Shown here: in pieces, positions 1-64,000 of the stretch
Layout of the letters: every line of letters begins with the position of its first letter
How positions within the stretch are numbered: the stretch's first letter is position 1
Translations under genes and position numbers: made by a program
NCBI GenBank assembly: GCA_964016885.1
Contig: OZ024741.1
Coordinates: forward strand, 46,066,001 to 46,130,000
Source: Eledone cirrhosa
Lineage: Eukaryota
DNA: 64,000 bases
Reading direction: 5' to 3'
The notes under the pieces: generated by a model
The model's database searches: none
What the model saw: only the letters and a program-made list of their open reading frames with translations
Told to the model about the DNA's origin: nothing

Positions 1-1062
1 AGTAAATATCTTTAAGTCGTTTGGAAGCCTCGACAATGCAAATGGGTAAATCTCCGGGTAACAAGATCCGGTGGTGGAGAGATAGATGTAAGTGGATGTA
101 CGTTGAGATGCGTGGTGTGTATGAGATGTGATGAAGAATGAAGGAAAGAGTATAAAGGATAAAATAAAATAAAATAACAACACGAGAAAGAGTTACCTTG
201 GGAGAGATTTAATAGTCCCTATATATTTCGGATTCACATCCATCAACTGGGGGTTTTTCCGGGGTGGGGGAAAGGTTGTCTGTCGGACAAGTGCGAAACG
301 CGTCCTACGCTGTTTGTTGTTTTGAATATCTGAGGTATTCGGCAGAGCGCGCGTGCGCGTGAAATGGGGTCGGTCGGGCAGAGATCAGCGGCCGAATGAG
401 GGAGTGGGGTGGCGCTAGCTGTCAGTCCATTCTCTGCCTGTTTGTTAAATGTTACTGTGTGTGTGTGTGCGTGTGTTGTTGTCTCGCTTGAGTGTGTGTG
501 TGTGCGCGTGTGTTGTTGCCTTGTTCCTCTGTATTGGCAGTGTAGTATGTTCGTATGGTGGAATGCTACTGTGTGTGTGTGGGTGTGTGTGTGTAGTTGT
601 CTCGTTTGTGTGTGTGTGCGTGTGTTGCTGCATCGTTTGTTAGCTTAAACCAGCCATCTCATTTCGCTTCTCTCTGATCGGTTGTTTATTTGCGGTTCCA
701 GGCGTTTTATAAAAAGCGCTTCCTTGATACGTAACGTGCCGACATTTCTTTCAGTCGCTAAAATTGTGACAATGGGCCTTCCGTCTTTGTTTCCGCATTT
801 GTTTATGTGTTTCCAGAAAGACGAGGCCCTGGTTTTAGTGTGTTCCTTGATCCGGATGTGCAAAGGTCGAATTGTGCTACCTATGTAGTATTGGTTGCAC
901 CTGTCACATTCTAGAATGTGACAATGGGCCTTCCGTCTTTGTTTCCGCATTTGTCTATGTGTTTCCGGAAAGACGAGGCCCTGGTTTTATTGTGTTCCTT
1001 GATCCGAATGTGCAAAGGTCGGATTGTGCTACCTATGTAGTATTGGTTGCACCTGTCACATT
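1..1062 (-). mobile_element. 5'-truncated Penelope-like element: GIY-YIG endonuclease C-terminus plus 3' pLTR region
   Basis: ORF 645..950(-) reads CDRCNQYYIGSTIRPLHIRIKEH...LRIKEALFIKRLEPQIN, the YIG...R..EH...E...I....P.IN tail of PLE GIY-YIG domains. A ~152-bp segment is duplicated (about 764-912 and 916-1063). Confidence 0.8.
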
Positions 1063-2190
1063 CTACCACCACCTCAACCTCTACCACCACCTCAACCTCT
1101 ACCACCACCTCAACCTCTACCACCACCTCAACCTCTACCACCACCTCAACCTCTACCACCACCTCTACCTCTACCACCACCTCTACCTCTACCACCACCT
1201 CAACCTCTACCACCACCTCAACCTCTACCACCACCTCAACCTCTACCACCACCTCAACCTCTACCACCACCTCAACCTCTACCACCACCTCTACCTCTAC
1301 CACCACCTCTACCTCTACCACCACCTCAACCTCTACCACCACCTCAACCTCTACCACCACCTCAACCTCTACCACCACCTCAACCTCTACCACCACCTCT
1401 ACCTCTACCACCACCTCAACCTCTACCACCACCTCAACCTCTACCACCACCTCAACCTCTACCACCACCTCTACCTCTACAACCACCTCAACCTTTACCA
1501 CCACCTCAACCTCTACCACCACCTTCACCTCTACCACCACCTCAACCTCTACCACCACCTCAACCTCTACCACCACCTCAACCTCTACCACCACCTCAAC
1601 CTCTACCACCACCTCAACCTCTACCACCACCTCTACCTCTACCACCACCTTCACCTCTACCACCACCTCTACCTCTACCACCACCTCAACCTCTACCACC
1701 ACCTTCACCTCTACCACCACCTCTACCTCTACCACCACCTTCACCTCTACCACCACCTCTACCTCTACCACCACCTTCACCTCTACCACCACCTCTACCG
1801 CTACCACCACCTTCACCTCTACCACCACCTCTACCTCTACCACCACCTCAACCTCTACCACCACCTCAACCTCTACCACCACCTCAACCTCTACCACCAC
1901 CTCTACCTCTACCACCACCTCAACCTCTACCACCACCTCAACCTCTACCACCACCTCAACCTCTACCACCACCTCTACCTCTACCACCACCTTCACCTCT
2001 ACCACCACCTCTACCTCTACCACCACCTTTACCTCTACCACCACCTTCACCTCTACCACCACCTTCACCTCTACCACCACCTTCACCTCTACCACCACCT
2101 TTACCTCTACCACCACCTTCACCTCTACCACCACCTTCACCTCTACCACCACCTCAACCTCTACCACCACCTCTACCTCTACCACCACCT
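1063..2190. repeat. 18-bp minisatellite (CTACCACCACCTCAACCT)n, about 62 copies
   Basis: Direct 18-bp periodicity with CAA/CTA/TCA variants; this produces the spurious poly-PPPQPL, STTT and YHHL ORFs. Confidence 0.95.
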
Positions 2191-2779
2191 TCACCATCAC
2201 CACTACCACCTTCACCTTAACCAACACCACCACCTCCACCTTCACCTTCACCACCTTTACCACCACCTTCACCATCTCCACCACCACCTTCACCTTCATC
2301 ACCACTACCACCTTCACCTTAACCAACACCACCACCTTCACCTTCACCACCTCTACCACCACCAGCTTCACATTCACCCCCACCACCTTCACCACCGCCT
2401 CCACCATCTTCACCCCCACCACCACCATCTTCACCACCTTCACCGTCACCATGACTACTATCACCACCACCACCTTCACCACCACCTTCACCACCTTCGC
2501 CACCACCACCACCACCTTCATCACCTGCACCACCATCTCTACCACCACCACCTTCACCGTCACCATGACTACTATCACCATCAGCAATTTCAGCGCCATT
2601 AACATCTCCACCGCCTTCACCTCTCCGTCACCCTCATTTTATCATATCACCATCGCCATCATTACTACCATCTTGATTACAATGATCATCATCATCACCA
2701 TCGTAATAACCATCGTCGTAATTATCATCCTCATCATCGTAGAAGTCGTCATCATCATCATCATCACCCTCATCATCAC

Positions 2780-2814
<35 letters not shown>

Positions 2815-3430
2815 CCCCTACCATCATCATCATCATCACCCCAATCATCACCCCATCATCACCACCACCACCATCGCCATCACCACCACCACCACCATCA
2901 CCACCACCATCATCACCACCACCACCACCAACACCATCATCATCACCACCCCCACCCCCATCACCGCCTCCACCCCAATCATCATCACCACCCCCACCAC
3001 CCTCACCACCTCCACCCCCATCATCATCATCACCAGCAATTTTATCAGCGCCACCATCCCCATGACCCCCGACCACTTTCATTCCACCACTGTCGTAACC
3101 AACACAATCATCACCAACACCACCATCATCACCACCACCACTATCATCAACACCACCATTATCACCGTCACCACCATCTCCACCGCTACCATTATCATCA
3201 ACACTACCACTATTATCTTCGTCACCATCATCACCACCACCATCATCACCGCCACCATCATCACCATCGCCATCATCACCAACACCATCATCACCAACAC
3301 CATCATCTCCAACACCACCACCATCACAACCACCATCACCACCACTATCATCACCGCCACCATCATCACCACCGCCATCATCACCAACACCATCATCACC
3401 AACACCATCATCATTACCGTTATCTCCATC
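2190..3430. repeat. Degenerate (CAC)n/(CAT)n trinucleotide low-complexity tract
   Basis: Runs of ACC/ATC triplets read directly. Confidence 0.9.
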
Positions 3431-3639
3431 CACCTCACCGCTATTAACATTCTCTCCCTATCGCCATAACATATTGATGGAGTGCAACGGAAAATATTAA
3501 TTTTCTTCCTCTCAAGCCGAAAATCCTTAATAAAGGCCATTTTCTGACCCGAATACAATATTGACATTCTAGTTGATGTGGTCTGTAGATTGGCAGATCA
3601 TTAGAGCAAACAACAAAATACCTCACCGCATTTTATTAT

Positions 3640-3790
3640 CGTGGAGGCGCGTGGCCTAGTTAGTTTAACCCTGTGATAGACTGGCGTCCTGTCCAGGGGA
3701 AGTCTTGTACTCTCAGTCGCTTCACGCCATGAAACCGAGATAAGCAACGGCCTAAGAGCCTTAAATGGCTTAAGACTGACTTTAGATTTT
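3640..3790 (+). mobile_element. tRNA-derived SINE fragment (internally deleted)
   Basis: A-box-like GGCGCGTGGCCTAGT head followed by CCCTGTGATAGACTGGCGTCCTGTCCAGGGG, resembling a conserved SINE central domain. Confidence 0.5.
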
Positions 3791-3854
3791 AGACTAGCAT
3801 TTTATTATCGTTCTGTCCCTGACAGTCAATCATCTACTTCATATTCTTCTTCTT

Positions 3855-4436
3855 TGCCCAATTATTCCTGAGAGTCGTGGGGGCAGATTCCTCAAACACA
3901 CCTTCCAGTGCGTCCTGTCAGAAGTAACCAACTGATCTTGCGAGATCCACAAGCGGGACAAGTCAAGCTCATGGATGTTATCCAACCATCATGTGCGGGG
4001 TTTGCCCATGGGTCTCCTGCCGGTAGGTTTTGCCCGTAAAATATGTCCAGCAATTCTTTCCTGGGACATTCTAATCACATGCTCATAGTATCGGAGCTGT
4101 GATCTCTCAATTCGGAGAAATAGTTGTTCTACCTGGAGAGACTCTCTGCTGTCCGAGCTACGCACTCTATCGAGTAACGTTAACCCAAAGCCCATTCGGA
4201 GGAACCCCATTTCGGCTGCTTGTATTCGCTATTGTATTCTTACGGTCATTACCAAAGCTTCATGACCATACGTAAAGGTTGGTACGAATACCTAATTGAA
4301 GATTGCACTTACCTCCCTTCTTTGGTTACCAAATGCAGAAGCTGGCGCATTACTGAACCAGCTCCTCCAATTCTTGCACTTAATTTAGCTTCCTGTCTCC
4401 CATCACTCGTGAACATAGCCCCGAGATACTTGAACA
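3855..4436 (-). mobile_element. RTE-clade LINE 3' fragment (RT thumb / C-terminal region), degenerate
   Basis: FKYLGAMFTSDGRQEAKLSARIG and LRIERSQLRYYEHVIRM...PTGRRPMGKPRT are typical RTE C-terminal motifs. Confidence 0.75.
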
Positions 4437-4600
4437 TATTGGCATCTGCTGGGCAGCTAATTTCCACTACTGTGCATGCTTTCTTCTCCCTGTCCCATAT
4501 CATAATATTTGGTCTGTTATGCCTGCATTTTATTGGGGTTTTTACTGGAACATTCCACCAGAACTCCATTCACGTGTAGAGTGCACTGCACATACAATGG
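4437..4600 (-). mobile_element. R4/Dong-like LINE fragment: restriction-like endonuclease domain
   Basis: WWNVPVKT...HNRPNIMIWDREKKACTVVEISCP matches the (H/N)RPD...D....K.C.I.(D/E)...P RLE motif. Confidence 0.65.
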
Positions 4601-4639
4601 TTTGAATCACAAATATTCAGTCAGCTTTCTGCCTTTTCT

Positions 4640-4880
4640 AACGCTACTATAATAGCATCTGCTCCTTGATGATGGTTTACCACGTACTACTTCCATTCTG
4701 GCACTCCCACTTCACCCGTCTCAGCACCTCTCATCATCCACATTGTATCACCCCCCACACACAATAATCACCACGCCCAGTTCTTCTTCCCCTAGACGTC
4801 AGCCCTCTGGAATTTGTTCCTTACATATGTGTTTCCTACAGGAGTTTATCTACAACAATTTAAACTAAACAACATCTGTC
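4640..4880 (+). mobile_element. Degenerate CR1/L2-group LINE 3' end
   Basis: Conceptual translation across frameshifts resembles FFPR...LWN.LP..VFP......FK. Confidence 0.35.
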
Positions 4881-5449
4881 ATAGGTAATGCCTTAGTAAT
4901 TTCTGGTCGACTTTGTGTATGTTATCCCATTACATATCAAGTCCCGGTTTCAATTTAATGGATATCACCATTGCCTACTATAATATGTGGCCTTATCTCA
5001 ATGTGATAAATCGCTATTTCAAGGGTTCATCAAGGCACCGTCGCGCTCCAACTATGTTACTGGTTGATTAGCGGAGTATGGTTTAGAATATTTCCAGACA
5101 TCACTGCGAGTCGAGATTTCACCGTCACTGTCTTCTACTCTCCCGACAACTTCAGGTTAATTGTTGACAACTGCACCGATGTCCAATCACGCATTGAACA
5201 TTTCAGTGTTTACCTGCAGCTATGACAAAGATAGTATCCGCTGGCGTCTCGCTCCCAGATAGAGTCCCCTCCAGCTTCAATGAAGAGATACTGGAACAGG
5301 TAGTTCAATTATTGGGGTTTACCTTTATGGTTAATGATGACATCCTCACAAACCACACACATATATAAATACCCCTCTCTCTCGCTCGCTCTCGCGCTCT
5401 CTCTCTCTATCTATCTATCTATCCATCTATCTAGCTATCTATATATCTG

Positions 5450-5718
5450 TCTATCCTCAACCTGTAGGTTGAGGAAGATAAACAGAGGGAAGACAGGAAC
5501 ACCTACAAAACGTGTTCCTGGTGTTGCGGGTTGTTCTATCCACGGGGTGTAAAACAACCCTGCAGTAACGTTCCCCCCTATTGAGGATTTCAATTGTTAT
5601 TTTATTATATATAGTTTATTGTTATTTATTAATGTTAAAGTTATTTTTATGTAAAACACCCGCCTTGTAATGTCCCATTTTTGTACGCCCCTGTGGCAAA
5701 TAAAGAAAGATATCTATC
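5450..5718 (+). mobile_element. Tx1-family LINE 3' stub (last codons of ORF2 plus 3' UTR) in a (TATC)n repeat
   Basis: Same layout as the 3' ends of the 23-31 kb elements: ...CCTGTAG-TTGAGGAA, GGGTTG...CAACCC hairpin, CTATTGAGG, GCCCCTGTGGC-AATAAAGAAA-TATC. Flanked by TCTA repeats. Confidence 0.7.
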
Positions 5719-5848
5719 GTATACATGCGTGTTTATGCGTGTGTGTATGTATGTATGTGTGTATAAATGTATGTATGTATATATGTATGTATGTATGTAT
5801 GCATGTATGTAGATATATATTTATATATATATATATATGTGTGTGTGT

Positions 5849-5850
<2 letters not shown>

Positions 5851-5933
<83 letters not shown>
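5851..5933. repeat. (AGT)n microsatellite
   Basis: Perfect triplet run. Confidence 0.95.
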
Positions 5934-6159
5934 CTACAGGCTTACAATCTTCTACAAAAGGCTTTTATTGGGATATTTATAAATATATTTATGAATAAAC
6001 GTTTATGAAAAACAACAAAAATTTATTTCGGTTTAAAACGCTTACGTAAGAACTTTATTGGTTTTAAATCATATATATATAGTTTATACGAAGAAACGAA
6101 GAATCTAAATAATAGCATATATATTAGAATATGTACACATACATATATTATCTAAAGTA

Positions 6160-6420
6160 TGAAGCCTGTCTCAAGCCCTGAGACTCATTATTTCGGTGTT
6201 TCTCCGGATTCCCTTGGCGTTACGCGACTGAGAGTACCAAACTTCCCCCCTGGACAAGACACATGCCCATAGCAGGGTTAAACCTCCAGCTACTTGTGGT
6301 ACTCATTTTCAACCTGGAGCAACCTTAAATGAAATATTTTGCTGAAGAACACAACAGGCAACATGACCCACGACATTATGACTATACGTCCAACACCCTA
6401 AATACTCGAACATGCGCTTT
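6160..6420 (-). mobile_element. Degenerate SINE
   Basis: Reverse complement shares blocks with the 3640-3790 SINE (CCAGGGGGAAG, GTACTCTCAGTCGC..ACGCCA). Confidence 0.45.
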
Positions 6421-6728
6421 CAATATTATGAATATACCAAAATATGTGTACGAACTTATGATGACATAGACATATATTTATAAGTAAATGAATACATTAA
6501 TAAGTAAATAAATAAACAAATATAATACACACGTGAACATTGTCTTCGGGAAGTGGTAGGAAAAAAGCAGGTTATGAGATTTAGTCATTTATTTAAATAC
6601 GTCGCCGTAAACCAATATCTCGAACGTGATATGAATGATGTCCAAATGCCTTTCTTTCAAATATAGTTTTTGCGTATTTTTTCACACAAGAATTGGCTAC
6701 ATACCTGAAAACATCCACGTACAGACAT

Positions 6729-6785
<57 letters not shown>

Positions 6786-6909
6786 CATAGTATATATGTA
6801 TATATACATAGTATATATGTATATATATGTATATATATATATATATACATAGTATATATGTATACATATATATGTTTATATGCATATATTCATATTTATA
6901 TATATATAT

Positions 6910-6983
<74 letters not shown>

Positions 6984-7261
6984 GTTTGGAGTTAGTAGGT
7001 CAGAACAATGCAGGTGTGGATATAGAATATATATGTATTTATATATATATATGAATATATGCATATAAACATATATCCGTTTTAGTGTGTGTGTGTATGT
7101 ATGTGTGTGTGTGTGTGTGGCGATGTAGCAGCCAAATATAAATATAGATATAGTAGAAGAGAGCTCAGTATGTTATTAGACATATTGAATTTTCCAATAT
7201 TTGTTTCACAGAGATGCAAATATTGAATTTACATTTTGTAATAGAATTGTAGTGAGAATAA

Positions 7262-7342
<81 letters not shown>

Positions 7343-7536
7343 AGTATGTATGTATATATATATATATATATATACATGCTACTGTACGTCTGTATACATA
7401 TATGTATGTACGTATACATACATACTTACATTTAAGTAAGTGCCATACTAAGAGTGAGAAATGAAATTTCGTTTTTCGTTTTCATTTTTTTCAACTTATC
7501 GTTTTCGGTATGCCTGACCGATTTAACTCACTCAAT

Positions 7537-7544
7537 ATGCAAAT
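7537..7544 (+). promoter_or_regulatory. Octamer motif ATGCAAAT in retrozyme unit (also 8008-8015; 13110-13117 and 13531-13538 on minus; 22516-22523; 48831-48838)
   Basis: Exact octamer at a homologous position about 75-90 nt upstream of the HHR in all family A and B copies. Confidence 0.45.
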
Positions 7545-7617
7545 TAGGCTGCTCAGCCGTTAATTTTCATAAGGAAAGTATATACTTTCGAACGTTCAAC
7601 TATCTGGCAGATGGGTA

Positions 7618-7662
7618 AACGGTGCTGATGATAGCTAACAAGCTTGAAACTAGTACATCGTT
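7618..7662 (+). ncRNA. Type I hammerhead ribozyme (family A)
   Basis: AACGGTG-CTGATGA-TAGCT AACA AGCTT-GAAA-CTAG-TA^CATCGTT. Stem I AACGGUG/CAUCGUU, palindromic ACUAGU stem III, predicted cleavage after 7655. Confidence 0.85.
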
Positions 7663-8088
7663 CCTGTGTCAGTGTTGAACAAAAAGGTGACGTGGTTGCC
7701 TTAACACCGTATGGCATAAATTCAGGCTGTTCAGTTTGTTGACAAACGAACAAAGCAGCGCTATAATAAGCGTCTGCTAAACTGATGCGTGCATATATGT
7801 ATGTGTACCTGCATGTATGTATATATATATATATATATATATATACATGCTACTGTACGTCTGTATACATATATGTATGTACGTATACATACATACTTAC
7901 ATTTAAGTAAGTGCCATACTAAGAGTGAGAAATGAAATTTCGTTTTTCGTTTTCATTTTTTTCAACTTATCGTTTTCGGTATGCCTGACCGATTTAACTC
8001 ACTCAATATGCAAATTAGGCTGCTCAGCCGTTAATTTTCATAAGGAAAGTATATACTTTCGAACGTTCAACTATCTGGCAGATGGGTA

Positions 8089-8133
8089 AACGGTGCTGAT
8101 GATAGCTAACAAGCTTGAAACTAGTACATCGTT
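8089..8133 (+). ncRNA. Type I hammerhead ribozyme (family A, second unit)
   Basis: Identical to 7618-7662. Confidence 0.85.
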
Positions 8134-8506
8134 CCTGTGTCAGTGTTGAACAAAAAGGTGACGTGGTTGCCTTAACACCGTATGGCATAAATTCAGGCTG
8201 TTCAGTTTGTTGACAAACGAACAAAGCAGCGCTATAATAAGCGTCTGCTAAACTGATGCGTGCATATATGTATGTGTACCTGCATGTATGTATATATATA
8301 TATATATATATACATGCTACTGTACGTCTGTATACATATATGTATGTACGTATACATACATACTTACATTTAAGTAAGTGCCATACTAAGAGTGAGAAAT
8401 GAAATTTCGTTTTTCGTTTTCATTTTTTTCAACCTATATATATATATATATATATATATAAGGAAAAGCGAAGTAGTTTCAGATGTTCAAGTCCTTTAAT
8501 GATAAT

Positions 8507-8580
8507 GCTGTGATATATATTTCAATGACGACACTGGCCACACTGTTCTGTGTGCGAGTGTCGTGTCATCATCAGACAGC
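8507..8580 (-). ncRNA. Type I hammerhead-like motif with extended stem II (family D, inverted arm)
   Basis: Reverse complement: GCTGT-CTGATGA-TGAC..GACACT...AGTGTCGTCA-TT-GAAA-TATATA-TC^ACAGC. Confidence 0.7.
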
Positions 8581-9565
8581 TTGTTACTGGACGGGCGTAA
8601 TAGTAACTTTCGGCAGGATAAATACGCGGAAACAAAAAATAAGATAAACCCCTATTTTCCTGCACAAAATCGCATTTGAACAGAAGCCTCCTCAATTCAA
8701 TCTATACATGGACAGATGTACAATCATATGGATCATTTTGCATATATGTACTCTGTGTTTTTGCATTTATTCACTATTGGTTCTGTTCTTTTCTTTTCTT
8801 TTGTGTACTTTATGTCTGTTTTTTTTTTATTTTGTTCCATGTGATGGAAATTATGACCGTGTAACAGATTGACTAATGCCTTGAACCCTGTAGTCTGCCC
8901 TCCGTTATAATGTACGGCACTGTCGTTCAATATGTGGATAGAGTAACTGTGACACTAGAATCCCTCTCAGAACTTATTACTTAAACATCTCTCTCCATAT
9001 TATTTACTCACTCCAATCTATATTTTTACTCAATCCGAATTATCACTTGAAAAATTTTTGAATTTAGAATTTTTTAATTTTTAGTTGTTTAATTTATAAT
9101 CTCTAATATTTGATTTAGGATTTTAATTTTTAATTTTTATTTCCAAATCTTAACTTACAATGTAAAACCATGGTACCTAGAATTAAGTTAATTTTCCCTT
9201 ATGAGTTGATGGTCAGTCTTGCTGTCAACGCTTAGTGAAAGGTAGTATTATGACCTATAAAAACTAACACCCTCCCATCCCCTCTGGCTTTCGGCTGACT
9301 GCCACAGTAGTGATAGGTAGCAGTAAACTTTGGTAGGGCATAGGTGGGCCATTGTTTTAGCTGAGAGGGTGAACTGGCAGCGAATTTCGTTAAAATCTGC
9401 GGTGGCTAATGGTCAACTTCCTTCGGACATGCGCTTGCGCAGACCGGTGGGGGTGAATTGGTACTCACAAGGGAACGGATGAAAAACCCAAAAGCACGAA
9501 CTTCATCCGTTCCCATGTCGATTCAATTTGGATTGCCTCGGAAACATAAGCTTATTATGTAACAA

Positions 9566-9639
9566 GCTGTCTGATGATGACACGACAGTCGCACACAGAA
9601 CAGTGTGGCCAGTGTCGTCATTGAAATATATATCACAGC
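9566..9639 (+). ncRNA. Type I hammerhead-like motif with extended stem II (family D)
   Basis: GCTGT-CTGATGA-[stem II]-GAAA-TATATA-TC^ACAGC; stem I GCUGU/ACAGC. Confidence 0.7.
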
Positions 9640-9787
9640 ATTATTATTAAAGGACTTGAACATCTGAAACTACTTCGCTTTTCCTTATTCGATATTTACT
9701 CCGTCACTCCTATGTGGAAAAAGTACGTTGAGTGCTTGAATTGAATTGCATCAATGTTAACCCTAATATATATATATATATATATAT

Positions 9788-10215
9788 ACACTCCCAGAGG
9801 TACCCGGCGTTGCTCAGGTATTAAATAGCAGTTATGTATACCATTTATGTCAATACTTCAGTGCTGCTTCAAAAACTATACTTTTACAAAATCATCGGAT
9901 TTTTCCCAAAGGGCGTTTTTGCACCCAGGGGACCCCTACTCAATATGTGCCAATTCACATTCATCTGTAGAACAAACGTAGCCCATGTGTCAAGTTTTGT
10001 GAAAATCGGTTGCGAACTCCAGAAGTTATGACGTTTTGTTGCATTGCACTGCAGTGCTTCAGTCAACTCCAAGGAAGTGGTTAAAGGGGGTTATGTGCCG
10101 AGAGGCCCTATAATCAATATCTGGAAAAATGAAGGTGACCATGACCATCCGGAGTACATAAGTAATCTATGTCTTTAGTTTGGTGAAAATACTGTAGAAA
10201 TGCATAAGGTTTACA
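9788..10215 (+). mobile_element. Non-autonomous Helitron/Helentron-like repeat
   Basis: 5' TACCCGGCGTTGCTCAGG and internal AAGTTT..TGAAAATCGGTT motifs typical of such elements; next to microsatellites. Confidence 0.4.
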
Positions 10216-10240
10216 CACACACGTGCGTGCGTGTGTGTGT

Positions 10241-10289
<49 letters not shown>

Positions 10290-10768
10290 TCTGTGTGTGC
10301 GTGTGTGTGTATTTGTGTGTGCGGATGTATATGTATGTGTATGTCCGGCGGCACGTACGTCCGGCGGCACACTAAATCTTCACTATTTACTTTTACTATT
10401 TTAATAACCTCTGTCATTTTCGTTTTCAATTTTATTTACATCATTCTTAAACTCTGGGGCTGGAAATTATTCGGTTATTTTAAATAGAATATTAGTCTAA
10501 CGACTCCATTTACACCATAAACTTGGTCTTGTCTTTGCATGAAATCGTTCTTCTCAGTCCACATAACGACGTATTATCCTCGCTTTTTTTTCGTTCATTA
10601 CCAGGGAACGTCTTCACGAACCAAAATATCGTCTTCCTGTTTTCATTCGGCTGCAACGTTACTCGAAATATTTACTTCTGCGTTCAGAGATTAAATTGTT
10701 TTACTTTCAGAAGATCCCGTTAATGATGAAAGCAGCAAATATTTACTTAAACATTAATCTGTTCTTAT

Positions 10769-10800
<32 letters not shown>

Positions 10801-10818
10801 GGGAGGAGAGAGAGAGAG

Positions 10819-10896
<78 letters not shown>

Positions 10897-11586
10897 TTTG
10901 TACGGCTTTTGGAGGAAGGAGTGACCAGCAGTACGTTGTTCGGTATTATTACGAAAAGGTGTAGCAAAGAATCCCGCGTGAACTAACAGCTCGGGAGGAA
11001 ACTGCTTATCTCGAACATTCATTCGCCATCGCTCTTGTCAACGCTCCGTTTTTTGTTTTTTTTGGATTTGTTGGTCTACAGTTAGATGAATGGCGCACAA
11101 AGGGTTTATTGGCAAGAAGTTTTTTGAATAATAAAAGACGGGTTAAAGCAACCTACAATGTATCTGTATATATATATATATATATCTGTATATATATATA
11201 TCTGTATATATATATATATGTATCTGTATATATATATATCTGTATATATATATATCCTCTGCTGAGGAACGAAATCCAACCGTGACCATCTCCACTGAAA
11301 GTTTTCGTGAAATAGTCTTTTCAAGACTATACAGAGCATTTGAAGTTGTCCCAAATTGAAGGTTGAGTACTTTAGACTTTGTTTTATCATGAGTTAAGGC
11401 TCTATTGATTTTGCCCTGGATTTCTCTAAATTCTGTTGGATAAATCTATATCCTGATTCCTTTTGAATTGAGTCTGAATTATTTTTCCCATATCTTATGT
11501 TAACTATTTTCGCATTTTGACGCTATAGTCACATATATGTTATGGAATACTGTTAGCTTCTCGTTACAACAATTTCTATACTTTTC

Positions 11587-11749
<163 letters not shown>

Positions 11750-12374
11750 CATTTTAGTACAGCAGTAACGAAGCTTTAGAACACGGCCAAGCTAACGAAT
11801 GCAGAATCGGTCTGTAGCTTTAGCACTCGGATGGGGAAAAGAACCCCAGAGTAATAACAATAAGTTCAGACAGCTTAGCAAATCAGATAGAGCGGCCGGC
11901 AGTCCAGCCGCATCACTAGAGCAACGAAAATACAGGACCCAGGAAAAGATTTTAGACTGACCTGGACAAAGCGGTGAGGCTGAATGTAAAATATATAATG
12001 TACATCTTATATCACACAATATAAATCACATACAGCACCCAACATCAGCGCTAAGTTGCTGCAAATCCAAGATCGACAAATTCTGCTTGCAGGAGTCTGC
12101 AATATAATGGCTTTTGACGACAGAACATAGGATTTCCTTCTTCAGCAAGTCTTTCGTTCTCTATATATATATGTGTATGAATGTATGTATATATATATAT
12201 ATGTGTGTGTATACATATATTTTTATGTGTATATTTATATATGTGTATATGTGTATATCTATATATATGTATATGTTTGTATATGTATATATATATATAT
12301 ATGTATATGTGTATATATGTGTGTATATATGTATATATGTGTATATATATATGTATATATAAGTATATATGTAG

Positions 12375-12448
<74 letters not shown>

Positions 12449-13000
12449 CGAAGATAATGCGTCAGCAATGACGTGTTCGCAGAATGTAGTTATGCAGACA
12501 GCTAGACATACAGACAGATATTATAAGGGCTCGACGGCGATCGATAACCGGCACCTAACACCCCTTTAACAACAGAAAATTGAAAAATAATAGTGGCAGT
12601 TAGTATCTTTAGACCGCCAGGAATATATAAATGCAAGATTGAATTGAATCTGAGTAGAAATGTGGATTCGTACAGACTTTACAAAAATGTGGGGACACAC
12701 ATAGACAACATCAGTTTTATATATATAGATATATAAACGGAAAAAATGAAACGAAATTTCATTTCCCACTCTTAGTACGGCTGTTACTTGAATATAAGTA
12801 TGTACACGTACATACATATATGTATACAGACGTACAATAATATGTATATATATATACATACATGCACACATATATATATAGCACGTATGGATTCACCGAA
12901 CATTTATTATAATGCTCGGTGTGTTTGTAAACAAACATCCCGTATTAAGCCGTAGTGTCTAGCAACCATCGTTGCTCGTTTGTTCAACACTGACAAAGGA

Positions 13001-13043
13001 ACGCTGTACTAGTTTCAAGCTTATTAGCTATCGTCAGCAACGT
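13001..13043 (-). ncRNA. Type I hammerhead ribozyme (family A2)
   Basis: Reverse complement: ACGTTG-CTGACGA-TAGCT AATA AGCTT-GAAA-CTAG-TA^CAGCGT. Confidence 0.85.
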
Positions 13044-13421
13044 ATACCTTCCTGCCAGATTATTGAACGTATATACTTACCTTATGCATATTAACGGCTG
13101 AGTAGCCCAATTTGCATATCGAGTGGGTTAATCAGCCGGGTGCACCCAAAACGATAAACAGAAAAAATGAAACGAAATTTCATTTCACACTCTTAGTACG
13201 GCTGTTACTTAAATATAAGTATGTACACGTACATACATATATGTATACAGACGTACAGTAGTATGCATATATATATACATACATGCACACATATATATAT
13301 GTACGTATGGATTCACCAAAGATTTATTATAATGCTCGGTGTGTTTGTAAACAAACATCCTGTATTAAGCCGTACAGTGTCTAGCAACCATCGTTGCTCG
13401 TTTTTCAACACTGACAAAGGA

Positions 13422-13464
13422 ACGCTGTACTAGTTTCAAGCTTATTAGCTATCGTCAGCAACGT
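13422..13464 (-). ncRNA. Type I hammerhead ribozyme (family A2, second unit)
   Basis: Same motif as 13001-13043. Confidence 0.85.
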
Positions 13465-13619
13465 ATATCTTCCTGCCAGATTGTTGAACGTATATACTTA
13501 CCTTATGCATATTAACGGCTGAGTAGCCCAATTTGCATATCGAGTGGGTTATATATATATATATATTATGTGTGTATAAAGAGAGGAAGTATGAGAGAGA
13601 GTGGGGGAGAGCAAAGTTA

Positions 13620-15265
13620 CAGCATACATGAAGAACAATTGCAAAAACTGTTATTAGGTTCAGGCTTGTAAGAAATGGAAAAAAGAAATCTCTGAAACGT
13701 ATCGGGCGTTATTCCTTCATCAGAAAATTAACAAGAGTGGAACGGAGGTTAAGAGAGAAAGGAGATTATGGGAAAATGAGAAGATCCTCAGGAGGAGTTA
13801 ATTGGCCAAGCGTGTTGTAGTGGCAAACCTGCGGATCTATTAGGTATATGTGCGTCTATCTTTTCGCGGTTTATGGGTATCCATTATAGTATGTGAGGAT
13901 CCATTTGTGTTTTATTTGTGTATCAATCTTGTAGGTGTCTGGGGCGAGTGAATTGTTGCTGAATGTGTGGCTGTAATTACTAAAGAGCCTTCAATATGTA
14001 ATCATAGAAGGGCGGTGGATTGACAATATCGGTCGAGCGTTGGGCAATATGTTTTATGGCATAGAGTTACGCCTCTTTACGATCTGAGTTTTAAAAATCC
14101 TGCCGAGCTTAACCATGCTTTTCATCCTTTCGGGGTCGATAAGATAAAGTACCAGTAATACACTGGGGTCGAGTTAATAGACTTCCCCTCCCCAAAAATG
14201 GTTGGCCCCGTGCCTAAATCAGAAACCAATATGTAATCATACAGGTAACTACACTATATTATATAAAATACTTGGTAAACTGGCGAATACCTTCCTAAGT
14301 ACTCGGAATTTCCCGAAGCAAGTTAATCTTGCTTCGTTCGTCAGTGATCGGAAAGCCACCAGCAGTGATACTTCAGTAAATTAACTCGTGGAAAAACATC
14401 CCTCAGGATACGTGTAAAAATGCGTATGCACTATCACATACACACTTGGTATTCGTACATAAGCTTGTATGAATGGACACACACATACACATACACATGC
14501 ATACATCCACACTCGCGCACAAGATCTAGGGTTATAGTAAATTCTCTACTTGAATACACTTGCTTCTAGAGCTGCATTGTAGGTAGGAGTCACTTTGTCA
14601 AACATGTCTTTGCTAGATGAGAGGCTGCAGATTCTCCTGCTAATATTTTTCGCGAGATTCTTAAATACTATTGCGTTTAATGTCGGAAAGTCTACCGTTT
14701 GGTTTTTTAAGGGGCTTGTGTTGGTTATGTTTTAGGTTTAGAGTTACATCTAGGAAGTTGACAGTGATTAGATTAGAGTGTATAGATTTTTTAAGCTTAA
14801 AAATTTGAAAGTTTGTAAGACCTCAACATATATAGATCTGTGCCCAAATCGCACAGAACAATAGATGTTGCCTAGCGTGTTCAATATAGATATAGGCGAC
14901 TAAATAGCATACGTCCGCTCCATCAAACAACTCCATACTCACGTCGAAGGATCCACATAGGTCGGTCTTTTTTACCCATTCAGTGTCCTCTCTAAAGAGC
15001 AGCGTTCTTCTGAAGCACGTGTTTTTCCTGCGGTTTTTGATGTCTATAGGGCAGATGGTGCTAGCGAAATCTAATGCTCTCTCTAATAGGTCGTCAGAAA
15101 TCGAAGAGTAGAAGTCTACTAGTCTACTATATCCCATTTTATGAACCTGATATGTTTCTGTTGGCTGGTGTTGTTGAACCATCTAATTACTTTCAGCAAC
15201 CCACATCAGACAGCCGAAGAGCGAGAATTGTCCTTGTGTTTGTGTTTCTCTTACGCTTTCTAAAT
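13620..15265 (-). mobile_element. Decayed Penelope-like element (RT fragment plus 3' region with a degenerate HHR), interrupted by a SINE
   Basis: ORF 14823..15182 (FYSSISDDLLERALDFA...WVKK...FDVSMELFDGADVCYLV) resembles the PLE RT motifs FYPSI...MGSFDGAEVCELVG. Reverse complement near 13689-13727 reads CTGATGAAGG...CCCGATACGTTTC. Confidence 0.6.
14010..14240 (+). mobile_element. tRNA-derived SINE (major family in this window)
   Basis: GGCGGTGGATTG head and CTTTCATCCTT.CGGGGTCGATAA.ATAAAGTACCAG central domain shared by about ten copies. Confidence 0.75.
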
Positions 15266-15375
15266 AATTGTTTCTACTTTTGGCACAAGGCCGGCAATTA
15301 CCCAGTACATTACTGGTACTTTATTTTATCGACCCCGTATGGATGAAAGGCAAAGTTAACCTTGGCGGGATTTAA
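15265..15375 (-). mobile_element. SINE 3' fragment
   Basis: Reverse complement of the SINE central and 3' domain. Confidence 0.7.
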
Positions 15376-15398
15376 TTAACCACAGAGCGGATTTGTCA

Positions 15399-15470
<72 letters not shown>

Positions 15471-18344
15471 TATATAATTATATATGCTTATATATTTATA
15501 TATGTGAGTGTATGTGCGTGTGTGAGAGTGTGTGTGTGTTTGTATGTATGCATCACAGTTAGAAAATATTGCTAAGATTTGAAAATACATAGAAAACAAA
15601 TCCATATATTTGTTACACGAAGATAACACAATATTTGCAAAGAAATATCTAATATTGTCGGTTCCCCACTAACTCTTTTGCAGAAAGAAAAATAGAAAGC
15701 AGGTCAAAGTAAGGTATTGGCTCGATTTTGGTGTATTTAAAATATTTCGTTCAAATTATTTTCTTATTTCGCTTCAAGTTGTGTTTATTTTTTAAATATT
15801 TTATTTTAGTTTATTTTATTTTATTTTATTTTATTTTATTTTGGGTTTACAGCTGAATATTCTATGTTTTCCAGTTTAATATTATACTTTATATATCAAT
15901 AAAGTAACATGATAGACGCCATAAATTCAGCCTTCTTTGGAGTTTCTTGCGCAGTTTTTATTTTCAATACGACATATCTTTTTCTATCATAATTTAATAT
16001 ATATATATGTGCGTGTGTGTCTGTGTATCTGTGTGTGAGTGTGTGTATGTCTGTTTGTCTGTCTGCGTGTGTGTGTGTTGGTGTGTGTATGTGTCTGTCT
16101 GTGTGTCTGTGTGTCTGTGTCTGTGAGTGTGTGTCTGTGTGTGTTCGTAAATGTGTTTGTTCATTTGTTCAAATATTTAAATTTGATTTTTTATAAGCTT
16201 ACAACATGTGTACACACGCATGTCGTTGCATCATATAGGATTCGTCTGCATCCGCGTTCATTATATCACTACCACCACTCACTCAAACCTCCTTCCCGCT
16301 ACACATTTAGTTGGAGGCATGTGTGTTTGCAAGTGTATACGCGCACGCATATTCACCCCCTCAAACATCACACATCATAGACATACAAACTCCATGGCTC
16401 TTGCTTGAGGCTGCATGTGTGGTTGTATCTCCTGAGCATGCGGCTCTGTTCACGTGACTCCCAAAACCTGTGCTGAGGCGCCGTCTGTGGTGAATGTTTT
16501 GCAAACAGTTACTCTGCCCTCAAAACTTCCCGGTTCTAAGCCATTTCGCGCACGTAATGACTCCACACTTCGTAGTTCAGCCGTTTGCGGTTGTACCACC
16601 ATATCATTGTTTCTGAAACTAAGCAGTTTCTCTTCGTGCCAAACACTCAAAATGAAACAGGGCTGAGTCCTTCACTATGGATAGCATGAACTTCACAGTC
16701 TTTAGAGTCACTAATAATGAATTGGTAGAGGGACAGTGAATGAATTCGAAGAAAAGAACGAAAATGGACACCAATTTTGGAGAAGAATTATATGATAGTG
16801 ACGACATTGATGGATTCTCATGTTATATTCAGTCGTTCAAGCAATTTAATACATGTCCGACTCGTGAATTAGAATATCAGTTGTTGAGTCCAATGGGTGC
16901 CTGTACTCTTAATCTAATTCTCAGTCAGAATCTGAGCGACACAATTTGTGACTAGGCTGAACATTTGAATTACAGATGCAATCCAGCCGACAAGCTTCCA
17001 CAGAATCTTCCTCTACCCAATTTTTTCCCACGAGGCTTTGATCAAACCGAGGCTGTAACAAAGACACTTGAGTGAGTTGCCATGAAGAAGAATCGAATCC
17101 GGGACATCGTGATTGCAGATCAAACTTCTTAATCACTAAGCTATTGGAAAGTACCAATTTCAAATAGTAAATTACAAGTGTATGCTGGAAGGGTGTGAAA
17201 TTATTATATGCATCGTATGTGTATTTATTTCTATCAATCTTTTAATATGTTTGCCTTTATATATTAAAACATAACAGCGTTCATATATCATCATATGATT
17301 CTGTAAACCTTTTTGTAACATGAGGTTGTTTGTTTGTAAGGGCCATATGATAAATAAATAAAATCCATCGCTACTGATGCGCTGGCACGCGCTGTGGTTA
17401 ACACACCAGCAACAATTTTCTCGAGTAGTAGAACGACAATAACAAGAAAAGTGAAGGCCAGCCAGTGTCACTGCCTTTCTTTTGACACGTCTTTCCACAC
17501 AGCTTGTCTCCTTGACTGAGCAACAGTCATGAGCAAGATACTGACGGTGCTTTACCAGCTAGACAATCTGGTCAGCGACCGAAAAACAACGTTAGTAAAG
17601 GATATGAGTAGTAATGACCTGGGAGTCGCTCTAGGGTTCGACAAAGTCAGTCTGAACTGACTGTTCTGGAGGACTTACATATCGGGAATTATAGACAATT
17701 TCCAAATATCTTTAACATGGTAGTGCCACGTATGTATGTGTGTGTTTGTGTGTGTGTGTGTGTGGTGGGGGGGGGGGGTAATTCTTTGTTTGAGATATTC
17801 TCTACAAGCATAGATATGTCAACATTTAAACCTGCATGCCATCACCTAGTGTCCATGAATTGCGGACTTGTAGGCTTATATCGAGCAGCTGCTAACACGA
17901 ATATGAGAGACGCAGTTATCAGTCGAATTTATAGTGAAACTTTTACTGCCACCTTCCTTTAGAAGTGAAACACAATAAGTGTTTTTCTGCCTCATTGTTA
18001 TGGTGAAAGAAGCTGAGTGGTCGACAGGTGTGAAAGGACAGGAATCTTCCTCTCCGGCCAAACTCTCATGAACATCTTCAAGTAACACTTGAGGAGGAAA
18101 GTGAGGGCAGAGAGAGGAGTATTACATTCTAGTGCGTTTTAGGAAAGGTGTATGAGAGTTGCGAGATCGATCAGGCTGGATACTTTTCTAAGCAGGGTGA
18201 GAGAAAGCAGAAGAGGGCAGTTCCAATGCTCTTGCTGTGACAGAGGTTTTGTATATCGTTGTCCCTGGAATTACAGTAAGGGTTTACTAGTTTACTTTCG
18301 TTCTTCTTTTGTATTGTTAGCATTACACATTATTACAATTACTG

Positions 18345-18540
18345 TTGGGTGGTGTATTGGCAGTATCGGTAGAGGGTCCGACGCCATGCTTTGCAGCATA
18401 ATGTTACGGCCCTTTATGATCTGAGCTCAAATCCCGCCGAGGTTAACTTTGCCTTTCATCCTTACGGGGTCGATAAAATAAAGTACCAAATGCACTGAGA
18501 TAATTGCTGGCCTTGTGCCAAAAGTAGAAACAATTATTAC
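18345..18540 (+). mobile_element. tRNA-derived SINE
   Basis: Same family; A-box-like TGGCAGTATCGG and B-box-like GAGCTCAAATCCC. Confidence 0.8.
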
Positions 18541-18629
18541 GATTAGTGTTATTGGTATACTATTTTCCCTCTCTTAATATCTCATTTCATTTAATCGATA
18601 TAAAACAAACCCGTGTTGTTTATCGCCTT

Positions 18630-18660
<31 letters not shown>

Positions 18661-18944
18661 TTCTTCTTCTTCTTCTTCATTGCATCATGGTTTTTTTCAC
18701 TTGAGAGATGTAAACTAATTGACCATCAAGTCTGGTGACCTCAGATAGCCAGTACCTTTCGTAGGATATGGGCTGAGCCAAGAAGAGCAGATTTTTGCAG
18801 GCAGGAAATGTTAGGCTATATTCCAAGTTCTTCTCCTTTCTACTCTAATTTGTTTGGTATCGATCCCAGTGCACCAATAACAACAGAAATCACCTTTGCT
18901 GACACATTCCACAACCAAGCTGTTTCCACTCTCAACCCGGACAA

Positions 18945-19105
18945 CATGCTTTGCAGCATATAGTTACGGCCCTTTACGTTCTGAGTTCAAACCCCGCTGA
19001 TATTAACTTTGTCTTTCCTCTTTACTGGGTCGATAAAGTAGAGCACCAGTGATGCACTGGCGTCGATTTAATCGACTTTTCCCTCCCCCAAATTTACTGG
19101 CCTTA
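18945..19105 (+). mobile_element. SINE, 5'-truncated
   Basis: Same family. Confidence 0.7.
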
Positions 19106-19539
19106 CTCATTAGTCGTTCTGTTGCTTTATTTTCATATTCTCTGATTGTGGTAATAAAAATTATTTAGTAATACGCACTGCAGACATACCTAGTGACCTT
19201 TTGTTGTTGAGGTGAGATGTGAATAAATAACTATTAGTAACGAGAAAACTAAGTAAAAAAAATATATAAATAATTTTGAAGAAGTTGAAATTATTTTTTA
19301 AAATCTAGCAAGATAGAACATTTATCTGGAAGAATGAGAAAACAGAGCTAAATGTTATCAAAAAGTCTTTATTCAGGCAGAGACTTTGATAAGATTGTTT
19401 TTTAGTATAGTTGTTGTTGTTGTCGTAGTTGTTGTTGTTGTTGTTGTTGTATATAAACTGAATATGGATGTTGATGAGAATCATAGTAATAACAACAATA
19501 ATGATAATGAAGATATTAGTAGGCATAATCAAATAATTA

Positions 19540-19645
19540 ATTAATTGTTTCTACTTTTGGCACAAGGCCAGCAATTATCCCAGTGTATTACTGGTACTTT
19601 ATTTTATCGACCCCGTAAGGATGAAAGGCAAAGTTAACCTCGGAT
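19540..19645 (-). mobile_element. SINE 3' fragment
   Basis: Same family, reverse complement. Confidence 0.7.
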
Positions 19646-19825
19646 TAATTAATATTAGTAATCAAATGTTTATTGGCCACACAAGAGCCTATACACGCAG
19701 TAAAAATATCTTGTCACATTAAAGTTCTATAAAGTTCACACACGCGCGCGCACACACAATCATACACATACACGCGCACGCACACACACATACATAACCA
19801 CATACACACATACACACACACACAC

Positions 19826-19886
<61 letters not shown>

Positions 19887-20951
19887 TGGCTCTTATGAAC
19901 GCCAACCAGCGTGAAACAGACTGTCACCTCCTTCCGTCCTCCCCACTCGGACTCCCTGTCTCCTTCTCCTTCCCTCTCTTTTTTGTTGTTTTTGCTGCTG
20001 TTGGTGTGATAGCAGCCGTTGGTCGTACTACTAACACAGTCTCGTCCTACTTCAGCCAATCGTGTATATCCCCTTCTGCCTCGTCAGCAGTGAGAACAAT
20101 ATTTGCTCTAGGGTTCTTATATATTTGATATATATTTATCCTTATCGAGCCTCGTGAAATAAATACGTTTGTTTATATTTTGTTATTGTGTATGCAAAAA
20201 TATCTGTACACGAATATATATAAGCACTATTCCAAAGATTCACCACAACCTCTTTCCATAACATGGAACTGGGAAATTATAACACACATAACCCTATCAG
20301 AAGCCTATTAGTATAGATCATCTAACAGAAAATTGTATTACGGTTACGAAAAATATTTTAAATAAGCCTACTAGGTAAAAATTAAAAATGGTATCGCGGA
20401 CCACTCTGACTGGTCTGGCGGGGTGGATTGTGGGCGGCGGGCCGCTTGTTGCACGCCTGTGTTCTAGAGTGTGGAAATTCTGCCATACACTGTCGCATTT
20501 TTTCGTGTATACCTATACTATCTCCCTTCTATTGGTATTCCATAATGCCAGCACAACTTCTAATGCCAATGTAGGCAAGTAGTCAACTTAGCCATGTCTG
20601 AGGATATATTCTTTTTTGCGGAAAGAGTGAACAACAAGAGGACATGTGATTAACTGTTTCTTCCCCTTTTCCACATATTCTGATGTTAGTCTTGTATTCA
20701 GCTTCATTATTCTATTCAGTTCTTTTCAGGAGACGCCCTTTTGACGCCTTTCTCGCCATTTTTTTATCATGGTATTCTGGAGCCCTCTTTTTAGCTTGAA
20801 TTATTGAATTATAATCCACTTTTACAATTCCTGGTGTTGTTTCCCCTTTAGTTGGTAATTCTCTGTCATTTCACCTGTTTTGTGTTTGATGGCTTTCTTT
20901 GAAGATAGATAATAGCTCTTTTTTCTATTTATTCGTGTTTTCAAGCCAATC

Positions 20952-21028
<77 letters not shown>

Positions 21029-21056
21029 TATGTTTTTATATGTATATATACTAATG

Positions 21057-21125
<69 letters not shown>

Positions 21126-21416
21126 ACGTGTTTACGCAGTGACAGTATTTGTATTAATATCATTATTATTATTAGTTGTTGTTGTCGTTGTTGTTATGAG
21201 ACGTGAAAATGTTTTTGAAAGGCAGGTGCAGTTGTGAAGCTTCTAGAATAAATATTTGTAACTCCCAGTTAGCTTTCAGCTAGAAAAACAACTCTCAATG
21301 AAATAGAAAAACAAAACAAAAAAAAATGTATTGCTATTGAATAGAAATTCACGTTGTGAAGTGATTAGAAGGGACGTTAAAAGGATATGTGTGAGTGTGT
21401 GTGTGTGTGTGTGTGC

Positions 21417-21447
<31 letters not shown>

Positions 21448-21857
21448 CATGCATATGTATATATATATATATATATATACGTTGTTTTTCGCTAATTTCC
21501 AATAGCCGAAATACGATTCTCGCTAATTTATATTTGTATTAATCTCCAGAGTCTAGCTATTGACCAGTTAATTTTCTTGATTTTTTTTTAGTTAATTCTA
21601 TTGACTGATGAATAACTTTTGTTAATTTTAAAACCATTCTGTTGAGAACTTAATTCGTTTTGTGATATTTTGCAATTTTGCAATAACACACATACTGAAT
21701 TCATCCGCCAAAACTAAAGGTTGCCCCCCTTGTCGAGCCCCACGTGGGTTATGATAACGGTCAGTCCTTGGCTTGGCACTGAACTAAAAGCCTGTTGAGA
21801 AAGTGACTTCCTTGTTCGATCATCTTACCAAAAGCTTAACATTATTTGTCTAAGCAC

Positions 21858-22046
21858 GGCGGTGGATTGGCAGTATCAGTAGAGGATCGGACGCCATGCT
21901 TTGCAGCACAGTTATGTCCCTTTACGGACTGAGTTCAAATCCCGTCGAGGTTAACTTTGCCTTTCATCCTTACGGGGTCGATAAAATAAAGTACCAGTAA
22001 TGTACTGGGTAATTGCTGGCCTTGTGCCAAAAGTAGAAACAATTAC
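21858..22046 (+). mobile_element. tRNA-derived SINE, full length
   Basis: Same family; GAGTTCAAATCCC B-box. Confidence 0.8.
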
Positions 22047-22256
22047 TTGTCTAAGAAGACAGTACTTGATTTAGGAGTTGCAGAAACCCAAATGCTGGAT
22101 TTTACCAACCTTCCACTGGTCCGGGTATAATTTTCAATCATATTTTATTTGTTTGACCCGAATTACTTGGTCGTTTCTATAGCTGTGCGGATAATGGTTT
22201 AACCATCGTCTCAGTGTGTTTGGCCTTTTAACTTATGTTGTAGCTCTAGTTCATAG

Positions 22257-22909
22257 ACGATAAACGGAAAAAATGAATATAAAAACTGAGCATTATAATA
22301 AATGTTCGGTGAATCCATACGTACATATATATATGTGTGCATGTATGTATATATATATGCATACTACTGTAGGTATTTTAGGTCTTTATACATATATGTA
22401 TGTACGTATACATACTTATATTTAAGTAACAGCCGTACTAAGAGTGAGAAATGAAATTTCGTTTCATTTTTTCCGTTTATCGTTTTCGGTACCCCGGCCG
22501 ATTAACTCACTCGATATGCAAATTAGGCTGCTCAGCCGTTAATATGCATAAGGAAAGTATATACTTTCAGACGTTCAATCATCTGGCAGGAAGGTATACG
22601 TTGCTGACGATAGCTAATAAGCTTGAAACTAGTACAGCGTTCCTTTGTCAGTGTTGAACAAATAAGCAACGATGAATGCTAGACACTACGGCTTAATACG
22701 GGATGTTTGTTTACAAACACACCGAGCATTATAATAAATGTTCGGTGAATCCATACGTACATATATATATATGTGTGCATGTATGTATATATATATACAT
22801 ACTACTGTACGTTTGTATACATATATGTATGTACATATACATACTTATATTTAAGTAACAGCCGTACTAAGAGTGAGAAATGAAATTTCGTTTCATTTTT
22901 TCCGTTTAT
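22257..22909 (+). mobile_element. Retrozyme-like family A2: about 1.5 units (~425 bp) with a 21-bp inverted 5' arm
   Basis: Homologous to 12733-13550; 22257-22277 is the reverse complement of about 22463-22483; ends in (AT)n. Confidence 0.85.
22598..22640 (+). ncRNA. Type I hammerhead ribozyme (family A2)
   Basis: ACGTTG-CTGACGA-TAGCTAATAAGCTT-GAAA-CTAG-TA^CAGCGT. Confidence 0.85.
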
Positions 22910-23407
22910 ATATATGTATATATATATATATATACATATATAAAAGTGTCGAAGTCAGTGCTGCAACATGTGTACAAAATTTATTTCCACATTGCAATTA
23001 TTTTGATATCGATCAGCTCGGGGTACAATCACGGTGACGGGACCCGTCCCGTTTTCGGCATTTCATCAGATATGCGAGCTTATATATGCAAAGACACATC
23101 GAACAACGTACCGCCTGTAACTGTTGTTACATACCGAACTAACATATATGTAGATAAATAAATAGATATATTTCTTTATTAGCCACAGGGGCACAAAAGA
23201 AGGGGACAAATACAAAGGGGGAAGTTTACATACAATAAAAACGTGTAAAATGTTATCACAGATGGAATTTAAAAGTTAGTCGATTTTCCCCAATAGAGGG
23301 AGACAGTTTATATGGGTAACACATACCCCCGAAAAAAATGTGCAACCCTCATCTCCAGGAGTACGAAGAGCTTGTACTCCTTTCCTCTCCTCCTCCTTTT
23401 CCTCAAT

Positions 23408-24655
23408 CTACAGGCTGATATAGAGAGAAGGCCCATTCACTCGGGCCATTCTCGCCACTTTCACCCACCTTTCATAAAACTTGCTGGGGTACAGCACCTC
23501 TCTCTCCATCCTGATTCTTCTTCCAAAGTGGTATTTGAAAAAAAGAATCAGTTGTTGGCCGGAGAGAAAGGTGTCTGACCTCAGCCCTTTCAACCTTGTC
23601 CACCATACAACCTCTTTCGCCATAGCTATCACACAAAGGAAAACCGCCTCTCCTTCGTTTTTGAAGGAGGGTGGCGGTTTGATCATGACAATGGACTCGG
23701 TGGTCAACTGGATTGGTCCCACCCGCGACAATAGTCGTTCTACATATCCCCACAGGTCAGTGACGCCCGGGCAGTGTATGAATGCGTGCGCGACGGTTTC
23801 TTCGTCTCGCACGCACCTCGGACAGATCTTTTTTGCAGGGTCCCTGCCCGGGCGCCCATGTCTGTAGAGCTTGTCTCGAACTGGTAGAGCTCCTCGGTAG
23901 CACTGCCAGGCCAGGGACTTTTGGAAGTTGTCCATCGGTCCCGGGCGGAAGGTCCTACCGAACAGACTGGCCAGTTCATCTTCCTCCACGCCCAGAGTTT
24001 CACCGAGCGCGTCGTCGCACTTGCTGCGGACCAACCCTCTATAGAATGACGAAGTGGAGTCTCCACTGATCGCCGGGTCCGCCTGCCAGAGGGCTGTGAG
24101 CGCCTGAGCACATTCGATGTGCCAGTCGCCCATTTTCCTCGGTCTCTGCTTGACCCAGGACTGCAGCTCGGTCAGTGAGACGAGTCGTGGGAAGGCTCGC
24201 CTCACGAACGGGGCCCACACCGGTTGTCCGGTGAGGAATACGTAGAGATGCCGCAGCCTGAGCGCGTGTTTGCGCATCGTCAACCACGGCATCCCCAGCC
24301 CTCCGTTAGAAGGGTGTTGGCAGCAGATGGATCTTCTTACCAAAGGAGCCCGCCTCTTCCAAAGGAATCGGAAGAGGGCGCGCTCCATTTTGGCGAGCGT
24401 TTTGGCTGGACAAGGCACGACGGTCAAGCGGTAGTAGATGGCGGACGCTATAAAAGTGTTCGCCACCTCCGCTCGACCTTTCAAGGATAGTTTGCACTCG
24501 GCCCACTTCTGGGTGAGTGCAAACACCTTGGCCGTCACTTCGTTCCAGTTCTTCTCCACCTGGAGGTCCGGACCAAACCAGACCCCGAGCAGCTTTACCG
24601 GTCCTTCCGTCCAGCGTCCGACGACGCCATCGGAAGGCATCGGTCTGCCTCTGCA
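23408..24655 (-). CDS. Tx1 ORF2 C-terminal part (post-RT region and zinc-binding CPRC...ET..H...HC), variant A
   Basis: ORF 23408..24712: VKLLGVWF, LSLKGRA, GGLG, CPRCVRDEETVAHAFIHC. Confidence 0.85.
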   Translation of the reverse strand, partial: CRGRPMPSDGVVGRWTEGPVKLLGVWFGPDLQVEKNWNEVTAKVFALTQKWAECKLSLKGRAEVANTFIASAIYYRLTVVPCPAKTLAKMERALFRFLWKRRAPLVRRSICCQHPSNGGLGMPWLTMRKHALRLRHLYVFLTGQPVWAPFVRRAFPRLVSLTELQSWVKQRPRKMGDWHIECAQALTALWQADPAISGDSTSSFYRGLVRSKCDDALGETLGVEEDELASLFGRTFRPGPMDNFQKSLAWQCYRGALPVRDKLYRHGRPGRDPAKKICPRCVRDEETVAHAFIHCPGVTDLWGYVERLLSRVGPIQLTTESIVMIKPPPSFKNEGEAVFLCVIAMAKEVVWWTRLKGLRSDTFLSGQQLILFFKYHFGRRIRMEREVLYPSKFYERWVKVARMARVNGPSLYISL

Positions 24656-27444
24656 CGAGATAACCGGATAACCGGATCCGCCTGCCAGAGGGCGGTGAGC
24701 GCCTGGGCACACTCAGTGTGCCAGGCGCCCAGTTTTCTCGGTCTTTGCTTGACCCAGGATTGCAGCTCGGTGAGTGAGACGAGTCTGGGAAAGGTTCGTC
24801 TCACAAACGAGGCCCACACCGGTTGTCCGGTGAGGAATACGTAGAGGTGCCGTAGCCTTAATGCGTGTTTACGCATCATTAGCCACGGCATCCCCAGCCC
24901 TCCTTTCGAAGGGTGTTGACAGCAGATGGATCTCCTCACCATAGGAGCCCGCCTCTTCCAAAGGAATTGGAAGAGCGCGCGCTCCATCTTGGTGAGGGTT
25001 TCCCTTGGGCAGGGCACTACGGTCAGGCGGTAGTAGATGACGGACGCTATATAAGTGTTCGCCACCTCCGCCCGACCTTTCAGGGATAGTTTGCAACTGG
25101 CCCACTTCTGGGTCAGTGCAAACACCCTGTTCGTAACCTCCGCCCAGTTTTTCTCCACCTGGAGGTCCGGTCCGAACCAGACCCCGAGCAACTTCACCGG
25201 GCCCTCCGTCCAGCGTCCGACGACGCCATCAGAGGGCATCGGTCTGCCCCTCCACGTGCCGAGTTGCAAACCGATCGACTTGTCCCGGTTCAGCTTAGCC
25301 CCTGTGAACTTTTCGTACTCCTCCAGTAAGGTGCCGACCGCCTCGATTTCGGAGGCCGTCGACACCATTACTGTCACATCATCGGCGTAGGCTGACACCG
25401 CTTTCCGCAATCCCGGTTCCAAAGGGATGCCCTGCAACAACTCCAACTTCCGCAGTAGTGGCTCGAGAGTCAACACATACAGAAGGGAGGAGAGAGGGCA
25501 CCCTTGTCGGATGGACCGCGCGATTTTGAACGGCTCCGAGAGGTAGCCGTTCACCTTGACCCTAGAGCAGATGCGGCTGCTGTGCATAGCAGTGATCCAG
25601 CCCCTGAAAACGGGTCCGAAGCCTGCCGCCGCTAGCACCGCATCCAGGTAACCATGGTCGACCCTATCGAACGCCTTAGATTGATCCAAGTTGATCAGAG
25701 CCCCACCAAAGCCGGGTTCGTTCCCAACCCTCTCTATGATGTATCGCATGAGGTGGAGGTTGTCATGGATGGACCTGGACGGGATAGCGCATGTCTGCGC
25801 ATCTCCCACCAGGTTGCCCACGACAAGCGCCAACCTCTTTGCTAGCACCTTGGCCAAAATCTGTAACTCTGTATTTAGCAGAGTTATGGGCCTGAAGTTA
25901 CTTATTTCGTCCCCCTTGTTCTCGTCCTTCCTCACTAGCGTGACTACGCCCTTGGTCACAGTACAGGGAATTATCCCGTTCTGTTGCCAGTTGCAGTAGA
26001 CCGCCTCGAGGAGATCGGGGAACAAGTCCGGCATAGCTAGATATAATTCGTAAGGAAGACCATCGAGACCCGGGGATTTGCGTTTGCCGCATTGGCTCAG
26101 CACGTCCTCTATCTCAGCGGCCGAAATCGGCTCCTCGCAGGACTTCGCCTCCCTGTCCGAGAGGCGCGGCAGGCCGTCGAGGTATGGACCGAAGTCCACG
26201 TTCCCAACCGGCTCCCCGCCCCTCCCGAACAGTCGGGCAAAGTGCCTTTGAAAGGCCTCACACATCTGCTTAGGCTCAAGAATTGCCCGTCCATCCAGGT
26301 CTCGCAAAGACCGGATGGTGGATTTAGTTCCACTGTTGGCCTCTGTCACGCGGGCCCAGCTAACAGCTTTGGCCCCCTCGTTCCCTAGAGCACGTATTTT
26401 ACTTCGGACAACGCAGCCTTCGTGCTTCGCGTCGAAAAACTGGCTCAAAGCCGTTCTCGACGCTAGCACTCTGGCCACGTCGCCGCTTCTAATTGCCTCT
26501 TCTACTCTATCTATTAGCTCCCTTTCCTTCCTATTCCTATCCGCAGCTAGAACCTTACTAAATTCAATCGAGACTACTCTAATCTCTCTCTTTAGAGATA
26601 CCCACCACCTGCTGTTGACGATCGCTCCAGTCAACCGTTCCTTAACTAACGTACTAATCCGATTCCTGTAGGCTCTACTTGCCGGCAAGGACAAGTTGAG
26701 CTTCCAGTAACCGGGGCCCTGTCTATGCGTTCTATCAAGGTTGACCATGCTGGTCACCAACTTGTGGTCTGAATAGCCAACCATGAGCATTTCTGGACAA
26801 CTTAAAAAGTCCCTGTCCTTATTTCTAACTAAAAATCTATCTAGGTACGATCTAGATGATCCGCTGCGATTTGACCAAGACCAGGTTGGCACCGTCGGAA
26901 AATCTAGTCGAAATCTATCGGCCAGGTCAAATCGGCCGAGTAACCCCTTGAGGCTGTTGCACCCCTCTCTATCGGGACATGCCCCTGCATAGTCCCAACG
27001 TGCATCCAGGATACCATTCCAATCCCCCACTAAAAGCAGGGAACGGGACGTCCCTAGAAAAGACTCCAGACGCTGGAAAAAGTCGGGCCGCTCTGTCCCA
27101 AAAGGGGCATATGCGGCTATCAGCCTAAGGGCTCTACCTTCACCACTGCCAATGTCCAGCACCACCAGTCGACCCCCTGGGTCCAAGTGAACTATCTGTG
27201 TTGCAAGGCCCATATGTTTTTGCAGCAGAACGACAACCCCACCCCCACCTCCGGGCTGACAGAGAGATGCGTGCATCTCAAAGTCGTCAAAGGTGGGGGC
27301 TAGCTGTCGCATGCTGCTGATCCGGGCCTCGCAGATAACCATCACATTTATAGATTGTGACCTGAGGTCATTTAGAAGCATTGCTTGCTTCCAAGACGAG
27401 CCCAGGCCACGCGCATTTAGACACCCTACTCTTAGCACAGCCAT
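24595..27444 (-). CDS. Tx1 ORF2: apurinic endonuclease plus reverse transcriptase (variant B; truncated at the chimeric junction)
   Basis: LNARGL, GDWN, YLDR, SDH (APE); KSPGLDG, FRPITLLN, DQSKAFD, RQGCPLS, YADD (RT). Confidence 0.93.
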   Translation of the reverse strand: MAVLRVGCLNARGLGSSWKQAMLLNDLRSQSINVMVICEARISSMRQLAPTFDDFEMHASLCQPGGGGGVVVLLQKHMGLATQIVHLDPGGRLVVLDIGSGEGRALRLIAAYAPFGTERPDFFQRLESFLGTSRSLLLVGDWNGILDARWDYAGACPDREGCNSLKGLLGRFDLADRFRLDFPTVPTWSWSNRSGSSRSYLDRFLVRNKDRDFLSCPEMLMVGYSDHKLVTSMVNLDRTHRQGPGYWKLNLSLPASRAYRNRISTLVKERLTGAIVNSRWWVSLKREIRVVSIEFSKVLAADRNRKERELIDRVEEAIRSGDVARVLASRTALSQFFDAKHEGCVVRSKIRALGNEGAKAVSWARVTEANSGTKSTIRSLRDLDGRAILEPKQMCEAFQRHFARLFGRGGEPVGNVDFGPYLDGLPRLSDREAKSCEEPISAAEIEDVLSQCGKRKSPGLDGLPYELYLAMPDLFPDLLEAVYCNWQQNGIIPCTVTKGVVTLVRKDENKGDEISNFRPITLLNTELQILAKVLAKRLALVVGNLVGDAQTCAIPSRSIHDNLHLMRYIIERVGNEPGFGGALINLDQSKAFDRVDHGYLDAVLAAAGFGPVFRGWITAMHSSRICSRVKVNGYLSEPFKIARSIRQGCPLSSLLYVLTLEPLLRKLELLQGIPLEPGLRKAVSAYADDVTVMVSTASEIEAVGTLLEEYEKFTGAKLNRDKSIGLQLGTWRGRPMPSDGVVGRWTEGPVKLLGVWFGPDLQVEKNWAEVTNRVFALTQKWASCKLSLKGRAEVANTYIASVIYYRLTVVPCPRETLTKMERALFQFLWKRRAPMVRRSICCQHPSKGGLGMPWLMMRKHALRLRHLYVFLTGQPVWASFVRRTFPRLVSLTELQSWVKQRPRKLGAWHTECAQALTALWQADPVIRLSRAEADRCLPMASSDAGRKDR

Positions 27445-27499
27445 GTTGGTGGTAAAGAGAAAAGGCACTTACCTCTCTGCGTCCCGGGAAACGGGCCGC

Positions 27500-29111
27500 T
27501 CAATTTCCATGCTGGTTGGGGATGGGTTGTTGGGTGGGGTGGTGGTTTGTGGAAGTGAGGGGGCATCGGTGTGTTGTGGGGTTGGGGTGTTTGTCGTTGA
27601 GAGGGTGTCTGGGTGGGGGGGGGGTGAAATTTTTTAGGAGGACGCGGTTGATTGGTTTGGCGCAGGGGGGGCCCACGTCCTCCGTGAAATTTATTTTCAG
27701 TGTTTTGTACAAGTGCATTGGGACTTTTATCATTTTCAAATGAGGTAGTCCCACAGCAGTTATAAAGTTTGGCCCTTCAGTTTGGACCGAAGGGTTTGCT
27801 GAAATTGTTTTCCGTAATTCTTTGTTGTCTGTGTTCATGTATGTGTATTGTAAGGTCTTTTTTTGTGTAGCAGTTAGTGTTGTGTGACAGGGAGGGGTGG
27901 TTTGTGTGTAGTTTGTGTTCTCTTGGGGGGGGGGTTAAAGTTAACATGTGTGTCTGTGGTGCGTCTCCTCTTCTTTCTTTTTACTTGTTGGAAGGGATCT
28001 TTTTCGTCTTGCGACGAAAGAGGTTCGTCTTCCTTGTTGGGTGGGAGGGGTATGTTTTCTGGTAGTGTTTGCGGTGTGCGTGTTTTTGTATTTGTTTTGG
28101 GTGGGGAGGGATTGGGTGGGACAGTATTCTGTGTTATTTTTTCACGTGTTTGTTGTTGTTGTTGTTGTGGTGGTGGTGGTGGGGTTGTTGGTTTTTGTTG
28201 TTGTTGTGGTTGTTTTTGTTGTTGTAGTTGGGGTGGTGTTGGTGTTGGTAGCAGTGTTTTTTTCTGTGTGAGCTGGGGACAGGCAGCCCTCAGGTGACCT
28301 CTATTGCCACAGAGGTAACAGGAGGGACGCCTACCCTCCACAATAATGTTGAGGTGGGTACGGTCATCCAGCATGACGCGCTCAGGGATTTGGGCGATGC
28401 GTTCTGGCCTTATTTGGGTCAGAACTTCGAGGCTCGTTCCACTGAACGCGTCGCCGGATGCCTTCCCTATTGAGATGAGGTTGTCCTCGTCTAAATTGAG
28501 GAAACCGGTTAGTAACCACCAGTAGTTTATGTTTGGGGTGATGGTGGTTATCCATATCCTCTGGGTTTTTTTACCCATGTAGGTGGGGAAGAAGGTGTAG
28601 TGTGTGGACCGAATTGGCGACACAGAGTATTTTTTTGCCGCCAATTCGTCTTTCATCAATATGGATAAACTCCCATAGAGTTTATCCTTTTGTATGAAAG
28701 TGATGTCTCTCATCGCGTCTTTCAAGACTAACTGAGTTTCCGCTTGAGATGGTTGCGCTGGTTTCTTTGTTTTATTTAAAATTGTTCGGAATACGACAGT
28801 TCGTAATTCCGTCTGTCTTTTTAGCTCCGGAGGTGAATGTATAGAAAACGAACCGTTTTCGCCAAAAGACACATATTTCTTGCCTTTTTCCAGCATTTCT
28901 TTTGCTTTTGAAATATCTTCCAGCACATAAGCGACTGATAATTTAGCCGTTTGTGCAAAAGATATTTTGTTTTCGTTTTGGATATTAGTATTGTTTTGTT
29001 TCTCGTCGTTTGAGTTGTTTTCATCTTTGTTGTTGTTGTTGTCTTTCTCGTTTCGTGTGTGGATACTTGTGACGTTTGTGTTGTTGTTGTTTTTGTTGTC
29101 TTTATTGTTGC

Positions 29112-29142
<31 letters not shown>

Positions 29143-29331
29143 GTTGTTTTCAAATTCTTGTGTAGTTGTGGCTACATCTAGTGGTCGGTCAACAGGTGAA
29201 GACAATTCTTCCTCTCTCTGACCTCTGCCTTTGGCATCTGCTGCTGTGACAGTGGCAGGGGGAAGCTGTGAGTATGACTTCCCATTTCCTTCTTTGATTG
29301 ATGGTGAAGATGCTTCAGCCATTTTTCTCAA
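27500..29331 (-). CDS. Tx1 ORF1 (gag-like, CCHC zinc knuckle), split by one frameshift near 27.9 kb
   Basis: CYLCGNRGHLRAAC. The C-terminal block NPSVQTEG.NF...EDVGPP..KPINRVLLK (27500..27838) is homologous to copy 3 ORF1. Confidence 0.85.
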
Positions 29332-29540
29332 AATAGGGTTTTTCGAAGTTTTTCGAAAGATAAAATGTTCACAATACTATTTCGCCCAAAGGCGCAGAAT
29401 ATTTTGAGAGACCGACCAGATCAAAATTTGACCTGGCAGTCCCTCTACAAAATGGTACAAAAATGAAAGTTTACAGTTTACAATTTCCGTATGAATTTAA
29501 ACAAAAACTTACCGAGCGAGCTCAGCACATGTGTCCATCG

Positions 29541-29572
29541 TAGAGATAGATAGATAGATAGATAGATAGATA
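29541..29572. repeat. (GATA)n spacer between Tx1 copies 1 and 2
   Basis: Read directly. Confidence 0.95.
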
Positions 29573-30986
29573 TATTTCTTTTATTTGCCACTAGGGCATC
29601 AAAAGTGGGACAAGTACAAAGGGGGGAGTTTACACAAAAAGGCGTCCTCAATAAGGAGGAGGCAATAACAAAATATAAAAATAAAATAAGATATAACAAA
29701 AAATAAAATTTTTAACAAAATCCTCAATAGAGAGGAGGCGCCTTGGGGGGTCGCACACACCCCCGAAAAAAGTGTGCAACCCTTCTCCTCAGGAGCACAG
29801 AGAAGGGGTGCTCCCTTGGTCTTTCATCTTCCTCACCTATAGTCTGATGTAGAGTGAAGGCCCATTCACACGGGCCATTCTCGCCACTTTCACCCATCTT
29901 TCATAGAAACGGCTGGGGTGCAGCACCTCTCTCTCCATCCTGATCCTTCTTCCGAAATGATATCGGAAGAAACGGACCAGTTGTTGGCCAGAGAGTAAGG
30001 TGCCCGACCTCAGTCCTTTCAGACGCGTCCACCATACAACCTCTTTCGCCATGGCTATTACGCACAGAAACACCGCCTCTGCTTCATCTTTGAAGGGGGG
30101 AGGCGGCTTGATCATTACAATAGACTCGGTGGTCAACCGGATCGGTCCCACCCTTGACAGCAGTTGTTCGACATAGCCCCACAGATCGGCTACGCCCGAG
30201 CAGTGTACTAATGCGTGTGCAACGGTTTCCTCGCCGCACACGCATCTGGGACAGATCTTTTTGGCGGGGTCCCTACCCGGGCGCTCGTGTCTGTAGAGCC
30301 TTTCTCGAACGGGTAAAGCCCCTCGGTAGCACTGCCAGGCCAGGGACTTCTGGAAGTTGTCCATAGGTCCCGGGCTGAATGTCCTACCGAACAGGCTGGC
30401 CAGTTCGTCCTCCTCCATGTCTAGGGCTTCTCCGAGGGCGTCGTCGCACCTGCTGCGTACCAGCCCTCTATAGAATGTTGCGGTGGAGTCTCCACTGATA
30501 ACCGGATCCGCCTGCCAGAGGGCGGTGAGCGCCTGGGCACACTCAGTGTGCCAGGCGCCCAGTTTTCTCGGTCTTTGCTTGACCCAGGATTGCAGCTCGG
30601 TGAGTGAGACGAGTCTGGGAAAGGTTCGTCTCACAAACGAGGCCCACACCGGTTGTCCGGTGAGGAATACGTAGAGGTGCCGTAGCCTTAATGCGTGTTT
30701 ACGCATCATTAGCCACGGCATCCCCAGCCCTCCTTTCGAAGGGTGTTGACAGCAGATGGATCTCCTCACCATAGGAGCCCGCCTCTTCCAAAGGAATTGG
30801 AAGAGCGCGCGCTCCATCTTGGTGAGGGTTTCCCTTGGGCAGGGCACTACGGTCAGGCGGTAGTAGATGACGGACGCTATGTAGGTGTTCACCACCTCCG
30901 CCCGACCTTTCAGGGATAGTTTGCAACTGGCCCACTTCTGGGTCAGTGCAAACACCCTGTTCGTAACCTCCGCCCAGTTTTTCTCC
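29573..30986 (-). mobile_element. 5'-truncated Tx1 copy 2 (variant B): ORF2 C-terminus (29837..30955) plus 3' UTR
   Basis: Nearly identical to 24667-25156 over the shared part; flanked by (GATA)n on both sides. Confidence 0.92.

Positions 30987-31025
<39 letters not shown>
30987..31025. repeat. (GATA)n spacer between Tx1 copies 2 and 3
   Basis: Read directly. Confidence 0.95.
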
Positions 31026-31239
31026 TTCTTTATTTACCATAAAGGCATAAAAAGAAGGGACAAATACAAAGGGGGAGTTTACATACAATCGAGTAAAAAG
31101 GGTATAAAATGAAAATAATCGAAAACAACCTCAAAAGGGAGGGGACGTGATGGGGGTTACACACACCCCCGAAAAAGTGTGCAATCCTTTGCCCGGGGAG
31201 CACATGGAGAAGGTGCTCCCCTCTCCTTCACTTCTTTAC

Positions 31240-34200
31240 CTACAGGATGGTATACAGAGAAGGCCCATTTACACGAGCCATTCCCGCCACTATCACCCAC
31301 CTTTCATAAAACTGCCTGTGGCCAAGCACCTCTCTCTCTATTCTTATCCTTCTTCCGAAGTGATATCGGAAGAAGTAGACCAGACTATGGCCAGAGAGGA
31401 AGTTGCCTGACCTCAGACCTTTCAATCGTGTCCACCAAACAACCTCTTTCAACATGGCTATTACGCACAGAAAAACCGCCTTTGCTTCCTTTGTGAAGAG
31501 GGGAGGCGGTTTGATTGTCATCACGGACTCGGCGGTCAATTGAATCGGCGCCACCCGCGACAGAAGTCGTTCGGCGTAGCCCCACAGATCAGCCACGCCC
31601 GGACATTGCACCAATGCGTGCGCAACGGTTTCTTCGTGACGCACGCATCTAGGGCAAATCTTTTTCGAGGGATCCCTGCCCGGGCGCCCGTGTCTGTAGA
31701 GCCTCTCTCGAACGGATAGAGCCCCCCGGTAGCACTGCCAGGCTAGTGACTTCTGGAAGTTGTCCATTGGTCCTGGGCCGAAAGTCCTACCGAACAGGCT
31801 GGCCAGTTCGTCTTCTTCCGTGTCCAGCGACTCTCCAAGGGTGTCATCGCCCCTGCTACCCACCAGCCCTCTATAGAATGATGAGGTGGGTTCTCCACCG
31901 ATGGCCTGGCCCGCTTGCCAGAGATCCCTGAGCGCCTGAGCACACTCAGTGTGCCAGTCTCCCAGTTTTTCGGATCTTTGCTTGACCCAGGACTGCAGCT
32001 CGGTGAGCGAGACGAGTCTCGGAAAGGCTCGTTTCACGAACGGAGCCCACACCGGTTGACCAGTGAGGAATACCTGTAGGTGCCGTAGCCTTAATGCGTG
32101 CTTACGCATCATCAACCACGGCATCCCCAGCCCTCCTTTCGAAGGTTGTTGGCAGCAGATGGATCTTCTCACCATAGGAGGGCGCTTCTTCCAAAGAAAT
32201 TGGAAGAGCATGCGTTCCATGGTGGTGAGTGTTTCCTTAGGGCAAGGCACGACAGTCAGGTGGTAGTAAGTGACGGACGCTATGTAAATGTTCGCCACCT
32301 CCGCCCGGCCTTTTAGGGACAGCTTACACTTGGCCCATTTCTGGGTTAGTGCAAACACCTTGTTCGTAACCTCGTCCCAGTTCTTTTCCACCTGGAGGTC
32401 CGGTCCAAACCAGACCCCAAGCAACTTTACCGGGCCCTCCGTCCAGTGTCCGACGACACCGTCGGGAGGCATCGGTCTGCCTCTCCACGTTCCGAGTTGC
32501 AGCCCGATGGATTTTTCCCGGTTATGTTTCGCTCCTGACAACCTTTCGTAATCCTCCAGTAAGGTACCGATCGCCTCGATCTCCGAGTCGGTCGATACCA
32601 TTACTGTTACGTCATCGGCGTAGGCCGACACCGCTTTGCTCAATCCTGGTTCCAGGGGGATACCCTGCAACAACTCTAACTTCCTCAGTAAAGGCTCGAG
32701 AGTCAATACGTACAGAAGGGAGGAGAGAGGGCACCCCTGTCGAATGGATCGTGTGATTTCGAACGGCTTCGAAAGGTAGCCGTTCACCTTGATCCTAGAA
32801 CAGATGTGGTTGCTATGTAAGGCAGTGATCCAGCCTCTGAAAACAGGACCGAACCCAGTCGCCGCTAGCACCGCATCCAGGTAACCATGGTCGACCCTAT
32901 CGAAGGCCTTAGACTGATCCAAGTTGATCAGGGCCCCACCGAAGCCGGGTTTGTTGCCAACCCTCTCTATTATGTATCGCATGAGGTGGAGGTTATCGTG
33001 AATGGACCTGGATGGGATAGCACATGTCTGCGCATCTCCCACCAGGCTACCCACGACAAGCGCCAACCTCTTTGCTAACACCTTGGCCAAAATCTTTAAC
33101 TCTGTGTTTAGCAGGGTTATGGGCCGAAAATTATTTATACTATCCCCCTTGTTCTCGTCCTTCCTCACCAGCGAGACTACGCCCTTGGCTACAGAACAAG
33201 GAATTCTCCCGTTCTGCTGCCAATTGCAGTAGACCGCTTCGAGGAGTTCGGAGAAGAAGACCGGCATTGCTAAATAAAGTTCGTAAGGTATACCATCGAG
33301 ACCTGGAGATTTGCGTCTGCTGCATTGGCTCAGCGCATCTCCGATCTCATCAGCCGAGATTGGTCCCTCGCAGGACTCTGCCTCTTCGCTCGAGAGACGC
33401 GGCAGGCGGTCGAGGTATGGACCGAAATCCACGTCCCCGCCCGGACCCTCGCCTCCCCCGAATAATCGGGCAAAGTGCCGTTGAAAGACCTCGCAAATCT
33501 GCTTAGGCTCCCGGATCACCCGTCCATCCTCGTCTTGCAACGACCGGATGGTGGATCGATTTCCACTCTTAGCTTCTGTGACGCGGGCCCAGCCAACGGC
33601 TTTGGCCCTCTCATTACCTAGAGCACGTATTTTACTTCGAATGACGCAGCCTTCGTGCTTTGCATCGAAAAACTGGTTCAAGGCCGTCCTCGATGCCAGC
33701 ACTCTGGCCACATCTTCGCTCTTGATTGCCTCTTCTAATTTACCTGTTAATTCTTTCTCGTTTCTATTCCTATCGGCAGCTAACATCTTGCTATAACTTA
33801 TTGATTCTGTTCTAATCTCTCTTTTGAGAGATGCCCACCATCGGTTGTTGACGATTGCACCCGTCAACCTCTCCTTAACTAATCTGCTAATCCGGTTTCT
33901 GTAAGTCTCTTTTGCCGGTAAAGACAAATTAAGTTTCCAGTAACCGGGACCCTGTTTATGTGTTTTCTAGAGATTGACTACGCAGGTCACTAATTTGTGA
34001 TCCGTATAGCCAACCGTGCGCATTTCTGGACAGCTTAATATGTCCCTATCCTTACTTCTAACTAAGAATCTATCTAAGTACGATCTAGATTGACCACTGT
34101 GGTTTCTCCAAGTCCAGGTAGGCACAGTTGGAAAATCTAGTCGATATCTATCGACCAAGTTAAAACGGTCGAGTAACCCCTTGAGGCTGTTACACCCCTC

Positions 34201-34675
34201 TATTAGGACATGCTCCTTCATAGTCCTAACGTGCATCTAGGATGTCATTCCAATCCCCCGCTAGAAGCAGGGAACGCGACGTTCCCAGAAAAGTCTCCAA
34301 ACGCTGGAAGAAGTCGGGCCGTTCAGCTCCGAAAGGGGAGTAGACGGCCACCAGTCTCAAGGCCGCACCTTCACTACTGCCAACGTCTAGCACCAACAAA
34401 CGACCCTCCGGGTCCGAGTGAACAACATGTACGGCAAGACCCAGGTGTTTTTGCAGCAGTACGACAACCCCACCCCCACCTCCAGGTTGACAGAGAGATG
34501 CATGCACCTCAAAGTCATCGAAGGTAGGGGCCAGCTGCCTCACGACGCTGATCCGAGTCTCACAGATAACCATTACATTTATACCACATGACCTGAGGTC
34601 ATTTAGAAGCTTGGCTTGCTTCCAAGTTGAGCCCAGGCCACGTGCATTCAAACATCCTACTCTTAACACATCCAT
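31240..34675 (-). pseudogene. Tx1 ORF2 (APE-RT-zinc motif) with stops and a frameshift in the endonuclease region
   Basis: ORF pieces 34226..34675, 33967..34236 and 31240..33927; YADD intact. Confidence 0.9.
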
Positions 34676-34708
34676 GTGGGCGGCAGAGCCAAAGGAGAGT
34701 GTAGAGAC

Positions 34709-36600
34709 CTACCTTTTTGCTTCCCGGGGTTCGGGTCGCACGACTTCCATGGGGTCGGGGGTGTTGGGTGAAGGGGTGTCTTGTGGTGGTGTGGGGTCGT
34801 CAGTGTGTGGTGGGGTTGGGGTGTTTGGAGTTGTGTTGGGGAGGGGAAGGGGAGGGGGAAAGCTTTTTAGTAGGACGCGGTTTATGGGTTTGACAAAGGG
34901 TGGTCCTACGTCCTCCTTAAAATCCTTTTTTAGTTTTTGGTAGAGGTTCATTGGGATCTTTATTAATTTTAAATGTGGGTAGTTTTCTGAAGAAACAAAG
35001 TTTACACCTTCGGTTTGTACCGAAGGATTATTGTTTATGAGTTCATTTAATTTATTATTGTTTCTGTTGATGTAAGTATAGTGTAATGTCTTTTTTTCGG
35101 ATGGTGTGAGTGTTTCGAAGAGGGGAGGGGCAGGTTTGGTTTTGTTTGTTGCTGGAGGGGTGTTTTGTGTTTTGTTGGATTGTGTTGACATTTGGGTGGG
35201 GGTTGTTTGGCCTTGTGTGTTTTGCACATGTTTTCTTTTTTTCCTTTTAATCTGTCTGAAGGACTCCGTTTCTTCCTCCGAATTCGTTGGGTTATCTTCA
35301 GTGTTGGGGGGAAGAGGTATGTTTGCTGGTAATGTTTCCGTGTTGGTTTTCTTTGTGGGGGAGATGGATGTCACTATGTTAGACTGTGTTGTGTGTTGTA
35401 GCTGCGGTGGTTGTGTTGTTTTATTGAGTGAGGGGTTGGGTGGGCCTGTATTTTGTGTGGGGTAATGTGTTGTGGTGGTGGTGTAGTTTTACTGAGGGAC
35501 GGGTTGGGTGGGACTGAGTTTTGTTGTTTGTTTATCTGTTGTGGTGGTGGTGGAGCTGGTGTTGGTAGCAGGGTTTTCTTTTTGTTGAGTTGGGGACAAG
35601 CCGCCTTCAGGTGCCCTCTGCCTGCACAGATATGACAGGACGGCCTTCTCCCCTCCACGCTAATGTTTGTATACCCGTGGCCCTCTAATAGGATTCTGTC
35701 GGGTATTTGTGCGATGCGTTCAGGCTTCATTTGCACTACAAGTTCTATACCTGTTCCACTGAACGCATTGCCTGTGGTTTTCCCAATGGAAATCACGCTG
35801 TCATTTGCTGGATCGATGAAGCCAGCTATGAGCCAGCAGTAGTCCACATCTGGCATCATTGCATCCAGCCATATGCGTTGAGTTCTTTTACCCATATAAG
35901 ATGGATAAAAGGTAAAAAATTTTGAACGAATCGGTGACAAAGCACATTTTTTTGCCGCCGATTCGTTCTTCATAATAATCGCTAGGCTTCCATACAGTCT
36001 GTCTTTTCTTATGAAAGTGGTTTCATTAAGTACTTCTGTAAGTACTGTTTTGATTTCTGTTTGAGTTGGCTGTTCAGGTTTTTTAGAAATGTTGTTGATG
36101 GTGCGGAAATCGACCGTTCGACTTTCAATGTCTTTGGTGAGTTCTTGAGGCATTTTTACCGATAAAATACCATTTTCTCCTTCAGTTATATATTGTTTGG
36201 CGTCTGTAATTCTTTGTGCCACATCTAAAATATTTTCAGGTATATATGTCAAAGATTTCTTTGTTGTTTGTGCAAATGAAATATTATTGGTGTTGACTTT
36301 GTCTTCTGCTTTGCTTTCTGTTATGATGTTGTTTTCAAATGTTATTTTTGTGTTTGTCGTGTCTTTGTTTGTGGTATTAATATTGTCATGCAATTTTTCA
36401 AATTTTTTTTTTTTTTCGTGGTTGGAATCAATGTCCAGATTTGTGTTTTCGTCATTTTTCTCCGCAGATTCGTCTGTTTTTATTTTATTTTTTCCTTCCT
36501 TCTCTATGACGTTAGTTGGGAAGGAAGAGGGGACTAAAGCGTGCGAGCTTACAACTCTTACCGCTGTCCCCCCCCCCCCCCCCCACCACTATTTTCATTA
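34709..36600 (-). pseudogene. Tx1 ORF1 with frameshift(s)
   Basis: 35374..36393 contains CHICAGRGHLKAAC; 34709..35374 holds the C-terminal block. Confidence 0.85.
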
Positions 36601-36850
36601 GCTTCGTTTAACATTTCTGTCAGACGATTGAAATTTTTTTTATGCCACAAAATTTTTAAAAACAGGTTTTTCACCCCTAGGAGGGGTAACAATGAGCTAA
36701 CCCACCGCCTGACAGTTCAGACGGGGGGTCAAGCTACACAATAGTATCAAAATTAAAATTGAACTTACAAAATTTCCGCAATAAATTTGAACAAAACTTC
36801 TGCGCGAAGTGAATTACATCTACGCTGTAGAACAGACGACAGCTAGATCA

Positions 36851-36953
<103 letters not shown>

Positions 36954-37169
36954 TGACAGTACAAAACGAAAGCGGCTGGACTTAAACTTAAAAGTAGTTC
37001 AATAACATCAATATCTAACTGCTCTGGTATTACAGCAATCTTGACATTACTACTGAAAGGAACCTCGATATGTTAGAAATAACAGTCAAATTTCTCTCAA
37101 GTGAGTCCCTTTTATCACCTTCACAAATATGTCATTATACCTCCAAATATTCTCTGAATCGATATTTAA

Positions 37170-37790
37170 TAATGGCACAAGGCTAGCAATTTGAGTGGAG
37201 GGGAAAGTCGATTAAATCGACCTTAGTGCATTACTGGTACTTTATTTTATCGACCACGTAAGAATGAAAGGCAAAATTTACTTCGACGGGATTTGAACTC
37301 AGATCATAAAGGGACGTAACAATATGCTGCAAAGCATGGCGTCCGACCCTCTACCGATACTGTCAATCCACCTCCCTAAATAGATACTTAATAATTGTAT
37401 CTACTTTTGGCACAAGGCCAGCAATTCACTAGTGTATTACTGGTACTTTATTATATCGACCTCGTAAGGATGAAAGGCAAAGTTAACCTCGGCAGGATTT
37501 GAACTCAGAATGGCAGGGCCGTAACTCAAAGCATTGCGTCCGACCCTCTACCGATACTGCCAATCCAGCAATGGTTCCTGATTTAGGCACAAGACCAACA
37601 ATTGGGGGGGGGGGGTGATAGTCAATTAAATCGATCCCAGTGTGTTACTGGTACTTTATTTTATTGACTGCATAAGGATAAAAAGTAAAGCTAACCCCGG
37701 CGGGATTTGAAATCCTGACGTAAAGGGCCGTAACTCTATGGTGCAAAGCATGTTTACCGACGCTCTACCGATACAGCATATCCCCCGCCA
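37170..37790 (-). mobile_element. Three adjacent SINE copies (about 37170-37378, 37390-37567, 37572-37790)
   Basis: Each has the reverse complement of the central domain (CTGGTACTTTATTTTATCGAC...GAAAGGCAAAG) and a tRNA-like head. Confidence 0.8.
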
Positions 37791-38127
37791 TGAATCATTA
37801 CTTGATGATAACTTCTAACATTGATGGAAAAAGTGAATTGTCGATTTTACTTTATAGAGCCTGAATCGATAGGTAAAGGAATCATCGACGATATTTGAAC
37901 TTAGTAGGTAAAGAGCTGGAATGGTTACAGCTCTGAAAATGTCGCCAATCCACCTCCTTCTCAAGCTTTACTTAATGACCAAGTTTAATTTTTTATATAC
38001 GAAAGTTGATAATGCTTTTTAGTGCACTGAAAATTTTCATTTAAATTATTACTTTAGTGTATTGTATTTTCTATCAGAAAAAAAACACGTATTTGGTGAG
38101 GTGTATATATATACATATATGTATGTA

Positions 38128-38200
<73 letters not shown>

Positions 38201-38279
38201 AATGTACATACATACATACATATATATACATTGATATATATATATATATATATACACCTCACCAAATACATACATACAT

Positions 38280-38315
<36 letters not shown>

Positions 38316-38805
38316 TCCACAATAAAAACTATTCCGCTTTAATTATTTTTTATTTTCTCTTTCTCTTTTAAATGTTCTTTCATTTTCATTCAAATTTATT
38401 CTTTTATTGTTCGTTTTTATTTTTTGCCTTTTCCATACATTTTTACATTTCAGTTTTTTAACATACTGGAGCAATATAATATATTTTAGATAATTTTGGT
38501 ACATTTTTCGTTTCGTTTTTTTTTATATTAATCTTATGTTTTAATAAAATCTTAAAAGTGAATTGTTAAGTCATATATATCAGATATTATTTTCAAAGTT
38601 TCTAAAAACAAGTTTGTATTCTGACTACACTACTATAGGTATAATTGTGAGTTAGTGAGTGCATATATAAAGAAGGAGAAAGCGAGATAGATAGATAGAG
38701 AGTGAGAGAGAGTGGGTCGGTAAGAATAAGCGAATGTCAGAGAAAGAGAGAGGAGGATATGAACGAAAAACTGAGGAAAATAAAGGTTAAGAAATAAAGT
38801 TACAA

Positions 38806-38859
<54 letters not shown>

Positions 38860-38913
38860 CATATGTATGTATAAAATATAGATATATACATATATATATA
38901 CATATATATATAT

Positions 38914-38945
<32 letters not shown>

Positions 38946-39463
38946 GTTGTGAGAAAGAAAGAGGGGAGATAGAGAGCAAGAGAGAGACAGATTGATAGAT
39001 AAATAGAGAGATTATTGGTAGACGTATATAAAAACTTACAAGATACACGTATATACGCATATATTTACATATATGCGTATCATATGTGTAGTTATTTGTA
39101 TATATCTATGTAGCTATATGTCTATGTATCAAAACAGTGTAAAAGTAATATAATATGAACTGAAAGAAAAAAGGTAATACATAAATCTATAGAAAGATAT
39201 GAATATCAGGGAATTACTCTTACTTTAAATATCATCCTGTGGATCATCATATTCGCTACTTACCATAAAATCATTGCACCTAAATATAAACATTGCCACA
39301 CCTACTGACATACAAGATTATATGTTAATATACTGTACAGTTATTATACTACCGACCAATTATGAAAAAATAACTACATTCGCGCACACACACATACACG
39401 CACAAATATATGTATATATATATGTATGTATATATATACACATATATACCCGGCATTCCAGCC

Positions 39464-39496
<33 letters not shown>

Positions 39497-39508
39497 ACTG
39501 GCATTCCA

Positions 39509-39553
<45 letters not shown>

Positions 39554-40093
39554 ATACTTGGGGAGGGTCATATTTGCGTAATATTGCCAGAATTAATAAC
39601 AGAACACACTCACTGTTTGGTTGGTTTTCGCTTCTCGCTGTCTTTTATATCTGTGATCTAACTTAATCGGTCCTCAATGTTGCCATTGACTGACCGACGG
39701 TCAAAAATAATACAGATACAATATAGACACAAACACATATGTATAGTTTACATAATTTACATAAATCTTTCGTTGCACATCTGCAACATCGTCAGTGGTG
39801 TTATATATTATTTCCTCCTGTTGTGTTGTATGTCTACGCTATTTTTTTTATTCAGTCTGTCTATATATTTATTTATTTATTTGCTTGTTTGTTTATTTTA
39901 TTTTGTCTTCTTTGCGCATGCGTTTGCGTGTGTGTATAGTGTTATGTGTGATGTGTGACTAGTGTGTATAGTGTTGTGTCTGCTGGGTGACTAGTGTGTG
40001 TTTATGTGCTTGTTGTTATTGTGCTTGTGTATGTATTTATTTATCTTATTTTATTTTATTTTATTTTATTTTATTTACTTATTTATACTTCTC

Positions 40094-40741
40094 TTAGGTC
40101 AGTGTTGTTTGTTTGGGTGTTGTTGTTGTCCACTCATTCTTTCTGTTTAGCTTTGGTCTTCTAATTTCTATTTCACTGGCCTCTCTGATTTGCCCATCTG
40201 CTGGGTCATTCCTATGTTTAGATATTATTCTAATTTCTATGTTTTCTATGTTACCGTCATGTTGTTGTCTAGCATGTTCGTATAGTACTGACCCGTTTTT
40301 TCGTCCTTTTAGTTCCCCCCAGTGTTGGTCTATCCTTTCACCTATGCTACGAGCTGTTTCGCCTATGTATGTTGTTGTCATGTTTCTGCAAGTACCCTCT
40401 ATACATCTTATGCCATAGACTACGTTTCTAGTTTTACAGTTTATCCGGGGGTTCACCTTACATATGATACATTTCCTATTGGTACAGTGGGTTTTCTTAA
40501 AGGGGTAGGTTTTGCTGATCAGGGATTTTATGGTGGTTCCTGGCTTTTCTACCACCTTTATTTTTAAGTGGGTCTTTCTCAGGGCCTTTCTACACTGGTT
40601 AGCTAATTTCCCTCCAGGGGTGGCGTCCACAAACATGACATTCTGATATCTCTGGTTGTCGTACCATGATGTGGCCTTCCCTATCTTATGTCTAGCCCTA
40701 TCTAAGCTATTCCATGATTTGCTCCTGTATAATGGGCAAAT
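40094..40741 (-). CDS. PLE ORF C-terminus in the inverted arm: intact Cys-rich linker plus GIY-YIG endonuclease
   Basis: HCTNRKCIICK...NCKTRNVVYGIRC...YIGETARSIGER...REASEI...PKLN. Confidence 0.85.
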   Translation of the reverse strand: MCPLYRSKSWNSLDRARHKIGKATSWYDNQRYQNVMFVDATPGGKLANQCRKALRKTHLKIKVVEKPGTTIKSLISKTYPFKKTHCTNRKCIICKVNPRINCKTRNVVYGIRCIEGTCRNMTTTYIGETARSIGERIDQHWGELKGRKNGSVLYEHARQQHDGNIENIEIRIISKHRNDPADGQIREASEIEIRRPKLNRKNEWTTTTPKQTTLT

Positions 40742-41173
40742 TCCTAGAATAATATCTAAACATAGGAATGACCCAGCAGATAGGCAAATCAGAGAGGCCA
40801 GTGAAATAGAAATTAGAAGACCAAAGCTAAACAGAAAGAATGAGTGGAACAACAACAACACCCAAACAAACAACACTGACCTAACAGAAGTATAAATAAG
40901 TAAATAAAATAAAATAAAATAAAATAAAATAAGATAAATAAATACATACACAAGCACAATAACAACAAGCACATAAACACACACTAGTCACCCAGCAGAC
41001 ACAACACTATACACACTAGTCACACAGCAAACGTAACACTATACACACACGCAAACGCATGCGCAAAGAAGACAAAATAAAATAAACAAACAAGCAAATA
41101 AATAAATATATAGACAGACTGAATAAAAAATGGCGTAGACATACAACACAACAGGAGGAAATAATATACACCA

Positions 41174-41225
41174 CTGACGATGTTGCAGATGTGCAACGAA
41201 AGATTTATGTAAATTATGTAAACTA
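41174..41225 (+). ncRNA. Partial hammerhead-like motif in the PLE pLTR (copies at about 45257-45308 + and 39745-39795 -)
   Basis: CTGACGA-T-GTTGCA GATG TGCAAC-GAAA present; stems I and III are imperfect. Confidence 0.4.
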
Positions 41226-41319
41226 TATATATGTGTTTGTGTCTATATTGTATCTGTATTATTTTTGACCGTCGGTCAGTCAATGGCAACATTGAGGACC
41301 GATTAAGTTAGATCGCAGA

Positions 41320-41361
41320 TATAAAAGACAGCGAGAAGCGAAAACCAACCAAACAGTGAGT
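41320..41361 (+). promoter_or_regulatory. Putative PLE pLTR promoter: TATA box and downstream CAGT(GAGT)
   Basis: TATAAAAG at 41320-41327 and CAGT about 35 nt later, upstream of the ORF; repeated at about 45403. Confidence 0.35.
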
Positions 41362-41397
41362 GTGTTCTGTTATTAATTCTGGCAATATTACACAAAT

Positions 41398-44300
41398 ATG
41401 ACCCTCCCCAAGTATAACAATATTTGTTTCGACACACGATTTCATATAAAAAACCTCGCTAAACTAATTCATCGCCGCTACGGCATTAGCTTGTGCCAAG
41501 CTGAAAGGTTATTGAAAGACACTGTTTTCTGTTATATAAAAACTACAATAACAACAGAACAAATCCGCTTCTTAAAACACTGTGTTTCCTCCAAAACATA
41601 CACAACAAACATATCAAAACAAGTAAATAATTTATTATTGAACAAAACACAAGCCGAACGACTAAAACACACAATAACAGTTAATATGAAAAGAACAACA
41701 TACACAAAAGTCAACGCACTCTACAAACAGAAACGCATTAACGGTAAGGAAATCCGAAATCTCATCACACCAAACGAGAGAGATAACTTCATGAGCGCCA
41801 TCAGACGTGAAACGAAATACGCTCAAAACGAATGCAATAGGTATTTCAAGAAGAAATTAGAATGGATGAATAAGAAAAAACTACAAGAAAGGAAAACCGA
41901 ATATTCTCAAAAATACCCAGATAACATCGACAATATCCGTATGACTGATGTAAAACTACCGGAAGAATTTACCAATGACCACACAGTAAATATCTATGGG
42001 AACACTTTAATCAGCGAACAAGAACAACAAATCCTACTGTTACCACCAAAATTTGCCATCTACAAAAAGATTAACCCTATGGAGTGCAAAACGTAGCTGG
42101 AAAAGTGTTTCACAAAAATACGTTGGAATGCAAAGGTAAACAACAACAACAATAATAACGGTAGTAGTAATATAAACAATAACTCTGAGTATAGAAATAA
42201 CAGCCATAACCATAACAATGGCAGGAAAGTGAGAAATAGTGATAATGGTAATAATACTAGCGATAGACAGAACAACAACAACCACAATAATAATAATAAT
42301 AGAAACGTTATCCACAGACACAGCGACAGTGACCACAGTAGTAATAACGGTAACAATACGAACAACAACAACAACAATAACCACAGTGGTAATAATGGAA
42401 ATAGTACATGTAGCAACATCAACAAAAATAAGAAACATAATAATAGTAACAACCACAATGGTAGAAATAACAGTAACAACAACAACAATAACGGTGAAGT
42501 AAACAACAATACATCTAGCAATCATAACAATAATAATAATGCTAATGATAGAAACAACAACAACCACCCTGATAACAACAATAGCAACACACACACACAC
42601 AACTATGACGATAGATATAATGACAACCCCTTAGAGAAACTATTTTTCAACCCAGCTGACAAAACATATAAGATGGGTAATATCTATCCTACGAGGTTAC
42701 CCTTTAATAAAAGAGTTTGCATACCACAGCAAATAGATGACGAGACAGAGGCACAGTTCACCATAGCTAGAAATAAGATTAGACAAGTAGTAGACAGGTA
42801 TACTAAGAGACAGAGCAGATCAGAGGCCCAACAACTTGGGAGGAAACCTGTAGAAGGCTTGGTTAGCCTCAAGCAGCGCACAAGGGATGGTAGGATGTCA
42901 ATAGATAGCATGTCGAACTACATCGAGGCTATGCAACCCCACATCACCAACACGAGCGAAGTTGCACAACAAACACACGATGGGAGAGAAAAAATCCTCA
43001 ACGCTCACATGATGATGTGGACTGACATCCTAAAGCCAAGCAGACGCACTGCCAACAACTTCCAGGCGTTTAACAATGGCATACCACCCTTGTATGGGCT
43101 CCGCAAAGACCACAAGACAGTCGACGGCCCGACAACAGGACCACCAACAAGACCCGTATGCGGAGCTAATATAGCTAGCAACTACAGGATCTCCTACTTC
43201 CTCTCGATGGTTATACGCCGCATAATCAAGATGTCCCCAGATGTATGTGAAAGTACAGAGGACCTCCTCAGCAGAATCAGTGAGTGCAACAAAAACAGGA
43301 GCCTATCCAACTGCATAATAGGCAGCATGGATGTGGTGTCACTGTACCCATCCATTAACATTGATTTTGCTGTGAAAAGATGTGTGGAGATGATCATCGA
43401 GAGTGAGGTGGAGTTCTGCGACGTCGACACAGACGAACTGGGCCTCCTACTTAGACTTACCTACGACACTGACTACCTAGACAGCCATGACCTTAGATGT
43501 TTCTGCCCTAGTAGACCTATAAGAGGTAGACCCCCCACCATAACCTCAATGGCAAAAAAGACTCCCATGGGAAGGTGGATTGGGTGGACCAAAGCTATAC
43601 GGACCCCCCAAAACAATGATCAGGTAAGAAAAATGGTCGCACATGCAATAGGGGCTAGTATCAAAACTACCCTAAAGGGCCACATATTTAAGTTCAATGA
43701 GAAAATCTACACCCAAAATGAGGGAGCAGCCATTGGCGTCAGCATAGCTGGTGATGTTACCAACCTTTTCATGGTATGGTGGGAAAGGAGACTTAAAGAT
43801 CTCCTTAATGAAAGCTCCATAGACCTCATCATGTACTCTCGTTATGTAGACGATATCAATATAGTTATAAGAACACCCCCACTAGAGAGCACTAACAAGT
43901 TTGAATTAGAACGTAGCACGATGGAAAGCATCCAGCAGATAGCTAATTCCATACACCAGAGCATAACTGTAACTATCGACTTCCCTTCCAAACACCCTAA
44001 CAATAGACTACCTGTATTAGACACAGAACTCTGGATTAACACTATAGACGAGAGAGGCCAAATTCTCCACTCACACTATGCTAAACCCATGGCCTCTAAA
44101 TACCTGATACTCAAAAACTCAGCAATGTCCAGTAGTGCTAAGTTTAATATTCTGATCGCAGATTTGGTACGAGTGATGAAGAATGTGTCCAGCATGTGCG
44201 ACCCAACAGAAATGGAAAGACACATCCAACACTTCATCAACCGCATGCAGTTCTCTGGCTACAACCAAAGAGACAGAGTCAGAGTATACGAAGGAGCCAT

Positions 44301-44978
44301 GGAAAAGTATAAGACCCTCATAGAACTGGACATGAAAGGAATTTGCCCATTATACAGGAGCAAATCATGGAATAGCTTAGATAGGGCTAGACATAAGATA
44401 GGGAAGGCCACATCATGGTACGACAACCAGAGATATCAGAGTGTCATGTTTGTGGACGCCACCCCTGGAGGGAAATTAGCTAACCAGTGTAGAAAGGCCC
44501 TGAGAAAGACCCACTTAAAAATAAAGGTGGTAGAAAAGCCAGGAACCACCATAAAATCCCTGATCAGCAAAACCTACCCCTTTAAGAAAACCCACTGTAC
44601 CAATAGGAAATGTATCAAAACTGTAAAACTAGAAACGTAGTCTATAGCATAAGATGTACAGAGGGTACTTGCAGAAACATGACAACAACATACATAGGCG
44701 AAACAGCTCGTAGCATAGGTGAAAGGATAGACCAACACTGGGGGGAACTAAAAGGACGAAAAAACGGGTCAGTACTATACAAACATGCTAGACAACAACA
44801 TGACGGTAACATAGACAACATAGAAATTAGAATAATATCTAAACATAGGAATGACCCAGCAGATAGGCAAATCAGAGAGGCCAGTAAAATAGAAATTAGA
44901 AGACCAAAGCTAAACAGAAAGAATGAGTGGAACAACAACAACACCCAAACAAACAACACTGACCTAACAGAAGTATAA
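41398..44978 (+). pseudogene. PLE polyprotein (N-terminal domain, Asn-rich insert, RT, GIY-YIG) with a TAG at 42094-42096 and a frameshift near 44615
   Basis: LYGLRKDHK, RPVCG, SMDVVSLYPSI, GAAIG, RYVDD, LPVLD; then VVYSIRC...YIGETAR. Confidence 0.9.
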
Positions 44979-45634
44979 ATAAGTAAATAAAATAAAATAA
45001 AATAAAATAAAATAAGATAAATAAATACATACACAAGCACAATAACAACAAGCACATAAACACACACTAGTCACCCAGCAGACACAACACTATACACACT
45101 AGTCACACAGCAAACGTAACACTATACACACACGCAAACGCATGCGCAAAGAAGACAAAATAAAATAAACAAACAAGCAAATAAATAAATATATAGACAG
45201 ACTGAATAAAAAATGGCGTAGACATACAACACAACAGGAGGAAATAATATACACCACTGACGATGTTGCAGATGTGCAACGAAAGATTTATGTAAATTAT
45301 GTAAACTATATATATGTGTTTGTGTCTATATTGTATCTGTATTATTTTTGACCGTCGGTCAGTCAATGGCAACATTGAGGACCGATTAAGTTAGATCGCA
45401 GATATAAAAGACAGCGAGAAGCGAAAACCAACCAAACAGTGAGTGTGTTCTGTTATTAATTCTGGCAATATTACACAAATATGACCCTCCCCAAGTATAA
45501 CAATATTTGTTTCGACACACGATTTCATATAAAAAACCTCGCTAAACTAATTCATCGCCGCTACGGCATTAGCTTGTGCCAAGCTGAAAGGTTATTGAAA
45601 GACACTGTTTTCTGTTATATAAAAACTATATATA

Positions 45635-45740
45635 TATCTCAACTGTCTTCATGGTTCAATTCCAATATGAGCAGTACTGGAATATTGGCAGTACTGCCAA
45701 TACTGCAATTGGAATTGAACCATCAAGACAGTTGAGATAT
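45635..45740. repeat. Imperfect palindrome (hairpin) immediately after the PLE
   Basis: ATCTCAACTGTCTT.ATGGTTCAATTCCAAT ... ATTGGAATTGAACCAT.AAGACAGTTGAGAT. Confidence 0.8.
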
Positions 45741-45955
45741 GTCATACATCAATTCATATATTTTGATTATGTGAACGTCTTCATTTATTAATATTTTGAA
45801 TAATATTAATAACTCCAGAAAACTTCACTTTAGAGTGCTTTTAATCTATTGTAAAACTATATTCATTGAGTAATCAATGAACCATATTAATCATTGGTTA
45901 TATATATAGAGTGACGAAACATAAGTCAATTGCATGAACTCATAATCCTTTATTT

Positions 45956-46011
45956 ACTGCTATATATATTTCGATGATAGCCATTGAAGGGCTATGACCT
46001 CATCAGGCAGT
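45956..46011 (-). ncRNA. Type I hammerhead ribozyme (family E)
   Basis: Reverse complement: ACTGC-CTGATGA-GGT.ATAGCC CTTCAAT GGCTAT.ATC-GAAA-TATATA-TA^GCAGT, followed by AATAAA. Confidence 0.8.
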
Positions 46012-46071
46012 TATCAGTTCTTAGATATGCCAGCTCTGTGTTTATAGTATTGATGGTATCAGAGCCTTGGG

Positions 46072-46134
<63 letters not shown>

Positions 46135-46233
46135 AAAAGGTATGACCCCGACGGCAGAGCTCAAACCCTTTCGACGGCTATTTCTGGAGTCCAGAAATAG
46201 CCGTATATATATATATGTGTGTGTGTGTGTGTA

Positions 46234-46298
<65 letters not shown>

Positions 46299-46669
46299 CA
46301 ATGATATTAAATAACTGGAAACTATATTTATAAAACCATATTTATTCTATTATGTATATTTCAAGGGTACCAAAAATTTTGGTACGCTATCATCAGATAA
46401 AATACAAAATGTTTTATAAATATTTGACATGACCAAAGATAATATACCTTAACTGTTCAAGTTATGTCTGGAAAGTCTTCTACATATATATATATATATA
46501 TAAAGAATTAGTATATCTACCAACATATGTATACAGATGCATACCTATGCTAGCAAATATATATGTTTTGTCTTAGTAACTTTGTGGTTCTATGCAAGGA
46601 GATGCAGAAAAATTATATGAAAGACGTAGATAAGAAAGTTATGAAAATTGACTTACTTACTAAAATGTC

Positions 46670-46750
46670 ACTCCAACTAATTAGTTTCTGTAAGGGAATA
46701 AATATGGTTACGGAGCGTATCGACAGAGAAACCTTACGTCATCAGGGAGT
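46670..46750 (-). ncRNA. Type I hammerhead ribozyme with large loop II (family C, inverted arm)
   Basis: Reverse complement: ACTCC-CTGATGA-CGTAAGG...CCTTACA-GAAA-CTAATTAG-TT^GGAGT. Confidence 0.8.
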
Positions 46751-47323
46751 CTATTCTCAGCTAAGCTTCCAGGCAATGCGAGGACACTGGGAATTATATA
46801 AAAATAATTCAGTGGATGGAAAAAAGCGAGCGGGGACTAAATTCCAAGACATTGAAAAATTCACTGCCTACTTGGTCAGTGAAATTTTAGTAAGTAAGGC
46901 AATTTTCATAACTTTCTTATTTACGTCTTTCATATAATTGTTCTGCATCCCCTTGCATAGAACCACAAAGTTACTAAGACAAAACATATATATTTGCTAG
47001 CATAGGTATGCATCTGTATACATATGTTGGTAGATATACTAATTCTTTATAATTATCTCCAAATTATTTGTTGAGCAAAACTGCCGAAATTACTACTATG
47101 GTTCATGGTAGTGTCTAGGCCCTTGTCTTAATAGCACCCCACTCCTCACTGATTAACCTCAGTGTCACGTGATTGATTCTTTTGAATTTGCCACTGACCA
47201 AATAGCCAGTGAATTTTTCAATGTCTTGGAATTTAGTCCCCGCTCGCTTTTTTCCATCCATTGAATTATTTTTATATAAGTTCCCAGTGTCCTCGCATTG
47301 CCTGGAAGCTTAGCTGAGAATAG

Positions 47324-47404
47324 ACTCCCTGATGACGTAAGGTTTCTCTGTGGATACGCTCCGTAACCATATTTATTCCCTTAGAGAAACTAATTAGTTG
47401 GAGT
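47324..47404 (+). ncRNA. Type I hammerhead ribozyme with large loop II (family C)
   Basis: ACTCC-CTGATGA-CGTAAGG...CCTTAGA-GAAA-CTAATTAG-TT^GGAGT; palindromic stem III. Confidence 0.78.
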
Positions 47405-47791
47405 GAAATTTTAGTAAGTAAGTCAATTTTCATAACTTTCTTATTTACGTCTTTCATATATATATATATATAGTTATGTAATAAACAACATAAGGCAATT
47501 ATTCCATTTACCAGTGGTTTCTTAAAAGCAAAAAATTTTGCTTTATCAGAAAGAAAAAATCTTGGTCTGTTTATTGAATTTGGATTTTAAAAACGAAAAT
47601 GCAATCTATATGAAAGTGAGGCTGGAGAAAGAAGAAGGAAAGGAAAAATAAAATAAAAACACACATGCAAACACAGACACACACACACAAATGCATACAA
47701 ACACACCCCACCACCACCCCACTCTCAAGAGCGTGAAATTAATAAACATTCGTTGTACTGCCTCTCTGTTTTGTTCCTGTTCAAATTTTCC

Positions 47792-47833
<42 letters not shown>

Positions 47834-48006
47834 CACTGATACATACACACACACATATACACATATATATGTGTATATAAATACACACACACACATACAT
47901 ATACACATATATACATACGCACATAAATATCAACACATCCATACATACACATACATATATACAACCACACACACATGTATACACACATATATATATATAG
48001 AAATAG

Positions 48007-48067
<61 letters not shown>

Positions 48068-48223
48068 CATACACATACACATACATAGCCATACATACAT
48101 ACATATACATACATACATACATGCACACAATCATACCTATATACACACGTACATACATACACATACATAAATGCATACATATGCATGTACAAAATTAGAA
48201 AAATATACACACACATATATATT

Positions 48224-48286
<63 letters not shown>

Positions 48287-48290
<4 letters not shown>

Positions 48291-49190
48291 AAATAACGAA
48301 ACGAAATTAAATTTCGTTTCGCTTCTAACTCACTTTTGTATGACTGACGCTTAAACAATTAAGTTAAAGTGTACATCTACATATGTATACGGAAGTATTA
48401 GTATGCATATAAATACACACATGTATACATATGTACATGTACTGAATTTTTCACTGGACACTTTACAGTGAGTGTCCAGCTAGTCTGTATGTAACCACAC
48501 AGGGTTTTAGAGTCATACGAGTTTGACCGGGTTTTAGAGTCAAACTCGTATGACTCTAAAACCCGGTCCGTCTGTGTGGGTACATACAGACTAGCTGGAC
48601 ACTCACTGTAAAGTGTCCAGTGAAAAACTCAGTACATGTACATATGTATACATGTGTGTATTTATATGCATACTAATACTTCCGTATACATATGTAGATG
48701 TACACTTTAACTTAATTGTTTAAGCGTCAGTCATACAAAAGTAAGTTAGAAGCGAAACGAAATTTAATTTCGTTTCGTTATTTGTTTTTATCGTTTCCGC
48801 TGAACCGGTGCGTACAATGACTCACGTTCTATGCAAATTAGTCTACCCACTACTAATTTTCATAGAAAAAGCATATAACGATATATGCTTTTACAATTCT
48901 CTAGAGAAGCCGGAAGATGGGTATATATTGCTGATGAGATGTAATAACATCGAAACTAGTCCAATATTCCTGTCTGGCTCTCTGGAGAATAGAGGAAATG
49001 TGTTTCCTTGAAAACTCGTATGACTCTAAAACCCGGTCCGTCTGTGTGGTTACATACAGACTAGCTGGACACTCACTGTAAAGTGTCCAGTGAAAAACTC
49101 AGTACATGTACATATGTATACCTGTGTGTATTTATATGCATACTAATACTTCCGTATACATATGTAGATGTACACTTTAACTTAATTGTT

Positions 49191-49192
<2 letters not shown>
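48287..49192 (+). mobile_element. Retrozyme-like family B: about 1.4 units of 470 bp with a ~240-bp inverted 5' arm, in (TA)n
   Basis: AAACTCGTATGACTCTAAAACC at 48542 and 49012; 48287-48527 is the reverse complement of about 48539-48788; layout homologous to family A. Confidence 0.88.
48925..48967 (+). ncRNA. Canonical type I hammerhead ribozyme (family B)
   Basis: ATATTG-CTGATGA-GATGT AATA ACATC-GAAA-CTAG-TC^CAATAT. All core nucleotides and the G-C stem II closing pair are present; GUC cleavage after 48961. Confidence 0.93.
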
Positions 49193-49233
<41 letters not shown>

Positions 49234-49263
49234 TAGAAAAATATACACACATATATATATATT

Positions 49264-49317
<54 letters not shown>

Positions 49318-49432
49318 TGTTCGTATTTGTCGTTTTTGTGGCTATATACTACGACCACGTACACGTAGTGGATTAATAATTCATATGGTCATATTAATAT
49401 AGTTTATATATATACATATATATGTATATATA

Positions 49433-49497
<65 letters not shown>

Positions 49498-49876
49498 TTC
49501 TTTATTTATACACACATATATATATATATATGTGTGTGTATATTTTCATTTTTTATTTTATGTATATATGATTTTATGCATATATGATTGTGTGATTGTG
49601 TGTGTGCACGTATTTTTGCGTTATTTTAATTCAGCTTCACTTTCATATTTAATAGAATTTAATTTCAAATCTTATATCCATAAATATTTCATTTGATGAA
49701 CGTACTGGACGTTTCTGTTAGAATCGTCTTATTTCATGAAACCTTAGGTAATGGAATAATTATATTGTGTTGTTTATTATATAATTAAATAGCTGTGTAC
49801 TATACATAGAACACTCTTCTTTGCTTTACCTTTTCAACGGAAATACATAATACACACACACACAAACACACACACG

Positions 49877-50027
<151 letters not shown>

Positions 50028-50199
50028 TTGCCGAAATACTCGCGCCTTGCTGCGTTTCACACATCTTTTTGTAAGAAAATGATGATTGATTTTAAATCAG
50101 TGATATAATATTACTCAATGTAAAATGTAATGCATGAAAAATTGGAAACATTATTTTTTGTAATATATCAAATCAAAATTACATTATTAAATCTTATTC

Positions 50200-50655
50200 T
50201 TATTTTGTTTCTTGTAAATAATTATTTTCAAAATATCAATTCAAAACTTTTGTGGATTGGCATCATATCTTGTCATTTACCTATGGTTTAAATTTCATAT
50301 AAATCGAAGGGAAAACATTTTCAGCGGGGGGTTTGTGCTTCGTGGAACCCTAATAGTGTGTTTAACCTCCATTAGGGTGTCTTAATATTATTGAAACTTG
50401 CTGAAATTTTGTGAATAGGCATCATATCTTGTCCTTTACGAATGGTTTAAATTTCATATAGATCGAAGGGAAGTAATTTTCAGCTGGGGTTTTGTGCCCG
50501 TGGGAACCCTTTGATTAAAAGAAAATATACGTAAGAAATCAAATGGGCATGAGCCCCCACACATTTGTCAAGTTTCATCAAGATCGGTTTGGTAGTTTTT
50601 GAGTTTTAGGTTCACAAACACAGACATAAACAGACAGAAATTGCCATTTATGTAT
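50200..50655 (+). mobile_element. Non-autonomous Helentron/DINE-like repeat with an internal ~170-bp duplication
   Basis: GGCATCATATCTTGTC...TCGAAGGGAA is duplicated; 3' AAGTTTCATCAAGATCGG...ACAGACAGA...TATATA. Confidence 0.4.
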
Positions 50656-50753
50656 ATATACATATATATATAAATGAAAAGTATAGAAATTATTGTAGCA
50701 AGAAGCCAACAGTATTCCATAATATATATTCCATATATATATCTATATATATA

Positions 50754-50924
<171 letters not shown>

Positions 50925-51018
50925 GTGTGTGCGTGTGTGCGTGCGATGGTAGCTAAGAGGCTTCCATAGGCGGTATCCCGGTTGAGTACTCTATGCTCTT
51001 ACAGAGCAGAGTATGATA

Positions 51019-51345
51019 GAATAGAAAACGAAAAATCAGTGATGCATCTGAACTCAATTTATTCTGTGTTACAATTGTTTCGCTGACGGACAGCTCGAGA
51101 CGCAATCATTGTGTGGATCTGTCTGATTCTGGACCCGCAGGTTCGACGGACACGTCTAAAGATTTCGGACCATATTTCCAGTGAGAGAATATGCTCCGAA
51201 ATCATTAGACATATCCGTCGAACCTGCGGGTCCAGAATCAGACAGATCCACACAATGATCGCGTCACGAGCTGTCCGACGGGGAAACAATTGTAACACAC
51301 AATAAATTGAGTTCAGATGCATCACTGATTTTACGTTTTCTATTC
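51019..51345. repeat. ~325-bp near-perfect palindrome next to (TA)n
   Basis: Arms of about 155 bp around a short loop near 51180. Confidence 0.9.
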
Positions 51346-51346
51346 A

Positions 51347-51499
<153 letters not shown>

Positions 51500-52125
51500 G
51501 TTAAGTACGCATGTATCTATGTAGGTGTGCATACAAATAAATATTTATATATGTATTTAGTTCTTTTTTATTAGAGTGAAAATGTTGAAAGCAATATATC
51601 ATTTGTGCAACCTTTCATTTTACGTCAGTAAAATATGACTTGTTGAAACAATTGACAAAAAATAATCTCAGGCGGCCGGAATGTATAAATTCTAGAAATA
51701 TGATATTCAACAAATAAGAGTTATACTTCCTTAAATACGCACGTACTTCGATTTTAAATAAAACCACCATTGCCTTCCGGGAACATAAATAATTGTTGAT
51801 GGATGGAAAGTTTGGGAAACATTTTTTTCAATTGTTGATATATTCTAAATCGTTGTTAATGTTTATGACTAATTTTACCTTGGTTTCTGGACAATTACAT
51901 GACAGAAATACTCCCACCTTTTTACGCTAGTAATTGTATAATTTGTACTTAAAAAGCGAAAAATAAAAATTAGCCTGATGATACAATTCAATTCTTAAAA
52001 CTGATAGCTATCGTGAGCTTAAAATGGTTTTAAAACTCAGTAGGGTATTTTCAGTTCATCAAGGACATGTTTTGTTAAAATATCTTCCTTTAGTGCGTGG
52101 TGACTAGAACAATATCAGTCTAGAT

Positions 52126-55100
52126 CAGTCTAGAAGCAGTGTGCTGCGAGATCTTCCTAAGTGTGCCGCAAAACTTTGAACGGCACAAATTTCTCACTAA
52201 AGAAGCCAGCTATTTGACTGATGATATTCGAAACACTGCAACAAAATAAGTTCATAGCTGTGTTTTTCTTTATTTAGTTTGAGTCATTCTATGTGTCTAT
52301 GACTAGTCTGTGTCTACGGTTGTATGTCGTCTATGACTAGTCTGTGTCTACGGTTGTATGCCGTCTATGACTAGTCTGTGTCTACGGTTGTATGCCGTCT
52401 ATGACTAGTCTGTGTCTACGGTTGTATGCCGTCTATGACTAGTCTGTGTCTACGGTTGTATGCCGTCTATGACTAGTCTGTGCCTACGGTTGTATGCCGT
52501 CTATGACTAGTCTGTGTCTACGGTTGTATGCCGTCTATGACTAGTCTGTGCCTACGGTTGTATGCCGTCTATGACTAGTCTGTGTCTACGGTTGTATGCC
52601 GTCTATGACTAGTCTGTGTCTACGGTTGTATGCCGTCTATGACTAGTCTGTGTCTACGGTTGTATGCCGTCTATGACTAGTCTGTGCCTACGGTTGTATG
52701 CCGTCTATGACTAGTCTGTGTCTACGGTTGTATGCCGTCTATGACTAGTCTGTGCCTACGGTTGTATGCCGTCTATGACTAGTCTGTGTCTACGGTTGTA
52801 TGCCGTCTATGACTAGTCTGTGCCTACGGTTGTATGCCGTCTATGACTAGTCTGTGCCTACGGTTGTATGCCGTCTATGACTAGTCTGTGTCTACGGTTG
52901 TATGCCGTCTAAGACTAGTCTGTGTCTACGGTTGTATGCCGTCTATGACAAGTCTGTGTCTACGGTTGTATGCCGTCTATGACTATTCTGTGCCTACGGT
53001 TGTATGCCGTCTATGACTAGTCTGTGCCTACGGTTGTATGCCGTCTATGACTAGTCTGTGTCTACGGTTGTATGCCGTCTATGACTAGTCTGTGTCTACG
53101 GTTGTATGCCGTCTATGACTAGTCTGTGTCTACGGTTGTATGCCGTCTATGACTAGTCTGTGTCTACGGTTGTATGCCGTCTATGACTAGTCTGTGCCTA
53201 CGGTTGTATGCCGTCTATTACTAGTCTGTGCCTACGGTTGTATGCCGTCTATGACTAGTCTGTGTCTAAGGTTGTATGCCGTCTATGACTAGTCTGTGCC
53301 TACGGTTGTATGCCGTCTATGACTAGTCTGTGTCTACGGTTGTATGCCGTCTATGACTAGTCTGTGCCTACGGTTGTATGCCGTCTATGACTAGTCTGTG
53401 TCTACGGTTGTATGCCGTCTATGACTAGTCTGTGTCTACGGTTGTATGCCGTCTATGACTAGTCTGTGTCTACGGTTGTATGCCGTCTATGACTAGTCTG
53501 TGCCTACGGTTGTATGCCGTCTATGACTAGTCTGTGTCTACGGTTGTATGCCGTCTATGACTAGTCTGTGTCTACGGTTGTATGCCGTCTATGACTAGTC
53601 TGTGCCTACGGTTGTATGCCGTCTATGACTAGTCTGTGCCTACGGTTGTATGCCGTCTATGACTAGTCTGTGCCTACGGTTGTTTGACGTCTATGACTAG
53701 TCTGTGCCTACGGTTGTATGCCGTCTATGACTAGTCTGTGTCTACGGTTGTATGCCGTCTATGACTAGTCTGTGTCTACGGTTGTATGCCGTCTATGACT
53801 AGTCTGTGTCTACGGTTGTATGCCGTCTATGACTAGTCTGTGCCTACAGTTGTATGTCGTCTATGACTAGTCTGTGCCTACGGTTGTATGCCGTCTATGA
53901 CTAGTCTGTGCCTACGGTTGTATGCCGTCTATGACTAGTCTGTGTCTACGGTTGTATGCCGTCTATGACTAGTCTGTGTCTACGGTTGTATGCCGTCTAT
54001 GACTAGTCTGTGTCTACGGTTGTATGCCGTCTATGACAAGTCTGTGTCTACGGTTGTATGCCGTCTATGACTAGTCTGTGTCTACGGTTGTATGCCGTCT
54101 ATGACTAGTCTGTGTCTACGGTTGTATGCCGTCTATGACTAGTCTGTGTCTACGGTTGTATGCCGTCTATGACTAGTCTGTGCCTACGGTTGTATGCCGT
54201 CTATGACTAGTCTGTGTCTACGGTTGTATGCCGTCTATGACTAGTCTGTGTCTACGGTTGTATGCCGTCTATGACTAGTCTGTGTCTACGGTTGTATGCC
54301 GTCTATGACTAGTCTGTGTCTACGGTTGTATGCCGTCTATGACTAGTCTGTGTCTACGGTTGTATGCCGTCTATGACTAGTCTGTGCCTACGGTTGTATG
54401 CCGTCTATTACTAGTCTGTGCCTACGGTTGTATGCCGTCTATGACTAGTCTGTGTCTACGGTTGTATGCCGTCTATGACTAGTCTGTGCCTACGGTTGTA
54501 TGCCGTCTATGACTAGTCTGTGTCTACGGTTGTATGCCGTCTATGACTAGTCTGTGTCTACGGTTGTATGCCGTCTATGACTAGTCTGTGCCTACGGTTG
54601 TATGCCGTCTATGTCTAGTCTGTGTCTACGGTTGTATGCCGTCTATGACTAGTCTGTGCCTACGGTTGTATGCCGTCTATGTCTAGTTTGTGTCTACGGT
54701 TATATGCCGTCTATGACTAGTCTGTGTCTACGGTTGTATGCCGTCTATGACTAGTCTGCGTCTACGGTTGTATGCCGTCTATGACTAGTCTGTGTCTACG
54801 GTTGTATGCCGTCTATGACTAGTCTGTGTCTACGGTTGTATGCCGTCTATGACTAGTCTGTGCCTACGGTTGTATGCCGTCTATGACTAGTCTGTGTCTA
54901 CGGTTGTATGCCGTCTATGACTAGTCTGTGTCTACGGTTGTATGCCGTCTATGACTAGTCTGTGCCTACGGTTGTATGCCGTCTATGACTAGTCTGTGCC
55001 TACGGTTGTATGCCGTCTATGACTAGTCTGTGCCTACGGTTGTATGCCGTCTATGACTAGTCTGTGCCTACGGTTGTATGCCGTCTGTGACTAGTCTGTG

Positions 55101-55685
55101 TCTACGGTTGTATGCCGTCTATGACTAGTCTGTGTCTACGGTTGTATGCCGTCTGTGACTAGTCTGTGTCTACGGTTGTATGCCGTCTATGACTAGTCTG
55201 TGTCTACGGTTGTATGCCGTCTATGACTAGTCTGTGTCTACGGTTGTATGCCGTCTATGACTAGTCTGTGCCTACGGTTGTATGCCGTCTATGACTAGTC
55301 TGTGTCTACGGTTGTATGCCGTCTATGACTAGTCTGTGTCTACGGTTGTTTGCCGTCTATGACTAGTCTGTGTCTACGGTTGTATGCCGTCTATGACTAG
55401 TCTGTGTCTACGGTTGTATGCCGTCTATGACTAGTCTGTGTCTACGGTTGTATGCCGTCTATGACTAGTCTGTGTCTACGGTTGTATGCCGTCTATGACT
55501 AGTCTGTGTCTACGGTTGTATGCCGTCTATGACTAGTCTGTGTCTACGGTTGTATGCCGTCTATGACTTGCCATGTTTTTATTTTGTAAAATTCAAATAT
55601 TTTTCATATATATTTAGCCAGGTATGCCCCTATTTTTTCATGTGTTCTAAGGTGTGCCGTTGGCAAAAAAGGTTGAGAACCACTG
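52126..55685. mobile_element. Charlie-type (hAT) non-autonomous element with 8-bp TSD GTCTAGAT
   Basis: Right TIR AAAAAGGTTGAGAACCACTG; GTCTAGAT at 52118-52125 and 55686-55693; left TIR reduced to CAGT. Confidence 0.75.
52295..55568. repeat. 34-bp minisatellite (GTCTATGACTAGTCTGTGTCTACGGTTGTATGCC)n, about 96 copies
   Basis: Direct 34-bp periodicity with a T/C variant; no spacers. Confidence 0.95.
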
Positions 55686-56708
55686 GTCTAGATAGTTATA
55701 TAATATATTTTCTCCATTACTTGCAAACTTAAAAACTGTTGATAATCTGACCTAATATACTGTTTTTATAGATTTGCTATCTTGCTCATAAATGCCATCC
55801 TTATTTCTTTTGCTTTAATAAAGCACATCGTATATCCCGGTAGTTCCATGCTTACTTCGTTTAATTTGTAAAAATGCCAGCAAGATATGCTATGTATATC
55901 AGTTCAGTTGCTTTCTAAATAAATGCAGATCATGTCCTTGACAAGATGTTTAAAGACTCAGAATAGATCCAAAAGATCATTAAAATTTCACAAACAATAT
56001 CCTTTAGAAAACTACCGAACATTAGGGTATAATAAAAGCCACTCAAATTATTTTTATTTTCGTGGCAAAACTGCTGAAATATACGGTTATTCAATGGGTA
56101 GGCTTTTATTTGCTACTTTGATTACAGCTTGTAAAGCTTCATGCTTTGAAACCAAATATTGATGTTGTATAATGCAGTTGATCGTAAAGATGTTTGGAAC
56201 CGCGTTTCTTAAATCCACAATAACGGCCAATCGTACATGCAATAATATTTGTAAGGGAAATACTTCTTTCATTCAAAAACTTTTCAATTGTCTTGAGAAT
56301 TGCTGAAAGACTGGTGTCAGTCAATTTTCAGTTGTTAAGTAAACAAGAATTCCTTAATGATGTCTTCATCTGCATTTAACTAGTAAACTTAGACTAATAT
56401 TAAAGTATCGCTGTCACGCAATGTCATCTTATCAAATTGTAAACAAACTTCAGTGGTTTTCAAATCATCGGTGAGTTTAGTTTCAATACCATTTCTATTT
56501 CATCAATTCTAGCTGACACTAAACTGTGCGAAGTGGAATTAACGGATATATATTAGATGTATCTATCATAGTATTAACAACCTTGTTTCACGACTGGCAA
56601 AATAAGAGTTTGTCCGATAATATGAAGCTTTCCAAATTTGGTAATTAGTTCAGAATTGTTTAATGTAATTTTGTATGCTTGAAGACCACCACAGGAATAA
56701 TTTACCAG

Positions 56709-56875
56709 AGAAGAAGAAGAAGAAGAAGAAGAAGAAGAAGAAGAAGAAGAAGAAGAAGAAGAAGAAGAAGAAGAAGAAGAAGAAGAAGAAGAAGAAGAAG
56801 AAGAAGAAGAAGAAGAAGAAGAAGAAGAAGAAGAAGAAGAAGAAGAAGAAGAAGAAGAAGAAGAAGAAGAAGAAA
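56709..56875. repeat. (AAG)n microsatellite
   Basis: Perfect run. Confidence 0.95.
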
Positions 56876-57189
56876 TTAGCTTCTTACGTTAATGTATTTG
56901 TTTTTTAAATATTCTTTTGAGAGTAGATCGATTTAAAAAATTTAGTTTTAATCACAAGAGTAATTTACAAACTTCTTTATTTTGTCCTGGTGTTATATTT
57001 TTAAGAGATCAATCATTCTTGAATGCATGATTCCTTTAGTTGAGAAGGTATTCTCGCATATTAAGTAATTTCTTAAGTATTTATCATTTACAGGTAGAAT
57101 AACGCCATATTTCATGTGTTCGAGTATTGACAGCACATTCATTTTTGAGGGTCATTCATTCTCGTGGAATACAAACAATAACTTATAAT

Positions 57190-57530
57190 TTCTCATCTGG
57201 GATTCCACATGCTGTGACACCTACTCTACTAGCAACCTGGTGCGTTAGGCTACCAGGCAAGGCTCCGCTGTCCGCCAAGCCGAAGAGGTTCTATCACAAA
57301 CATGTGGTAGAGCCTGTAGCAGTGGAGACTTCCAGCGTTCTTGACCCCTCCCCCACCCGGACTACATCCCTAATTACTGCTATCAGAGCGCAGTTGGCCG
57401 ACCGCAGGTGCGAGTCACGCGAGGGGGAGTGGCTGTTTCAGCACGTCTCACTCGCCGTCCTCCGAGTCAATATATTCTCCATCCTGTCGACCGAGATCCA
57501 TAGGCGGAAGGTAAGTTAGTTGGAGGTAGG
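57190..57530 (+). mobile_element. CRE-clade LINE 3' fragment (restriction-like endonuclease C-terminus)
   Basis: EPVAVETSSV...RCESREGEWLFQHVSLAVLRVNIFSIL resembles P.AVET.G...D.RE..FL.QR.S.AV.RGN of CRE elements. Confidence 0.65.
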
Positions 57531-58455
57531 GGATACTCGTTCGGACGTCACTTTCTCTCTATGTCTATATGTAGGAATAGCTTGAATTAATGGTTATAAT
57601 TTTGCTTTCAATATATATTCTTCGGTATCAAATCTCGAATTGACGGAATGACTAAAAGTTTTAAAATGAAACAATGTATATATAATCAGACATCTTCTGT
57701 CGAATCCTTTCATAATATTAGACCCGCGCAGTGTATATTTAAAAGTTTCTTGCAGAAAATCTATTCCTTGACAAAATGTTTATTTTTTTGTGAGCTAGCC
57801 AGATTTTTAAGTGGTAAGTGGAAAAGCTTTGTCATATAGAGAAACACTGAAATAGATGATATATAAACATTATATATTTTTAGTTCTTCAAACGGTTTGA
57901 TCAAAATTCTGATACATATTTTGTGAAGCATGTGTTTCCTTTAAAGAGACGGAAAAGAATGGGCAAAGATAGGAACAACAAATAAAAGATGAATGGCTTT
58001 GAGGTAACCAGGAGAGATATGCAGATTTTAGATTGAATATTCATTCAACGTTATTCCTTGGGGTCGTTTTAGGAACACATGTAAAGTACAGTACGTCTTT
58101 ATTAAGGAACAGTTAAAGAGAGCAACAGTGTCCTAAAGAGATTTGTCAGTAGCTGCAGTTTAAAAAAGACAGAAAGGACGTTCATTAGTTTCTATCTTTC
58201 ACAGTGACATATGCTGCACATATGTTGGTGAACCCAAAACTCCTGGTTACCCCTCAAGCTTAACCGTTTAATTTAATCACTTCCATTCGTCTTTTGTTTT
58301 CCTTCCCTCTCTTTCTGTTTCTTTTTTTGTTTGTCTTTCACACAGTAATTGATAGAAATAACACAACCCCTAGGGATCACTTTCGTTGATTACCATGCAT
58401 ACTTTGTCCTCTCTTTCTCTCTCTCTCCCCTCTCTCTCCCTCTCTCTCTCCCCCC

Positions 58456-58531
<76 letters not shown>

Positions 58532-58628
58532 TATGTGTATATATATATATATACACACATATATATATATATATACACTCTGCTATGTATTGAGTACCTT
58601 ACTTACTGTGATTACCTCGATTGAACCC

Positions 58629-58815
<187 letters not shown>

Positions 58816-58874
58816 TAGGTAGAGAGATAGATGGATAGATAGATTAAGGAAAATCGATGACGTTTCGTCTACAT

Positions 58875-58955
58875 GTTTTTATTGACTATCGACCTGTTAC
58901 GTACGTTTCACAGATGATTCCTAACGTACGTAACAGGTCTATAATCAATAAAAAC
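58875..58955. repeat. Short palindrome
   Basis: GTTTTTATTGA.TAT.GACCTGTTACGTACGTT ... AACGTACGTAACAGGTC.ATA.TCAATAAAAAC. Confidence 0.8.
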
Positions 58956-59836
58956 CTAAAAACGTAACTTCTTCGCTTTGTTCTTAACAAATGCACTCTA
59001 CCTGTGCATTGAATGTTCATATTAGTACCTTGGTACCACCACCAGTAAATCACTGAATCACGCACACACTTATATATATATGTATATAATATATATATAT
59101 ATACAGAGAGAGAGAGAGAAATTATAGCGTTTCCCATAGCCACGCTAAAAACTTATAGCCCCTTGAGAGTTCACAACGCCCCCTTGAGGGTCTTACCGCG
59201 TATGTTGAGAATCAGGTAATAGACCAGACCATGGAATCATCCCTAATATACGCTTACTATATATTTGATCAACACTTAATGGATAAAAGAAATATTCACA
59301 CCGAAAGGACTGGAATATCAATAAATATATTTTGTATAGCATTTAGACTGACATTCTATATGTGCAGACAACTAGCTTGCTTATATTAATAATACTGAAT
59401 AAAACTCAAGAAATATGTTAATATATATTACCATAAATATAAAGTCACATGTATATAAACAAGCATGACCTCACGCCAATAACACTCACAAATACACAAT
59501 TTCTATATATACATACTTGCGATTACACATAAGCGTGCAGACTCATTCTCCTTCGAGAGAGGGCAAATATGATTTACTCTTTACTAAATATCGATTATTC
59601 TATTCATATATATATATATATATACAGAGAGAGATAGAGAGAGAGACAGAGGTATAAATAGTCCAGAATTAGCCGTCGAAACGGCTTGAGCTCAGCCGTC
59701 GGGGTTCTACTCGTTCCTATTACCCACTCTACTACCCTAAGTATTGAGTACTTTGGTGCATTATGGTCCACCTGGTTCCTTACCACATTTCCTTCGTTAT
59801 ATATATATATAACGATATAGATACAGATATATTCAC

Positions 59837-59889
<53 letters not shown>

Positions 59890-60602
59890 TATATATATAT
59901 GCATATTTATATATATATATGCATATTTATATATATATATATATATATATATGTGGAGGAGAGGGAGTGTGTGTGTGCAGAGAAAAATAACACGTTATTT
60001 TGAACATAAACATTTAGATGCTTCCAGGTGCATAGATTCAGCGCCATACCTTTACCTCATGTATCATGCATACAACACAGTCAATAGCAGATATTTTCGT
60101 CTTAAAAACGTCAATTTCTTTTCTTTCACATATTCCTTTACCTTCCTTCTAAATAAAAGTTATTTTTTTCGTCCTTGTATATTATTACATCATTCCTAGT
60201 TCAATATTTTGTTTCTGTCAATTCAATATTTTGAAATGTTATTTTTATTTTCATTTTGTTTGAAACTCGGCTGAACTTCCAACAGTGAAAGCGTTACAAG
60301 TCAAAATGTCAAGAAATCGTGGCTTCTTTTAAAATATTTTTTATCCTTTTTTTATTTACACATAAATCATCAATACCGTTTTTCTCCAAGACAGTAAAAT
60401 CGTGGTTGGTTACATGGCCTATTATAGTAGACATTATAAGAGAAGAAAACAGTAAGCTAATGGAAGGTAATAGCAGTCTTTTGAATTTCCATTTCTATTA
60501 GGAAAGTTTTAATATTCTTTTATTTATGGGATGACGCAGATTTTGTTCGGTTGGCGGAATATATTTTATTGAATTTATCTATCTGTACGTACACACACAC
60601 AC

Positions 60603-60686
<84 letters not shown>

Positions 60687-60719
60687 GTATATATGTGTGT
60701 GTGTGTGTGTATGTATTTA

Positions 60720-60757
<38 letters not shown>

Positions 60758-60821
60758 CATGTGTGTATATATATATATATATATATACTCACACACACAT
60801 GTTTATACATATATATGTGTC

Positions 60822-60898
<77 letters not shown>

Positions 60899-61099
60899 GT
60901 GTGTGCGTGTGTGTGCGTGTGTGTGCGTGTGCGCGAGTGTCTGTTTGTGTAAGTGTGTGTATCTATACATGTATATGCATTTATTTATATGTATATATTT
61001 ATATATTTATATATATGTACATATTCCGAGTAAACATATTTTCTCTTAAACGTGTATTTAGGCTAGGATATGTTAATCTAATTTATACGCGTTCTTTCA

Positions 61100-61450
61100 T
61101 ACTTCATATTTTCCTATAAGTACCTATAGTGTGTTTGGAATTTTAAAGTCAACAAATCTATCATCGATATTTCTAGACCTACACAGTCTCATTTTCTGGA
61201 TGATGTCATTGGTGTTGGTATGTGCTGCTTCATATATTGTGTAGGTATGAACAGTGAGATTAGCAGGCCTCTCAACTTTCCCTGTCCGACAGGGAGATCT
61301 CCCACCCACTTTGTGAAAACTGGTATAGCTTTAATTATGTAAAATCTCACCATTTCGGCTCATTTCTCCCCGTTTTGGGGAACTTCTTTTCATGGTACTT
61401 CCTGTTTGGGTTTTTAGAGGTTGTCAGGTCTGGATTAGTGTTCATATTCA
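61100..61450 (-). mobile_element. Possible very decayed PLE RT remnant
   Basis: PANLTVHTY..YE...SRNIDDRF loosely resembles ANL....YE...RYIDD. Confidence 0.25.
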
Positions 61451-62064
61451 TATTACTAACAGGACATAGATCAATGAACATTAGAATGTATTTGTACTTC
61501 CCTATTAGGAAGAGTTTAATTTTTTTTGTTGGTGACTAGTGTATGTTAACTGTGTTTCATTTAGCATTGTGATGTATTATTAATATAATTCATATCATTA
61601 AACGTCTGTTTCTTGGAGAATTTTATGTTAGAAAATAAAACCATTGGCTGCCCCATTCTCTTAACAAAACACTCATAAAATACCGTTATACTAACCGCCG
61701 ACCCGCACACATAATTCCCATTAAACTAAACCCCACCCGTATCTTACATTCAGTAAACTAACCGCACCAGATAGATATTCCATTTACTATGTTTTCCTAT
61801 CTAGTTTTCTGTCGTCTTCTGTTGTAATGCAGTACATTGTAATACAGTGCTTCTTCTTGTAACGGTTTAGTATCCCGCTTGTAATGTTCAATATAGCAGT
61901 CTGAGTATTGATATTTACAACTTTCAATTTTACAATCGAATTTATGACTCGGGATTGTATTTAGTTTATTGTTAGTGGCTTTACAAATTTGGGCTTTATT
62001 ATTGATCAGAAGGATTCAATTCCAATGATTTATAATATGCTGCAGGACCGGTGCTGCCAATGAT

Positions 62065-62245
62065 GGTTTCTGATATATGCACAAGGCCAGCAATTTTAGG
62101 AGAGGGGAAAATCGATAAAATGGCCCCCAGTGCATTACTTGAACTTTATTTTATCGACCCCGTAAGGATGAAAGGCAAAGCTAACCTCGGTGAGATTTGA
62201 ACTCTTACCGTAAAGGGCCATCACTCAACGCTGTAAAGCATGCTG
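62065..62245 (-). mobile_element. SINE (major family)
   Basis: Reverse complement of the central domain TTTATCGACCCCGTAAGGATGAAAGGCAAAG. Confidence 0.75.
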
Positions 62246-62664
62246 CTAATGATGGTAGCAAGTATGTTGTAGGTCTTTAAGTTCTGGAGTTCAGGGAGTG
62301 TCTCTCAAGTACAATAGGATTACTGGATATATGAATAATCATACCCAATGGGGAATTTGCGTTTTGATAAATGTGAGAACCCTATAGCTTATTGGCACGT
62401 GGAATTTTTTAAATATAAGAACTCTATTTTAGAATTTATTTCTAGGATATAATTAAATAAATGTTCAGAGTATATGTACAAATGACATACAGGATTAAAT
62501 GTATCAGTAACTTTGAAGAAATAACTATTTATAGGGCCAAAAATAAGGTTAGAACCCATGACCTTGTGACTGGAAAGCGAAATTGCTATTGTAGCAACAT
62601 GACTGAGATAGGAATTGCATTGTGTGCATTTATATTTTTATGTAAATTTTAAAGTTGCAGACAA

Positions 62665-62718
<54 letters not shown>

Positions 62719-63377
62719 GTACACACATGCTGCATTATTATGGTCGACTATTATTGTAAATTTATGATTAAGTACAATACATTATATACTAGAGTTTTTG
62801 AAGTTTTGGTAATGCGTTCATAGTTTTATATATTTAGCATGCATTAGGCTCCTGTGATACACTTTGAGTTGTTTGGTTACTGGTGATAATTGGAGTATCT
62901 GATGTATTTATTGCGTTGAACTTGTGTCCATTGTTCTGTGGTTTGAGCTGCTAGTGTGCTTGTATATCCATTATTCAATACAGTTTATTGTGTTCTGTGA
63001 AATTTATTCTTCGTGTAGTGCTTTGTTTGAGTCTAAATGGTGTTTTAAGTAAAATGTCCGCAGCAGACAACCCATATTTGTCTGGGAATTGTGTCAATGA
63101 AAGTACACACACTTATGGTCTTTAGTATAGAAGGGCGTGATATATCTGCTACATATTTCTCTCTGAAATTTTATATCTACAAATGTAACCCTAAGATTGT
63201 TATTCAGGCAGTTAGGGTTATTATATATCCGTACGGCCTAGGTTTCTAGCTATTTCTTCAATCCTTCAACATATATTGTTGTATCTATTAAGACGAAAAT
63301 ATAATTCACATATTTAGTATGTATCATGCAACACAAGTCTTCTTCTTCTTCTTATTATTATTATTATTATTATTATT

Positions 63378-64000
63378 TCGCCGCAAGCACGTCGGTCGCA
63401 ATGCCTTTGCTAAGCGCCTCGTCTAATTTTCTAACTAGTTCTCCCTCTGCTCTATTTTTCTCTATTGCTAAAGCCTTACTAAATCTAATCGATTCTATTC
63501 TAATCGCTCTTTTCAGAGCAAACCACCACTTGTTGTTGACGATGGCCCCCGTCAACGCCCGCTTAACTAGTTCGCTAATCCGGTCTCTGTAGGCCTTGCG
63601 CGCTGGTAAGGACGCGTTTAGCTTCCAGTAGCCGGGTCCTCGTCTATGAAGCCTATCTAAGTCAAGCACACAGATCACGAATTTGTGGTCCGTGTAGCTG
63701 ACTATCTTGAATTGTGGACAGCCTATCTATTTCCCTACAAAATACTCTATCTAGATATGATCTGGATGACCCTATGCGGTTTGTCCAAGTCCACATTGGC
63801 ACATTCGGGAAATCCAATCGGTACCTGTCAGACAGTTCAAAACGCCTGAGCAGGTTGGTGAGGCTCTTGCACCCTCCACCCCTATCCGCTAATCCCACAC
63901 AGTCCCAGCGTGCATCTAAGATCCCGTTCCAGTCGCCCACTAACACTAAAGAGCGGGACGTTCCAAGAAAGGTCTCCAGACGCCGGAAGAAATCAGGCCG
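63378..64000 (-). mobile_element. Fragment of another Tx1 ORF2 (APE end), frameshifted, running off the window
   Basis: GDWNGILD, RSYLDR, GPGYWKLN, LTGAIVNNKWW are homologous to copies 1 and 3. Confidence 0.88.

What the first reader, a model, noticed from the sequence alone, without database searches (positions are those of the whole stretch)
46499..47460. Family C: circular permutation and a strand switch at the ribozyme cleavage site
Seen: the inverted arm, read in sense, runs through the HHR and on into sequence found only at the start of the forward copy (to ...AATTCTTTA), so the template is circular or tandem with a 524-nt period. The forward copy begins at AGTGAAATTT (46878), two bases after the predicted GUU^GGAGUG cleavage site. 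Inference: cDNA synthesis reached the 5' end of a self-cleaved RNA and switched template, a genomic footprint of in vivo cleavage.
Basis: partly seen in the sequence, partly recalled or inferred. Interest (0 to 1): 0.78.

Follow-up and report, generated by a model that had tools for sequence, protein, structure and literature searches.

The report
Ribozyme cut footprint in retrozyme insertions
This is one copy of an abundant non-coding, hammerhead-bearing repeat inserted as two head-to-head arms into (TA)n; across the genome the arms' 5' ends pile up about three-fold at and just inside the predicted ribozyme cut site, which is likely a DNA record of self-cleaved RNA being reverse-transcribed by a Penelope-like element.

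Summary
The geometry is confirmed: a 524-nt non-coding unit with a type I hammerhead, an inverted arm (46499-46881) and a forward arm (46878-47460), joined by AGTG two bases past the predicted GUU^GG cut. It is a non-LTR retrozyme with the known Penelope-like architecture, with over a thousand arms in a 3.0-Gb genome. The ribozyme is under selection: stems I and II covary.

In 186 insertions sampled by 3' end, 32 of 314 5' ends (29-30 after curation) lie at -2..+9 of the cut, against 9.6 expected. Symmetric joints number 82 at a 6-nt palindrome just inside the cut and 6 at a 12-nt palindrome just outside. In five insertions both arms stop at the cut without microhomology. About 90% of ends lie elsewhere, and the excess is a plateau peaking at +6, so RT stalling on stem I is not excluded. 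This one junction has roughly 0.6-0.7 odds of belonging to the excess.

The arms are two priming events, not one strand switch: 107 of 109 pairs use complementary 3' sites 115 nt apart. Circle versus linear multimer is unresolved, and no RNA was seen.

The parts
46484..46498 (.). (TA)n target, left side
   Evidence: sequence
46499..46881 (-). Inverted arm, unit ~318-524 then 1-174; its 3' end is priming site 174
46499..46613 (-). 115-nt 'tail' (unit 60-174) found at the end of this arm only
   Evidence: 107 of 109 canonical pairs have the tail on one arm only
46670..46750 (-). Type I hammerhead in the inverted arm (stem II GTAAGG/CCTTAC intact); predicted cut between 46675 and 46674; read through
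46878..46881 (.). AGTG microhomology joining the two 5' ends, at +2..+5 from the predicted cut
46878..47460 (+). Forward arm, 583 nt = one 524-nt unit + 59 nt; its 3' end is priming site 59
46986..47041 (+). Long predicted hairpin (unit 109-164) between the two priming sites, kept mostly through G-U changes on the sense strand
   Evidence: prediction
47324..47404 (+). Type I hammerhead: ACTCC / CTGATGA / stem II with long structured loop / GAAA / palindromic stem III / GTT^GGAGT; predicted cut between 47399 and 47400; read through
47402..47460 (+). 59-nt terminal repeat of 46878-46936 (pseudo-LTR-like partial tandem)
47461..47472 (.). (TA)n target, right side
   Evidence: sequence

Best explanation
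This is a non-coding 524-nt hammerhead repeat inserted as two head-to-head arms in (TA)n, likely copied in trans by a Penelope-like reverse transcriptase/endonuclease that primes once on each target strand at two fixed RNA sites 115 nt apart, with a minority of cDNAs likely running off an RNA 5' end made by hammerhead self-cleavage. Shown by sequence: the architecture, the two 3' ends (unit 59 and 174, both ending in TATA that matches the target), their near-strict complementarity, ribozyme covariation, and the excess of 5' ends at -2..+9. Inferred: both strands of (TA)n are nicked; each 3' OH anneals by TA microhomology and primes cDNA on a multimeric or re-ligated RNA; most cDNAs stop at random (median arm 318 nt); about 6-7% of passes through a ribozyme site end there because the RNA ends there; the two cDNA 3' ends are then joined by short microhomology, blunt, or with filler, often after trimming back to the first palindrome inside the cut (AAATTT). 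The focal forward arm would have read through one uncut site and stopped at the next, cut one, then annealed by AGTG.
For: Ribozyme: in 224 distinct intact copies stem II pairs change on both sides (U-A 143 / A-U 76 / C-G 3; G-C 188 / U-A 26) and stem I shows a compensated insertion (5+5 nt 160 copies, 6+6 nt 40, 6+5 nt 19). End rule: 52 of 54 and 55 of 55 canonical partner arms use the other site (p 2e-29 against 50:50). Unselected 5' ends: 32 of 314 at -2..+9 vs 9.6 expected, ratio 3.3 in anchor arms and 3.4 in partner arms, scan p <2e-4; 24 vs 9.6 (scan p 0.018) without the four insertions scored as AAATTT/AAATTT; upstream control window 11 vs 9.6; 29-30 after curation, p about 1-3e-7. Targeted genome-wide set: 35 ends at 0..-2 vs 22 at -3..-8, null share 0.34, p 2e-5; seen in both GG (23 vs 17) and GGG (12 vs 5) subfamilies, each scored at its own predicted cut. 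Symmetric joints genome-wide: 82 at the 6-nt palindrome inside the cut, 6 at the 12-nt palindrome just outside, 1 at an 8-nt palindrome at unit 288. Five insertions have both arms ending at or within 1 nt of the cut with no microhomology or with filler (L253, L324, L341, L345, L359); about 0.1-0.2 expected if ends were flat and independent. Both arms in the window: 7 of 130 (6 without L130), about 1.5 expected. Precedents: two RT start sites, both strands cut and extended in vitro (PMC11167929); ribozyme cut sets R2 5' junctions (PMC3774820 abstract).
Against: No RNA or cleavage was observed. 282 of 314 ends lie outside the window, and 1799 GG-type plus 476 GGG-type exact read-through copies exist. 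The excess is a plateau with its mode at +6 (14 of 32 scored), which is also where RT would meet stem I; -2..+5 alone gives 13 vs 6.6 (p 0.018, scan p 0.95). Exact position 0 is only 6 vs 4.5 expected in GG copies and 4 vs 1.3 in GGG copies. The 82:6 contrast is inflated because the 12-nt pattern excludes the GGG subfamily and the longer palindrome can fold on itself; the 82 were not all inspected. The window was chosen after seeing the data (hence the scan p). No autonomous partner with matching sequence was found. In the anole element the ribozyme was dispensable in vitro, no RNA-seq reads began at its cut, and priming needed no homology (PMC11167929).
Confidence: 0.7

Rival explanations
1. 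Same element and two-priming insertion, but the excess of ends comes from reverse transcriptase stalling on the folded ribozyme (stem I and its extension), not from a cut RNA.
For: Mode of ends at +6, just 3' of the G-C-rich stem I strand; downstream window +10..+21 is also slightly high, 15 vs 11; extended stem I is predicted.
Against: The density drops upstream of -2 in both subfamilies; five double stops sit on the predicted bond, not at +5/+6; the longer hairpin at unit 109-164 shows no comparable peak (bins 105-164: 14, 8, 11, 7, 7 vs 8.0, 8.4, 8.7, 8.9, 4.9; limited power).
Confidence: 0.15
2. The RNA 5' end at this site is a transcription start from an internal promoter rather than a ribozyme product.
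For: It would also give a physical 5' end; TTAGTT just upstream resembles an initiator motif (recalled, untested); PLE pLTRs are thought to hold promoters (PMC11167929).
Against: Stops coincide with the bond that hammerhead chemistry predicts and follow it in the GGG subfamily; the extra G first taken for a cap signature is templated by that subfamily.
Confidence: 0.07
3. Junction position is set by microhomology and A/T-rich palindromes alone; the match to the cut is chance, for the family and for this locus.
For: 96 of 130 inverted joints overlap by 1 nt or more, 34 by 4 or more; the focal joint has AGTG; symmetric joints also occur at other palindromes (unit 134, 143, and AGCT near +20).
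Against: A longer palindrome 6 nt away is used 6 times against 82; excess persists without the AAATTT joints; double stops lack microhomology. For the focal junction alone this rival keeps about one third of the odds.
Confidence: 0.05
4. One reverse transcriptase, primed once, reached the cleaved end and switched strand to make the inverted arm.
For: Arms of one insertion are always of one subfamily (3.1% apart vs 10.3% median to other insertions) and share template variants (L163, L366).
Against: Both arms end at fixed priming sites fused to (TA)n, and use different sites in 107 of 109 pairs; a fold-back would mirror one arm, whereas the focal inverted arm holds sequence from another register.
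Confidence: 0.03

Closest known systems
Metazoan non-LTR retrozymes (Cervera and de la Pena 2020, PMC7229834; Li et al. bioRxiv 10.64898/2026.07.22.740005)
   Same: Non-coding tandem unit with one type I hammerhead, GC 36%, strongly self-paired (circular fold z -7.3, 0 of 40 shuffles as good), thousands of dispersed copies, proposed mobilisation by PLEs.
   Different: Unit is 524 nt against about 150-450 described; insertions are short, dispersed, mostly inverted pairs with two fixed 3' ends; circRNA and cleavage are not shown here; the parts of these papers that I read report no junction mapping.
Penelope-like elements, e.g. Poseidon of Anolis (PMC11167929), Naiad/Chlamys (PMC8557442)
   Same: 5' truncation, partial tandem, inverted 5'-truncated copy, tail on one end only, two RT start sites, microsatellite targets, hammerhead upstream of the start sites.
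   Different: No ORF; tail 115 nt instead of 30-40; priming sites end in TATA matching the target whereas the anole element primed without homology; genomic ends mark the ribozyme cut whereas none were seen in anole RNA-seq.
R2 non-LTR retrotransposon with HDV-like ribozyme (PMC3774820, abstract)
   Same: Self-cleavage makes the template 5' end, and junctions form by chance microhomology when the cut is at the element's end.
   Different: Different ribozyme and RT class; in R2 the cut defines full-length ends, here it accounts for only about 6-7% of passes.
L1 twin priming (recalled, not read)
   Same: Two primers from the two target strands give a 5' inversion joined by microhomology.
   Different: L1 arms cover non-overlapping parts of one RNA with a variable second site; here arms overlap in sequence and both sites are fixed.

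Membership tests
non-LTR retrozyme | Type I hammerhead in each repeat unit | tested here: met
   Core, three stems and covariation in 224 copies; no Rfam hit
non-LTR retrozyme | [quoted passage not shown] | tested here: met
   Motif pairs about 525 nt apart; 10 of 314 arms exceed 1048 nt; the focal insertion has one ribozyme per arm
non-LTR retrozyme | No protein coding | tested here: met
   Longest stop-free stretch 41 aa sense, 82 aa antisense in the tandem unit
non-LTR retrozyme | Unit of about 150-450 nt | tested here: not met
   524 nt; a described range rather than a strict criterion (PMC7229834)
non-LTR retrozyme | Self-paired RNA | tested here: met
   Circular MFE -131 kcal/mol, z -7.3; pair-keeping G-U changes on the sense strand
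non-LTR retrozyme | Self-cleavage and accumulation as circular RNA | not testable with these tools
   Needs RNA; only indirect genomic evidence for cleavage
non-autonomous Penelope-like element | 5'-truncated partial tandems with an inverted 5' copy | tested here: met
   130 of 186 insertions have an inverted partner
non-autonomous Penelope-like element | Tail on one end from two RT start sites | tested here: met
   107 of 109; 115 nt rather than 30-40
non-autonomous Penelope-like element | Microsatellite targeting | tested here: inconclusive
   877 and 304 ends fused to (TA)n, but the sample was selected on that; 26 score-ranked insertions not so selected also end in TA nearly throughout
non-autonomous Penelope-like element | Sequence kinship with the pLTR of an autonomous PLE | tested here: inconclusive
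   No similarity to the neighbouring PLE (best E 0.014); no shared ORF-like body at the 5' joint of 59 solo-arm rows; no genome-wide partner search was possible
autonomous Penelope-like element | ORF with RT and GIY-YIG endonuclease | tested here: not met

The most novel reading that the evidence does not exclude
The genome records, at thousands of insertions, both halves of the Penelope-type reaction in vivo: a dimeric RT-endonuclease primes the two strands of (TA)n at two obligatorily different RNA sites 115 nt apart, and hammerhead self-cleavage of the template terminates cDNA synthesis at a measurable rate of about 6-7% per site, including at second-pass sites, implying partly cleaved linear multimers serve as templates beside or instead of circles.
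Probability: 0.5. Interest if true: 0.68.

Novelty: new variant of a known kind. Interest (0 to 1): 0.52.

Why it matters
How Penelope-like elements make their tandem/inverted ends and what their hammerheads do in vivo are stated open questions (PMC8557442); the one in vitro study found the ribozyme dispensable and saw no reads at its cut (PMC11167929), and PLE mobilisation of retrozymes is a hypothesis (PMC7229834; bioRxiv 2026.07.22.740005). A short, high-copy family gives countable junctions: a retrozyme with PLE insertion hallmarks, a near-strict one-site-per-strand priming rule, and an indirect estimate of in vivo cleavage. The same junction table can be drawn for any PLE or retrozyme family. 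The element type and architecture themselves are known.

Tried and rejected
Extra G at the cut as a non-templated base, cap copy or RT jump: rejected; GGG is an inherited subfamily (476 copies, present in all units of an insertion, compensated in stem I), and my first hand tally of 23 ends at position 0 fell to 10 among fetched rows once scored by subfamily. The first 30 loci were not used for counts because a full-length query selects for arms starting near position 1. Control scan at the same GTTGG context (unit 149-153): dominated by a subfamily variant, 100 of 308 rows seen, uninformative. Circle versus multimer by register: in-register 2.7%, off-register 2.6%, tandem 3.1%; 95 vs 78 informative sites, p 0.22; does not decide; L118 and L201 have tandem units 15-21% apart, which a monomer circle cannot give. 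Rfam: no match. Phage collection: no match. One search had wrong coordinates for three rows and was discarded. L039 was dropped as a duplicate and restored. No earlier scan notes for this genome.

Full report
Observation. The coordinates are right. The window holds a forward arm (46878-47460) with a 59-nt direct repeat at spacing 524 and an inverted arm (46499-46881) that, in sense, runs from about unit 318 through the ribozyme to unit 174. Both outer ends are 3' ends fused to (TA)n; the two 5' ends meet at AGTG, in the register +2..+5 after the predicted cut. There is no other copy in the window. The genome is 3.0 Gb; exact 3'-end patterns give 877 arms ending at unit 174 and 304 at unit 59, lower bounds.

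The ribozyme. Rfam gives nothing, but the core is complete (hammerhead consensus recalled). Among 224 distinct intact copies from 380 loci, stem II pairs in 211-224 of 224 at each position with two-sided changes at two positions; the only freely varying core base is N7; stem I has 5+5 nt in 160 copies, 6+6 nt in 40 and 6+5 nt in 19. Copies count sequences, not independent events: these are a few subfamily changes. Stem III is a short palindrome, the kind reported to work best as a dimer in axolotl (PMC7229834). The unit has no ORF, is 36% GC and folds as a circle far better than shuffles (z -7.3).

Sample. I took the first 100 listed matches of each 3'-end pattern (100 of 877, 100 of 304, in genome order), mapped arms against natural monomers from other loci, and dropped 14 rows (13 duplicates or same-locus rows and the focal locus), leaving 186 insertions, 316 arms, 314 with a visible 5' end. 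130 have an inverted partner. Where the partner ends at a canonical site it is the other site in 107 of 109 cases; 21 partners end elsewhere and 56 insertions have none. So each arm is its own priming event and the 115-nt stretch between the sites is a tail carried by one arm. This matches PLE descriptions (inverted 5'-truncated copy, tail often at one end; PMC8557442) and the two RT start sites with both strands cut in vitro (PMC11167929), though the near-strict complementarity and the TATA match to the target are not reported in what I read.

32 of 314 ends fall at -2..+9 of the cut against 9.6 expected (ratio 3.3; scan p <2e-4), equally in anchor and partner arms; the upstream window is flat (11 vs 9.6) and the downstream one slightly high (15 vs 11). 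Curation removes L130 (two ends, really a joint near +20) and L163 (a template-borne deletion), leaving 29-30 (p 1-3e-7). A genome-wide pattern for arms starting at -9..+2 gave 99 rows; 92 were fetched, 14 set aside as read-through variants, 78 scored with a heuristic subfamily call that is doubtful for about four rows; 7 unfetched rows were not counted. Ends at 0..-2 (flanking T's extend the apparent end) outnumber those at -3..-8 by 35 to 22 against a null share of 0.34. Symmetric joints occur 82 times at AAATTT (+6..+11), 6 times at the 12-nt palindrome (-12..-1) and once at unit 288. Five insertions among 380 loci, all from the targeted sets, have both arms ending at the cut without microhomology. 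Together this is what a physical RNA end at the scissile bond, followed by trimming to the nearest annealing site, would leave.

Against. About 90% of ends lie elsewhere; over 2,200 exact read-through copies exist. The excess, about 20 of 323 passes (6-7%), is a plateau peaking at +6; -2..+5 alone is not significant under a scan, and position 0 itself is only mildly raised. RT stalling at stem I could make part of it. The palindrome contrast has the biases named above. For the focal junction, about two thirds of in-window ends are excess, so cleavage is the likelier but not the certain cause.

Template. Arms of one insertion are always close kin and repeated parts differ equally in or out of register, fitting a circle or a homogeneous multimer. 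Stops at second-pass sites (about 5 vs 2 expected, p 0.05; also L341, L345 and the focal arm) and two insertions with 15-21% divergent tandem units point to linear multimers or template changes for at least some. Unresolved.

Helper. A PLE-like element sits 870 nt to the left (39546-45629): weak RVT_1 hit (E 2.8e-4, under cutoff), a GIY-YIG-like motif by eye (recalled), its own hammerhead core, an inverted arm and two TA-fused ends about 124 nt apart. It shares no sequence with the unit. It is a candidate only.

Literature. Read: PMC11167929 parts 1-2 of 4; PMC7229834 parts 2-4 of 6; bioRxiv 10.64898/2026.07.22.740005 part 1 of 5 and 4 passages; PMC8557442 12 of 15 passages; PMC3774820 abstract and outline. 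Others were seen as search listings only; L1 twin priming is recalled. No supplements were read; Fig. S2 of PMC11167929 and Fig. S9 of PMC7229834 may bear on novelty. Six searches showed no report of genomic 5' ends enriched at a hammerhead cut in PLEs or retrozymes; the library lacks most subscription papers, including older Penelope work.

Verdict. Real feature of a known kind: it works like a non-autonomous Penelope-like element and meets the sequence-level tests for a non-LTR retrozyme, apart from a longer unit; RNA-level membership is untested. What is new is the family-wide evidence for a cleavage footprint and the complementary priming rule. Interest 0.52.

Noticed in passing
window 39546-45629: Penelope-like element with RT and GIY-YIG-like frames (frame broken near 44640), hammerhead cores at 39795, 41174, 45257, an inverted arm and two TA-fused 3' ends about 124 nt apart; 1885 first-look candidates in the genome.
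   Followed up: partly
window 7432-8255, 12883-13554, 22422-22760: Another partial-tandem family with a minimal hammerhead-like core (7625, 8096, 13037, 13458, 22604); related core at 48931.
   Followed up: no
window 8458-9688: Inverted pair of about 130 nt with a hammerhead-like core and long stem II (8575, 9571).
   Followed up: no
L163 / L266 (G000:C1 near 299.08 Mb): All three repeats lack the ribozyme core by a deletion ending exactly at the predicted cut; a ribozyme-less template of about 457 nt was still inserted with both arms.
   Followed up: partly
L322 (700-800): A family arm starting at the cut is joined head-to-head to about 40 nt of the neighbouring PLE family's sequence; either a two-RNA chimera or a copy of adjacent DNA.
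   Followed up: partly
L288, L325, L346: Short direct duplications of the first 10-12 nt after the cut placed before the arm, as if RT re-primed at the RNA end.
   Followed up: no
listing (e.g. L233, L250, L258): A related family with altered stem I 3' strand shares the downstream motif.
   Followed up: no
window 23339-36600: Several copies of a LINE-like element with endonuclease-RT frames (up to 957 aa) and upstream ORF1-like frames on the minus strand (annotation by eye).
   Followed up: no
window 1050-3440: Long low-complexity minisatellite giving spurious long ORFs.
   Followed up: no
window 48288-49092, 51016-51348, 45638-45736: Further small inverted or palindromic insertions of the same general look.
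   Followed up: no

Follow-up and report, generated by a model that had tools for sequence, protein, structure and literature searches.

A hammerhead retrozyme family in Eledone cirrhosa with a U6-type promoter-like motif and Penelope-type insertion ends

What kind of element carries the hammerhead ribozyme at positions 48287-49192 of a 64,000-nt stretch of the Eledone cirrhosa genome (contig OZ024741.1, positions 46,066,001 to 46,130,000; hereafter, the window), and how would that element be transcribed and inserted? The original prediction, made from the letters alone, described a fully canonical hammerhead within a highly structured 470-nt unit, family B, that was homologous to a second family of the window, family A, and proposed it as the best candidate for experimental validation. 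We re-examined the interval by self-comparison of the window and by searches of the 3.0-Gb assembly.

The interval extends beyond a single unit. Read from the left, the insertion consists of a (TA)n tract, an inverted arm, a rearranged junction, a full 470-nt unit, a partial unit, a further (TA)n tract and a repeat of the left flank. Host flank with (TA)n lies at 48190..48286. The inverted 5' arm (48283..48524, minus strand, unit position ~250 to 1) adjoins (TA)n at its outer end, which is an end-point common to other insertions, and its segment 48283-48502 is a 220-nt inverted copy with 98% complementarity to 48572-48791. It is followed by the inversion junction (48499..48552), where a short deletion and a duplicated block point to template switches. 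The complete unit of family B, subfamily B1, occupies 48542..49011 on the plus strand, and a partial second unit (unit positions 1-181; 49012..49192, plus strand) stops at the upstream end-point without reaching a second ribozyme. The predicted 470-nt period proved real, as 48542-48722 and 49012-49192 are 99% identical; the inverted copy and the presence of a single ribozyme had both been missed. The 3' side (49193..49316) is made up of (TA)n and ~90 nt of duplicated left flank, which reappears at ~49228-49316. Long target duplications of this kind are rare among B loci, and their status as a family rule was rejected (5/71 scored loci, just one of them outside a microsatellite).

Every module named in the original prediction was found in place and in the order given, all on the plus strand. 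The 5' strand of a long-range helix (48548..48555) pairs with 48729-48736 and shows compensatory changes between families A and B. The CTGGACACT..AGTGTCCAG hairpin (48595..48620), whose loop-proximal pairs covary among B subfamilies, had been called an extra hairpin; it is present, but the A folds have a hairpin at the corresponding position. A small hairpin at 48711..48724 contains end-point 1 (unit 175-182), the putative start of reverse transcription, for which family A uses the homologous hairpin. The GAAAT..ATTTC palindromic hairpin (48753..48777) lies inside the "tail" between both end-points, and a T5 run with TTAT/CGTTT (48785..48796; TTATCGTTT at 48788-48796) forms end-point 2 at unit position 250. 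Downstream are an AP-1-like TGACTCA (48818..48824), the TATGCAAATTAG..CC element (48830..48847) containing the octamer ATGCAAAT (48831-48838), an AAAAG..CTTTT hairpin (48867..48892) with TATAA inside at 48874 and a predicted transcription start at ~48904, and the module GATGGGTA (48916-48923). The combined AP-1/octamer module held up in part. Both motifs occur here, but TGACTCA arises from a 6-nt insertion confined to one subfamily (2/10 B cluster representatives, none of three A copies checked) and was discarded as a conserved module.

The ribozyme is a type I hammerhead with an extended stem I (48897..48990, core 48931-48961), and exactly one is present at the locus. CTGATGA begins at 48931, GAAACTAGTC lies at 48952-48961 and TTCCTGT at 48967-48973 (plus strand). 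The conserved core (CUGAUGA, GAAA, GUC) is intact, stem II is GAUGU/ACAUC, stem I is predicted to reach ~48897, and cleavage is predicted after the GUC whose C17 is 48961. The description as fully canonical applies to the core and not to helix III, which consists of one A-U pair and a palindromic CUAG loop. A stable helix III was sought and is absent; alone it forms no fold (0 kcal/mol), and a 6-bp self-duplex reaches -6.2 kcal/mol. The best Rfam ribozyme match of B is Hammerhead_HH9 at 32.9 bits (E 3.5e-6), below the gathering score of 52, and the scan of the whole window at gathering level gave 0 hits. The matches to miRNA families at E-value level were set aside as reflections of inverted repeats and AT hairpins. 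The B helix III is likely of the weak type that needs a dimer. Judged from its sequence, a single hammerhead of this type would therefore release no monomer and may barely cleave alone, and the locus is a poor choice for a cleavage test because it has only one ribozyme with a weak helix III; the proposal that it is the best candidate for validation is not supported. Interval 48287-49192 is likely a dead-end product.

The claims of high structure and of homology to family A were borne out. As a circle, the B monomer has a predicted folding energy of -157.7 kcal/mol, which corresponds to a z of -11.3 relative to 60 dinucleotide-shuffled sequences; the circular folds of family A have z of -8.1 (A1) and -5.8 (A2), and the two families are 61-65% identical. 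In a joint fold of five A and B sequences, 24/129 predicted pairs are changed on both sides, and the helix 48548-48555/48729-48736 is paired in 5/5 with compensatory changes in 3 of its 8 pairs. Taken as a whole, the covariation term of this fold is marginally unfavourable (+0.76), for which indels are the likely cause. Among 10 B representatives, double-sided pair changes number 7 versus 3.3 +/- 1.2 in shuffles, a comparison in which the alignment also supplied the structure. The modelling thus supports the predicted branched RNA fold as common to both families. Family A itself is represented in the window by an A1 array (7344..8437, plus strand, period 471, two ribozymes), an A2 array (12733..13551, minus strand, period 421, two ribozymes) and an A2 copy with one ribozyme (22260..22910, plus strand).

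Family B is dispersed and multi-copy throughout the assembly, from dimers up to multimers. There are 2,193 candidate B units, and the 40 that were scored are 98-100% identical and include one array of ~27 units. Arrays run head to tail and show no LTR architecture, with the hammerhead core recurring at a spacing of 463-470, and the 470-nt unit has 36% GC. No ORF of at least 200 aa occurs in the element. The fetched loci yielded 108 distinct ribozyme-to-ribozyme monomers in 10 clusters 3-14% apart. Almost all B variants have an unchanged ribozyme core, stem II covaries among monomers (A-U versus U-A), and the cleavage triplet reads GUC or GUU. We conclude that the element is almost certainly a non-LTR retrozyme. 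Other repeats of the window include a cluster of non-LTR retrotransposon ORFs of the endonuclease-RT type with an upstream zinc-knuckle ORF (23408-36153, minus strand), a 34-bp minisatellite of 96 copies at 97% (52295-55568), and an 18-bp array (1062-2565) inside a GIY-YIG-like fragment (ORF 911-2605, minus strand).

The ends of the insertions bear upon how the element moves. Junctions were sought with a 23-nt pattern joining unit end 250 to a TA repeat, which matched 2,106 exact 3' junctions versus 0 for the control, and end-point 2 is accordingly joined to (TA)n in at least that many places. The first 90 junction matches on contig C1, less one duplicate (L188), gave 89 loci, in 17 of which the left end lay outside the fetched stretch. 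An inverted arm is present in 64/89 loci; its outer end falls at unit 175-182 in 47/55 resolved loci, and the direct arm ends at 250, both within (TA)n. When inverted loci were chosen by an internal query, 7/8 displayed the 250/175-181 end pair, in either order. Insertions of family A terminate at the corresponding sites, namely the homologous small hairpin and TTAT/CGTTT (1,870 junction matches versus 35 control), and its inverted arms reach the tail region in 8/12 loci by direct mapping, where a regular expression for such ends found 1/12. In vitro, the Penelope-like element (PLE) Poseidon-Ac is described as using two internal reverse-transcription starts that bound a tail, with both strands cleaved at AT-rich targets (PMC11167929), and the hallmarks of PLEs are given as tandem plus inverted copies that bear a one-ended tail (PMC8557442). 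From these sequence features, it is very probable that PLE enzymes mobilize the B element.

The 5' ends also constrain the template. They lie at the cleavage site in 4/147 cases versus 4.07 expected and at the predicted start in 1/147, and 56/83 arms continue through the promoter part, with arms extending to ~7 units. Because the ends do not cluster at either position and the arms cross the promoter part, the template was continuous, either a circle or an uncut multimer; a linear start-to-terminator RNA or a cleaved RNA as the main template was ruled out by the same positions. The absence of a pile-up at the cleavage site is also compatible with a non-cutting ribozyme, and it has been reported that ribozyme mutants had no effect on insertion by Poseidon-Ac in vitro (PMC11167929) and that 8/9 Xenopus dimers failed to cleave (bioRxiv 10.64898/2026.07.22.740005). 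PLE proteins might then reverse-transcribe uncleaved linear multimers, with arrays growing by DNA duplication and no circle involved. We regard this as very improbable, given the near-invariant core and covarying stem II and the distribution of A>G variants described below.

No B-like terminal repeat was found at 50 (30 + 20) PLE loci examined of 10,595 GIY-YIG candidates in the genome, and the broken PLE of the window showed no similarity to B in the window self-search. That PLE (39550-45630) encodes an RT with a C-terminal GIY-YIG, interrupted by stops and a frame change. It has hammerheads of its own at 41174 and 45257 (plus strand) and 39795 (minus strand), and its inverted 5' arm, two different end-points and (TA)n flanks give it a layout like that of B insertions. 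At two loci (L220 and L243), family B is inserted in (TA)n directly past the end of this PLE family. Promoterless U6atac copies adjoin or lie near (TA)n at L182 and L183, and are possibly retrocopies made by the same machinery. A 311-bp hammerhead array at L131 (contig C1:1240500-1245500) lacks the octamer; on visual comparison, the sequence that follows its ribozyme looks similar to the terminal repeat lying downstream of GIY-YIG locus L246, and the two may form a direct retrozyme-PLE pair. A 459-bp tandem repeat in (TA)n beside a PLE (L277:6010-6920) has TATGGAAATAAG, a GAAGCGAAA motif and no clear hammerhead.

The TATGCAAATTAG..CC element raises the question of a promoter within the unit. 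Host snRNA-type promoters were surveyed at loci L031-L044, L050-L070, L181 and L307-L309. Three U6 classes, MRP and U6atac carry TATG[C/G][A/T]AAT[T/G]AG at -76 to -78 with TATA at -30. The B octamer matches the element upstream of U6, U6atac, MRP and tRNA-Sec genes in 7/8 genes tested and is found in 0/12 U1/U2 upstream regions. A matrix was built from the five host genes (three U6 classes, MRP and U6atac), excluding three U6atac hits without a promoter pattern and U6 copies with a promoter insertion. It scores B at 18.7 and A at 18.3, host genes at 11.0-19.8 and 8 U1/U2 regions at no more than 4.3, and of 127,966 positions scored in the window the six retrozyme sites rank highest. Two tRNA-Sec genes outside the training set, with the motif at -79, score 19.8 and 16.4. 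The motif is absent from the host RNase P gene (matrix 4.5), which has U1/U2-like TCAGT instead.

The survey also characterizes the host promoters themselves. In U1/U2 promoters, AATTA lies at -89 to -91 and TCAGT at -56 to -58; in those of U6, U6atac, MRP and tRNA-Sec, TATGCAAATKAG is found at -76 to -79 and TATA at -30; and most snRNA-type promoters have TTACCTCCC near -260. The RNase P gene ends in T9 despite its U1/U2-like TCAGT. In the U6 array copies at L056 and L059, the promoter is split at the TATA box by a short insert, and apparently the same insert lies beside the B locus L005.

Across the genome, the octamer occurs 75-100 nt before a hammerhead core in 31,523 matches versus 13 for the control, these matches being copies of a few families and not independent. 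Hammerhead core matches number 274,171 versus 54,448 control, and the octamer is present in only ~14% of the excess. When 19 distinct loci were picked by octamer and TATA alone, the core downstream proved intact in 15, changed by one base in 3 and degenerate in 1. Motif, TATA and core also occur in families C, D and F, which align to B no better than shuffles. In an alignment of seven sequences almost all invariant columns fall in motif, TATA and core; since C, D and F were found via the octamer pattern, the invariance of their motif is by construction. Considering its sequence and position, the motif with TATA is likely the element's own promoter.

The same features could be read without a working promoter. 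The retrozyme would then depend on host read-through RNA, and the motif would be a relic, retained through inheritance or for the RNA hairpin that it forms. A review describes metazoan retrozymes as seemingly promoterless (PMC7761336), and octamer variants are inherited, as inferred for ATGCAAGT, which is common to 4 loci. The TATA box is found at the host spacing (46-48) in neither A nor B, where the distance from motif to TATA is 42 and 43, respectively, 3-6 bp shorter than in the host; it is 40-45 over all families. B, A1 and A2 lack the distal TTACCTCCC-like element that 11/15 host genes have, and by the same pattern it is also absent from 3/6 host U6-type genes. The motif lies within a stable predicted hairpin in A, B, D and F, but outside that hairpin in family C, and its sequence is conserved exactly even though the strand it pairs with varies. 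Together with the lack of other detectable similarity of C, D and F to B and the out-of-sample match to the host promoter element, this makes a promoterless element rather unlikely.

If the motif is a promoter, Pol III is somewhat more likely than Pol II to transcribe B. In a Pol II version of the same retrozyme and PLE mobilization, motif and TATA would recruit Pol II, T-runs would be ignored and long multimers made. The short motif-TATA spacing, arms of up to seven units and the precedent of newt satellite 2 (PMC2220036, PMC6765202) are compatible with such a scheme, as is the tolerance of T-runs within the unit. Each unit has T4-T7 runs which Pol III would have to cross, 50/88 B variant calls have an internal T-run of at least 4, and a common B variant has an internal T5. 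The predicted body is free of T-runs before the terminator in B1, A, C and F, an avoidance that is not significant (P 0.10-0.63 per sequence). However, strong T5-T9 runs close the predicted transcript at its 3' end in families A, B, C, D and F, and the motif is of the host U6 type and not the AATTA..TCAGT of host U1/U2, so that transcription by Pol II appears unlikely.

Variants of the units offer a further view of the template. They were scored in 103 loci, with L188 (duplicate) and L155 (overlapping L145) left out. On the ribozyme strand, rare variants (seen in at most 5 loci) that are fixed across all units of a locus comprise 35 A>G versus 11 T>C (p 0.0005); the counts are 28 versus 9 for those seen in at most 3 loci, 27 versus 11 after removal of changes confined to the two most-edited loci (L195/L196), and 15 versus 8, not significant, for private variants. 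Among private variants, A>G accounts for 14/36 when present in all units of a locus versus 26/230 in single units (p 0.0001), where the spectrum is flat with no A>G excess; half of the shared private A>G (7/14) come from one locus, and some A>G variants are inherited between loci. ADAR disfavours a 5' G neighbour, and G precedes the changed A in 2/35 cases versus 17% in the background (p 0.049). The pattern fits one ADAR-edited monomer copied several times, and an excess in whole-locus but not single-unit variants is as expected of an edited monomer that is recopied, which argues against reverse transcription of uncleaved multimers. Part of the A>G bias could also stem from selection favouring pairing that tolerates G-U.

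The sequence of events that we favour on balance, with its links of its own promoter, an RNA circle from a weak ribozyme and PLE copying into (TA)n, would run as follows. Motif and TATA would start transcription near 48904, just 5' of the ribozyme, and a transcript reading through into the next unit would contain two weak hammerheads. By analogy with axolotl HHR_Amex1, from which we infer the dimeric step, these would pair via ACUAGU and cut after GUC/GUU to yield a 470-nt monomer. A host ligase would circularize the monomer, and ADAR would sometimes edit the circle. Each strand of a (TA)n tract would be nicked by the PLE endonuclease, and reverse transcription by the PLE enzyme would start at unit ~178 and 250 and roll round the circle, producing tandem arms head to head. 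A broader and more tentative idea, which we consider possible though less probable than its negation, is that several hammerhead lineages without other common sequence each carry the host U6/tRNA-Sec promoter element in their unit and are self-promoting Pol III parasites; their circles would include the promoter, and the ADAR edits would be written into the genome by a twin-priming Penelope RT.

Several known systems share parts of this organization. The promoter of schistosome SM-alpha is of the tRNA-like internal box type, unlike the upstream-type motif plus TATA of B. SM-alpha nevertheless resembles B in placing a promoter and then a hammerhead in tandem units, with Pol III transcription reported (PMC6765202, PMC2220036). 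Newt satellite 2 likewise has an internal snRNA-type promoter (PMC2220036, PMC6765202, citing Coats 1994); it is reported to be of the Pol II type, whereas the B motif is of the host U6/tRNA-Sec type with a TATA box. Helix III of axolotl HHR_Amex1 is also one pair with a palindromic tetraloop, and this ribozyme is described as efficient in dimers (PMC7229834). With Poseidon-Ac and other PLEs, B has in common two internal end-points bounding a one-ended tail, an inverted 5'-truncated arm, AT-rich or (TA)n targets and a minimal hammerhead (PMC11167929, PMC8557442); it differs in having no ORF, a tail of 68-75 nt versus 30-40, and no matching terminal repeat among the 50 PLE loci.

Non-LTR retrozymes of metazoans and their link to PLEs are already in print (PMC7229834; bioRxiv 10.64898/2026.07.22.740005). 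As described in the accessible parts of these reports, they resemble B in their noncoding tandem units, type I hammerhead, GC below 45%, coexistence with PLEs, dimers to long multimers and a highly paired predicted circle. Published units measure 170-400 nt (PMC7229834) or 51-972 nt (bioRxiv 10.64898/2026.07.22.740005), compared with 470 nt for B, and the published case for PLE mobilization, in the same portions, rests on co-occurrence and terminal-repeat similarity. Those portions mention no internal U6-type motif, fixed (TA)n end-points or editing marks, and a literature search for which subscription journals and preprint supplements were mostly beyond reach found no U6-type element, tail-type ends or editing marks for animal retrozymes.

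The family makes the transcription and mobilization of retrozymes testable. Its motif, identical to the U6-type promoter element of the host, lies at a fixed distance before the ribozyme. The motif also describes the U6-type promoter of this genome, which is useful for the expression of guide RNAs. The insertion ends reproduce the two-start tail signature that was defined biochemically for a PLE, and the A>G marks common to all units of an insertion provide a genomic test of rolling-circle copying.
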